A stretch of DNA of 46,300 nt from Bdellovibrionales bacterium RIFOXYD12_FULL_39_22 (GCA_001770205.1 MEQL01000035.1:124001-170300), one strand, 5' to 3'; shown: positions 1 to 46,300, counted from the stretch's first letter. Numbers and translations are program-made. Notes: generated by a model from the sequence alone, not told the origin.

Positions 1-1
1 T

Positions 2-313
2 AATCTAATAATTCTAAATGCCGCCATATTGGGGATCTCGGTGGATGATACAATTCATTTGATGTACCACTATACTCAGCGCAAAAATTATTCGTCCTAC
101 GATAATCTAAAAATTACTTTAAGTGAGATATCAACGGCGCTAGTTAAAACAACTCTTTTTTTTATTCTAACCTTTCCCATTTTTTTTCTTACCTCCTTTA
201 ATTTTTTTCATGAGATGGCCCTTTTGATAATTGTTGCTTTTACAGTGGCCTTGCTTTGTGACTTGTTTGTTTTGCCAGCAACTTTACTGATTAAAGACGG
301 GGAACTGAAATAG
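2..313 (+). CDS. MMPL/RND family transporter, C-terminal part (5'-truncated by window edge)
   Basis: Frame is open from position 2 (NLIILNAAILGISVDDTIHLMYHY). The GISVDDTIH motif and the terminal TM helices ending CDLFVLPATL are typical of MMPL/RND C-termini. Confidence 0.85.
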   Translation, partial: NLIILNAAILGISVDDTIHLMYHYTQRKNYSSYDNLKITLSEISTALVKTTLFFILTFPIFFLTSFNFFHEMALLIIVAFTVALLCDLFVLPATLLIKDGELK

Positions 314-454
314 TCGGCCTTCTGGTGGGCATTTTTATCTATACAACTAAATTATGTCCCTGAAAAAACTTTAGCTTACTTTTCTGTTTGGGCCTACTTT
401 AAAGTTAGAGTACAATTATGGAGAAATGTATTTGATAAAATATTTGGAGGATTC

Positions 455-2002
455 ATGAAGATTTTTATTGTAACACTTTCTTTTTTAGCGATTAGCGCCT
501 TAGGAGTTTATACGCTGACAAGTAATAAGTATAAATTTTCCGAAGAGGGGAAGCGAGCGATTGCTTATAGCGATAAATCATCAGAGTTGGAAGTAGATGG
601 AGATCGATCGGTAATAGAGGAGATAAATGAAACAATTTTTGCAATTAGCACAGAAAAAGACATTGATAATCTAATTAAAAAAGTAGACGCAGAGTTAGCA
701 GAGCGGCCGATGGATGCCACCTTGCTTGTGTATAGCGCAATAATTTCTCCGCTAAAAGTTTTTAAGAGTTTTGGTTGGAGGGTTCTAGAGCTAGATGCGC
801 CTTTTGATTTTTGGGAAATAATGAGTGTTGCAGAACTTAGAGAGGTGGGCAAAAATTTGGATCGATGGGCCCCTCACTTTCGTCCACTATTTTACTATTT
901 GCTTCAGGGGGCGGATCATAAAAATATTTCTCAGGATCGGGCCTTCAGTGATTTTCAGAGATATTATTTGGAGACAATATATCCTGAACTGAATAAGAGT
1001 ATTCAAAAACTAAGCAAAGTGGCGGAAGGAATTGAAGATTATAACGTAGAAATTTTTGAAATGAACACTGCCCTATTTTTGGGAACTTCAAAAAATGAAA
1101 TGATAAATGAGGATTATAAGCATCTTAAATTTACCATAGAGCATGTTAATTTTTTACTTTCCAACTTTCATCGAATACAGGCCGTTTTGACTTATATTGC
1201 TTCTTATGATTTTGATGCGCTTAAAGCTTTTAGGGCATCGGTTGATGTCTACAATATGGGAAAAACTTTATTGGAAGGGACCTTTACGAATAACGATTAT
1301 AAGTTTTTACCACATGACTTTAGATATTATGAGGCCCTCCATGATGAGCGAATGAAGCATTATTTAAAAATTACCCACAAAAAAGATTTGAGCAAACTTT
1401 TTACTTTGAAAAATAATATGATTGTCAATTTGTCTCAAGAAAGAGTGCATACACTGGCCGCTTCGTTAGAGCATTTTCGACTTGCTAATAAATATAGAAT
1501 CAAGGCGGTGGATGGACTTAATATACAAAAGGATTATCCATCACCGCAAATTAAAAATCTTATCAATGCTGAAAACTATTTATCGCAAATTTGGGTTAAT
1601 AAGAAGACTTTGAAGAAAAGGGGAGAGGTGCTAAATTCAAATGGTGCCTATTCCTTTAAAGACGCTTTTTATACCTTTAGTTTTAATATAAATTTTTCTT
1701 CGTTGTTTGACCCAAAAAATCCTGCAATTTTTGATTTAAAAAAACTTATGCCAACTAAGGCCAATTTCGCTGGCCGAAATCGGACACCACTGGAGAGATT
1801 AAAAAATCAGATGGGAAAGACTGATAGTGAAAAATGGTTGATGAGTTTTGAAGATGATTCGCCAACTTCGTTGCCAGATTATAGATTCGGGCAATTATTT
1901 CCAAATGCGTCCTCGATGCAAGATTTGAAAGCGATTACTGGATCACTGGGACGAGATAATGCCCTGCCCTTTCTTAATGTTTGGTTGAGCTTATTCTTTT
2001 AG
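455..2002 (+). CDS. Hypothetical secreted/membrane-anchored protein (515 aa)
   Basis: Long ORF with GGAGG RBS upstream and an N-terminal hydrophobic signal/anchor (MKIFIVTLSFLAISALGVY). No recognisable catalytic motif. Confidence 0.75.
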   Translation: MKIFIVTLSFLAISALGVYTLTSNKYKFSEEGKRAIAYSDKSSELEVDGDRSVIEEINETIFAISTEKDIDNLIKKVDAELAERPMDATLLVYSAIISPLKVFKSFGWRVLELDAPFDFWEIMSVAELREVGKNLDRWAPHFRPLFYYLLQGADHKNISQDRAFSDFQRYYLETIYPELNKSIQKLSKVAEGIEDYNVEIFEMNTALFLGTSKNEMINEDYKHLKFTIEHVNFLLSNFHRIQAVLTYIASYDFDALKAFRASVDVYNMGKTLLEGTFTNNDYKFLPHDFRYYEALHDERMKHYLKITHKKDLSKLFTLKNNMIVNLSQERVHTLAASLEHFRLANKYRIKAVDGLNIQKDYPSPQIKNLINAENYLSQIWVNKKTLKKRGEVLNSNGAYSFKDAFYTFSFNINFSSLFDPKNPAIFDLKKLMPTKANFAGRNRTPLERLKNQMGKTDSEKWLMSFEDDSPTSLPDYRFGQLFPNASSMQDLKAITGSLGRDNALPFLNVWLSLFF

Positions 2003-2060
2003 TAGTAGAAAGAGCAAGCACTGTTTTCCCCACAGGTGTTTAGTTTCTAGGAGAAATTCT

Positions 2061-2984
2061 ATGGAGTTTGGGGCTTTTTTAATTGCACTGTTTGTTACCA
2101 TGGGGGTGAAAATCTCCGTAATTTTTACCACTCTTTTCCTTTTGTGGAAGATGATTAAGTTGCGAGTGGTTCAGAAAGAGTTGCTGGCCGAATCGGTGGC
2201 CAATCAGGAAAGCTATAAAATTTTTAATCTGCTTTTTTGGTCCTTGATTTTGTTTTTTTTCTCTGAGGTGTTTTGTGGTATTGAAACTTATATTCTGATG
2301 CGCTCTGATTATTTAGGAAGAATTACTCATTCCCTCTCCTCCAGCACTGGCCTGGCCGTTTTTTTACTGGGCCTTTTTATGCTGTTGGATAAGCATTTAA
2401 TCCGCTTTGCTAAACCTAAGTGTATGTTTATTCCTGTATGTAGGGAGTGCACACTTTTTTCAGAGAATAATTGCAAGTTTTCTAAAATGGTGATTATTTT
2501 TTTTCTTTTTGTATTATTGGCCTGCCTTCCCCCGTTTTTTGCTAGTACCGACTATATGGGAGCAGAGGTGGAAAAATTTACTCTTCCTTTTGCTGGCCTG
2601 AATAATTGGTATGATGGCACTTTGTTACCGCTGCTTCAACGTTTGAATCCTAATTATATTCCGGTGCGTAATGCTATCTATTTAGATCGAGCTCCTCAGA
2701 TTTTAGATTATCGCCTTACTCCATTAGTTGCTTTAATTTTTATTTTCACTGGACTTATTTTGTATTTGGCAAAAGATCAAAGACGTCGTACTGCGGGTAT
2801 CAATTTGGCCATATTAGGTATTGGACTGATTGGTTTTACTTATTATGAGTTGGTGTTAAATCGTGCAACCAATGATCTTTTTGTTGGTGCCGTCGGCCAT
2901 GAAATCGGCGAATTGTTGTATCTTTTATTTTTTTATCAACTACTGAAAATATTTTATATGAGGCCACCCCATGTCAAAATTTAG
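2061..2984 (+). CDS. Polytopic membrane protein of unknown function with a Cys4 loop
   Basis: AGGAG RBS; about 6-8 hydrophobic segments; loop CMFIPVCRECTLFSENNC; overlaps the start of the next gene. Confidence 0.75.
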   Translation: MEFGAFLIALFVTMGVKISVIFTTLFLLWKMIKLRVVQKELLAESVANQESYKIFNLLFWSLILFFFSEVFCGIETYILMRSDYLGRITHSLSSSTGLAVFLLGLFMLLDKHLIRFAKPKCMFIPVCRECTLFSENNCKFSKMVIIFFLFVLLACLPPFFASTDYMGAEVEKFTLPFAGLNNWYDGTLLPLLQRLNPNYIPVRNAIYLDRAPQILDYRLTPLVALIFIFTGLILYLAKDQRRRTAGINLAILGIGLIGFTYYELVLNRATNDLFVGAVGHEIGELLYLLFFYQLLKIFYMRPPHVKI

Positions 2985-4386
2985 GGAATCTTCTTTTTTT
3001 TCAATAAGTGAATCTATATGCCCAGTTTGTAGAAGAATTTTGAGTGGGAAGATTTTACTTAAAGAGGGAAAGGTTTTTCTTGCTAAGCGATGTCCTGAAC
3101 ATGGGCACTTTGAAGCTCTTTTGTCATCCGATGATAAATATTGGGTTAATTCTCTTTCTTATACCAAGCCCGGCCAGCTGCCGCTTAAATTTTCTAAGGC
3201 CTTTGATAAAGGATGTCCGGAAGATTGTGGACTTTGTGAAGAACATGAGCAGCACACCTGCTCCCCAATTATTGAGATCAATAACAAATGTGATCTGGAA
3301 TGTCCGGTCTGTATTGTTTGGAATGAGAATAATTATGAGATGAGCTTTGAGGATTTTAAAAAAATTGTAGATGGATTAATTGAAAAAGAGGGAAGTTTAG
3401 AATTGGTATTATTAAGTGGAGGGGAGCCGACTCTTCACTCGCAGTTTGAAAAATTTGCTCAATATATTACCTCTAAAAAAGAGATTAAACGAGTTCTAAT
3501 TTCTTCCCATGGATTACGTATTGCTAAAGACGAGGAGTTTGCCAAGAGATTTGCCCAGCTAGGCCTATATCTATCTTTGCAATTTGATACGCTTCGAGGG
3601 GATGTTTACGAAAAATTGCGCGGTAGAGATCTTTTGGCCGATAAGATGAAGTGCTTGGAGCGATGTGAAAAATATAAAATACCAACGGTAATAGTGCCTA
3701 CTATTGCGCGGGGGTATAATGAAGATGAGGTGGGGGCGTTGGCCAATTTTGCTTTTAAGCATGATTTTATTACTTCAGTAACTTTTCAACCAATGGCCTA
3801 TACGGGAAAAGGAGGAAGCTCTTTTTCTGTGGATGAATCGCTGCCTATAACTCAGGCCGACATGCATCAGCTTTTGGCCACACAAACGGATTGGCTAAAA
3901 AAAGAGGATTTTTTGCCAATTCCTTGCTCTCATCCTCAATGTTATTCTGCCACCTATTTGTTAAAGGTAGCGGAGGCTGAATTTATTCCACTTACTAGAT
4001 TTGGTGAAATCAACTCCTATCTAGATGCAATGGCCAATCGGGCCTTACTAGATTCGGGTGGACGTACAGCAGAAATGTTGCAAGATGCCGTCTATAGCTT
4101 GTGGTCGGCACAATCCATTACTGTTGATTCAAAAAAAGTAAATGACTCTTTAAAAAATATTATTAAGCAAAATCAGGCCAGCTGTTGTGCTCTTGATTTG
4201 CAAAAATATAACGAGGGTAAATTTAAGGCCATTTTTATCCATTCGTTTATGGATGAAAATAACTTTGAGGTTTCTCGGATTAGAAAGTGTTGTACTCATT
4301 ATGCATTACCAGATGGAAGGTTAATGCCTGGATGTTCCTATAACAACATTCATCGACATCGAGATGAGCGTTTAAAGAGAAAATGA
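2971..4386 (+). CDS. Radical SAM protein, tetraether lipid synthase (Tes/GDGT-MAS, MJ0619)-like
   Basis: N-terminal CPVC..KRCPEHG metal site, CPEDCGLCEEH auxiliary cluster, CDLECPVC radical SAM motif, SGGEPT, PCSHPQC, and C-terminal FMD..KCCTHY.LPDGR.MPGCSYN. This is the motif order of the MJ0619/Tes family. Confidence 0.85.
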   Translation: MSKFRESSFFSISESICPVCRRILSGKILLKEGKVFLAKRCPEHGHFEALLSSDDKYWVNSLSYTKPGQLPLKFSKAFDKGCPEDCGLCEEHEQHTCSPIIEINNKCDLECPVCIVWNENNYEMSFEDFKKIVDGLIEKEGSLELVLLSGGEPTLHSQFEKFAQYITSKKEIKRVLISSHGLRIAKDEEFAKRFAQLGLYLSLQFDTLRGDVYEKLRGRDLLADKMKCLERCEKYKIPTVIVPTIARGYNEDEVGALANFAFKHDFITSVTFQPMAYTGKGGSSFSVDESLPITQADMHQLLATQTDWLKKEDFLPIPCSHPQCYSATYLLKVAEAEFIPLTRFGEINSYLDAMANRALLDSGGRTAEMLQDAVYSLWSAQSITVDSKKVNDSLKNIIKQNQASCCALDLQKYNEGKFKAIFIHSFMDENNFEVSRIRKCCTHYALPDGRLMPGCSYNNIHRHRDERLKRK

Positions 4387-6668
4387 AAATTACAAGAATT
4401 TTACTTATTCACTCTTCCCACTATAATGATCAAGGCCAGGTGGTGCGATCGAGTTCTTTGTTTGATAGATTGACAATAACCAATGTTGCCCCGTTAGCAC
4501 TTCCCTTGTTGGCCGCTTATGTCCCGGCCGCTGTTGATGTTGAAATTGTTGAAGATTGTTTTGAAGAGATTGATGTGAATGATCCGGCGGAAGTTGTTGG
4601 TATTTCTGCGCAAGTGATGCAAATTGATCGGGCGCGAGATTTAGCAAAGATGTTTAAAAGTCGAGGGAAAATTGTTGTCATGGGGGGATATCTCCCCACA
4701 ATGCATCCAGAATTAGTGCAAGATTTTGTGGATAGTTTATGTATCGGCGATGGAGAACAGGCCTGGCCGCAGATGTTAGAAGACATAGAAAAGGGAGTGT
4801 TGCAAAAAAGATATTATGGATCTTCTGAAGAATCTCTGCATGGAATAAAAGTCCCACGCTATGATCTGATAAAAAAAGATCGCTTTGTCTTATATCCTAT
4901 TTTTGCAACTAGAGGGTGTCCTTTTACCTGTGATTATTGCTCGATCATTCAATTTCACAAAAAAAATTACCGCCTGCGCCCAGTAGAAGAGGTGATTCGC
5001 GATATTAAAGCTACAAAAACAAGATGGATCTACTTTTGTGATGATGGCCTGATGGAAAATGTAAAATATAGCAAGGAACTGTTTCGGGCCATGAAAGATT
5101 TGCATGTGGTGTGGGGAACGCAGACTACTATTAATTGTGCTAACGATCCAGAGTTGTTAGCACTTGCTTATCAGGCCGGTTGTCGCTTTGTGGCCCTAGG
5201 AATGGAGTCTTTATCTCAAAAAAATCTGCAGGCGATGAATAAGACAATTAATAGGATCGATCAATTTAGCAAGCAGATTGAGACTATTCATAAGTTTAAA
5301 ATTGCCGCTCATGTTTTGATTATTTTTGGATTAGATGAGGATACTCCGCAAACTTATGAAGAGACCTTTAACTACTTAATGAAGCTCAATGTTCTAGTTG
5401 CCGAATTTTTTCTTTGCACCCCGTATCCGGCAACTCCTTTTGGCAAAAGAATGTTAGCGAATAATCGTATGCTAACAACTGATTTGGCAAAATATCGAGA
5501 AGGATATCTAACTTTTAAACATCCCACGATGAGTGAAGATGAAATTATAACTAACTACTGGCACACCTTACGCCGCTTTTATTCACTCTTTAACATTGCT
5601 ATACGTTTTTTTAAAGGTAGCTACAAGAACAGATTTTATCATTTGGCAAATGCACTTTCTTATTGGGTTAAGATAAAGCGTAATATTATTCCGGTCTATT
5701 TTGGACAAGGAAATCGGCCGGTTGCTCCAAAATCCTTTGACCCGGTGGGTATTTGGACTTCAGTGTTAGGCAATTTTGGTGAGTTTACGGAAATATTTTT
5801 TGCCAAGGATAATCAGACTGTATGGATGTCGCATGAAAAATATGACGGAGTTGGTGCTTTTGCTAAATTACTTAGAGAGAGTGGACTACGAGTGGGGGTT
5901 CTTTTTGATATATCGGCCAAGCTTCAGCGGCCTTTAACTATTTTTCAAAAAAGTTGGGCCATTTTTTTGTATTTAAAAGATAGTTTTCCCAGGAAAACAT
6001 TTTGGAAAAAAGAACAATTAGAGGTTGTTGGCAAAAAACTTTCGCCGGCCATGCTTGCATTTTCTTTAGAGGAAACTTTGCAGATTAAACAGCAGGCCAA
6101 GCAAAAGGGAGTCTCGTTAAATAGTTGGCTTCTTTTTCATTTAGATCAAATAGTCTCTCAGGAGTTATTGGCCAAGAATCAAGAAAAGTGGTGGCTAATT
6201 CCTTGCAATATGCGTCCCTATGTTGTCAAAGTACCAGATACTGGAAATCATGCTTCCTATGTAGTGGCCAAAATAGCGGCCAAGGATGGGCCAAAGGAAA
6301 TTCATCAGAAAGTAAAAAAAATGCTTTCTAATAATTATCATTGGGGCGCCTGGTATGTTTTTCAGATTTCACGCTGGATAAAAATAATTGGAATGAAAAT
6401 GATTTTTTCTAATTATTATAGAAACAATCATTCATGGGTTGGAACACTTAGTAATCTGGGAGCATGGCCACCAGATGGTAATCAAGCTACAAAAGAACTA
6501 TGGTATTTTTGTCCTCCGGCCACGCGCGCCCATCCGGTGGCGGCCGGAAGTTTAATATGGAAGGAGCAATTAACTTTAACGTTACAAATTCATCCACGTA
6601 TTGGATTGGAAGAAGAATTGGCCTCTAAAATTTTAAAACTTTGGCAAAATGCGCTTAAGGAAAATTGA
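4383..6668 (+). CDS. Cobalamin-binding radical SAM enzyme fused to a C-terminal CoA/ACP-dependent acyltransferase (condensation-like, HxxxDG) domain
   Basis: B12-binding domain (PLALPLLAA, VVGIS, VVMGG, IGDGE) and TRGCPFTCDYC. After about residue 450: SHEKYDG, GVSLN, IPCNMR, GNH and SNLG motifs of the PapA5/WS-DGAT/condensation fold. ATGA overlap with the upstream gene. Confidence 0.8.
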   Translation: MKITRILLIHSSHYNDQGQVVRSSSLFDRLTITNVAPLALPLLAAYVPAAVDVEIVEDCFEEIDVNDPAEVVGISAQVMQIDRARDLAKMFKSRGKIVVMGGYLPTMHPELVQDFVDSLCIGDGEQAWPQMLEDIEKGVLQKRYYGSSEESLHGIKVPRYDLIKKDRFVLYPIFATRGCPFTCDYCSIIQFHKKNYRLRPVEEVIRDIKATKTRWIYFCDDGLMENVKYSKELFRAMKDLHVVWGTQTTINCANDPELLALAYQAGCRFVALGMESLSQKNLQAMNKTINRIDQFSKQIETIHKFKIAAHVLIIFGLDEDTPQTYEETFNYLMKLNVLVAEFFLCTPYPATPFGKRMLANNRMLTTDLAKYREGYLTFKHPTMSEDEIITNYWHTLRRFYSLFNIAIRFFKGSYKNRFYHLANALSYWVKIKRNIIPVYFGQGNRPVAPKSFDPVGIWTSVLGNFGEFTEIFFAKDNQTVWMSHEKYDGVGAFAKLLRESGLRVGVLFDISAKLQRPLTIFQKSWAIFLYLKDSFPRKTFWKKEQLEVVGKKLSPAMLAFSLEETLQIKQQAKQKGVSLNSWLLFHLDQIVSQELLAKNQEKWWLIPCNMRPYVVKVPDTGNHASYVVAKIAAKDGPKEIHQKVKKMLSNNYHWGAWYVFQISRWIKIIGMKMIFSNYYRNNHSWVGTLSNLGAWPPDGNQATKELWYFCPPATRAHPVAAGSLIWKEQLTLTLQIHPRIGLEEELASKILKLWQNALKEN

Positions 6669-7408
6669 TGTATAAAAAGTTATTGCTAAAAGATAAGAAA
6701 GTGGTGGTTACGGGTGGTTCAAAAGGGCTAGGACGAGCAGTTGTTCTTGCTTGTGCCAAAGAAGGAGCACAAGTGGCCTTCACGTATGCCCATGATGATG
6801 CTGCTGCCACCAAAACAGAACAATTGGTTGGAAGTGTCGGTTTTAAATATAAAATAAGTGCAACCTCGCTTGTGGAAAATATCAAGATGGCCCAAGAGTT
6901 AAAAGAACGCTGGGGAGGAATTGATATTCTTATCAATAATGCGGGCAGAAGTGAATTTTTGCCAATGGCACTTATGGAGGAGTCGGATTGGCGGACAACT
7001 CTCGATTTAAATCTTACGGGTGCTTTCATTACAGTCAAGGCCTTTCTTCCTCTGATGGTTGCGCAAAAAAAAGGACATGTGATGAATGTTGGATCATTGG
7101 CCGGGGTTCGGATTTTGGCCGCCCCCATCGATTATTCGGCCAGCAAGGCCGGCCTAAAAGGTTTTAGTGAAGCGTTGGCCAAGGAGGTTGGCCGCTATAA
7201 TATTCAAGTTAACTGCTTTGCCCCTGGGATTTTGGATGGAGGGGTCGCGATGGGAATTCCAGAAAATAAAATTAGAGACTATATCGATCAGTTATCAATC
7301 AAGCGTATTGCTACTTTTGATGAGGCGGCCAGGGCCTTGGCCTTTTTTGTTTCAGATAAAAACTCTTACATGTCGGGAGCTACACTAATTTTTGATGGTG
7401 GATTGTAA
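6668..7408 (+). CDS. fabG: 3-oxoacyl-ACP reductase (SDR), catalytically intact
   Basis: TGGSKGLG, NNAG, GS and YSASK catalytic motif, APG, DGGL end. The ATG overlaps the upstream TGA. Confidence 0.88.
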   Translation: MYKKLLLKDKKVVVTGGSKGLGRAVVLACAKEGAQVAFTYAHDDAAATKTEQLVGSVGFKYKISATSLVENIKMAQELKERWGGIDILINNAGRSEFLPMALMEESDWRTTLDLNLTGAFITVKAFLPLMVAQKKGHVMNVGSLAGVRILAAPIDYSASKAGLKGFSEALAKEVGRYNIQVNCFAPGILDGGVAMGIPENKIRDYIDQLSIKRIATFDEAARALAFFVSDKNSYMSGATLIFDGGL

Positions 7409-7411
7409 AAA

Positions 7412-8116
7412 ATGCAAGAGATTAAGGTGCAACAAAAACATTTTTTGGTTTATGGTGGATCTGGCCATGTTGGCCATGCACTTGTTTGTGCCCTTTTGCA
7501 AGAAGGCCACAAAGTGACGGCCACCTATTGTAATAACAAAATAACAATGGCCCATCAAAATTTAGAGGTAATTTTTTTTGATATGAGTTCCTCTTTGCCA
7601 ATTGTTATCCCCGGGCCGTTGGATGGAATTGCCTTTTGTATCGGCCTAGATAAAAAAGCGCAGGCCATAAAAAAAATAGAGGAGAGTATGGCCCAAAACG
7701 TGGGAGAGTCCGCTCATCTTTTTTCACGTCTGGCCGTTGGGGGAATTCAAGCAGGACTTCCTTCTTTGCGTCAGTCATCCAACCCGAATATAGTCTTTAT
7801 TGGTTCGCTGGTAGGAAGCAAGGCCTTTATTTCACCTTTAGAATTTGCCGCCAGTCAAGGTGCTATGAATGGATTGATAGAAGTACTAAGCAAAGATTTG
7901 GGACGAGATAAGATTAAAATTAACTCAATTGCACCTGGTGTTTTAGAGGGGGGAGCTAGCGAGAATTTGTCCAAGCAGCTTAAATATGATTACCTAAAAC
8001 ATTGCTCTTTGCGAAGATATGGAAAGGCCATAGAAGTGGCAAATATGGCAGTCTGGTTTTTAGAAGAAAATAGTTACATAACTGGTAAAACAATTGTGCT
8101 TGATGGAGGTTTATAG
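7412..8116 (+). CDS. FabG-like SDR with degenerate active site (probable non-catalytic partner)
   Basis: GGSGHVG Rossmann motif, INSIAPG and DGGL are retained, but YxxxK is replaced by FAASQ and NNAG is lost. Confidence 0.8.
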   Translation: MQEIKVQQKHFLVYGGSGHVGHALVCALLQEGHKVTATYCNNKITMAHQNLEVIFFDMSSSLPIVIPGPLDGIAFCIGLDKKAQAIKKIEESMAQNVGESAHLFSRLAVGGIQAGLPSLRQSSNPNIVFIGSLVGSKAFISPLEFAASQGAMNGLIEVLSKDLGRDKIKINSIAPGVLEGGASENLSKQLKYDYLKHCSLRRYGKAIEVANMAVWFLEENSYITGKTIVLDGGL

Positions 8117-8592
8117 TGCGATACTATCTTTTAGACAAAATAACGCAAATTAAAGTTGATGAAAGTGCCAGTGGGATTAAATGTATTTCTTTCACGGATG
8201 AAGTTTTGCATGATCATTTCCCAGACAATCCTATTATGCCTGGTGCTTTGATTGTAGAAGGAGTGGCCCAATTGGCCGGTTTTTTGCTGGAAGTAAGTTA
8301 CAATAAAAGTGATGATAATATTGTTAGAGCGGTGCTTTGTCAGATAGATAAAATGAAATTTTATAAAATGAGTGTGCCGGGGGATCAGTTGATTTATAAT
8401 GCCAAGATCCTTTCAAAAATGTCAGATGCTGCGCAAGTGGCAGTGGAGGTTTTTTGCAAAGAAGAATTACATGCGCAAGGTAAAATAACTTTTCAACTTT
8501 TGCCAATTGACTCGGAAAATGTCAATAATCAGCGTCGATCGCTTTATAAAATTTGGACCAAAGGAGTAGAAAATTGTCCAACGCTAAGATAA
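8116..8592 (+). CDS. fabZ: 3-hydroxyacyl-ACP dehydratase (FabZ/FabA hotdog)
   Basis: YYLLDKI and DHFPDNPIMPGALIVEGVAQ with catalytic His and Glu, VPGDQL. The GTG start overlaps the upstream TAG. Confidence 0.88.
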   Translation: MRYYLLDKITQIKVDESASGIKCISFTDEVLHDHFPDNPIMPGALIVEGVAQLAGFLLEVSYNKSDDNIVRAVLCQIDKMKFYKMSVPGDQLIYNAKILSKMSDAAQVAVEVFCKEELHAQGKITFQLLPIDSENVNNQRRSLYKIWTKGVENCPTLR

Positions 8593-9437
8593 ACATTGTC
8601 GGCTTTGCCAGTTTCACTCAAGGTGATCCCTTTGCTACGGCCCGCCAGCTTTTGAAAGATAAGAAGCTTTTTAAGTTTTTATCTAAACAAGATGCGCTCG
8701 GATTATCTGCTGCCGGCCAGGCCTGGAGTCAGGCGCAAATTGAGCGGATAGATGCTAATTACAGTGAACGCACGGGGATATATCTTTGTGTGGGGATTTT
8801 GCCCTTCGAAGATGGCCCGTTGCATACGCTCTATGAAAACTCTAAAGAAGGTGATCACTTTTCAATGAAAAATTTTTCAAATAAGGCCTTTCCTGCGATG
8901 AATCCACTTCTAACATTTAAGTGTTTGCCCAATATGCCTCTTTTTCATATCTCCAATAATTTTCAAATTACGGGCCGCTATTTTATGACTTATCCTGGAA
9001 TTCCAGAGTGGTTTGAAGTTTTAAAACGGGCCATTGATGATTTGAATGAGGGCGTTGTTGAGTATGCGATTGTGGGGGCCATTGCTGATCAGCAAAATTT
9101 TTTAGTCTCGCATCATTTACAAAGAATAAATCATGCGCTGGCGGCCAGGGCAATTGATGCTTCTTCGGTGCTAATTTTGTCGGCCGGCCAAAAACTTACC
9201 TCCTTTGGAAAGATAGAAGAGGTTTCTGTTTCCTATCGGCCTTTTGATCCTTTGGGCCAAAAAGAGTTGTTAATACAAAGCGCGGACGATTATCAGACAG
9301 ATAGTTTTACGGGAGTGGCACAGGCCTCACTGTTTTTCACGGAAGCACTGGCACGCACGGAATTAAAAATGCCACTTCGCTATTGCTGGCGTGGCGATGA
9401 GTGGAATTATTGCGCACTTACGGTGGGGCCGCCATGA
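8574..9437 (+). CDS. Beta-ketoacyl synthase-like protein lacking catalytic Cys (chain-length-factor-like)
   Basis: KS N-domain features (KFLSKQDALGLSAA, ERTGIYL, NPLLTFKCLPNM, ITG) but no ACA motif and a short C-terminus. A TTG start at 8574 follows AAGGAG (the ORF track starts at 8553). Confidence 0.75.
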   Translation: MSNAKINIVGFASFTQGDPFATARQLLKDKKLFKFLSKQDALGLSAAGQAWSQAQIERIDANYSERTGIYLCVGILPFEDGPLHTLYENSKEGDHFSMKNFSNKAFPAMNPLLTFKCLPNMPLFHISNNFQITGRYFMTYPGIPEWFEVLKRAIDDLNEGVVEYAIVGAIADQQNFLVSHHLQRINHALAARAIDASSVLILSAGQKLTSFGKIEEVSVSYRPFDPLGQKELLIQSADDYQTDSFTGVAQASLFFTEALARTELKMPLRYCWRGDEWNYCALTVGPP

Positions 9438-10663
9438 ATAAAAAAGTAGTTGTTACCGGAATGGGAGTAATCTCTCCGCTCGGAAATAATTTAGTTGATT
9501 TTGAAAAAGCGCTTTTTGCTGGTAAATCTGGCGTGGGGCCGATTACTCGCTTTGACCCGACGGGCCTTCCGACTACCATTGCATCAGAGGTTAAAAATAT
9601 TGCTAGTGATTTTAGGGATGTGAAAATAACCTTTGCTCTTTTGGCCGCTCAACAAGCGATTTTTGCTGCTTTTGGCCATGAGATGCTTCCTGCGAAGACT
9701 TCATCTTTTTTATCTTTGGGCATTGGCCTGGAACTTTTTTCAATGGAAGATTTAGTAGCGCTTAAATCCAAAGGCCGCGAAAATATTTCAGAAGTAGAAG
9801 ACTTAACTTTTTTAAATACACCCTCAAATATTTGTGGCCATCTTATTTCTAAAAAATATCAACTAACTCATGCTCCTGCTTTTCACATCTCCGCCTGTGC
9901 GGCCGGTACTGATGCCATTGGCCACGGCTTTTTAAAAATTGCCAGAGGAGAGGTTTTGATGGCCTTGGCCGGAGGAACGGATTCCATGATAAATCCGATG
10001 GGGGTTGGTGGGTTTTGTCGGATAGGAGCGATGACGACAAAAAATAGCACGCCTCATTTGGCATCTCGTCCCTTTGATAAATCAAGAGATGGTTTTGTTT
10101 TAGGTGAGGGAGCAGGTTTTTTAGTGTTAGAGGAAGAAGAGTTTGCACGAAAAAGAGGGGCAAAAATAGTAGGCCGAATTTTAGGATATGGAAACAGTTT
10201 GGATGCTTACAGTGTAAGTGATCCTCATCCACAGGGAGAAGGGGCGATTAAGTCGATGCATCGTGCTTTGCAGTCGGCCCATCTTTGCCCTGCAGATATT
10301 TCCGCCATTAGTGTTCATGGAACAGGAACCGCCAAAAATGATCCGGCAGAGGCGGCCGCGATTAGAACACTTTTTAAAGAAGACTATAAACGTATTCCGG
10401 CCTTTGCGACCAAGTCTATGACTGGGCATCTTATTTCTGCGGCCGGAGCTGTGGAGAGCATTGCCACGTTTTTATCTTTGCAAAGACAGCAGCTGCATCC
10501 CACCATAAATCTTCAAGAGGTTGCTGATGGCTGTGAACTCAACCATGTTATCGGGAAGAGTAAAAATTGTTCTCTAAAATACATCCTTAAAAACTCATTC
10601 GGTTTTGGTGGCCAGAATGCCTCACTGGTTTTGGCCCTCGACGAAGGGCCGCGTTTTTGTTAA
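9434..10663 (+). CDS. fabF: Beta-ketoacyl-ACP synthase II
   Basis: VVVTGMGVISPLG, SACAAG (Cys), VHGTGT and TGHL (His-His), SRPFD, GEGAG, NSFGFGGQNA. The ATG at 9434 overlaps the upstream TGA. Confidence 0.92.
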   Translation: MNKKVVVTGMGVISPLGNNLVDFEKALFAGKSGVGPITRFDPTGLPTTIASEVKNIASDFRDVKITFALLAAQQAIFAAFGHEMLPAKTSSFLSLGIGLELFSMEDLVALKSKGRENISEVEDLTFLNTPSNICGHLISKKYQLTHAPAFHISACAAGTDAIGHGFLKIARGEVLMALAGGTDSMINPMGVGGFCRIGAMTTKNSTPHLASRPFDKSRDGFVLGEGAGFLVLEEEEFARKRGAKIVGRILGYGNSLDAYSVSDPHPQGEGAIKSMHRALQSAHLCPADISAISVHGTGTAKNDPAEAAAIRTLFKEDYKRIPAFATKSMTGHLISAAGAVESIATFLSLQRQQLHPTINLQEVADGCELNHVIGKSKNCSLKYILKNSFGFGGQNASLVLALDEGPRFC

Positions 10664-10688
10664 ACTGTTGCTTGTAAAAGGAGTTCTT

Positions 10689-11075
10689 ATGCCCAAGATG
10701 GAGCGCGAGAAAATAGTTGAAGAGATTAAAAATATTATAGCAGATGGATTGAGTATTGATTCATCCACACTATCGCTTGGGAGTTTTTTGGTAACTGATT
10801 TGCGGGCCGATTCCTTAGATATTATGGATTTTATGTTTCAAATCCAAGAAAAATTTAATATTAACCTACAAAAAGAGGATTTTCATTTTCTGAAAAAATT
10901 AAATATGCCACAGGAACAGGCGGTGATTGATGGTTTTTTGTCAGAAGCTGCCATTTCTGCTTTAAGACATTGGCTTCCACAATTACCAGCTTCTGTTAAA
11001 CTACGGCCTGTGGATCTTGGCCAGTATCTATCTTTGGAGTCTTTAGTCATTATTGTTGAAGAAAATTTAAGCTGA
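10689..11075 (+). CDS. Acyl carrier protein, extended form (128 aa)
   Basis: AAGGAG RBS then ATG at 10689; DLRADSLDIMD phosphopantetheine Ser motif; about 40 aa insertion before the last helix. Confidence 0.88.
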   Translation: MPKMEREKIVEEIKNIIADGLSIDSSTLSLGSFLVTDLRADSLDIMDFMFQIQEKFNINLQKEDFHFLKKLNMPQEQAVIDGFLSEAAISALRHWLPQLPASVKLRPVDLGQYLSLESLVIIVEENLS

Positions 11076-11078
11076 ATT
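11033..11078 (+). repeat. Direct repeat copy 1 (3' end of the ACP gene)
   Basis: TTTGGAGTCTTTAGTCATTATTGTTGAAGAAAATTTAAGCTGAATT recurs at 12403-12449. Confidence 0.9.
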
Positions 11079-11104
11079 ATATGCCTTTGAGGATCAAAGC
11101 TTAC

Positions 11105-11160
11105 TATATGCCTTCTGTAAAATCATAAAAGCCTATTTACATTTTTACAGAAGGCATATA
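11105..11160. promoter_or_regulatory. Perfect 18 bp inverted repeat overlapping a sigma70-like promoter; operator candidate for the ATPase gene
   Basis: TATATGCCTTCTGTAAAA (11105-11122) and TTTTACAGAAGGCATATA (11143-11160) with a 20 nt spacer. TTTACA at 11136 and TATAAT at 11157 lie just upstream of ATG 11174. Confidence 0.65.
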
Positions 11161-11173
11161 ATCTGTATTTACT

Positions 11174-12367
11174 ATGCCGCATATCAGAAAACGTTTTCTT
11201 GAAGGTTTATTAAGGAAAACGCTCCGCTACTCTCCAATTGTTGGAATTTTTGGCCATCGCCAAGTTGGTAAAACGACGTTGGCAAATTTATTAAGCAAGC
11301 GTTATATTTCTTTAGATTCGGCATCATCACTGGCGCTCGCTTCCCAAGATGCCGCTAGTTTTTTAGAGAAAAACAAGGCAAGTCCTCTGGTTATCGACGA
11401 ATGCCAACTTGCTCCGGAACTTTTTCCTGCGTTAAAAGAACATGTGCGACAAAATCAAAGTCCAGGACAATTCTTGCTCACAGGATCGGTGCGATTTAGT
11501 TCTCGCCGAGCTATTAGAGAATCTTTGACTGGTAGAATTGTGGCCTGGGAACTGTTACCAATGGATATGAGCGAAACGTATCAAAGCACATTGCCGATAG
11601 CTCTTATTAAAATGCTAACGGCAAAAAGCGTCGATATTGATTTGCCTACCGCAAATTATTTTACTGAAAAAAACTACTTACGTTATCTCCAAAACGGTGG
11701 CCTTCCTGGTATTTTTAGTATTAGGGATTCTGCGATAAAGCGCCAGCGCTATGAGACTCAGATAAATACTATTTTAGAGCGGGACTTACAACTGATATTT
11801 CCAACAACATTAAGCTATCGAACACTCCGCCACCTTCTGGCAACTCTGGCCAGCAAAGTTGGAGAACCTCTAGAGTGGTCATCGTTGAGTCGCGCAGTGC
11901 GTATCTCTATTCCAACGCTTTATAAGCTTATTGCGGCATTTGAGGCGATGTTTCTCATTCGACTCATACCTACCGTGGGATCACAAAAAAAAGCAGTACT
12001 TTTTTTTGAAGATGTAGGAGAGGCCAATTACTTATCAAGTTTAGCAAAAAATGAACTGACAGCACTAACGCTTTTTTTATTTGCTAATCTAAGAACGCAA
12101 TTCATGTATCGTCCGGAAGCATCAGTAGAAATATTTCAATATCGTAATCGCGGAGGAGGTTTTGTACCGCTTTGCTTTAATACTTCGAATCATTACCTTG
12201 GAATATTACCATCTTTGGAGGAAAATCCAAGTGATTCAATTTTGGGAAGTGCTAGGAGCTTTTTAAGAAAATATAAGCAGGCCAAAATTCTTATTGTTCA
12301 TAGAGGAGATAAGGACAAAATTTTACAAGATAATATTCGTATAGTAAGTGCAGGGCAGTTGATTTAA
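11174..12367 (+). CDS. AAA+ ATPase (AAA_14 + DUF4143 type)
   Basis: Walker A GHRQVGKT, Walker B VIDECQ, LTGS, ESLTGR, GGLP, ERDL and a wHTH-like segment. Confidence 0.88.
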   Translation: MPHIRKRFLEGLLRKTLRYSPIVGIFGHRQVGKTTLANLLSKRYISLDSASSLALASQDAASFLEKNKASPLVIDECQLAPELFPALKEHVRQNQSPGQFLLTGSVRFSSRRAIRESLTGRIVAWELLPMDMSETYQSTLPIALIKMLTAKSVDIDLPTANYFTEKNYLRYLQNGGLPGIFSIRDSAIKRQRYETQINTILERDLQLIFPTTLSYRTLRHLLATLASKVGEPLEWSSLSRAVRISIPTLYKLIAAFEAMFLIRLIPTVGSQKKAVLFFEDVGEANYLSSLAKNELTALTLFLFANLRTQFMYRPEASVEIFQYRNRGGGFVPLCFNTSNHYLGILPSLEENPSDSILGSARSFLRKYKQAKILIVHRGDKDKILQDNIRIVSAGQLI

Positions 12368-12402
12368 AAAAAGAATCGCCGTGGATTAGTCAATTATTTA
12401 TT

Positions 12403-12449
12403 TTTGGAGTCTTTAGTCATTATTGTTGAAAAAAAATTTAAGCTGAATT
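12403..12449 (+). repeat. Direct repeat copy 2 (decayed duplicate of the ACP 3' end)
   Basis: Same as 11033-11078 except a G>A change and one extra A in the A-run. Confidence 0.9.
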
Positions 12450-12481
12450 TATAAGTCTTACTTTTTAGTCAGGATGTTAAA

Positions 12482-12775
12482 ATGCATAGTCTATTTGGCG
12501 AAATGATCGGTACTTTTCTTATTGTATTTTTCGGCTGTGGAAGTGTAGCGGTTTCCACGATATTTAATACAGGTATGAGTCTTTCAGATGTGGCCATGGT
12601 TTGGGGAGGTGCTGTTGCATTGGCCATTTATTCTACAAGATATCTTTCTTGTGCTCATCTAAATCCAGCAATATCTATTGCGATGGTAGTGGCCGGTAGA
12701 ATGAAATTAAAAAATATCGCTCCGTATATTCTTTTTCAATGTTTTGGTGCTTTTTTTGGTGCACTACTTTGTTAA
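12482..12775 (+). pseudogene. Truncated aquaporin/MIP (GlpF/AqpZ family), N-terminal half only
   Basis: GEMIGTF, FGCGSV and AHLNPAISI (first NPA). It stops at 97 aa, and no second NPA half follows before the convergent gene. Confidence 0.8.
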
Positions 12776-12810
12776 CCCGGCCTGCAGGCGCAGGGCGGGT
12801 TCAGTTTTTT
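12774..12810 (+). terminator. GC-rich hairpin followed by a T-tract; probable intrinsic terminator
   Basis: AACCCGGCCTGC-AGGC-GCAGGGCGGGTT (11/12 bp paired), then CAGTTTTTT; lies between convergent genes. Confidence 0.5.
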
Positions 12811-12875
12811 CTTGCAGATAAAATTTCTGTGAACAAGGCATCACCAACATTAGTTGGCCCATTATGGGAGGTACG

Positions 12876-13514
12876 CTACTGCCAAAACAGAGATGCGGAG
12901 TATTGCATGAATGGCTCCTTTTCATTTGCATTACTTGCACCAGCAATTGGTTTTGCGTAGCCAATTTCAGCAATCAATCCCCAGTCATCTCCCCATTTGA
13001 AACCAGCAGATCCTCCGGCCAGAAAAATTGTTGAAGATTCATCTCCTAAGTCCCCTCCCGTGGCATTCATCAGTTTACTACTTAAAGTTGGAGTAAAAAG
13101 AATTGCAAAATTCTCCCTCAAGTTATAATCCATGAAGATTGGAATTTTAAGCTCTATGAATGTGGATTTTCTCTCTCCACTTGAAACTGAAAAATATCCA
13201 ACCCCAAGCCCAGTGGATAGGTTTAGATCACCGTTCATAAGCTGATATTTTGCATCAAAGGCCGGAGATAATCCGTTGGTAACTCGAACACCTGCATCTA
13301 AGTTTGGAAAAATACCTCTACGATACATAATTTCTAGAGTTGGAAAAGAAAACTTATCACTTTCTCCTTCTACGTGGTACTTTGAGCTAAATTGGCCTAC
13401 GCCAATCGCAAATGAACTTTTGTCCACATCCAGGACTTTTGCTGTTTGCATCTGAGTTACAGTTGAACAAGAAACAAAAAACAGGACAATAAAAGACAAT
13501 AAAATGCTTTGCAT
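12876..13514 (-). CDS. Lipoprotein with outer-membrane beta-barrel-like sequence
   Basis: Lipobox FVSC; alternating beta-strand pattern; aromatic C-terminus (YSASLFWQ); GGAGG RBS. Confidence 0.7.
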   Translation of the reverse strand: MQSILLSFIVLFFVSCSTVTQMQTAKVLDVDKSSFAIGVGQFSSKYHVEGESDKFSFPTLEIMYRRGIFPNLDAGVRVTNGLSPAFDAKYQLMNGDLNLSTGLGVGYFSVSSGERKSTFIELKIPIFMDYNLRENFAILFTPTLSSKLMNATGGDLGDESSTIFLAGGSAGFKWGDDWGLIAEIGYAKPIAGASNANEKEPFMQYSASLFWQ

Positions 13515-13553
13515 AGTTCCTCCAAAAAAATAAGTGTTAAAAAAAATATTTAA

Positions 13554-14069
13554 TTACTGAGTACAGATCGCCAGTTCAAATTCTCCGCTCACCGAATTAT
13601 CGCTGTCGTAGTTAGCAACCATTCTTCCTCGCAATGTAGAACCATCGATATCATCAATTATTAATCGTCCATCAGTAACAAATAAATTCAAGTAGGACCC
13701 ATCTTGCTCTTCAAACGCAAAAGTTACATTCTGAGATAAACTAAATGGGTACTCACCGCGTTTTAAAGGGAAACTTCCAAGGATGGAGCGATTAGAACTG
13801 GAAATAAATACACTACAAGGATCTGCCTCATATGTTTCCCAAAAATCAAAGGAGAGTTTATTGTTGTCAAATGTGGATGTTGTTACGCGCCCTGATTTAA
13901 AGGTCCAGCCGAAACCATTGATAGTTCCATCTAAGGTTCCTGCTTGAATAGAACGTCGATCTCCTCTCGGCTTTTTATCATTATTATTATCGCTGATTTC
14001 TGTTTTACATGCAGAAATCGAGAGAGTTAAAAGCGTAATCATTAATAGTCTGTTTGTCACAGTTTTCAT
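13554..14069 (-). CDS. Hypothetical beta-rich lipoprotein
   Basis: Lipobox ISAC, GGAG RBS, beta-strand-rich body with a Cys pair. Confidence 0.75.
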   Translation of the reverse strand: MKTVTNRLLMITLLTLSISACKTEISDNNNDKKPRGDRRSIQAGTLDGTINGFGWTFKSGRVTTSTFDNNKLSFDFWETYEADPCSVFISSSNRSILGSFPLKRGEYPFSLSQNVTFAFEEQDGSYLNLFVTDGRLIIDDIDGSTLRGRMVANYDSDNSVSGEFELAICTQ

Positions 14070-14184
14070 TGTGTTTCTCCATTGTTTTACTGTTGTTGTG
14101 TGCGCAGGTGCAGTCTAACTCAACAATTAACAAAAGTGAAGAAGAGGATTGGGATTGTGTTCTGTGAGATTCTGTAGACCCCAG

Positions 14185-14988
14185 TCAAGAGATCTCATCC
14201 ATCGGGAATAGTTGAGTAGAAAAACAGTAGACGCGATTGCGTCTGCGACTGCCTGTTAATAGCTTATTTAGTTCTACAGTAAAATCACGAATCATTTTTT
14301 TTGCTGTCCCAATTTGTGCAGCATCAATAGGTACGACCAGTGAGTTATATTCACGCTCATGTAATTGTGTAGTAAAAAGTGCACCTAATGATTTTAGAAT
14401 AATTTCTTTGTGATAGTTTTTTATGGAGGCACTAGGTATTTCAGTGGGCCACATAAAGAGACTATCGTCAATTCGCTGTAGACGTCCTTTTTCTCGTTTT
14501 AGTAGTCCAGTTGAAATAAGTTTATCGATGCACTCTTGTGCCCTCTCTTCACTAATTTTAAGTCTAGTTGCCACCCACTTGATAGAATCCTTTGCACCAT
14601 TTAAGAGCATCAACTCAGCAACTGCCAGGTATTCCCAATGGGAAATAATTTCGAAAAGTTCAAGTGATAATCTACGCTGCTCTTGCATTCCAAATTTCTT
14701 CAAACGTAGCTTAGCAGATTTTTTTGCCATTTGAGATCTTCCATGTTCACTTTCTACTAACGTAGAAAAAAAATCAGTTTCCATCACGTTGAAATTTAAT
14801 ATTTTTGCTATCTCACAGGCCTTTTTTGCAGAAAGTCCCTGTTTGCCTTGTAGTATCTCTGAAAGCCTAGAAGGCGATGTTTTAAGATCACGGGAAAATG
14901 CACGTAATGAGTAATTTGGATTGTGTGCTTTTCTTTTCTCAAATTCCTCAGTCAAAATATCACGATAATTGTTGTGGTCATAGAACAT
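14185..14988 (-). CDS. TIGR02147-family protein (N-terminal HTH + DUF4423), probable regulator
   Basis: YRDIL..EFEKRK..NPNYSLRAFSRDL..SPSRLSEIL.GKQGLS, then SHWEYLAV, IPSASIKNYH and VYCFSTQLFP. Confidence 0.85.
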   Translation of the reverse strand: MFYDHNNYRDILTEEFEKRKAHNPNYSLRAFSRDLKTSPSRLSEILQGKQGLSAKKACEIAKILNFNVMETDFFSTLVESEHGRSQMAKKSAKLRLKKFGMQEQRRLSLELFEIISHWEYLAVAELMLLNGAKDSIKWVATRLKISEERAQECIDKLISTGLLKREKGRLQRIDDSLFMWPTEIPSASIKNYHKEIILKSLGALFTTQLHEREYNSLVVPIDAAQIGTAKKMIRDFTVELNKLLTGSRRRNRVYCFSTQLFPMDEIS

Positions 14989-16192
14989 TGCTGATCAACC
15001 TACATATTATTTTTACGTTGGGGAAACGTTTTTTTAAACTTGTTTCCATTTGCTGCAAGTAGATTTCGTTATTCGATTCAAGATGAAGTTCCTGCAAATT
15101 AGGCGGAAGAATAGACAAAGTCGCTGGAAGTGTCAGTTTCATTATACGAAGAGATTCAAGATTTAAAAAGGGCTCGTTAATAACGAGTCCTTGATTTTCT
15201 CTTAGATCAAGCGTTTCAAGATATTTTAGATCACGCAAAATTTCATTACTCAGAATGGTTAAAGAGTCATTTACTAATGTTAAGTTTTTTAATTGGTACA
15301 TTGGTGAAAAAATGCGTGGAGGGAGCATTGACTGCAAAGAAGAAGTATTATTAATGATTAAGTCGGAAGTTTTACCAAAACCATAAAAGTCACCAAAGCG
15401 AAATAAGAATCCTTCTGGTATGTTGTCAAAGTGTATGGCGGAGACAGATGAGAGATCCCTTGCCGAAATTTTTTCACACTCTTTTGGAAAGTATGCTTGA
15501 ATAATTTTTGATCGTTCACAATAATCAAGCTTTGGAGCAAAGAGATTCCATGCGGAGAATTTTTCAATTAATTCTCGTCGACTTAATTTTTGAAGTTCCT
15601 TTGAGTGCATAAGCCAATTAAGTTTTCGCAAAATTCGCACATCACTAGTAAAATCCCACATCCATTCATGCATCAAAAAAAAGGAGTATTGGAGAGGATT
15701 GTATATTCGTTGATGGACTAGAATATTTTTGTCAAAGTTGTAACGAATTGGCTCGTATATACTTTGGCGAATTACTGTCTGATAAATCTGTGGTTTTTTA
15801 TTTCTTATACAATTTTCAGGTAATTGTTCGATTATGTTTTCATCATTTATATCTATCAGTTCACCGGTGGCCTCGTGCCAACTACGATTTACTCCATTAC
15901 GCAGGTATAGCGAACCAAAAAAATCATCAAAATGGGGAAGCAGTTCTGGATATTTTTCTTCCAAAAGCTGGCGAATATTGTCTCGGTTCTCTTCAAATGT
16001 TGTGTCAATACTGTAGTCGGCCAAATCCAAATCTTTATATTCTAGTAGAAAGTCGAGAGTGTAATATCCTAGGAAAGGACTTTTAGGATTGTTTTCACAA
16101 AAAATTGTGTCTCCACCATTTCCGACTAATGATCCACCGGCCAGTAATGAATGTGCATAAAGTACTGTCATTAATGCGATCAGAACTTTCAT
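14978..16192 (-). CDS. Secreted protein with GNGG N-terminal motif and C-terminal leucine-rich repeats
   Basis: GGAGG RBS then ATG at 16192 (MKVLIAL); signal peptide, GGSLVGNGG, LRR units (LKNLTLVND, LETLDLREN, LQELHLESN). Confidence 0.75.
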   Translation of the reverse strand: MKVLIALMTVLYAHSLLAGGSLVGNGGDTIFCENNPKSPFLGYYTLDFLLEYKDLDLADYSIDTTFEENRDNIRQLLEEKYPELLPHFDDFFGSLYLRNGVNRSWHEATGELIDINDENIIEQLPENCIRNKKPQIYQTVIRQSIYEPIRYNFDKNILVHQRIYNPLQYSFFLMHEWMWDFTSDVRILRKLNWLMHSKELQKLSRRELIEKFSAWNLFAPKLDYCERSKIIQAYFPKECEKISARDLSSVSAIHFDNIPEGFLFRFGDFYGFGKTSDLIINNTSSLQSMLPPRIFSPMYQLKNLTLVNDSLTILSNEILRDLKYLETLDLRENQGLVINEPFLNLESLRIMKLTLPATLSILPPNLQELHLESNNEIYLQQMETSLKKRFPNVKIICRLISNVL

Positions 16193-16336
16193 AAATCCTC
16201 CCAAAGATATTCAAGGTTAGGCCATTTTTAGCAAAAACTGTCAGGGGAAGCAAGTAAACTTTACTGGGTCAGTTGTCTTTATGTATTCGATAGGCCACAA
16301 ACATGCAACATCTTAATTATTGTCCTCGGAGAAAAT

Positions 16337-17683
16337 ATGCATTCTTTTAAACTTTTAATTTTAGTTTCTCTTGTTTTAACATCCTCGCTCTCAGCCGAAA
16401 CAATCTCCCACGTATATTTTGCAAATGTAGATGCTAATGCGCAGATTGATGTTTTAAAAACAGTTCCATTATTAGTGTCATTAAGTGAGCGTAAAATATT
16501 GGCGGTACGAGTTTTTCTGGCACCTCGAGTCCAAGCACCGATGAGGGTTAATTTTGAGGTTAATAAGCAAGTAACTGCCCAAACATTACCTTTTTATACG
16601 CCTGAAGAAATGAAAGATTTTCAATCACTATCGGTGGCCATTCCAGGATTAAATTTACGCGAAATTAAATCACTCAATTTGAAATTTATTGATAGTGCCG
16701 CAGTAAGCTTGATTGCGCTGGATTATGAAGAGACTGCTCATGATCCTGCTGGTGATAATCATTTGGAGCAGATAAAGCGTCTTGAAAAGTTGAGTGAGTA
16801 TAATCTTTATGAGGAAAATAATCGAGCTTCGAAAGATAAGGAGATCCGTAGGCAGGCCGCGGTTGACCTATTACAATATCCATCAACACGTGCGCTAAAA
16901 ATACTCTTTGAACGTGTAGATTATGATGGAGTTAGAGACGACTATGATCTTAAGCGGCAGGCCCTACATTCTTTTAAACAGATGATTCCGGCATTTACAT
17001 CACTTTTTGGTGAGCTATCAATAATGGAGACACTGACTTACTTATATAATCGCTATCATGATTGGAATGTGCGAGACACAATGTTGGAAGCGATGTACGA
17101 CTTTCAAACTTCAGCAGCACTTTTTTTTTCAATCAATAATCATGTATATTCTGGCACTGCAGAACGAAGGGTGTCGAATATCTCTATTCTCGAAGAGATA
17201 TACAAGAAATCGGATTTTTTACAATATGTTGAATATTTTAAAGATAGAATTTTAAACGAAACCTTCGGAGAATTTGCTGATAATCAAGAGTGGGCACAGG
17301 AAGTCGCTTGTGATGTGCTGGCAAAAGCACCACAAAATGGACTGTTGAAAAAAATATTTCCGCTCTTTAAAAACGAAAGCTGGAGTTTTCAAGTCCATTG
17401 CGAAAATGCGCTAATTGCCTCTCTAGTCAATTATGATTTAAAAGAGGAGATTCTTTCGGATGTAGATTTGGATTATGTCTTTTCCGTAATTGGCCAAACC
17501 TATAAGCGAGGTGATTCCGTTTTTGACTCAGGTTATACGCATGATCATAGTGAACGTATTATTTCCGCATATATTTTATTAGAAATCAAAACAGCTGAAG
17601 CAGTCATGTTATTGAAAAAAATATCTAAAGAACCGGAACTTGAAGATGATATTCGCAAAGCAATCTTGGAAAATTTACGATGA
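16337..17683 (+). CDS. Secreted protein with a HEAT-repeat-like helical C-terminal region
   Basis: Signal peptide (SLSA/ET); IRRQAAVDL, LKRQALHSF, VRDTMLEAM and IRKAILENL HEAT-like units. Confidence 0.65.
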   Translation: MHSFKLLILVSLVLTSSLSAETISHVYFANVDANAQIDVLKTVPLLVSLSERKILAVRVFLAPRVQAPMRVNFEVNKQVTAQTLPFYTPEEMKDFQSLSVAIPGLNLREIKSLNLKFIDSAAVSLIALDYEETAHDPAGDNHLEQIKRLEKLSEYNLYEENNRASKDKEIRRQAAVDLLQYPSTRALKILFERVDYDGVRDDYDLKRQALHSFKQMIPAFTSLFGELSIMETLTYLYNRYHDWNVRDTMLEAMYDFQTSAALFFSINNHVYSGTAERRVSNISILEEIYKKSDFLQYVEYFKDRILNETFGEFADNQEWAQEVACDVLAKAPQNGLLKKIFPLFKNESWSFQVHCENALIASLVNYDLKEEILSDVDLDYVFSVIGQTYKRGDSVFDSGYTHDHSERIISAYILLEIKTAEAVMLLKKISKEPELEDDIRKAILENLR

Positions 17684-19233
17684 GAGTTATCTTAATAATA
17701 ATTTTTAATCTAATGTTTGCCTATCAAGTAGCAGGAACGGAGCTCGTCCGATGTAAAGGGACACTCTATACGCTGGATTATTTATTAAACGCAAATCAAC
17801 CGCCATACGGTGAGATTTTTGCTGATAAAGATATGCAGGTTGGAACATTTCCTTACATGATTATCTTTATTGCTCTTTATAATCGTTTTGCTCCTGAGTT
17901 AGAAGGCCCTTATAAAATGTACCTACAGAATTTCATGAGTGGCGATCAGTATATTTCATGGCAAGAACACTCGCTCCCGTTTCCGTCTAAAAAAGTTGAT
18001 GGAAAAGCGCTAGGACTTGACTCAAGTTGTCTTAATGCCCGTGGGGAGGCAGAAATCCTGACGGCGGTTAAAAAAACGCAGCAAGGAGAATTAGTCGCTT
18101 ATGAATATGATAGCAAATTAGTGAGAGAGTTAAAGGCCAGCAATACTCAATATTCATTTTTTTTGAATGGAACCTTTTTTCGAAATTATGTCGCAGAGTA
18201 TATCGACTTATCTCAATTAAATTATCTATTTCATACATTGAAATTAATTGGTACAGAGCCTACTCAGGTACGCTCAGAGATTGTTCGCTTGGGCTTAGTT
18301 TACGAGCAGGTTAATGGAATCTGTCAGCGTTCTCTTTATGTAAAGACCGCTATTGAGAGGGAAGTGGGACTACCATGCGAGGAAGTTTCGGGAAAGGATC
18401 TTATTGCACTACAAAAACTTAGTATCGAAGGGCAGGGGTGGAATTCTCAACGTTTTGTTCCTGGTGATTTTCTCTTCCTGAAAAACTTAGCATCACTCTC
18501 TATTAACAACGTTCGAATGTACCCAGCAGAAATATCTGAGGATGATATTAAAGAACTTAGTTCGCTAAAAATGCTCACATTTACAAATAATGAAATAAAT
18601 GAGACTCCAAAAAATTTCATGGATAATCTATCGGGTCTTACATATTTAGATCTATCTTTGAATAACATTTTTGAATTAAAGCACGATGCCTTTAGAAATG
18701 TTTTTGTGAAATTAAACAATGCTCCTGAAGTTGTTATGCTTAATCTTTCTGGGAATACCAAGATGGTTTCCCCACGAAGTAATACCTATATTCATGAAGG
18801 GGCATTTAACAATTGTGAGGCAGTTACAGATCTAAATCTTAGTGATATGAATATCGTTAAAATAAATAGCTCAGTATTTGATCCATTTGTAAGACTAAAG
18901 AGATTAGATCTTTCTAAAAACTATTTGCTCGATTTTATAGATATTTTGCAATCACCATCTTTATCATCACTTGAGGAGTTAAGTATAGCTAGCACAGTAC
19001 TCGGAGATATGTTGTTTGAGAATGAATTTCAATATATGAAATCTTTACGTAAATTGATTCTGGGACCTACTAGACTTAAAGAGTTCCCTGAGTTTCTTTT
19101 AAAACTTCCGGCCTTGAAAGAGATAACTTTTTGTGGAATATTTTTTCCGGAAAATAGAATGGCACCTGTTCGTGCTTTAGTTAAGAGTAAGCGTGAGGAT
19201 ATCAAATTTAATGAATGTGTGATTAACCCCTGA
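17680..19233 (+). CDS. Secreted leucine-rich repeat protein
   Basis: Signal peptide; many LxxLxLxxN units (LTYLDLSLNNI, LKRLDLSKNYL); ATGA overlap with the upstream gene. Confidence 0.82.
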   Translation: MRVILIIIFNLMFAYQVAGTELVRCKGTLYTLDYLLNANQPPYGEIFADKDMQVGTFPYMIIFIALYNRFAPELEGPYKMYLQNFMSGDQYISWQEHSLPFPSKKVDGKALGLDSSCLNARGEAEILTAVKKTQQGELVAYEYDSKLVRELKASNTQYSFFLNGTFFRNYVAEYIDLSQLNYLFHTLKLIGTEPTQVRSEIVRLGLVYEQVNGICQRSLYVKTAIEREVGLPCEEVSGKDLIALQKLSIEGQGWNSQRFVPGDFLFLKNLASLSINNVRMYPAEISEDDIKELSSLKMLTFTNNEINETPKNFMDNLSGLTYLDLSLNNIFELKHDAFRNVFVKLNNAPEVVMLNLSGNTKMVSPRSNTYIHEGAFNNCEAVTDLNLSDMNIVKINSSVFDPFVRLKRLDLSKNYLLDFIDILQSPSLSSLEELSIASTVLGDMLFENEFQYMKSLRKLILGPTRLKEFPEFLLKLPALKEITFCGIFFPENRMAPVRALVKSKREDIKFNECVINP

Positions 19234-19365
19234 CACTAACCTAAACATTGAAACGCTGTAGATTAGTCAACTATTGCCAGTAATTTACGAAAGTTTCTTG
19301 TGAGGAGTAAAAAAACGGAAGATAATGTTTTTGAGATCAAAATAATTATCTTCAAAGAGAGTACT

Positions 19366-19659
19366 ATGCCTGACAAGAAAATAAAAAGAAGTTATATTCG
19401 TTACGAGGCCGAAAAAAATACTATTGGAATGGTGGGCCTACAGGATTCTCCCAAAGAATTTCTTCCTCAGTATATAGGACTTGTTTTTAGTGAGGCCTAT
19501 CGGGGATGTGGAATGGTATTACTTTATTCTCCAGAAATTAAAACCAATGCTCTTTGTATCGTGCAGTGTGGTGTTTTAAATCCGATTAAGGCCAGAGTGG
19601 CCTGGATAACGCGACTAGATGCGGGGACGATTAAAGTAGGATTTGAATATCTAACGTAA
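19366..19659 (+). CDS. PilZ-domain protein
   Basis: RSYIR (RxxxR), degenerate SEAYRG, ARVAWI..VGFEY. The ATG at 19366 is preferred over the GTG at 19300. Confidence 0.65.
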   Translation: MPDKKIKRSYIRYEAEKNTIGMVGLQDSPKEFLPQYIGLVFSEAYRGCGMVLLYSPEIKTNALCIVQCGVLNPIKARVAWITRLDAGTIKVGFEYLT

Positions 19660-19703
19660 GTAAAGCAAAATTTCGTGTTGCTCTTTTTCAGGGAAAATAA
19701 TAC

Positions 19704-20726
19704 ATGTCAAAATATATCTGGGGAGATAGCGAAACTCAATTTTTTTTCCATTTGAATCCCGAGGCAGTTTTAAATGCGGTTGATTTTCTAGGACTTCGCA
19801 CTACGGGACGGGTACTTACGCTTAATAGTATGGAAAATCGTGTTTATGAGATTGAGATAGAGAACAAAGCGTCAGAAGTAAAATCGCCAAGTGATAATTT
19901 TGTAGTTGCCAAATTTTATCGTCCAGGACGTTGGACATTGGCACAAATTTTAGAAGAGCATACTTTTTTATTAGATTTGGTGGAGGCGGAGGTTCCGGTT
20001 ATTGCTCCGATACAGTTTGATGGCAAAACATTATTTACTACTCCTGGACATGAAATTTATTTTACACTTTTTCCTAAAAAAAGTGGCCGCTCACCCGAGG
20101 AGCCAAGTTTTGATTATCTTGAAATAATGGGCCGACAATTGGCCAGAATGCACAACGTCGGAGCTGCGCGCCAGGCATCTCATCGTCTGGCCATTTCTCC
20201 TGATAGCTTTGGAAAAAATAATTTAGAGTTTTTGTTGGTAAATAATTTTATTCCGCTCCATTTGCGCCCTCGTTTTGTAAAAGTAGTTGAAGAGATTTGC
20301 CAAATTATTACTCCTTTTTTCTTGGATATTTCGCTTCATCGTATTCATGGAGATTGTCATGCTGGTAACATTATTGTGCGTGATCAAGAGGGGCCATATT
20401 TTATCGACTTTGATGATATGTTGGTAGGTCCGGCCATTCAGGATATATGGTTAGTTGTTCCCGGAAGCGATCAGGAGGCGGTGGTTAATCGTAATATTTT
20501 ATTGGAAAGTTATGAAACTATGCGCTCTTTTGATTATCGCAGTTTGCGCTTGATTGAACCGTTACGGGCATTGCGCTACATCCATTTTGCCGCCTGGATT
20601 GCTAAACGATGGGAGGATCCAGCATTTAAAAATACCTTTTCCCATTTTGGGAATGACAGTTACTGGGAAATTCTGATAAGTGATCTGCAATATCAATTGG
20701 AAAAAATAAAAGAGCAGTTAATATGA
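19704..20726 (+). CDS. srkA: Stress response kinase A (YihE/RdoA, APH-type Ser/Thr kinase)
   Basis: LNSMENRVY, VAKFYRPGRW, HGDCHAGN, DFDD, GPAIQDIW, RWEDPAF. Confidence 0.93.
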   Translation: MSKYIWGDSETQFFFHLNPEAVLNAVDFLGLRTTGRVLTLNSMENRVYEIEIENKASEVKSPSDNFVVAKFYRPGRWTLAQILEEHTFLLDLVEAEVPVIAPIQFDGKTLFTTPGHEIYFTLFPKKSGRSPEEPSFDYLEIMGRQLARMHNVGAARQASHRLAISPDSFGKNNLEFLLVNNFIPLHLRPRFVKVVEEICQIITPFFLDISLHRIHGDCHAGNIIVRDQEGPYFIDFDDMLVGPAIQDIWLVVPGSDQEAVVNRNILLESYETMRSFDYRSLRLIEPLRALRYIHFAAWIAKRWEDPAFKNTFSHFGNDSYWEILISDLQYQLEKIKEQLI

Positions 20727-21580
20727 TTCAAATCGGAAAGATAAATCAACTTCTAGTCGCACATGAAAATAAATCAGGATATTATTTGCAATCAGAAGAT
20801 AAAAAAGATGAAGTTTTTATGCCTGGAAGTATTGCTCCTGCCGGTATTAAACTCGGAGAGATGCGGGAGGTTTTTGTTTACACGGATATCAAAGGTACTC
20901 CGCTGGCCACTCCGGAAATTCCAATGGTGGAATTGGGAGGTTTTGCCTATCTCAAGGTTATTGAAGTAGTGGAGTTTGGGGCCTTTCTTGATTGGGGAAT
21001 TGATAAAGATTTGTTATCGCCAGGTAATCAGCAGCAACAAAAAATGAAACTAGGAGAGTCCTATTTAATTCGTGTTTGCCAGGAAGAGGGCACGAGACGT
21101 CTTTATGCTACTAATAATCTGAGCAAGTTTATTGAGCGGAAAAATATTGAACTTACTATCAATGAGAAAGTAATAGCTCTACCTTTTGAAAAGACGCAGC
21201 TTGGTTACAAAGCGTTGGTTAATGAAAAGTATCAGGGCCTAATTTATCATTCGGACATATTTTCAGAGATAGTATTGGGGGAGCGCATTGAGGCAATGGT
21301 TAAGTTAGTACGGCCGGATGGATTAATAGATTTAACGCTACGTCCAACGGGTATGAAAAATTTAAAAGATAGCGGGAAACTTATTATGACAGAACTGGAG
21401 CGCGCAGGAGGATTTTTGCCCTTGCATGATAAGAGCTCTCCGGAGGAAATAAAACGGATTTTAAAGATCAGTAAACAATCGTTTAAAAGGGCCATCGGTA
21501 TTTTATATAAACAACGTCAAATCGTGATTGGAAGTAGTGGTATTGAGTTGGCCGGTGACAACAAAAGGAAGGGAGTTTGA
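20723..21580 (+). CDS. cvfB: CvfB/YitL S1-domain RNA-binding protein
   Basis: IGKINQL, GAFLDWGIDKDL, RPDGLIDLTL, DKSSPEEIK..SKQSFKRAIG.LYK winged helix. Confidence 0.88.
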   Translation: MIQIGKINQLLVAHENKSGYYLQSEDKKDEVFMPGSIAPAGIKLGEMREVFVYTDIKGTPLATPEIPMVELGGFAYLKVIEVVEFGAFLDWGIDKDLLSPGNQQQQKMKLGESYLIRVCQEEGTRRLYATNNLSKFIERKNIELTINEKVIALPFEKTQLGYKALVNEKYQGLIYHSDIFSEIVLGERIEAMVKLVRPDGLIDLTLRPTGMKNLKDSGKLIMTELERAGGFLPLHDKSSPEEIKRILKISKQSFKRAIGILYKQRQIVIGSSGIELAGDNKRKGV

Positions 21581-21598
21581 TAAAAAGATCAGATTTTC

Positions 21599-22390
21599 TT
21601 ATTCATATTGAGCGGGCCGACGAGTTCTCTCTTCTCTTGTTTTTTTAAGGATAAATTTAACTAGTCCCAGCTTATCTAATGCTTCGGCCACCACACGATT
21701 ATTTTGCTCTAACTGATAGGCCGCAGTGGGAATTAATTTATTGGGATTTACCCCGTACTCTTCTACTAAAGCATTGCGTACGGCCATAGCGCGGCCAAAG
21801 GCCATTGCCCAATCATCCTTTGTATCACCCCATCCGCGGATGACCACGCTACCATCATGCTCTTTTAATGCGTTAGAGATAAAGCTTAAATAGCGAAGGG
21901 CATTTTCCGGAATTTCATTGGAGCGTTTGGAAAATTTTATTTCTCCAGGAACATTAAACATAACATTTAAATCATCGGTGGTATCACTGGAAAAGGCCGC
22001 CCCATCAAAATTGGTGCGTAAACTACTAAGAGTGGCCTGTTCTTCCAAATAAACTGGTGCCGTGGCCGTGGGCCGTTTTACCCACTCTTCAGAAAAACGC
22101 CCCTGCGCACCGTCTGCGCGAGCACTAGCATCTCCTCCACCAATAATTCCATTTTTATTCATGGAATCAACGCTCAACATATTTCCATCGGCATTAAAGT
22201 AACCCTGGATAATTTCTTTTGTTTCTTCATCGGCGCCCATTAACCACATAACCATAAAGAGTGCCATCATCGCAGTGATGAAGTCGGCATAGGCAACTTT
22301 CCAAGCACCACCATGAGCAGCGGCGTGTCCGCCATCTCCTCTTTTTTTGATAATGATAATTTTCTTCTGATTATCGTTGTTAGTTGCCAT
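21599..22390 (-). CDS. motB: Flagellar stator protein MotB (divergent periplasmic domain)
   Basis: HGGAWKVAYADFITAMMALFMVMWL with the proton-binding Asp; OmpA-like C-domain. Confidence 0.88.
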   Translation of the reverse strand: MATNNDNQKKIIIIKKRGDGGHAAAHGGAWKVAYADFITAMMALFMVMWLMGADEETKEIIQGYFNADGNMLSVDSMNKNGIIGGGDASARADGAQGRFSEEWVKRPTATAPVYLEEQATLSSLRTNFDGAAFSSDTTDDLNVMFNVPGEIKFSKRSNEIPENALRYLSFISNALKEHDGSVVIRGWGDTKDDWAMAFGRAMAVRNALVEEYGVNPNKLIPTAAYQLEQNNRVVAEALDKLGLVKFILKKTREERTRRPAQYE

Positions 22391-22393
22391 ATA

Positions 22394-23278
22394 TTATGCC
22401 GCCTTTTTGGCCGCACCGCCGCCGCTACCCCCGGCCTCACGAATGGCCACTTCTAATTCCTTAAACTCTGGACGAAATTCAGGAGGAATACTTCTTCGGG
22501 CAAATTCTACGCATATTTTCGGATTGGTACCACGGGCCAGGGCCAAAAGAGCCACTTTTATTACATGAAAAGTTTTTCCCTCTTCTTCTAATTTCGTCTC
22601 AATTTTGGCGGCCAAAGGCTGAAAAAAACCATAAGAGAGCAAAACTCCGAGGAAGGTTCCAATTAGTGCGGCCGCAACGCTATGTCCGATAGTTTCTTTA
22701 CCTTGCGACAACTTACCCATGGTGATAACGATACCTAAAACTGCCGCAACGATTCCCAGTCCAGGAAGGGCATCTGCCACCCGGTTAATAGTTTTGGGAA
22801 TCAGTGCTTCACCTTCATGCATGGCCTTGATATCGGTATCTAGTAGATCATCTAGATCGTGAGGTTCGATGGCCGACGATAGTTGCATGATCATAGTGTT
22901 ACAGATAAAGGCAATTAGATGGTGGTTTGCTAAAATGGCCGGATATTTTTGAAATAGTTTACTCTCTTCCGGATTTTCCACATGCTTTTCAATCTCTTGC
23001 GGGCCTTGTGAGAAAAGCTTCATTAGATCATGCATTAAAATAAGCAAATCTAAATAGTACTGCTTGGAGATTTTGGAAGGTAAAAAAACTCCAATTACAT
23101 TTTTAATTAGTGCCTTTATGAGATCCCCGGAGCATGCCACGATGATGGAACCAATTGCTGCTCCTAAAATAATCAAAAGCTCGATTGGTTGCCACAAAAC
23201 ATGCATGTGGCCACCTTCTAGCAGATAGCCGCCAATAACACTCACAATAACCACGATAAAACCTAGCATCGTAACCAT
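22394..23278 (-). CDS. motA: Flagellar stator protein MotA
   Basis: GGYLLEGG, QPIELLII.GAA, ADALPGLGIVAAVLGIVITM, AAALIGTFLG, VEFARR. Confidence 0.93.
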   Translation of the reverse strand: MVTMLGFIVVIVSVIGGYLLEGGHMHVLWQPIELLIILGAAIGSIIVACSGDLIKALIKNVIGVFLPSKISKQYYLDLLILMHDLMKLFSQGPQEIEKHVENPEESKLFQKYPAILANHHLIAFICNTMIMQLSSAIEPHDLDDLLDTDIKAMHEGEALIPKTINRVADALPGLGIVAAVLGIVITMGKLSQGKETIGHSVAAALIGTFLGVLLSYGFFQPLAAKIETKLEEEGKTFHVIKVALLALARGTNPKICVEFARRSIPPEFRPEFKELEVAIREAGGSGGGAAKKAA

Positions 23279-23521
23279 GTTAACTTCTTCGGAATTTTGA
23301 GAAAAAAAAGTAGAGAAAGGTTGAAAGTTATTCTTCAGATTTAAAACCAGCGAAGTATTTACCTGATTTTAACATGTTAGTACGAGAGCTAATAAAGATA
23401 AAAAGTTGAGCTATGTAGTTTTTACACGCTGAACAACTAATCATGTTGCGGCGCGGCAACAGCGTATAAAATAGAGCTATATAGACATGGCCCAGAAGGC
23501 CAATTAGAAGGAGCAGTAAAA

Positions 23522-26149
23522 ATGAAAGTGATAAAACATTTTGCCACAGTTGCCACAGTTGCTTTGCTAGCAGGCAGAGCAATCGCCATGGATTTTAATT
23601 TGGGTTATTCCTGTCGAACAAATGGTAACTGGACTCAGAGCGCTTTAGATGAGACTAGTCGTTTAATTAAGACAATTGAGTCAATTAAAGATGATCCCAA
23701 CTGTAAGGGAAAGGGGTTGGAGACCTTTGCGGCACAATTGCAGGTGGCAGAAGCACAATTTAATAAATCGCTGGAAAATGGTGAAGACCAAAAACGAGAA
23801 AGCACTGCCGCCCAAAAAGGGTATTTAAATAGCTTGCTTAATTCTGGTGATCCCAAAATGGATAAAAAGGCGTTAACGGAATTGGCCGCGGGAGTTCATA
23901 TTGGTTCGGCCATTGACAACACTGTGCAAGTAGCTCCCTATTTGAGCAACATTATTGACCTGGTTGGAATGAAGTCTAATTTAAAAAATGCGGCAAATGA
24001 TGTAGTTAATCTAATTAATTCTACGATGGCCAACTATCCCAGTTTTTCACAATGCTTAGTGGCCGCGCCGAATCAGGGGTTGGCCATGATGTCAGCGATG
24101 TTGAAAGTTTCAACAAACATTTTAACTTCTGGTTATGCGGATGGTTCAGATAAAATGGGAAATATTTTGGCCAACTTGGTTTCCTTTTTACGAGAGGCCA
24201 AGTTGGCCGGAGTAATAAAAGATTTAAACCAAACGGAATTATGGGCCTCCATAACCTGCGCATTAGAGAGTGCTACTCAAAATTATTGCTCGGCCAAAGA
24301 TAATGTCAAACTCCTAAATTGGAGTATTAATCAACTGCAAAAAGGAGTAGAGGGCGATGCTAAAAAATCAGATACCGTTAAAATTAGAGATAATAGTTTG
24401 ATCGCTGGTTATTATGCTTTAATTCGCAACGTTCCCAGCATCACTAATTGGCTACTAAAAGTGCAATTTGGGGTGGAACCCAAACTTAGTACGGAGGGAA
24501 CATATAAAAATCTAGTGTGGGAAACAGTTCTTAGTATGACCAAGGCAATTAATAATCTGATTGCCACTTACAACGAAATGAAGGCCAATATTGAAGGAAT
24601 GGAGCAACCTATGACGCAAAAGATTGCTACCTATAAGCTGATCAAAACATTGCAAAGTATTATGAATGATGCGTTGAGTGGTGGCGGGGGAGGTAGTTAT
24701 GGGGCAACTAAAATGAACTTTTTTCTAAACTCCATGCCTGGAGAGCTTTTGCCGCTTTACCTTATTGGCTATGATATTGACAATATGCCGCCGGAAACTA
24801 AGCCTAATGCGGATGGAAAAATTCCTATGAATATTGACTTTTGGTTAGAAAATGGTGGCCAGTACCGTCCGATGTTTAATGATATTCCTAAGCTTCTTTC
24901 TACCATTAAGACCCGTCTTGATCGACTGATTGATCAATCATTAAGTCAGACCAGTAAATTTTTTGTACGCAAGTTAATTGCCGACAAGCCCAATTTAGTG
25001 GCCGGGGCCTTTGTTTATAACTCTCTGAACACCTCTGTTTATGAAAGTTTCCATTTTGTTAGTGGTTACTTGAAAAATCTTTTAAAAAAGATAGAGAAAT
25101 CGCCATATCGAGATGAACAGATTTTGCCCGTGATTGATGATACTATTAAGAAGGTGGATAATGTCATTGAGCTTTTTGATTCGGCCTTAAATCGCAAGGT
25201 GGTGGCCGAGGATAATAACAGCGTTCAGTCGCAGTCTGAAAAAATTATTAACGCCGTTTATGAAAATTTTAATGTCTTAATTCAGCGGGATTCTTTTTTC
25301 ACTAATAGGATGTCGACCTTTGTTTATTACGACTATTTTTTAAATATTCTTGAAGAGGAAAACTATAACGATTATGAAAAACAGTTAATGATTATATCCA
25401 ACAATGAGATGTTGCAGAGAATTATGCAGGTTAGTGAGACCGAGCCGGCCTTGAATCGAGAAGACTTTGATAATGCGTTGGCCATTACAATCAAAAATCT
25501 CAATGGACTAGAAAATATTTTTCGAGATAACTATTTTGATTATTTGCAATCTACCGAAGACGATGCAAAAGGTCTCTCTTATACACAGAGAAATCTTCGC
25601 ACTGTCAAACGTGCCCTGCATACGGATATTCCGTCGGAATTTAGAGGCTCACCGTTTGTCCCAATAATTGCCGCTACTAATGTCTTGTTTACCTATGATT
25701 ATAGATATGAGTTGTATTGGAACAATCCATTTAAGCCCAAATATCAACGCGGAGATAATGACCACAACTCTTTGGAGAGAAATAAAAACAGGGTCTGTGT
25801 GCAGCTACTTGCCACCCAGCGGCCAGAGATTTTTAGTGAGTTTTGTAAAGATGCGGTTATTACCTCTCCCTTTTATGAGGCGGCCGAACATAAAGAGAAA
25901 TATGAGTATTTGAATACTAAGTTTTCAGACTACGTTACTAAAGCAGACGAGCGTAAGTGGTGGATGAAGGCCACTGGAGCATGGGCACCTAAAAAAGAAG
26001 AGATAAAAAATGATCAAAAAAGTTATGATGATAAAATTTGTGCCTATCGTGATTATTTACGAAAAAACCAAGTTTACTGGTTAACACTACAACACGAACA
26101 GATTAAAAATCGAAAAGAGATGCAACTGAAACAGGGGCGAGATCAGTAG
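23522..26149 (+). CDS. Large secreted hypothetical protein (875 aa), paralog 1
   Basis: AAGGAG RBS, signal peptide (AIA/MD), eight Cys colinear with the downstream paralog. Confidence 0.8.
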   Translation: MKVIKHFATVATVALLAGRAIAMDFNLGYSCRTNGNWTQSALDETSRLIKTIESIKDDPNCKGKGLETFAAQLQVAEAQFNKSLENGEDQKRESTAAQKGYLNSLLNSGDPKMDKKALTELAAGVHIGSAIDNTVQVAPYLSNIIDLVGMKSNLKNAANDVVNLINSTMANYPSFSQCLVAAPNQGLAMMSAMLKVSTNILTSGYADGSDKMGNILANLVSFLREAKLAGVIKDLNQTELWASITCALESATQNYCSAKDNVKLLNWSINQLQKGVEGDAKKSDTVKIRDNSLIAGYYALIRNVPSITNWLLKVQFGVEPKLSTEGTYKNLVWETVLSMTKAINNLIATYNEMKANIEGMEQPMTQKIATYKLIKTLQSIMNDALSGGGGGSYGATKMNFFLNSMPGELLPLYLIGYDIDNMPPETKPNADGKIPMNIDFWLENGGQYRPMFNDIPKLLSTIKTRLDRLIDQSLSQTSKFFVRKLIADKPNLVAGAFVYNSLNTSVYESFHFVSGYLKNLLKKIEKSPYRDEQILPVIDDTIKKVDNVIELFDSALNRKVVAEDNNSVQSQSEKIINAVYENFNVLIQRDSFFTNRMSTFVYYDYFLNILEEENYNDYEKQLMIISNNEMLQRIMQVSETEPALNREDFDNALAITIKNLNGLENIFRDNYFDYLQSTEDDAKGLSYTQRNLRTVKRALHTDIPSEFRGSPFVPIIAATNVLFTYDYRYELYWNNPFKPKYQRGDNDHNSLERNKNRVCVQLLATQRPEIFSEFCKDAVITSPFYEAAEHKEKYEYLNTKFSDYVTKADERKWWMKATGAWAPKKEEIKNDQKSYDDKICAYRDYLRKNQVYWLTLQHEQIKNRKEMQLKQGRDQ

Positions 26150-26195
26150 TAGTGCAAAAAAAATGGTGGGCCAGTTGATTTAGTAGAGAAAACAG

Positions 26196-28808
26196 ATGCA
26201 GATGAAGAAGTGGTATAAAAAACATATTTTTCTTGTGCTATTAGTTGAATTGTCGCTGGCGTCGATTTCTTCAGCAATGGATCTGGGATATGCCTGTCGA
26301 ACTAACGGTAATTGGACACAGACAGCACTGGAAGAGACTAAAAAATTAATTAAAACCTTCGAGATATTAAAGGATGATCCCAATTGTCGCAGCATAGGAT
26401 TTGAATCGCTTGCGGCCCAACTGGCAGTGGCCGAGGCGCAATTTGAACAGGAGGTTGCGGATTCTCAACAGATAAAACAAGAAAACGCCGAAGCGCAAAA
26501 ACGCAATATTAATGCCCTCCTAAATTCTACCAACAGCAGCGGGATGGAGCGGTCGTCATTACTTGACGTCGCCGTAGGAGTGCATGTTAGTTCGGCCATA
26601 GAAAATAGTGTGGCAACAACGCGGCCAGAAATGCGCAGCTCAACGAGTATTTTTAATATGCTGGGTATGAATACCGGATTGAAGATGGCCGCCAACGATG
26701 TCGTTCGCTTGGTCAATTCCACCATGGCCAATTATTCTAGCTATTCACAATGTCTGGCCAGTGCCCCGAATCTCGGATTGGCCATGATCTCTTCTATGTT
26801 GCGAGTATCTTCAAATATTTTATCTTCAGGATATGCTGATGGTGGCATAAAGATGAGTAACATAATTGATAATTTGATAAATTTTTTGCGAGAAAGCAAG
26901 TTTAGTAAACAGATTAAAAAATTAAGTGAGGTTGAACTTTGGTCTTCTATTACCTGCGCTATGGAGAGTGCTTCCTATAATTATTGCACTATAAAAGGAA
27001 ATTTGCGATTGCTAGAGCGTACGATCAAACGAGGACAAAAAAGTATAGAAGATCAAAAATTGATTTCGGATGAGGTTAGTTTGGTAACCGGGTATTACGT
27101 GTTGACTAGAAATTTACCAAGTATCACCAGTTGGCTTTTTAATTTGCAATTTGGGGTAGAACCTAAAGTTGCTACCGATGGTGACTACAAAAATGGGGTT
27201 TGGACAAATGTTGTTTCAACTATTCAGGCCATTGATACCTTAAATGGATTGTATAACGAGATAAAGGGCAGTATCGACAGTATGAGTAGCGAAATGGAAA
27301 AAAAAGGTATTATTTATAAGCTAGTTGCCATGCTGCAACATACAATGGAGGCGTCGGCTGCAGTAGATGATGTTAGCACGGAAGTAAATTTTTTCTTTAC
27401 TACTATACCCGTAGAGTTTTTGCGTCTCTATTTAGTTGGTTATGACTTGGAGACCATTCCGGATGAGGTGCGGCCAAATGAGAATGGAACAATGCCTATG
27501 GATAGCGATTTTTGGCTAAAAAATGGTGGACAATATCGGCCAGTTTTTGATGATATTCCCAATTTATTAAAAATAGTCAGATCTAGGTTAGATATTTTAA
27601 TTAACAGCGCCGTGATTGGAATGAATCGTTTTTTTGTGCGCAAACTGATTAGTGATAAACCAGGTCTGGTGGCCTCTGCTTTTATTCATAATGCGATGAG
27701 TACTTCAGCGTATGATAGTTTTTTGTATATTCGAGGATATATTAAAAAATTATTAGAGCGAATTGGCCGCTCTAGTTATAGTGATCGACAAATTATTCCG
27801 GTGATGGAAGAGACAATTGCTAAGCTCGACAGAATAGTTGAGGTATTTGATAGTTACTTGAAGGAAAAAAGCAACAACGAAATAGAGGCAGAATGGAGAT
27901 ATGAGAAAATTATCAATACCGTATTTGATACTTTGAATATTTTAATTCAAAAAGATACACTGTTGGCCAATCGAATTGCTACCTTTGTTTACTATGATTA
28001 CTATCTAAGTACCATGGAAAGTGTTGGGCCGCATACTTTCGAGCAGCAATTGATGATTATCTCTAATCAAGAAATGTTAGAAAAACTTACACAGGCCAGT
28101 GAGGGAGATAGCGAAGCGGCCTTAACTCGAGAAGACTATGATAATGCGTTGGCCATTTCGATAAAAAATATGAGCGCTTTAGAGAATATTTTTCGAGATA
28201 ATTTTTATGATTATCTGCAAACGACTACAGATGAGGCGCGGGGATTAACCTATCTTGAGCGCACCAGCAGGAATCTTAAACGAGCACTGTATACCGATAT
28301 CCCCGAGGTATTTCGCTGGTCGCCATTAGTCCCTTTTATTGCGGCAGGCAAGGCCCTTTTTAGTTATGACTATCGCTATCAGCGCTATTGGAATAATCCT
28401 TATAGGCCAGAGTATCAGCGCGGGGACAATGATCGTCAATCGCTCAAAAGAAATATTGATAGAACGTGCATTCAACTATTGGCCACTTCTCGGCCAGAAA
28501 TTTTTAGTGAGTTTTGCCAAAACGCCGTGTTGATTTCTCCTTTTTATGAGGCGGCCAGCAATGCGGTGGAGAAGGAAAAATTAGAATATTTAAATGTTCG
28601 CTTTGCTGATTTTATTCGGCCGGCCGTCGGTTCTCAGAAAAAAGATAAAGGGTCGATGGCAGTTAAAAAGAGTTTTGATGATAGGATCTGTGCCTACACG
28701 CACTATCAGAGGAAAAATCAAGTTTACTGGCTTACGTTGCAACATGAACAGATTAAGCAGCGTAAATTGAAAGATAATTTGTATTATCGTAAGGCACAGC
28801 AGGAATAG
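26196..28808 (+). CDS. Large secreted hypothetical protein (870 aa), paralog 2
   Basis: Signal peptide (SSA/MD); full-length colinear similarity to 23522-26149 (e.g. LGY.CRTNGNWTQ.AL, NQVYWLTLQHEQIK). Confidence 0.8.
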   Translation: MQMKKWYKKHIFLVLLVELSLASISSAMDLGYACRTNGNWTQTALEETKKLIKTFEILKDDPNCRSIGFESLAAQLAVAEAQFEQEVADSQQIKQENAEAQKRNINALLNSTNSSGMERSSLLDVAVGVHVSSAIENSVATTRPEMRSSTSIFNMLGMNTGLKMAANDVVRLVNSTMANYSSYSQCLASAPNLGLAMISSMLRVSSNILSSGYADGGIKMSNIIDNLINFLRESKFSKQIKKLSEVELWSSITCAMESASYNYCTIKGNLRLLERTIKRGQKSIEDQKLISDEVSLVTGYYVLTRNLPSITSWLFNLQFGVEPKVATDGDYKNGVWTNVVSTIQAIDTLNGLYNEIKGSIDSMSSEMEKKGIIYKLVAMLQHTMEASAAVDDVSTEVNFFFTTIPVEFLRLYLVGYDLETIPDEVRPNENGTMPMDSDFWLKNGGQYRPVFDDIPNLLKIVRSRLDILINSAVIGMNRFFVRKLISDKPGLVASAFIHNAMSTSAYDSFLYIRGYIKKLLERIGRSSYSDRQIIPVMEETIAKLDRIVEVFDSYLKEKSNNEIEAEWRYEKIINTVFDTLNILIQKDTLLANRIATFVYYDYYLSTMESVGPHTFEQQLMIISNQEMLEKLTQASEGDSEAALTREDYDNALAISIKNMSALENIFRDNFYDYLQTTTDEARGLTYLERTSRNLKRALYTDIPEVFRWSPLVPFIAAGKALFSYDYRYQRYWNNPYRPEYQRGDNDRQSLKRNIDRTCIQLLATSRPEIFSEFCQNAVLISPFYEAASNAVEKEKLEYLNVRFADFIRPAVGSQKKDKGSMAVKKSFDDRICAYTHYQRKNQVYWLTLQHEQIKQRKLKDNLYYRKAQQE

Positions 28809-28970
28809 GTAAATTAAAATAGTAACATTAATAAAGTAGGAACAGATTAGCAGCGGCATGTAAGAGGTGCAATACTCTGAAGTTTATAGTTGTCATAACC
28901 AAAAAAAGGCATTAAAAAATCATAAATCGCTTTTTTCTGGACTTTTTTATTAACTTAACTTGGAGAATTT

Positions 28971-29141
28971 ATGGCCCACAAAATTACTGAAGACTGTACC
29001 TCCTGTGGCGCTTGCGCCGCCGATTGCAAAGTAGAAGCAATTTCTGAAGGTGATACCACCTATAAAATTGATCCTGCTTTATGTACTGATTGTGGAGATT
29101 GTGCAGACACTTGCCCAACCGAAGCAATTATTAAAGGTTAA
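28971..29141 (+). CDS. 2[4Fe-4S] ferredoxin (56 aa), not in the ORF track
   Basis: Manual translation: MAHKITEDCTSCGACAADCKVEAISEGDTTYKIDPALCTDCGDCADTCPTEAIIKG; two CxxCxxCxxxC motifs; GGAG RBS. Confidence 0.95.
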   Translation: MAHKITEDCTSCGACAADCKVEAISEGDTTYKIDPALCTDCGDCADTCPTEAIIKG

Positions 29142-29150
29142 TTATTTCTT

Positions 29151-29199
29151 AAGGCCACGGATGCCGATGTTAATGAACTTTCGTGGCCTTTTTTGTTTT
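29151..29199 (+). terminator. Intrinsic terminator after ferredoxin
   Basis: AAGGCCACG...CGTGGCCTT stem followed by TTTTGTTTT. Confidence 0.7.
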
Positions 29200-29238
29200 T
29201 ATTTTAATTTTGACATTTTAGAGTGCTGAGATTTTATC

Positions 29239-29802
29239 ATGGATTTAGATACAGCTATTTTTAAACGTCGCTCCGTCCGTAAATTTACTGAGGAGTACGT
29301 CTCTGATTCAGATATAAAGCAACTAATAGATGCTGCACGCTGGGCCCCTTCTTGGGCCAATACACAGTCTTGGGATTTTATTGTTCTGCGCGATAGCCAA
29401 CTAATGGCACAAATCACGGAGCTATATTCTGAGCGAAATCCGGCCCGTTCTTGTTCTTTGTCATGTAATGCAATGTTGGTGGTGTGCGCTAGGATGAAAA
29501 ATGCAGGCCATAAAATGGGAGTAGGACTAACCAAATTTAAAGAATGGTTTATGTTTGACATCGGGTGTTGCGTGCAAAATATCTCTCTAAAGGCCTATGA
29601 GTTAGGACTTGGGTCCGTCATAGTTGGACATCTCGATCATGAGAAGGCCAATCGACTTCTAAATTTACCAGCAAATTATGAGGTAGTAGTCACCATACCA
29701 CTAGGACATCCAGTAGAGAAAGATAAGGCCCCACCTCCGCGACGAGAGATCGGAGAGATGCTTTATCTGAACCAATTTGGCGAAAAATTTATTAAGGAGT
29801 AA
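29239..29802 (+). CDS. Nitroreductase family protein
   Basis: [34 protein letters not shown]. Confidence 0.92.
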
Positions 29803-29804
29803 GG

Positions 29805-31433
29805 ATGAGTGTTATTCAACTTAGTTCATGGAAGAAATTGCAATCGCATTTTGCGGAGATGAGAGCTGTTTCTATCGGGGATCTTTTTGCTAAGGAGACT
29901 GCGCGAGGTGATGATTATAAAATTGAGGCCGAAGGCCTCTATGTCGATTACTCCAAACATCGTTTAAATCAAACCACGCTCTCTTTACTTTTAGATCTTG
30001 CTAGAGAGCGAAAATTGGCAGAGGCCATTGAGGCGATGTTTTCAGGATTATCCATTAACAGAACTGAAAATCGTCCGGTGTTACACGTGGCATTGCGTAA
30101 TCGTTCTCAGAATCCTATTTTTGTTGAGGGAAAGGATGTAATGCCAAAAGTGCGGGCCGTCTTGGCCCAGATGGCCGCCTTTTCCGACAAAGTGCGATCG
30201 GGGGAGTGGTGTGGTTTTACTGGGAAGAAAATTAGAAACGTTATAAATATTGGGATTGGCGGGTCTGATCTTGGGCCGGTGATGGTGACAGAGGCGTTAA
30301 AATTTTACTCGGATCGATCAATTACCGTTAATTTTGTTTCTAATATCGATGGCACACATTTGGCGGAATGTTTACAGGGAAAAGATCCATCGGAAACACT
30401 ATTTATTGTTGCCTCCAAAACTTTTACTACTCAAGAGACGATGACAAACGCCAACAGCGCTAAACGTTGGTTGTTAGAAAAATTGTTATCTCCCAAAGCT
30501 GTGGCCAACCATTTTGTGGCCTTATCTACCAATAAAGAGGCGGTGGAGAAGTTTGGAATTAATTCAGAAAATATGTTTGTTTTTTGGGATTGGGTAGGGG
30601 GAAGATATTCGCTGACTTCGGCCATCGGTTTGCCGATTATGATTGCCATTGGTGCAGATAATTTTGCGAAGCTATTAGATGGATATCACGCTATGGATAA
30701 TCATTTTCGCTACGCTCCTTTTGAAAAAAATATTCCTATTCTTTTGGGTATGATTGGAGTTTGGTACAACAACTTTTGGCAGGCAGAAACGCAGGCCATT
30801 TTACCATACGATCAATATCTCCATCGCTTCGCTGCCTATTTTCAACAAGGTGATATGGAGAGCAATGGAAAGTCTACCGATCAAGAAGGAAAGCGTGTGG
30901 ATTATCAAACCGGGCCGATTATTTGGGGAGAGCCAGGAACAAATGGACAACATGCTTTTTATCAACTGATTCATCAAGGAACCAAATTGATTCCCTGTGA
31001 TTTTATAGGTTTTGTTAATTCACTTAATCCGTTGGGAGATCATCATAATAAATTGATGGCAAATTTCTTTGCGCAAACAGAGGCCTTGGCATTTGGAAAG
31101 AGTAAGGTTTCAGTAGAATTGGAAGAGAAAAACAAGGACCTGGTTCCTTTTAAGGTTTTTGAAGGGAATCGCCCAACGACATCCATTATGGCCGAACGCC
31201 TGACACCAGAAGTCTTAGGTAAGTTGATTGCCTTGTATGAACATAAGATTTTTGTTCAGGGAGTAATTTGGAATATTTTTTCTTTTGATCAATGGGGTGT
31301 TCAGCTTGGCAAAGTTTTAGCGGACAAGATTTTGGGAGAACTTACTTCCGAGGAGATGGTTGAGTTTAAACATGATTCTTCCACTAATGCGCTTTTAAAA
31401 TATTATAAAAATTATCGGCAACAGCGTTCATGA
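29805..31433 (+). CDS. pgi: Glucose-6-phosphate isomerase
   Basis: [52 protein letters not shown]. Confidence 0.97.
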
Positions 31434-32098
31434 TCCACTATGTTATTAGCACTAATCCCGATGATCGAGTGTTACAACGCGCAACTTATGCGTTATCGGA
31501 AGGTGGACTTATTGCTTTTCCAACGGATTCTAGTTGGGTAATTGCGGCCTCGCCTATGTCAAAAGTGGCGGTAGAACGCTTGTATAAGTTGAAAAATGTT
31601 GATCACCATAAACACTTTTCTCTTTTGTGTAACACGATTGCCCAGGCCAGTCGTTATGCTTTCATTTCTGACGCAGTATACAAGCGTATCAGAAACAAAT
31701 TACCGGGCCCCTATACTTTTGTTTTTACTCCAACTAATGATTTGCCACGCTCTATTCGTGACTATAAGAAGGAAAAAGAGATCGGCATTCGTATTCCGGC
31801 CTCTGTTTTAGCTGCGCGCTTGGTAGATTATCTAAAACAACCACTACTAGCGACATCTATTTCTAAACATATGATTCCAGAGTTAGCAGAAGAAGAGGCG
31901 GAAGAGTCATGGCCTGCGGGCAAATATGATATTTATAGTTATCAAATTGAAGAGGCCTTGGGCCATTTGTTGGCCATGATCATTGATCCTGGTGATTTTG
32001 AATTCAAAGGCCCCAGTTCTGTGGTGGATTTTTCTAAAGATCCATTCATTCCAGTAATTTTGCGTGAGGGAATAGGGGAGATTGAAAGCTTTCTTTGA
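31430..32098 (+). CDS. yciO: Sua5/YciO/YrdC family protein (YciO-like)
   Basis: IAFPTDS, LPGPYTF, IGIRIP, PLLATS, PSSVVD, LREG.G. Confidence 0.8.
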
Positions 32099-32161
32099 TT
32101 TTTGAAGTAAATCATCCTAGAATGGGGAAAAATATTTGTGGCGATTTATAAGAGGTATAAA

Positions 32162-32968
32162 ATGGGTAACCAAAATGCGGACAATGGTATTGGGGGAGTA
32201 AATGCCGAGCAAGGAGAGCTTGCTGAAACTAATACCAATCAGTGGGATAAGAAAAAAATAATTCGCGAAGTTCGTTCAATTATTTTAATCGTGGTGATTG
32301 TTTTCTCATTACGTTCTATGTTTTATGAGCCATTTAGGATTCCCACTGGCTCTATGATTCCTACTTTTATGATTGGCGATTTTATTTTGGTTAATAAATT
32401 TGCCTACGGACTGAAGCTCCCATTTTCCGAAATGTTCACTAATCCTATTTACCTAACCACTCCCAAAGATCCACAACGTGGGGATATTATAGTTTTTAAA
32501 TATCCAGAAAATCCCGATGTAAATTATATCAAACGCTTAATCGGAGTACCAGGTGATGAGATCGAAATCATTGATAAGGTGGTCTATATCAATGATCGTC
32601 CATTGCCTGCGATTAAATTTGATGGCCAAGAAATTATGCAGGATATGGATGATAAGTTTAAGGAGTATAATTTAGAATTTTTTAATTCGGAAACTGGAAC
32701 GCACAAGCATGTTATTCAACAGGTCGCAGGTATTTATACCAATCAGGGTTCAAATATTCCGCGTTTTCGCGTTCCGCCCGGAAAATATTTTGCGATGGGT
32801 GATAATCGGGATTTTTCTGCTGACTCTCGTTTTTGGGGATTTGTCCCGGCCGAAAATATTAAAGGCCGTGCCTTGGCAGTTTGGTTTTCGCTTGCCTTTG
32901 CAGATTCAACAGTGCCTGACTCAACCATGAAGCTTCGTTGGCGGCGCATTGGAACAGTTGTAGATTAG
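32162..32968 (+). CDS. lepB: Signal peptidase I
   Basis: IPTGSMIPT (Ser), YIKRLIG (Lys), MGDNRDFSADSRFWG. The ATG at 32162 is preferred over the GTG at 32138. Confidence 0.95.
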   Translation: MGNQNADNGIGGVNAEQGELAETNTNQWDKKKIIREVRSIILIVVIVFSLRSMFYEPFRIPTGSMIPTFMIGDFILVNKFAYGLKLPFSEMFTNPIYLTTPKDPQRGDIIVFKYPENPDVNYIKRLIGVPGDEIEIIDKVVYINDRPLPAIKFDGQEIMQDMDDKFKEYNLEFFNSETGTHKHVIQQVAGIYTNQGSNIPRFRVPPGKYFAMGDNRDFSADSRFWGFVPAENIKGRALAVWFSLAFADSTVPDSTMKLRWRRIGTVVD

Positions 32969-32971
32969 GCC

Positions 32972-33589
32972 ATGGTGACGATATATCAGCTAAAAGGACA
33001 ATTTCAGGATATTTTGCGTCCGCTTGTGCATAAACTGCATGCTCGCCAGATTACTCCTAATCAAGTTACAATTTATACTTGCTTGGCATCAGTTTGGGTG
33101 GGGATGATGCTTTTACTGTTACCTTCTAGTCGGGCCATGTTACTTTTTATTCCGTTTTTTATGTTTATTCGAATGGCGTTAAATGCCATAGACGGGATGT
33201 TGGCCAAAGAGTTTAATCAACAATCTAATTTGGGTGCTGTTTTAAACGAAATAACTGACGTGGTGTCGGATATGGCCCTTTATTTGCCATTTGCCGCCCA
33301 TCCTGAGGTCAATGGGGTGGCCGTCGTGGCAGTTGTGATGTTGGCCATCTTATCAGAAATGGCCGGGCTTATTCCGGTTTTAATTGGTGTTAAACGTAGG
33401 TTTGATGGCCCGATGGGGAAGAGTGATCGAGCTTTCGTTTTTGGCCTAGTGGCATTGCTTTTGGCCTTTTTTGGAAAGTCGATTCTGATAACCTTTATTG
33501 TAAATGGTATTTTTATAATTACCCTACTGCTACTGATTGGTACGGTGGTTAATAGACTCTATTTGGCACTAGTGGAGTCTTCCAGATGA
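32972..33589 (+). CDS. CDP-alcohol phosphatidyltransferase (YnbA-like)
   Basis: TPNQVT, RMALNAIDGMLA..LGAVLNE..DVVSD, GPMGKSDRA. Confidence 0.88.
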   Translation: MVTIYQLKGQFQDILRPLVHKLHARQITPNQVTIYTCLASVWVGMMLLLLPSSRAMLLFIPFFMFIRMALNAIDGMLAKEFNQQSNLGAVLNEITDVVSDMALYLPFAAHPEVNGVAVVAVVMLAILSEMAGLIPVLIGVKRRFDGPMGKSDRAFVFGLVALLLAFFGKSILITFIVNGIFIITLLLLIGTVVNRLYLALVESSR

Positions 33590-34401
33590 ATGCAAGGCGT
33601 ATTATTAGTTGGTCGACCACTTTTTTTGCGGCCTTCGCTCTATCGATGTTTTTAGCAGCGATCGTTACTGCCTATAACTATTATTCGGCCTTTACCGCAG
33701 ACATTGATCGATTACAAAATGGCCATCCTGTTTGGCGTGATGGAAAGTTAATAGCGATTCAGAAAAAAGTACCCAAAGGGTGGATTCGCGCGAGCAGGAT
33801 AGATCATGAAGTAAAAATGGCCATTGTTATTAGTGAGGATTGGGGTTTTTTTGGCCATAACGGGATAGATGTTATTCAGATAAAAGAGGCAGTTTGGGAA
33901 ACATTAATCTATTCCGAACGATTGCGTGGTGCGAGTACAATTACTCAACAGGTAGTTAAGAATTTATTTTTGACCAATGAACGTAGTTATGTTCGTAAGT
34001 TTGTGGAAATTATTGGTGCACTATATATGGATAAGGCCCTTTCCAAAAATCAGATATTGGAAATTTATCTTAATATTGCGCAATTTGGTGATCATCTTTA
34101 TGGTATTTCGGATGCCGCCCATCACTACTTTCAAAAGAGTGCAGGGGAGCTGACAGTAAGAGAAGGGGCCTTCTTGGCCATGTTATTGCCCAATCCGGTA
34201 AAGTATTCTCAATCTTATAGAAGAAGGGAGCTTTCTCGTTATGCTCTTAATACAATTAATTCTATCTTGAAGAAAATGAGGAGTGCGCATATTTTAGATG
34301 AAGAGAATATGGAAGAAGCACTAGGAAGTCATTTTGAGTGGGAAGATAATATCAGTGAGGAATTGCATTTTCCTTGGAGTAAATTCAAAATTAATATCTA
34401 A
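33586..34401 (+). CDS. mtgA: Monofunctional peptidoglycan transglycosylase (GT51)
   Basis: SEDWGFFGHNGID, RGASTITQQVVKNLFL, RKFVE, ILEIYLN, LPNP. Confidence 0.88.
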   Translation: MNARRIISWSTTFFAAFALSMFLAAIVTAYNYYSAFTADIDRLQNGHPVWRDGKLIAIQKKVPKGWIRASRIDHEVKMAIVISEDWGFFGHNGIDVIQIKEAVWETLIYSERLRGASTITQQVVKNLFLTNERSYVRKFVEIIGALYMDKALSKNQILEIYLNIAQFGDHLYGISDAAHHYFQKSAGELTVREGAFLAMLLPNPVKYSQSYRRRELSRYALNTINSILKKMRSAHILDEENMEEALGSHFEWEDNISEELHFPWSKFKINI

Positions 34402-34563
34402 AAAATAGTGGCGGTTTTAACAATCATAGAATCGACGCTTCAAATTCCTTTTTTCCACGTCGACAAGATGTGCTCAATGTCTCTTCAGGTTTATTCTATA
34501 TGGGTGCCAATCTTTTTATTAGTGATATTTTCTTACAATTTGTTACCGGTTTGCTAAAGACGG

Positions 34564-35574
34564 TCAGGTATTGTTACGTCGAATCTGTAGGTATGAATTT
34601 ACAGTAGATTTTATGCTTTCCTCTATACTGATTTTATAGGTAGCATTTAAATCTGTTTGAGATTTTTGAGGTGAACAAACCCACCCGCTTTGGGCCAGTT
34701 CAGTTACTTTATCGTTGGTAATTCTTATTTTTATCTTCATGCCTAATCTGTTTAGTAAAAATAATATTAGGGCAAAAAGGTGCAATATAATAATCGGAAT
34801 ATGGATGGCCTTTAGCCTCACCATGCTTAAATTTTTTTGAATCTCAGTCACAATTTTTTCAAAAGTTACCGGCGTAGGATTAGCTATAAAATAAATATCA
34901 AAGGGTAATCTATTTTTAGAGGTTATTGCCTTAATAGTGTTTTCTACCAGATCTTCAATGGCAACAAAACTATAGAGTTTACTATTCCCTTCTTTACCTG
35001 GGTAGATTGCTAAACCTTTTTCAATCATCTCAATTAACTCGAAAAAAGCATCATCTTCGGCCCCAACAATAATGGGAGGGCGAAGAATAATGTTCTGCCA
35101 GGTTTTTGGAGTATTGTCGCGAATAACTAGTTCGGCCAAGAATTTAGATTGGCCATAATCATTTATAGGGCCATATCCATCCTTTTCATTTAAGACTTCA
35201 CGGTGTTTTCTGGCCGGGCCACTTACCGCAAGAGAGGAGATTAGCACGAATGTCAATTTTTTATAGCGGAATGAAAGCTCACGAACGAGGACATTTGTTC
35301 CATCAAAATTAGTTTCATAGTAATCTTTTGCCCTAAAACTATGCACTACCGCTGCAGTGTGAATAATAAGATCTAAATCATCAGGAAGTTTTTTTACCCA
35401 CAGGGGAATGGACGATATTGAAAAGTCCCCTTCAATTAATGTTCCTGGGATTTTTAGTTTATTAAACTTTTCGAGATTTCGGGCCTGAGCAAATATTTGA
35501 TGGCCCTCTTGGATTAAGTGTTTGCAGAGATTTTTTCCGACAAAACCTGTCGCCCCTGTGACTAATATTTTCAC
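34564..35574 (-). CDS. NAD-dependent epimerase/dehydratase (extended SDR); candidate ceramide/3-ketosphinganine reductase
   Basis: TGATGFVG, ISS, YGQSK, LRPP; starts 2 nt downstream of the spt stop. Confidence 0.8.
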   Translation of the reverse strand: MKILVTGATGFVGKNLCKHLIQEGHQIFAQARNLEKFNKLKIPGTLIEGDFSISSIPLWVKKLPDDLDLIIHTAAVVHSFRAKDYYETNFDGTNVLVRELSFRYKKLTFVLISSLAVSGPARKHREVLNEKDGYGPINDYGQSKFLAELVIRDNTPKTWQNIILRPPIIVGAEDDAFFELIEMIEKGLAIYPGKEGNSKLYSFVAIEDLVENTIKAITSKNRLPFDIYFIANPTPVTFEKIVTEIQKNLSMVRLKAIHIPIIILHLFALILFLLNRLGMKIKIRITNDKVTELAQSGWVCSPQKSQTDLNATYKISIEESIKSTVNSYLQIRRNNT

Positions 35575-35576
35575 AA

Positions 35577-36788
35577 TTAGTGGTAGATCGAAGGAATATC
35601 AAACTCTTTTTTTGCCTTGGCAAAGACTTCTAATACGCGAGTGAGATCCTCAACATTGTGGGTTGCCATATAACTTGTTCGAATTAACGCATCACCAGAT
35701 GGAACTGCCGGTGGAATGACCGGCGTGGCAAAAATTCCATGCTCGTATAGGAAGTTAGTTATTTGCATGGCCTTCAGGTCATCACCAACAAAAATGGGAA
35801 TAATTGGAGTTTGAGAGTTATAAGTATAGACACCAATGTCTCTAAAACCTTTACGCATAAAATCGACATTTTTCCATAGTGATGGAAGAATAGTTTTATC
35901 TACATTTAAAACGTCCAAACAGGCAGAAACGGTGGCGACTGCCGCCGGTGGCATAGATGCTGAGAACATAAAAGACCTGGCAGTATGCTTTAGATAATCG
36001 ATGGCCATTTTAGGCCCTGAGACGAAGCCACCAATGGAAGCAAAAGATTTTGAAAAGGTCCCCATGTTGAAATGCACTTTATCTAGCATATCAAAATGAG
36101 CAACAGTCCCCCGTCCATCTGGGCCTAATACACCTAGGCCGTGAGCGTCATCGATATAAATCATTGCACCATATTTTTCGGCCAATTTAACTGCTTCGGG
36201 AAGATTAAAAATATCGCCAGTCATGGAAAAAACACCATCTGCAACAATCATCATGTTTTGGTATTTTTCAGCATTTGCCGCTAGTTGTTCTTCTAGAGAT
36301 TGCATATTATTGTGTTTGAATTTATAGGTAGTGGCAAAGCTTAAACGAGAAGCATCAACGATAGAGGCATGATTTTCAGAGTCAAAGAGCATGCAATCCT
36401 TAGGTCCACAGAGAGAGGAAATGGCACCAAGATTTGATTGCATTCCAGTAGAAAATATTAAACAGGACTCATGGCCTACATACTTGGCCAATTTTTCTTC
36501 TAAAATTTCGTGAATTTCCAAGTTCCCATTTAAAAAGCGCGAACCAGTACAGCCAGTTCCGTATTTTTTGGTAGCAACAACGGTGGCCTCTACCACATGC
36601 GGGTGGTGGGTCAGCCCTAAATAGTTATTAGAGCCAATCATGATTAACTCTTTATTATTCACGGTAACTCTGTTGGCCGCCGAGGATTGAATGGATCTAA
36701 AGAAAGGGTAAAGATTTTTTTGTTTTAAGAAGTCACGTTTTTGAAGAACTTTGCTTTTGCCGTAAGAAATAATTGCTTCTACATTCAT
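35577..36788 (-). CDS. spt: Serine palmitoyltransferase (alpha-oxoamine synthase family)
   Basis: GSNNYLGL, GTGCTGSRFLNG, NHAS, DDAHG, GTFSKSF (PLP Lys). The GSRFLNG/GTFSKS combination fits bacterial SPT better than BioF or Kbl. Confidence 0.78.
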   Translation of the reverse strand: MNVEAIISYGKSKVLQKRDFLKQKNLYPFFRSIQSSAANRVTVNNKELIMIGSNNYLGLTHHPHVVEATVVATKKYGTGCTGSRFLNGNLEIHEILEEKLAKYVGHESCLIFSTGMQSNLGAISSLCGPKDCMLFDSENHASIVDASRLSFATTYKFKHNNMQSLEEQLAANAEKYQNMMIVADGVFSMTGDIFNLPEAVKLAEKYGAMIYIDDAHGLGVLGPDGRGTVAHFDMLDKVHFNMGTFSKSFASIGGFVSGPKMAIDYLKHTARSFMFSASMPPAAVATVSACLDVLNVDKTILPSLWKNVDFMRKGFRDIGVYTYNSQTPIIPIFVGDDLKAMQITNFLYEHGIFATPVIPPAVPSGDALIRTSYMATHNVEDLTRVLEVFAKAKKEFDIPSIYH

Positions 36789-37139
36789 GTTTTTTCTCTA
36801 GGTTGTTTGTTAAGTTGATATTATGTTCAATCCATTTACTATTTTAGGGTGGCCACTAATACCGCTTATTGATTTTTTCGTCAATAAAACTATCCGGCCG
36901 TGAAAATAATATCTACGTCCTTTAAGTTGTTATTAAATCGGAACTGATTTTACACTATGTGCCACGAACAATAAAGCAAAATTCATGAAAAATAGTCATG
37001 GTCAAATTTTTTATTTGCCAGATCGAAAAAGTTGGTTCTCCCGAGTATAGATGACGGAACAGAATATGCCTTGTCTCTTTGACAAACATCTCTTACTCTC
37101 AATTGGACTTTTTTTATATTGTTGAGAGGAGAGTGTACG

Positions 37140-39719
37140 ATGGGTAAGAAACCAAGCGCGGTGTTATTAAAAAATTATAAAAAACCAGCATACACAATAA
37201 GCGATATATTTTTAACCGTAGAATTGGAAGATACGCGAACTATCGTCACCTCCAAAATGAGTGTAAAGGTTAACGATACTACCGTGACTAAGTTGCCTCC
37301 ACTAGTGCTTGATGGAGATAATTTGCTCTGTCGATCAGTTAGTCGCGATGGGCGCTCGCTAAAAGATGATCAGTTCTCGCTCACCGAAAATTCGCTAGTG
37401 ATTCACGATGTGGCCGCTAGTTTCGAGTTGGAAATTGTAAACGAAATTAATCCTCAGGCCAATAAGGCCCTAGAGGGACTCTATAAGTCCGGTGGAATTT
37501 TTTGCACTCAAAATGAACCGGAAGGATTTCGCCGGATCACTTATTTTATTGATCGGCCAGATGTAATGGCAAAATTTTCTACAAAGATCGTTGCTAATAG
37601 AGAAAAATATCCGGTGTTGTTATCCAATGGGAACCCTTTGGATCATGGACAGATGAGTGATGGACGACATTGGATTTTATGGGAAGATCCTTTTCCAAAA
37701 CCTTGCTATCTTTACGCTTTAGTGGCCGGAGATTTGGGGTTAGTACAAGATACTTTTACTACCAAATCCAATCGCCAGATTGATCTACGCATTTATTGCG
37801 ATAAAGGGAATGAGTATAAGTGTGGCCATGCTATGGCCTCACTGAAAAAATCGATGAAATGGGATGAGGATATTTTTGGGCTAGAGTATGATTTGGATAT
37901 CTACATGATTGTGGCAGTGGATTCTTTCAATATGGGAGCAATGGAAAACAAGGGATTGAACATTTTTAATTCTGCCTGTGTTTTGGCCGACCCGCAAACT
38001 GCCACGGATAGCGATTTTTTAGGTGTAGAATCAGTTATTGCACATGAGTATTTTCACAATTGGACTGGCAATCGAGTTACTTGCCGTGATTGGTTTCAGT
38101 TAACCCTCAAAGAAGGATTGACTGTTTTTCGAGACCAGCAATTTTCTGCGGATATGAATTCTGCAAATGTTAAGCGAATAGAAGATGTTGGTAGGTTGCG
38201 TACCAGACAGTTTCCGGAGGATGCCGGCCCCATGTCACATCCGATTAAGCCGGATTCATATATTGAAATTAATAACTTCTACACTGCCACGATTTATGAG
38301 AAGGGAGCAGAAGTTATTAGAATGATCTATACCCTAATTGGCCATAATAAATTTGTAATGGGAATCAAAAAATACTTTGAGTTATACGATGGCCAGGCAG
38401 TTACTACCGAGGATTTTATTTATGCTATGCAGTTGGCCAGTGGTTTTGATTTTACGCAGTTTGTAAAATGGTATCATCGGGCGGGAACTCCCGAGATTGA
38501 ACTTAAAAGCAAGTTTGATAAAAATAGCAAACAATTTGAAATAGAGATCATTCAAAAAACTAACAGCGAGGCATTGTATTTCCCTTTAAAAACTGCACTT
38601 ATCACTGAACAGGGGAGAGAAATTCTAGAGGAAACATTACACATAAAAGAGTTAAGCAATAAGTTTGTTTTTAAAAACATCGAGGCCCCTCCGCACTTAT
38701 CAATCAATCGCGGATTTTCTGCCCCAATTAAAATTCATGGTAAGCAGAATGTTGAAGAATTAATTTTTTTGATGGCCAACGATCGAGATGGATTTAATCG
38801 CTATGAGGCATCTTTCCAGCTAAGTAAAAGCTTGATTAACGATCTGGTGGTGGAGAAGAGTGCTGCCAAATGGAAAAGTGATGAACGTTATTTGTCCGCT
38901 TTTGGACAATTACTTGCAGATCGCTCTATTGATGATTTATTTAAGGCCAAATGTCTTAATACGCCAACAATGGATAATATCTTTCAAGATCAGGCGGTAA
39001 TAGATTTCGATGCAACTTATTTGGCCCGTGAGTTTATGATAGGAAGTATTGCTAAAAAATTTAAAAATGAATTTTTGGAATTATATAAGAACAATAATGA
39101 GGCGGGTGATTACGCCTTAACACCGAAAGCAATAGGGCGAAGAGAGTTAAAAAATATTGCGCTGGCCTATCTTTGTGCTAGCAGGGAAGAGTCGTGTTAC
39201 GAGTTGGCCTACGAGCAATTTAAAAATGCTGGAAATATGACTGATTCACTAATGTCATTTAAGTTGTTGGTGGATTATCCGACCAAGTATAGTGAGAGCG
39301 CTATTGCCGATTTTTATGAAAAGTGGAAAAAAGAGACTTTGGTTATACAAAAGTGGTTGGCAGCACAGGCCACTTCGCCGCAGGATAATGTCTACGATAA
39401 AGTGGTGGCCCTGGGGAATAGTGAAGTATATTCAGATGCCGTTCCCAACTTAGTGCGCTCACTTTATGGAAGCTTTAGTACTAATCATTTGCACTTTAAT
39501 CATAAATCAGGCCGAGGTTATACTCTTTTGGCAGAGAAGATAATTGAGCTTGATCGCATCAATCCTCAAATTGCCTCTAGCTTGGCCACCAAGTTCAATT
39601 ACTTCAAGCGATTGCGGCCAGAAAATCAGAAGGCAATGCTCAACCAATTGCAGAAGATCGTTGGGGTCAGCAATATTTCCAAAAATGTTTATGAAATAGT
39701 TTCTAAAATTTTGCGTTAG
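37140..39719 (+). CDS. pepN: Aminopeptidase N (M1)
   Basis: GAMENKG, HEYFH...LKEG zinc motif, NNFYTATIYEKGAEV; AGGAG RBS before ATG 37140. Confidence 0.96.
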   Translation: MGKKPSAVLLKNYKKPAYTISDIFLTVELEDTRTIVTSKMSVKVNDTTVTKLPPLVLDGDNLLCRSVSRDGRSLKDDQFSLTENSLVIHDVAASFELEIVNEINPQANKALEGLYKSGGIFCTQNEPEGFRRITYFIDRPDVMAKFSTKIVANREKYPVLLSNGNPLDHGQMSDGRHWILWEDPFPKPCYLYALVAGDLGLVQDTFTTKSNRQIDLRIYCDKGNEYKCGHAMASLKKSMKWDEDIFGLEYDLDIYMIVAVDSFNMGAMENKGLNIFNSACVLADPQTATDSDFLGVESVIAHEYFHNWTGNRVTCRDWFQLTLKEGLTVFRDQQFSADMNSANVKRIEDVGRLRTRQFPEDAGPMSHPIKPDSYIEINNFYTATIYEKGAEVIRMIYTLIGHNKFVMGIKKYFELYDGQAVTTEDFIYAMQLASGFDFTQFVKWYHRAGTPEIELKSKFDKNSKQFEIEIIQKTNSEALYFPLKTALITEQGREILEETLHIKELSNKFVFKNIEAPPHLSINRGFSAPIKIHGKQNVEELIFLMANDRDGFNRYEASFQLSKSLINDLVVEKSAAKWKSDERYLSAFGQLLADRSIDDLFKAKCLNTPTMDNIFQDQAVIDFDATYLAREFMIGSIAKKFKNEFLELYKNNNEAGDYALTPKAIGRRELKNIALAYLCASREESCYELAYEQFKNAGNMTDSLMSFKLLVDYPTKYSESAIADFYEKWKKETLVIQKWLAAQATSPQDNVYDKVVALGNSEVYSDAVPNLVRSLYGSFSTNHLHFNHKSGRGYTLLAEKIIELDRINPQIASSLATKFNYFKRLRPENQKAMLNQLQKIVGVSNISKNVYEIVSKILR

Positions 39720-40132
39720 ATAGAACGATATGGCCGTTGCATGGTAAGTGACGAGTTATCCTGGCCATCACTTTGCAAGAATCTAGTTATGCCTTCGGCG
39801 ATGTCACTTGGAAGTTCTGGCGTTGCCTGGATTATTTGCAGCGCTAGTGGAATAATTTTTTCTCGACTATGTGAGGAAGGTGCAACCAGCGATGAGCGAT
39901 TGATCAAATCAGGAGTTTCTGCGTTATCGTTGCTAATTATTTCCCCAATTGTTAAATTGTCCTTTATTCCTCCTAAAATGATATTGGTACCGTAAGAAAT
40001 TTCGAAATGGATAATCTTATGTCCCATTACTTCAACGTAGAGATCGGCAGAAGAAGAATTAAACCAAAGAGGTGTACCAACACTGTTTTTTATATTAAGA
40101 GATTTTGGATTTACTTTTTTTAATTGTTCCAT
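39716..40132 (-). CDS. Hypothetical protein
   Basis: 138 aa ORF co-oriented with the upstream genes; no motif recognised. Confidence 0.6.
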   Translation of the reverse strand: MEQLKKVNPKSLNIKNSVGTPLWFNSSSADLYVEVMGHKIIHFEISYGTNIILGGIKDNLTIGEIISNDNAETPDLINRSSLVAPSSHSREKIIPLALQIIQATPELPSDIAEGITRFLQSDGQDNSSLTMQRPYRSI

Positions 40133-40162
40133 TTTTCGCCCCTGGCCAGCTGTATATATGTG

Positions 40163-40555
40163 TTAGTTCCAATGCATAATAATGAAAGCAAAAATAATAT
40201 GTGTGGTGTGATGGATCGCTTGATCAACTCCTAAAATATTCCAAAATATTGAAGTGGATGGATCATTGAATTTTCCTAAATATCTGGGCCCAACCTTTAT
40301 GCGATCAATAATAAAGTGAGTAATAAAATCTAAGATGGCCAACCACCAAAGAGAGCGATTATATAAGAGCGTTAGAAAGAAAGTACCGGCCGCGTGGGTG
40401 AGAGAGTGAACTCCAAGAGAGGTCAAGAAGTCCCAATTGGCCGAGGCCTTTTGAATGGCAATTTTTTTTGGCTGCAGCAGATAATCGCAGAGGAGATGTT
40501 TAATTTGAAAAAGGAAAAAGAGAAAATATATAGCAAAATCTGGTTGTTCTGACAT
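40163..40555 (-). CDS. DUF3307 family membrane protein
   Basis: KHLLCDYLLQ, HSLTH, THFIIDRIK and GVDQAIH His/Asp pattern. Confidence 0.85.
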   Translation of the reverse strand: MSEQPDFAIYFLFFLFQIKHLLCDYLLQPKKIAIQKASANWDFLTSLGVHSLTHAAGTFFLTLLYNRSLWWLAILDFITHFIIDRIKVGPRYLGKFNDPSTSIFWNILGVDQAIHHTTHIIFAFIIMHWN

Positions 40556-40572
40556 AATCCACTCTCCTCTTG

Positions 40573-42825
40573 CTATTTAGATGTTAGATTATAAACTCCA
40601 TCCCAATTAGCTGGGGGAGGCGTTTTTTTAAATTCTTCACAGCGCTCTATGTAGATGGAAGAAGGATTTGCCTTGTCAATTAGCTCCGGTTCGCGTTTGT
40701 GCTCGATCTCTAACGTTTTTTGGAAAATCTCGATGGCCCTATCCCAATCCATTTTTTTGTATAGATCAATTCCTTGCTTAAACAGATGTTTCAACTCCAT
40801 TAGCATCGCTGGGGTTTGGCCAGCTTCTCCTAATAATTCATATGTCGTGATCGGTTCTGTTTTTCCTACAACTCGAATAGTATCGAGTTCGCGCATATCA
40901 AAGGCCGCACTGGTTATCTGTTGAGTGTAATGAGCGACCTGAATAAAGATACCGTATTGTTTAGCAGAAGACTCTAGACGAGCGGCCAGATTTACGGAGT
41001 CTCCCATCATAGTATAATTCATTCGACTGGCCGATCCCATATTCCCAGTTACAATCTCACCAGAATTAATACCTATGCGCATGCGCATATTATGAACAAT
41101 TGTTGGCCATTTATCACCTTCGGAGCGCCACTTTTGTCGCAACTCTTTAAGGGCAATTTGCATTTTCAATGCAACTCTCAGTGCGCGATGAGCATGGTCT
41201 TCGAGTGGAAGGGGAGCACCAAAGAAAGCGATGATTGCGTCTCCTTCGTATTTATCCAAAGTTCCACCTTCCGCAAGAAGTATATCCGTCATGCGAGTTA
41301 GATACTCGTTTAAGAGTTCAACCAGTTTAGTGGCGGATAATTTTTCTGAAAAAGAAGAGAAACCTTGAATGTCTGTAAAGTAGGCAGTACGAATGCCAAC
41401 ATCTCCTCCCAACTTGGGAGGCTCACCTGTTTTGTACATTCGATCAATAAGTTCCGGAGAAATATAGTTTCCGAAAGCGCTTTTTAAGAATCGTTTATCT
41501 TTGTTGGCAGAGTAGAAATTCAAAAAAGTAGTCCAGGAGTAGCAAGCAACGATAGAGAAAAGACAGAACGCCAGTTTGATTTCATAACCGCCGGGAGTTA
41601 GTTGATTAATATCATACAGGTATAATCCTATGGAGATGCCGGCCACGCAAAGGAGATCAACAATTGCATGTCCCCAGAGTTGAATGAGGATCATTAGGCC
41701 GGTACCGACTAATAAGATTAGCCAGGATAATTTTGTTGATTCATCTTTGCTTTTAAAAAAATGGCCATCTAATAACATATTAGTGATGTTCATATGGAAA
41801 TAGACTCCTGGTAGCATGGGCGCAACAGGTGAGTGGCGCAAATCGCTAAGGCCGAAGGCGGTAGCACCCACAAACACGATATTGCCGGCCAGTAGTGTTC
41901 GCATTTTATGATCATTGTCGGGAGCGGCCAAAATATCTGCAACCGCTACATCTGGAAAATTTGTCTCGGCACCAAGCCAGCGCACTTTCGTTTCGCCATG
42001 AGTGTTCACATTCATATTTCCAGAGGCCAATTGTAAAGTGGCATCACCTCGCATTAAGAGGTTTAACTTTGGCTTGTCTCCAGAGTAGTACTGATATGCT
42101 AGCAGCGCAAAAGCAGGAAAGTAGAGTTCGTCTATATTGGCAACTAGCTTATAGTGGCGAAAGATACCGTCTAAATCGGTATTGGCCTGAATATGCCCGA
42201 GGCCTACATCGGCATCAATTAATGCGCTGACTGGATAAACTGTTTTGGCAACATAGTCTCTATTTAAATTTATATCGGCGTCTTGTTTGGTATCCATTAC
42301 AAAGTTATACATGGCCTCGGGAGTTTCCGAGAAGGTTTCGTTATCGTCGCTATAGGTCTGGGTGGAATAGGAAAGAAGTATTTTGTTTCCTTCGATAGCT
42401 TGAAATTCTGAGATGGCCGCCGCCAGATCAAGATCTGGTGATACGGCATTACACACTTTTTCTTCTTCGGAAAAGAAAACGTCAAAGGCAATAATTTTGG
42501 CCCCAAAACTATTCATTTTGCGAATGAATTTACTCCAAACTGTTCTGGTCCATGGCCAGCGGCCGATTGATTTAATAGAGGCATCATCCATCTTGGCCAG
42601 AATAATACGCTTGTCGACTTTTTTTGGATCGAGTTTTTGTCTCATGCGATAATCGTAAAATCTATCCTCAAAAGTAGAAGGGAGTGAAACAATGGCCTTT
42701 AGGATTGGACGATCATTTAAATTTTCAATGGGAAGATCTCGCTGTTGAATGGCAATTAAAATACATAGTGCACTAAAAGAGATGATAAGAAAAATTCCCA
42801 AAATGTGAATTATGCGACCAATCAT
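40573..42825 (-). CDS. CHASE2-domain class III adenylate cyclase
   Basis: GRWPWTR, AFDVFF, DLDGIFR and PGVYFH (CHASE2); three TM; FTDIQGFS, DKYEGD, GDSVNLAARLE; TPR-like tail. Confidence 0.92.
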   Translation of the reverse strand: MIGRIIHILGIFLIISFSALCILIAIQQRDLPIENLNDRPILKAIVSLPSTFEDRFYDYRMRQKLDPKKVDKRIILAKMDDASIKSIGRWPWTRTVWSKFIRKMNSFGAKIIAFDVFFSEEEKVCNAVSPDLDLAAAISEFQAIEGNKILLSYSTQTYSDDNETFSETPEAMYNFVMDTKQDADINLNRDYVAKTVYPVSALIDADVGLGHIQANTDLDGIFRHYKLVANIDELYFPAFALLAYQYYSGDKPKLNLLMRGDATLQLASGNMNVNTHGETKVRWLGAETNFPDVAVADILAAPDNDHKMRTLLAGNIVFVGATAFGLSDLRHSPVAPMLPGVYFHMNITNMLLDGHFFKSKDESTKLSWLILLVGTGLMILIQLWGHAIVDLLCVAGISIGLYLYDINQLTPGGYEIKLAFCLFSIVACYSWTTFLNFYSANKDKRFLKSAFGNYISPELIDRMYKTGEPPKLGGDVGIRTAYFTDIQGFSSFSEKLSATKLVELLNEYLTRMTDILLAEGGTLDKYEGDAIIAFFGAPLPLEDHAHRALRVALKMQIALKELRQKWRSEGDKWPTIVHNMRMRIGINSGEIVTGNMGSASRMNYTMMGDSVNLAARLESSAKQYGIFIQVAHYTQQITSAAFDMRELDTIRVVGKTEPITTYELLGEAGQTPAMLMELKHLFKQGIDLYKKMDWDRAIEIFQKTLEIEHKREPELIDKANPSSIYIERCEEFKKTPPPANWDGVYNLTSK

Positions 42826-42944
42826 AGTCCTACTACTCCGCCCAGGGTTTATAATTATTTATAAGCTTCATCTAGATTGTAATCGTTGATTTAATTTTGG
42901 TAAAGCGGAAGGGAATTCCCTAGTTTTGTAGTTTGGTATTAGGG

Positions 42945-44147
42945 TCAGAAACCTGTAGGCGTTTCGTTATTACTATCCCAAAATGGAGAAATTTTACGTA
43001 GTGATTTGACAATGTTTGGGAGCACCTGCATAACTTTTTGTAAATCATTTTCGCTATTATATCTACCGAAGGAAAAACGAATTGAGCCATGGGCAAAAGA
43101 AAAAGGCACTTTCATTGCCTGCAATACATGAGAGGGTGCCAAGGAGCCTGAGGAGCAGGCAGAGCCTGTGGAGGCACAGATATTGTGTTCATTTAAAGCG
43201 TAAATAATACTTTCGCCTTCAATACCTTGGAAGCTAACATTGGTAGTGGAGCTAAGTCGTTTATTTCCGCTCCCATTTATTTTGATGGCCTTGATCTGCT
43301 CTTTTAAGAAAATTTCCAGGCGATCACGCATGTCCTGAATTTGATTTTCTGTTTGAAGATGTTCTTGCGCCAATTTGCAGGCCTGTGCCAGGCCAATGAT
43401 GTAGGGGACATTTTCAGTTCCTGCTCGTTTTCCATGCTCTTGATGGCCACCAATCATCGATGGGCGCCAACGAGTACCGGCCTTGCAATAGAGAACTCCA
43501 ATTCCCTTAGGAGCATGAAGTTTATGGCCGGAAAAAGAGAGCAGGTCAATATATGGGAAATTGGCCTTTAGGTTTATGGTCAGTTTTCCGGCAGTTTGTG
43601 TGGCATCAGTGTGAAAGATAATTTGATTATCGGTTAATTTTACTATGCGAGAGATCTGTTCAATAGGAAAAATTACACCTGTTTCATTGTTGGCATGCAT
43701 GATGGAAACTATGGCAGTGTCTGGGCGAATGGCATTGATCAGTTCTTTAATATCTAATTCGCCATTTTCATTCACCGCCAGATAGGTGACACTATATCCA
43801 AAGCGTTCAAGATCTTTGCATAGTTCGAAGATGGCCGGATGTTCAACGGAGGTGGTGATAATATGTTTGCGTGAAGGGTTGGCCTGTAGTACTCCGCGGA
43901 TGGCCGAGTTATTACTTTCGGTGGCAGAGCCGGTAAAAATAATTTCATTGTCTTTATTGGCGCCCAGAAATGAGGCAATTTGTGCCCGTGCTGTTTCAAT
44001 AGCGTAGCGAGAAGTTTGTGCTTGAGGATAGAGAGAGCTTGGGTTGAAAAAATAGTCGGTAAAAAAAGGTTGCATGGCCGTCACTACGGTTGGATCAATT
44101 TTGGTAGTGGCATTATTATCTAGATAAATAGTTTCGTTTAAATTCAT
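42945..44147 (-). CDS. nifS: Cysteine desulfurase NifS/IscS type
   Basis: YLDNNATT, MHANNETG, SGHKLHAPKG, STGSACSSG (catalytic Cys). Confidence 0.92.
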   Translation of the reverse strand: MNLNETIYLDNNATTKIDPTVVTAMQPFFTDYFFNPSSLYPQAQTSRYAIETARAQIASFLGANKDNEIIFTGSATESNNSAIRGVLQANPSRKHIITTSVEHPAIFELCKDLERFGYSVTYLAVNENGELDIKELINAIRPDTAIVSIMHANNETGVIFPIEQISRIVKLTDNQIIFHTDATQTAGKLTINLKANFPYIDLLSFSGHKLHAPKGIGVLYCKAGTRWRPSMIGGHQEHGKRAGTENVPYIIGLAQACKLAQEHLQTENQIQDMRDRLEIFLKEQIKAIKINGSGNKRLSSTTNVSFQGIEGESIIYALNEHNICASTGSACSSGSLAPSHVLQAMKVPFSFAHGSIRFSFGRYNSENDLQKVMQVLPNIVKSLRKISPFWDSNNETPTGF

Positions 44148-44184
44148 ATTTTCCTCAAAAAGAGAGTTGCAACTGATGCAACGA

Positions 44185-45117
44185 TTAAATATCTATAACC
44201 TTGATGGTATTATCCACTAAATCTTGTAACTGTTTTTCTACGCTGTTTTTGAGGGTAAATTGTGCCCCCAGACAGGAACTACAAGCGCCAGTAAGAGTGC
44301 AGTATACCGTCTTATCTTTAATTTTTATAATTTCAATATCACCACCGTGACTTTGTAAGGCCGGGCGAACGGTATTGGCAATTACTCTTTCAATCTGTTC
44401 ATTTAAATTACAGTGAGTCGTGTTGCTATCAGCGCAGTGATAGGGTGCCTCGCTATCGGCATCTTTGCCATTAATTTCTCGTAACAGATCGCGAATTCCT
44501 CCCGGGGCGTCGATACAGCTACCACACCCGCCTCCGGCCTTAGTAGCATTAACGACATCTTCTACTGTGCGCAACTTCATCTCCTTAATTTTTTTCTTTA
44601 AAAAAAGGTCAGAGTGATGAAAGCAGCGACAGACTAAACGGCCTTCTTCTTCCTCTTTTTGTAAATCTCCGTGTCCAGTGGCCTTGGGAAGATTAACGTT
44701 GCGTTTTTTTGCCCAATCAGAGACGGCCGCCCCCAGCGCTTCAGCACCCATTACTGAGCAGTGGATTTTTTGTTCAGGTAATCCACCAAGGTAATCTACA
44801 ATATCTTGATTGGTAATTTTTAGCGCTTCGATAGGAGTTAAATTTTTTGCTTCAATCATCGCACATAATGCCTCAGAAGATGCAATGGCCGAAGTGCAGC
44901 CAAAGGTTTGATATTTTACTGCACTGATTCGATCTTGTAGGGGGTCGCTACTGTGTTTATTGATTTTTAAAAATATTTTCATGGCATCACCGCAGACGAT
45001 GGAGCCATCTTCGCCAATTGCGTCTGGATTTTCCATAACGCCAAGATGCGTCCCGGCCTTATTAGAAAGGGCATCAATGAAAAGTTGTTTTGTTTTATCA
45101 GTATATTCCCAGGCCAT
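44185..45117 (-). CDS. nifU: Three-domain Fe-S scaffold NifU
   Basis: IscU-like N-domain (IVCGD, FGC, KIHCS), BFD-like [2Fe-2S] domain (CRC, GGGCGSC), Nfu domain (RPALQSHGGD, GACSSC). Confidence 0.92.
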   Translation of the reverse strand: MAWEYTDKTKQLFIDALSNKAGTHLGVMENPDAIGEDGSIVCGDAMKIFLKINKHSSDPLQDRISAVKYQTFGCTSAIASSEALCAMIEAKNLTPIEALKITNQDIVDYLGGLPEQKIHCSVMGAEALGAAVSDWAKKRNVNLPKATGHGDLQKEEEEGRLVCRCFHHSDLFLKKKIKEMKLRTVEDVVNATKAGGGCGSCIDAPGGIRDLLREINGKDADSEAPYHCADSNTTHCNLNEQIERVIANTVRPALQSHGGDIEIIKIKDKTVYCTLTGACSSCLGAQFTLKNSVEKQLQDLVDNTIKVIDI

Positions 45118-45149
45118 ATCATTTTCTCCTTAAGTAATTTATAATTATG

Positions 45150-45560
45150 TTATTGCAAATCTCCGGAGAGAAGTTCCTGTAATGATATTTTATCTAGATA
45201 TTTGGTCAGCTTGTTATTGAGGGCCTGAATCGGGCCTACGATATTGCAGCATTTTTTGCGCTGGCAGTGTGATTTGCCATCACACGCAATAGTGGAAGAT
45301 TTTCCTTCTATAATCTTTGTTAGTTTAATGTAGCTAATCTGAGATAGATCTAGAGATATTGCATAACCACCTTTTACTCCTTGGATGGAGTTTAAAATCC
45401 CATGGTTATTCATGGATTGCATAACTTTGGCGGTGGTATCAAAAGGTGTATTGAATTTTTGGCAAATTTCACGGGCAGTAGTCAAATCGCCACTTTTTTT
45501 GCCAGACATAAATTGTAGCGCAATTAGAGCATATTCAACTTTCTTATTAATTTTAAGCAT
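45150..45560 (-). CDS. Rrf2 family transcriptional regulator (IscR-like)
   Basis: KVEYALIAL, SIQGVKGGY, C-terminal Cys cluster CDGKSHCQRKKCC; ATG at 45560; directly upstream of nifU-nifS. Confidence 0.88.
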   Translation of the reverse strand: MLKINKKVEYALIALQFMSGKKSGDLTTAREICQKFNTPFDTTAKVMQSMNNHGILNSIQGVKGGYAISLDLSQISYIKLTKIIEGKSSTIACDGKSHCQRKKCCNIVGPIQALNNKLTKYLDKISLQELLSGDLQ

Positions 45561-45583
45561 AATGGGAATTGTATAGTCCAATT

Positions 45584-45602
45584 TAGGTTAAAAATAAACC
45601 TA
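45584..45602. promoter_or_regulatory. Palindrome upstream of the Rrf2 gene; possible autoregulatory operator
   Basis: TAGGTT-AAAAATA-AACCTA about 25-40 nt upstream of the start codon. Confidence 0.3.
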
Positions 45603-45693
45603 TTTTTGTGCGACAAGGTAAATTATAGCTAATGGGGGGGGGCAATAGAGATTGTTGCTGGTGCAAACAAGCAGAGGTTATTTTAACTGTCTT

Positions 45694-46260
45694 TCAAATT
45701 TTGTTACTTTTAGTCCTGGTAAAATGAAGTGTTTTGCGAGAAGATTTTCTGGTGACATGGTCATCCTCCTTTCTCCTTCCTCCTTCTTTTGTTTTTCGAT
45801 TCCCTTGCAAGCTATACTCTAAGTCTCGCAATAAAGTTGCCACGGTTTGTGGACAAACATCTAGACCTTCTTCTTGTAACAGCTGTGCAATATTTCTAAC
45901 GCTCTTACATGTCCATCGCAATGTTGTCTTGGGATCACCTCTTGTTTCTGGCTCAATTAGTTGCGGTAATATTTTTATTAAATGCGGATTGTGATCCGTT
46001 GCCTTTTTGCGGCTTCCCCCTGCTTTCCTTATTCGATTTGATTGTTTACGCTTTTTATTTTTTAATTCTTGTATATCCCGTCTTATTGTTGGAGGAGTCA
46101 ATCCAGTGATCTCGAAAAGTATCGTGATTCCACCATATCCAATGGCACGAGCTTCTGCTCCAACAACTAATCTTTTTTGTCGTTAATTTAGTTCGGGAAG
46201 TAATCCTGATAATTTGATTTTTATCTTTTCCTTCGAAAGATCAATGTTTATTTTTACCAA
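45694..46260 (-). pseudogene. ISAzo13-family transposase remnant (nonsense mutation and C-terminal truncation)
   Basis: Reads LPELN*RQKRLVVGAEARAIGYGGI..TIRR..RIRKAGGSRK..TRGDP..LRWTCKS..YSLQGNRKTKEG. In-frame TAA at 46185-46183; the DDE domain is absent after KTKEG. Confidence 0.85.
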
Positions 46261-46300
46261 TTTTTCTACCAAACTTTTAAACTTTTTGTACTCCAAAACC

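Follow-up and report, generated by a model that had tools for sequence, protein, structure and literature searches.

A Tes-like radical SAM enzyme linked to type II fatty-acid-synthase genes in a Bdellovibrionales genome: a candidate operon for a specialised envelope lipid

Analysis of a 46,300-nt stretch of the genome of Bdellovibrionales bacterium RIFOXYD12_FULL_39_22 (hereafter, the window) identified a genuine, densely packed operon of nine co-oriented genes at positions 2061–11075, in which a radical SAM enzyme resembling archaeal Tes/GDGT-MAS and a B12-radical SAM/acyltransferase fusion are encoded together with a type II fatty acid synthase (FAS) set. We put the chances at about even that the operon was horizontally acquired and is dedicated to a specialised cell-envelope lipid. 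The interpretation given in a preliminary description of this DNA is partly supported. All nine genes that it listed were found, each on the plus strand, with junctions in order of −14, −4, −4, +3, −1, −40, −37 and +25 nt; its figure of 25 nt for the largest gap is correct if the acyl carrier protein (ACP) gene begins at ATG 10689, preceded by AAGGAG at a distance of 7 nt. Two genes further upstream, for an MMPL exporter and a 515-aa protein, are kept in the clusters of relatives and are conserved cluster members, so the operon is larger than first stated. The resulting eleven ORFs are all intact, with overlapping or nearly overlapping junctions. Downstream of the cluster lie a truncated aquaporin gene and a gene for an AAA_14/DUF4143 ATPase.

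The Tes/MJ0619-like identity proposed for the second of the nine genes (2971–4386, 471 aa; Pfam Radical_SAM and Zn_ribbon_HMPTM) holds, as the protein gave a full-length match to MJ0619 (PDB 7TOL) covering residues 14–466 at E 6.8e-70. Its scores were under the curated cutoffs of the NCBIfam models for Tes (NF045702; 292.2 bits, cutoff 450) and for the TrsS radical SAM (seleno)protein (NF045646; 287.4 bits, cutoff 490). The four-domain architecture of GDGT-MAS and all of its metal-site motifs are present, comprising a rubredoxin-like site (C17, C20, C41 and H44), an N-terminal [4Fe-4S] site (C82, C86, C89 and H92), the radical SAM motif CxxxCxxC (C107, C111 and C114) and a C-terminal part with C319, C324, C440, C441, C455 and M427, every one of these residues being invariant in 21 sequences. 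The ligand scheme given in a published review assigns three Cys and one His to each of the first two sites, and from the C-terminal set we infer the probable ligands of a [4Fe-4S] cluster. GDGT-MAS catalyses Csp3–Csp3 coupling and also binds Escherichia coli phospholipids (published review; Lloyd 2022). The archaeal enzyme has isoprenoid ether-lipid genes as its context, whereas the window enzyme, encoded by a single-copy gene, is linked to FAS and ACP genes and belongs to a bacterial clade split from two archaeal sequences by a branch with full support. Published work still describes bacterial Tes homologues as untested, in keeping with the preliminary description, which calls them mostly uncharacterised.

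Linkage between the Tes-like enzyme and FAS genes proved to be clade-specific. In a tree of 84 Tes-like sequences, all those with FAS neighbours fell within a single clade of 29 (SH-aLRT 99), and same-strand genes for FabG, ketosynthase (KS), FabZ or ACP were present within 8 kb at 20 of 24 loci of this clade, compared with 0 of 55 loci outside it. The gene set is kept together in other genomes. The four clade loci at which a FAS neighbour was not found (L101, L110, L121 and L123) each lie on contigs that are short on at least one side. Opposite-strand fabG and fabF were seen at two of the 55 outside loci, 4.4–5.9 kb away. Members of the FAS-linked clade come from Bdellovibrionota, Myxococcota, Acidobacteriota, Actinomycetota and Pseudomonadota, and within the window's own phylum few genomes carry the cluster (3/401; 0/100 in the same family). 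A cultured Sorangium strain carries a homologous cluster, with a homologue at 46 % identity. Orthologues of the B12-radical SAM enzyme (43–60 % identity) adjoin the Tes-like gene at ten loci (L013, L094, L095, L102–L105, L108, L178 and L192). Moreover, 17 pairs of database matches to the two enzymes have longest contigs of equal size and so probably lie on the same contigs, whilst five homologues of the acyltransferase domain are on contigs equal in size to those of Tes-like or B12 matches. Genes for a GDSL protein, a FabI-like reductase, an MMPL transporter and a 480-aa protein occur together in relatives' loci, the in-cluster reductase scoring 311 bits against a FabI model in L096 and 258–266 bits against adh_short_C2 in L192 and L194. 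Locus L194 carries all four along with the cluster's membrane protein gene, and no Tes-like gene was found within the ~5.5 kb of the locus that extends beyond GDSL, so the export module can evidently stand apart.

The third gene (4383–6668) encodes a 761-aa fusion of a B12-radical SAM enzyme and a condensation-fold acyltransferase. Residues 1 to about 445 matched B12-binding (PF02310; 35.9 bits, cutoff 32.1) and Radical_SAM (PF04055; 57.2 bits) domains, and the CxxxCxxC motif (C179, C183 and C186) is invariant in 18 sequences; a B12-binding domain with a CxxxCxxC core places the protein among class B radical SAM enzymes. Scores fell below the cutoffs for the ladderane-type lipid enzyme (TIGR04072; 77.4 bits, cutoff 360), HpnJ (89.5, cutoff 577.6), BchE (84.6, cutoff 481) and TIGR04013 (91.2, cutoff 251). 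The C-terminal domain (residues ~447–761, 315 aa) had no match in Pfam, PF00668, PF07247 and PF16911 included, with the threshold relaxed to E≤10, and AATase, PapA_C or Condensation appeared only as minority labels among its Atlas neighbours. Its AF2 model (pLDDT 93.0, pTM 0.92), in contrast, gave 238 PDB matches in Foldseek at E≤0.001, led by NRPS Cy, C and E domains, PapA5 and TRI3 (prob 1.00, TMq 0.43–0.65), with a MEL acyltransferase also matched at prob 1.00. The two-lobed fold is shared with PapA5 (1q9j, E 7.4e-8, prob 1.00) and NRPS condensation domains, as is the HxxxD(G) motif; across 30 sequences H38 and D42 never vary and G43 hardly does, the window copy reading HEKYDG. The earlier HxxxDG acyltransferase call is thus sound. 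Differences from those domains are its compact size (~315 versus 400–450 aa), the lack of a matching Pfam model and the B12-radical SAM fusion. PapA5 works together with MmpL7. Relatives of the domain carry fused MMPL, LPG_synthase_TM, GDSL, SDR or HlyD domains, all of which point to lipid or envelope contexts. The fusion with a radical SAM enzyme appears to be confined to this organism: the fused form is recorded on 11 contigs, and the other 119 homologues listed each cover at most 60 % of the 761-aa query, the matches being to the radical SAM half. In L192, the B12-radical SAM gene is followed by a separate 322-aa gene for the C-terminal domain.

The last six of the nine genes make up the FAS set. 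FabG, FabZ and FabF were each identified as had been proposed. The FabG-type 3-oxoacyl-ACP reductase (6665–7408; adh_short E 4.5e-48) has an intact YxxxK motif (DYSASK) and scored 189.5 bits against subfamily model NF009466 (cutoff 222), and the FabZ-type 3-hydroxyacyl-ACP dehydratase (8116–8592) has a FabA-like domain (E 4.6e-18) and scored 96.8 bits against TIGR01750 (cutoff 155). Between them, a second SDR (7412–8116; adh_short_C2 E 1.7e-20) reads EFAASQ against DYSASK in its paralogue, with Phe for the catalytic Tyr and Gln for the Lys. Its designation as a dead FabG is accurate for this genome, but this is no conserved design feature: three of four orthologues (L096, L097 and L133) keep both residues and the fourth (L099) has Tyr and Gln; loss of both is lineage-specific. 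The FabF-like KS (9401–10663; TIGR03150, 388 bits, cutoff 493.75) probably starts at ATG 9434, with alternative start codons available, and its C166, H306 and H343 are invariant. The 294-aa product of the preceding gene (8553–9437) had no Pfam match at E≤0.01, ketoacyl-synt appearing at E 0.073, but its L096 orthologue matched that family at 5e-4 and alignment to the KS profile (hhalign) gave 85.5 % and E 5.7e-6. FHISNN in this protein aligns with FHISAC in the KS, placing N136 (invariant, 4/4) opposite Cys166, so its description as a Cys-less KS was correct. A Cys-His-His subunit with a homologous partner lacking the Cys resembles the pattern of a KS and its chain length factor. A heterodimer of the two was predicted with a score of 0.93 (best of three controls, 0.00), reaching a mark that is also attained by 116 of 157 complexes of known structure and by 2 of 215 mismatched pairs; runs agreed in at least 81 % of contacts with a partner pLDDT of at least 84, although complexes of a KS with its chain length factor have been solved and the result may reflect likeness to them. 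A housekeeping fabF is present on another contig (C37), so the cluster synthase is an extra one. The ACP (10689–11075, 128 aa; PP-binding E 3.6e-5) has an invariant Ser43 within DSL and was rightly called long, with a C-terminal extension of ~50 aa that aligns across nine cluster ACPs. The GDSL and enoyl reductase genes present in relatives are absent from the window cluster.

Only the C-terminal end of the exporter gene lies in the window (2–313, plus strand). An MMPL exporter does end upstream of the nine genes, as the preliminary description noted: the reading frame that stops at 313 is the tail of a 717-aa MMPL/HAE3-type RND protein whose gene starts before the window, at G000:C35:122160; it scored 44 bits against Pfam MMPL (cutoff 20.5) and 114 bits against TIGR00921 HAE3 (cutoff 351.9). 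MMPL orthologues (33–35 % identity) adjoin the cluster's membrane protein gene in L192 and L194, where homologues (29–31 %) of the 515-aa protein (455–2002, plus strand) also stand beside MMPL. The latter has a hydrophobic N-terminus, no Pfam or NCBIfam family, and only unnamed clusters, mostly from Bdellovibrionota, as Atlas neighbours; it is a conserved companion of the exporter and probably secreted. An indolepyruvate:ferredoxin oxidoreductase pair sits 17 nt upstream of the exporter. The first of the nine genes (2061–2984) encodes a polytopic membrane protein of 307 aa with a conserved C-x5-C-x2-C-x7-C loop and an HExGE motif. The label Cys-rich is wrong for this protein, which has six Cys (2.0 %), five of them invariant in nine aligned homologues; the invariant residues are C72, C121, C127, C130, C138, H90, H280, E281 and E284. 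No Pfam family was found, its AF2 model is all-helical (pLDDT 82) with no specific match in fold searches, and a search of 5.8 billion proteins returned only eight homologues, with occurrences in L097, L099, L192 and L194.

In the pathway we favour, the type II synthase (FabF-like KS with its short Asn-for-Cys partner, FabG and FabZ) would assemble an acyl chain carried by the cluster's long ACP. The window's copy of the cluster, unlike those of relatives, has no enoyl reductase, and the special chain of the preliminary description, if saturated, would hence rely on a housekeeping enzyme. With GDSL missing too and Tyr and Lys lost from the second SDR, the pathway may have changed or partly decayed in this organism. 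The Tes-like enzyme would abstract hydrogen from an unactivated alkyl carbon of an ACP- or lipid-bound substrate and form a C–C bond, which would join two chains at their tails or close a link inside one. The B12-radical SAM domain might then add a methyl group or perform a second radical step, after which the fused condensation-fold domain would release the completed acyl chain from its thioester link to the ACP and pass it to an acceptor with a hydroxyl or an amine. Placing the product in the envelope would fall to the MMPL/HAE3 transporter together with the 515-aa protein and the Cys4 membrane protein. We see it as an evenly balanced proposition that this product is a specialised envelope lipid tailored via radical C–C bond formation.

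Literature and database searches found no characterised cluster that corresponds to this one. The reaction proposed for the Tes-like enzyme is of the kind catalysed by Mss of Thermotoga and Thermoanaerobacter, a radical SAM enzyme that joins two fatty-acyl tails into diabolic acids (Sahonero-Canavesi 2022). That study describes Mss as only remotely related to Tes, and the sections of it consulted here mention no dedicated FAS for Mss, unlike the window cluster. Cultured Pyrinomonas methylaliphatogenes produces iso-diabolic acid although its entry in the Tes-homologue column of Table S21 of Sahonero-Canavesi 2022 is empty, and Tes homologues were present in only 3 of 14 iso-diabolic acid-producing Acidobacteria; among cultured Acidobacteria, making this lipid and having a Tes homologue do not go together, which counts against the pathway we favour. 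The anammox ladderane cluster (amxACP, amxFabZ, an amxFabF heterodimer and a B12-radical SAM enzyme), as described partly in a 2026 preprint, likewise has an extra type II FAS with special ACP and FabZ, a KS paired with a catalytically altered homologue that acts like a chain length factor, and several radical SAM enzymes, B12 type included. In the window cluster, by comparison, the KS partner is shortened to 294 aa, there is no phytoene-desaturase-like or SAM methyltransferase gene, and the B12-radical SAM enzyme (77 bits against 360) falls outside the ladderane family. The Kuenenia Tes-like homologue was placed in the clade without FAS neighbours. The membrane-spanning, macrocyclic and ladderane-like lipids named in the preliminary description are all hypothetical products.

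Several other explanations were weighed. It is possible, though we consider it unlikely, that both radical enzymes, Tes-like and B12, work on glycerolipids already assembled in the membrane, with the synthase only supplying a special fatty acid (in chain length or branching) that becomes a substrate after incorporation into phospholipid. The substrates of GDGT-MAS itself are intact diether phospholipids, and the purified enzyme retains two phosphatidic acid molecules from E. coli in its pockets; an LPG_synthase_TM membrane protein is encoded immediately upstream of the Tes-like gene in G381, and a GDSL acylhydrolase recurs among the clusters. Fusion of the condensation domain to the B12-radical SAM enzyme and the family-specific ACP extension, kept in 9/9 aligned cluster ACPs, both point indirectly to carrier-bound chemistry instead.

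Somewhat less probable still is a polyene or polyunsaturated product, akin to aryl-polyene pigments or the unsaturated hydrocarbons proposed for FAS-plus-radical SAM clusters in Kuenenia and Desulfotalea. A KS with a short partner, a ketoreductase and a dehydratase without an enoyl reductase would yield an unsaturated chain for the radical enzymes to modify and for the acyltransferase and RND pump to anchor and export. The combination of a KS, a truncated partner and an RND exporter resembles aryl-polyene clusters; no polyene cluster is known to require a Tes-like enzyme. The genome yielded no FabI-type gene (94.6 bits at best, cutoff 337), but close relatives (L096, L192 and L194) have a FabI-like reductase within their clusters, and with the flexirubin FlxB model (cutoff 340) the window FabG reached 152 bits. 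The neighbouring oxidoreductase pair could supply an arylacetyl-CoA starter, yet in the family relative G024 its orthologues (57–58 % identity) precede an ADP-forming acyl-CoA synthetase, which suits a role in amino-acid catabolism better than one in this cluster. Rattray (2009) tied the Desulfotalea cluster to polyunsaturated hydrocarbons.

A diffusible or secreted type II PKS-like metabolite, such as a cyclised fatty-acid-derived molecule, in place of a structural lipid is very unlikely in our estimation. Accessory genes vary among loci (an aminotransferase in L133, a nitroreductase-family gene in L097 and L133, and also a rhodanese fusion, an FAD oxidoreductase and an MDR reductase), and the aminotransferase and nitroreductase-family genes hint at a range of natural-product-like compounds more than at a single membrane lipid. 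The patchy distribution within the phylum and weak, below-cutoff similarity to cispentacin AmcE (38.5 bits) and AmcF (217.8 bits) also fit such a metabolite. Against this, the core is FabF-, FabG- and FabZ-like and not aromatic-PKS-like, the acyltransferase family's fusion partners are envelope-lipid domains, and family-model searches of the window cluster found no cyclase, thioesterase or adenylating starter enzyme. Equally improbable is that the window copy is rearranged and decayed to the point of no longer making the ancestral product: enoyl reductase, GDSL and the second-SDR Tyr/Lys are gone, the genes stand in another order than in L192, two of them are fused and the truncated aquaporin and ATPase genes lie downstream, but all eleven tightly spaced ORFs are intact, catalytic motifs are kept in the Tes-like enzyme, B12-radical SAM enzyme, acyltransferase, FabG, KS and ACP, and the fused ORF recurs across its 11 contigs.

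Returning to the envelope-lipid pathway, we tentatively suggest, as a broader reading that is itself unlikely to be right, that bacteria of the FAS-linked Tes-like clade have another way, unconnected with Mss, of making membrane-spanning or macrocyclic lipids. This route would weld two chains, or both ends of one, by Csp3–Csp3 coupling on chains built on a dedicated long ACP, with C-methylation by the partner B12-radical SAM enzyme and off-loading by the condensation-fold domain. The gene set, uncharacterised and present in several phyla, offers a compact test of what bacterial Tes relatives make. If the suggestion is true, lipids of the diabolic-acid or branched-tetraether-precursor type would be made in Bdellovibrionota, Myxococcota and Acidobacteriota.

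Nine co-oriented genes, overlapping or nearly touching, were present at 2061-11075 as the preliminary description had them, with ORF listing and domain scans giving junctions of -14, -4, -4, +3, -1, -40, -37 and +25 nt. The last value, equal to the largest gap originally claimed, was obtained with the ACP start at ATG 10689, which has AAGGAG 7 nt upstream. The exporter placed upstream proved to be the tail, ending at 313, of a 717-aa MMPL/HAE3-type RND transporter whose start lies outside the window. As this exporter and a 515-aa protein both have counterparts in the clusters of two relatives (loci L192 and L194), they are cluster members. Base composition did not mark the cluster as an island (0.402 inside it, 0.390 over the remaining window). 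Neither the promoter scan, with 34 promoter-like sites where 33.4 would be expected, nor the terminator scan, whose sites fell inside genes, was informative.

An indolepyruvate:ferredoxin oxidoreductase-like alpha/beta pair (IorAB) lies 17 nt upstream of the exporter in the source genome, G000 (G000:C35:119901-122142; 11901-14142 of the fetched region L175), with scores of 454.7 and 203.7 bits, both below cutoff. It was considered as part of the operon, being co-oriented, and left out: in the family relative G024, orthologs with 57-58% identity are flanked by lpx genes and by an ADP-forming acyl-CoA synthetase, a differing context from which we judged the pair to be probably outside the cluster, and no Ior matches were found in the related cluster loci. 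Reduced ferredoxin or an acyl-CoA starter could come from IorAB, but the G024 orthologs are in a catabolic context. Directly after the ACP, across a 98-nt gap, is an AAA_14/DUF4143 ATPase gene (11174-12367) that showed no relation to the cluster in other loci. A MIP/aquaporin gene at 12482-12960 looks truncated or frameshifted, coding for no more than the initial ~97 residues (Pfam positions 10-105 of 222); the next ORF, which overlaps it, had no PDB match. Also downstream of the cluster are an HTH and DUF4423 protein on the minus strand (14185-14988; E 2.1e-38) and, likewise on the opposite strand, a leucine-rich-repeat protein.

The protein encoded at 2971-4386 contains Radical_SAM and MJ0619-type zinc ribbon domains and was correctly likened to Tes/MJ0619, aligning to the archaeal tetraether synthase GDGT-MAS (PDB 7TOL) over residues 14-466 with E 6.8e-70. 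Its scores with the NCBIfam Tes and TrsS models, 292 bits (cutoff 450) and 287 bits (cutoff 490) respectively, are both below cutoff, and by these thresholds it belongs to neither family. Its gene is single-copy in the genome. A 2026 review of lipid radical SAM enzymes describes four metal sites for GDGT-MAS, and the matching Cys/His motifs were invariant in an alignment of 21 relatives. The same review gives bioinformatic detection only for bacterial Tes homologs and names Mss, a membrane-spanning lipid synthase, as the characterised bacterial tail-coupling enzyme. Proposals that bacterial Tes homologs make membrane-spanning lipids, from which the brGDGT palaeoclimate proxies derive, date from 2022, with a role in brGDGT synthesis put forward by Zeng 2022; Lloyd 2022 reports them in organisms without known biphytanyl chains, and a 2025 Black Sea study treats their function as still unconfirmed.

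Loci were fetched with alignments of the B12-radical SAM (B12-rSAM) and Tes-like proteins and scanned with all window proteins; the Tes-like sample, the 80 best of >454 relatives, is biased towards the query. When 84 Tes-like rows were placed in a maximum-likelihood tree, with two archaeal rows as the root, all rows linked to fatty-acid synthase (FAS) genes fell within one clade of 29 rows (SH-aLRT 99). A Sorangium strain, a cultured carrier of the clade, has a homolog with 46% identity. Among these 80 best of >454 relatives, same-strand FAS genes occurred within 8 kb in 20 of the 24 clade loci and in none of the 55 loci outside the clade, two of which had fabG and fabF on the opposite strand, 4.4-5.9 kb away. 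The clade loci lacking FAS neighbours (L101, L110, L121 and L123) are each on a contig that is short on at least one side.

Across the fetched loci from this sample of 80, the gene set was kept together in other genomes in two arrangements. Type A has the order Tes-like, FabG, second SDR, FabZ, short KS-like, ketosynthase (KS) and long ACP, sometimes with the membrane protein, and is carried by a Bacteriovoracaceae MAG (L096), two Myxococcota MAGs (L097 and L098), a member of the Polyangiaceae (L099) and one of the Acidimicrobiaceae (L133). Type B runs FabG, Tes-like, B12-rSAM, KS-like gene, KS, FabG, ACP, FabZ, and was found in Acidobacteriota (eight Pyrinomonadaceae loci, Thermoanaerobaculia, Acanthopleuribacteraceae and two loci assigned only to the phylum), in Myxococcota and in a Parabeggiatoa MAG. 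The window and L096 were sister to the type-B group (SH-aLRT 100). L096 also has a FabI (311 bits to the FabI model) after the Tes-like gene and a GDSL gene after the ACP. Seventeen B12-rSAM/Tes-like pairs of database matches, and five homologs of the acyltransferase domain, agree in the length of their longest contig and so appear to lie on shared contigs. When metagenomes were scanned with the membrane protein, four relatives were recovered besides L190, which is identical to the window. L192 holds on one strand Tes-like (64%), B12-rSAM (60%), free acyltransferase-domain (35%), GDSL and MMPL (33%) genes, a 480-aa homolog of the 515-aa ORF (29%) and a FabI-like reductase, with a divergent membrane protein. 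L194 carries the membrane protein, a FabI-like gene, the 480-aa protein, MMPL and GDSL, with no Tes-like gene in the ~5.5 kb held beyond GDSL. Two or three tandem Tes-like paralogs stand beside FAS genes in some loci (L097 6583-11398, L156 8578-11392, L121 and L123), pointing to several radical steps in such variants. A nitroreductase-family (BluB-like) gene precedes the ACP in two type-A clusters (L097 16051-16689; L133 7495-8151 and 9262-11190), of which the one in L133 further has a class-III aminotransferase and a rhodanese-membrane fusion.

Closer to the source genome the cluster was rare: no orthologs of the fusion or Tes-like proteins turned up in 40 relatives, and the genomes with the Tes-like gene at E<=1e-60 numbered 3/401 in the phylum, G000 included, and 0/100 in the same family. 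This patchy occurrence across five phyla suggests horizontal transfer. The eight Pyrinomonadaceae loci led us to consider a link to the iso-diabolic acid of that family. This was weakened by the cultured iso-diabolic acid maker Pyrinomonas methylaliphatogenes, for which Sahonero-Canavesi 2022 (Table S21) lists no Tes homolog; together with the finding, in that paper, of Tes homologs in only 3/14 iso-diabolic-acid-producing Acidobacteria, it disfavours a simple link between a Tes-like gene and this lipid.

The first FabG keeps YxxxK. The second SDR, previously called a dead FabG, does have Phe and Gln at the Tyr and Lys positions here, but this is lineage-specific: Tyr and Lys are both retained by the L096, L097 and L133 orthologs, and that of L099 has Tyr and Gln. 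FabZ and the FabF-like KS look active, and C166, H306 and H343 of the latter are invariant. The proposed Cys-less KS, a 294-aa ORF, gave a marginal Pfam KS match (E 0.073; 5e-4 for the L096 ortholog), chance matches only in a sequence search of the PDB, and 85.5% probability (E 5.7e-6) in profile comparison with the cluster KSs. Its FHISNN aligns to FHISAC of the KS, placing at the active Cys an Asn that is invariant in 4/4 sequences. A predicted heterodimer of the two scored 0.93 against 0.00 for the best of three controls, a likeness rather than proof given that KS/chain length factor complexes have been solved; the mark for such scores was reached by 116/157 solved complexes and 2/215 mismatched pairs. 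Contacts agreed to 81% or more, and the partner had a pLDDT of 84 or higher. The ACP is long, as described; its serine is invariant, and its ~50-aa C-terminal extension can be aligned over nine cluster ACPs. A housekeeping fabF-fabG locus stands separately on contig C37. The nearest described design is the ladderane cluster, with its extra FAS-II, special ACP and FabZ, KS/altered-KS heterodimer and radical SAM enzymes; the B12-rSAM of the window falls outside the family that defines that cluster.

Both halves of the 761-aa fusion at 4383-6668, described as a B12 radical SAM enzyme joined to an HxxxDG acyltransferase, were borne out. The N-terminal ~445 residues have a B12-binding domain above the Pfam cutoff and an invariant CxxxCxxC. 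They fit no curated lipid B12-rSAM family, with HpnJ, BchE, ladderane-type TIGR04072 and others far below cutoff, and the nearest solved structures (AprD4, CysS and TokK) are all distant. The C-terminal 315 residues (C-domain) matched no Pfam model even at E<=10, and searching the PDB by sequence gave chance matches only. Their AlphaFold model (pLDDT 93.0, pTM 0.92) matched NRPS condensation, cyclisation and epimerisation domains, PapA5, TRI3 and a mannosylerythritol-lipid acyltransferase in Foldseek with probability 1.00, and Atlas neighbours agreed with this condensation-fold assignment. In an alignment of 30 members H38 and D42 (C-domain numbering) were invariant and G43 nearly so, these being the residues of the HxxxDG motif. 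The kin of the C-domain are free-standing proteins of ~320 aa (494 representatives at E<=0.001). Among the best 120 homologs of the whole fusion, coverage exceeded 60% only in the window's own record, the other 119 covering 50-60% of the query, namely the radical-SAM half; related loci were not matched with the single fusion protein as query, and alignments of each half were needed. The 761-aa form is on record on 11 contigs and is therefore probably not a single assembly error. In L192 the two halves are separate genes with a 4-nt overlap.

The membrane protein (2061-2984) was overstated as Cys-rich, having only six Cys (2.0%), five of which are invariant along with H90, H280, E281 and E284. 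Eight homologs were found among 5.8 billion proteins. Modelling gave an all-helical bundle, of poor quality at the Cys loop, that had no Foldseek match at E<=0.001; in a wider structural comparison the highest Z was 10.7, the matches being generic seven-helix bundles and designed proteins at a level that is background for helical proteins. Adiponectin receptors were not accepted as its family, their matches being weak (E 0.19-0.5, TM ~0.25). In the Atlas the 515-aa protein matched only unnamed clusters.

Further FAS-like or radical SAM gene sets were observed in G000. A second accessory FAS-like cluster (G000:C12:128845-138162; 4845-14162 of region L188) comprises a 610-aa B12-radical SAM, a FabZ-like protein, a 360-aa ORF without Pfam family, KS, FabG, a 129-aa long ACP, a hexapeptide-repeat protein and an NAD-binding protein. 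At G000:C57:59781-69971 (5781-15971 of L179), four B12-radical SAM paralogs in tandem, with 31-33% identity to the fusion N-domain, come after a GH3-like adenylating enzyme, a 724-aa MMPL-like protein encoded on the opposite strand and a 386-aa radical SAM gene, and before DDE and IS66 transposases. Comparable tandem arrays are found in G024 (four copies) and in another compared genome, G023 (two copies). A third, small set on the minus strand (G000:C41:72727-76540; 6727-10540 of L189) contains a 260-aa ORF, an 84-aa ACP, KS and two SDRs, adjoined by an AMP-binding enzyme.

The cluster is a conserved lipid-type pathway around a Tes-like enzyme and a private synthase, uncharacterised so far; full-text searches of the literature gave no paper on a Tes-like enzyme linked to a dedicated FAS, though subscription journals or supplements could hold one. 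To this extent the lipid pathway first proposed stands, while its product is inferred. We consider the chances about evenly balanced that this is an envelope lipid: its acyl chain would be built on the long ACP, radical C-C bond formation and a B12-dependent step would then modify it, and after off-loading by the condensation-fold domain the RND system would export it. That the radical enzymes act instead on finished phospholipids seems unlikely; in its favour, E. coli phospholipids were found in the archaeal enzyme (Lloyd 2022). The window's copy lacks the enoyl reductase and GDSL genes that relatives carry. A polyene or unsaturated product, to which a missing enoyl reductase would point, we think distinctly unlikely. 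A secreted small molecule is very improbable; members of the C-domain family elsewhere are fused to MMPL, LPG_synthase_TM, GDSL, SDR or HlyD domains, all envelope-lipid contexts. Partial decay of the window's copy, which its missing reductase and altered SDR would favour, is strongly doubted.

One well-supported clade of Tes homologs is consistently tied to its own KS pair, reductases, dehydratase and distinctive ACP. Often a B12-radical SAM enzyme is present too, as are an acyltransferase of the condensation fold and an RND exporter. This linkage limits the probable substrate to a chain of the cluster's own making. The operon is compact (~9-11 kb), its host is a low-GC bacterium, and it could be expressed whole. 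Its product, whatever its nature, would reveal what a widespread but uncharacterised family of gene clusters does, and whether Tes-type C-C coupling operates on fatty-acyl chains.
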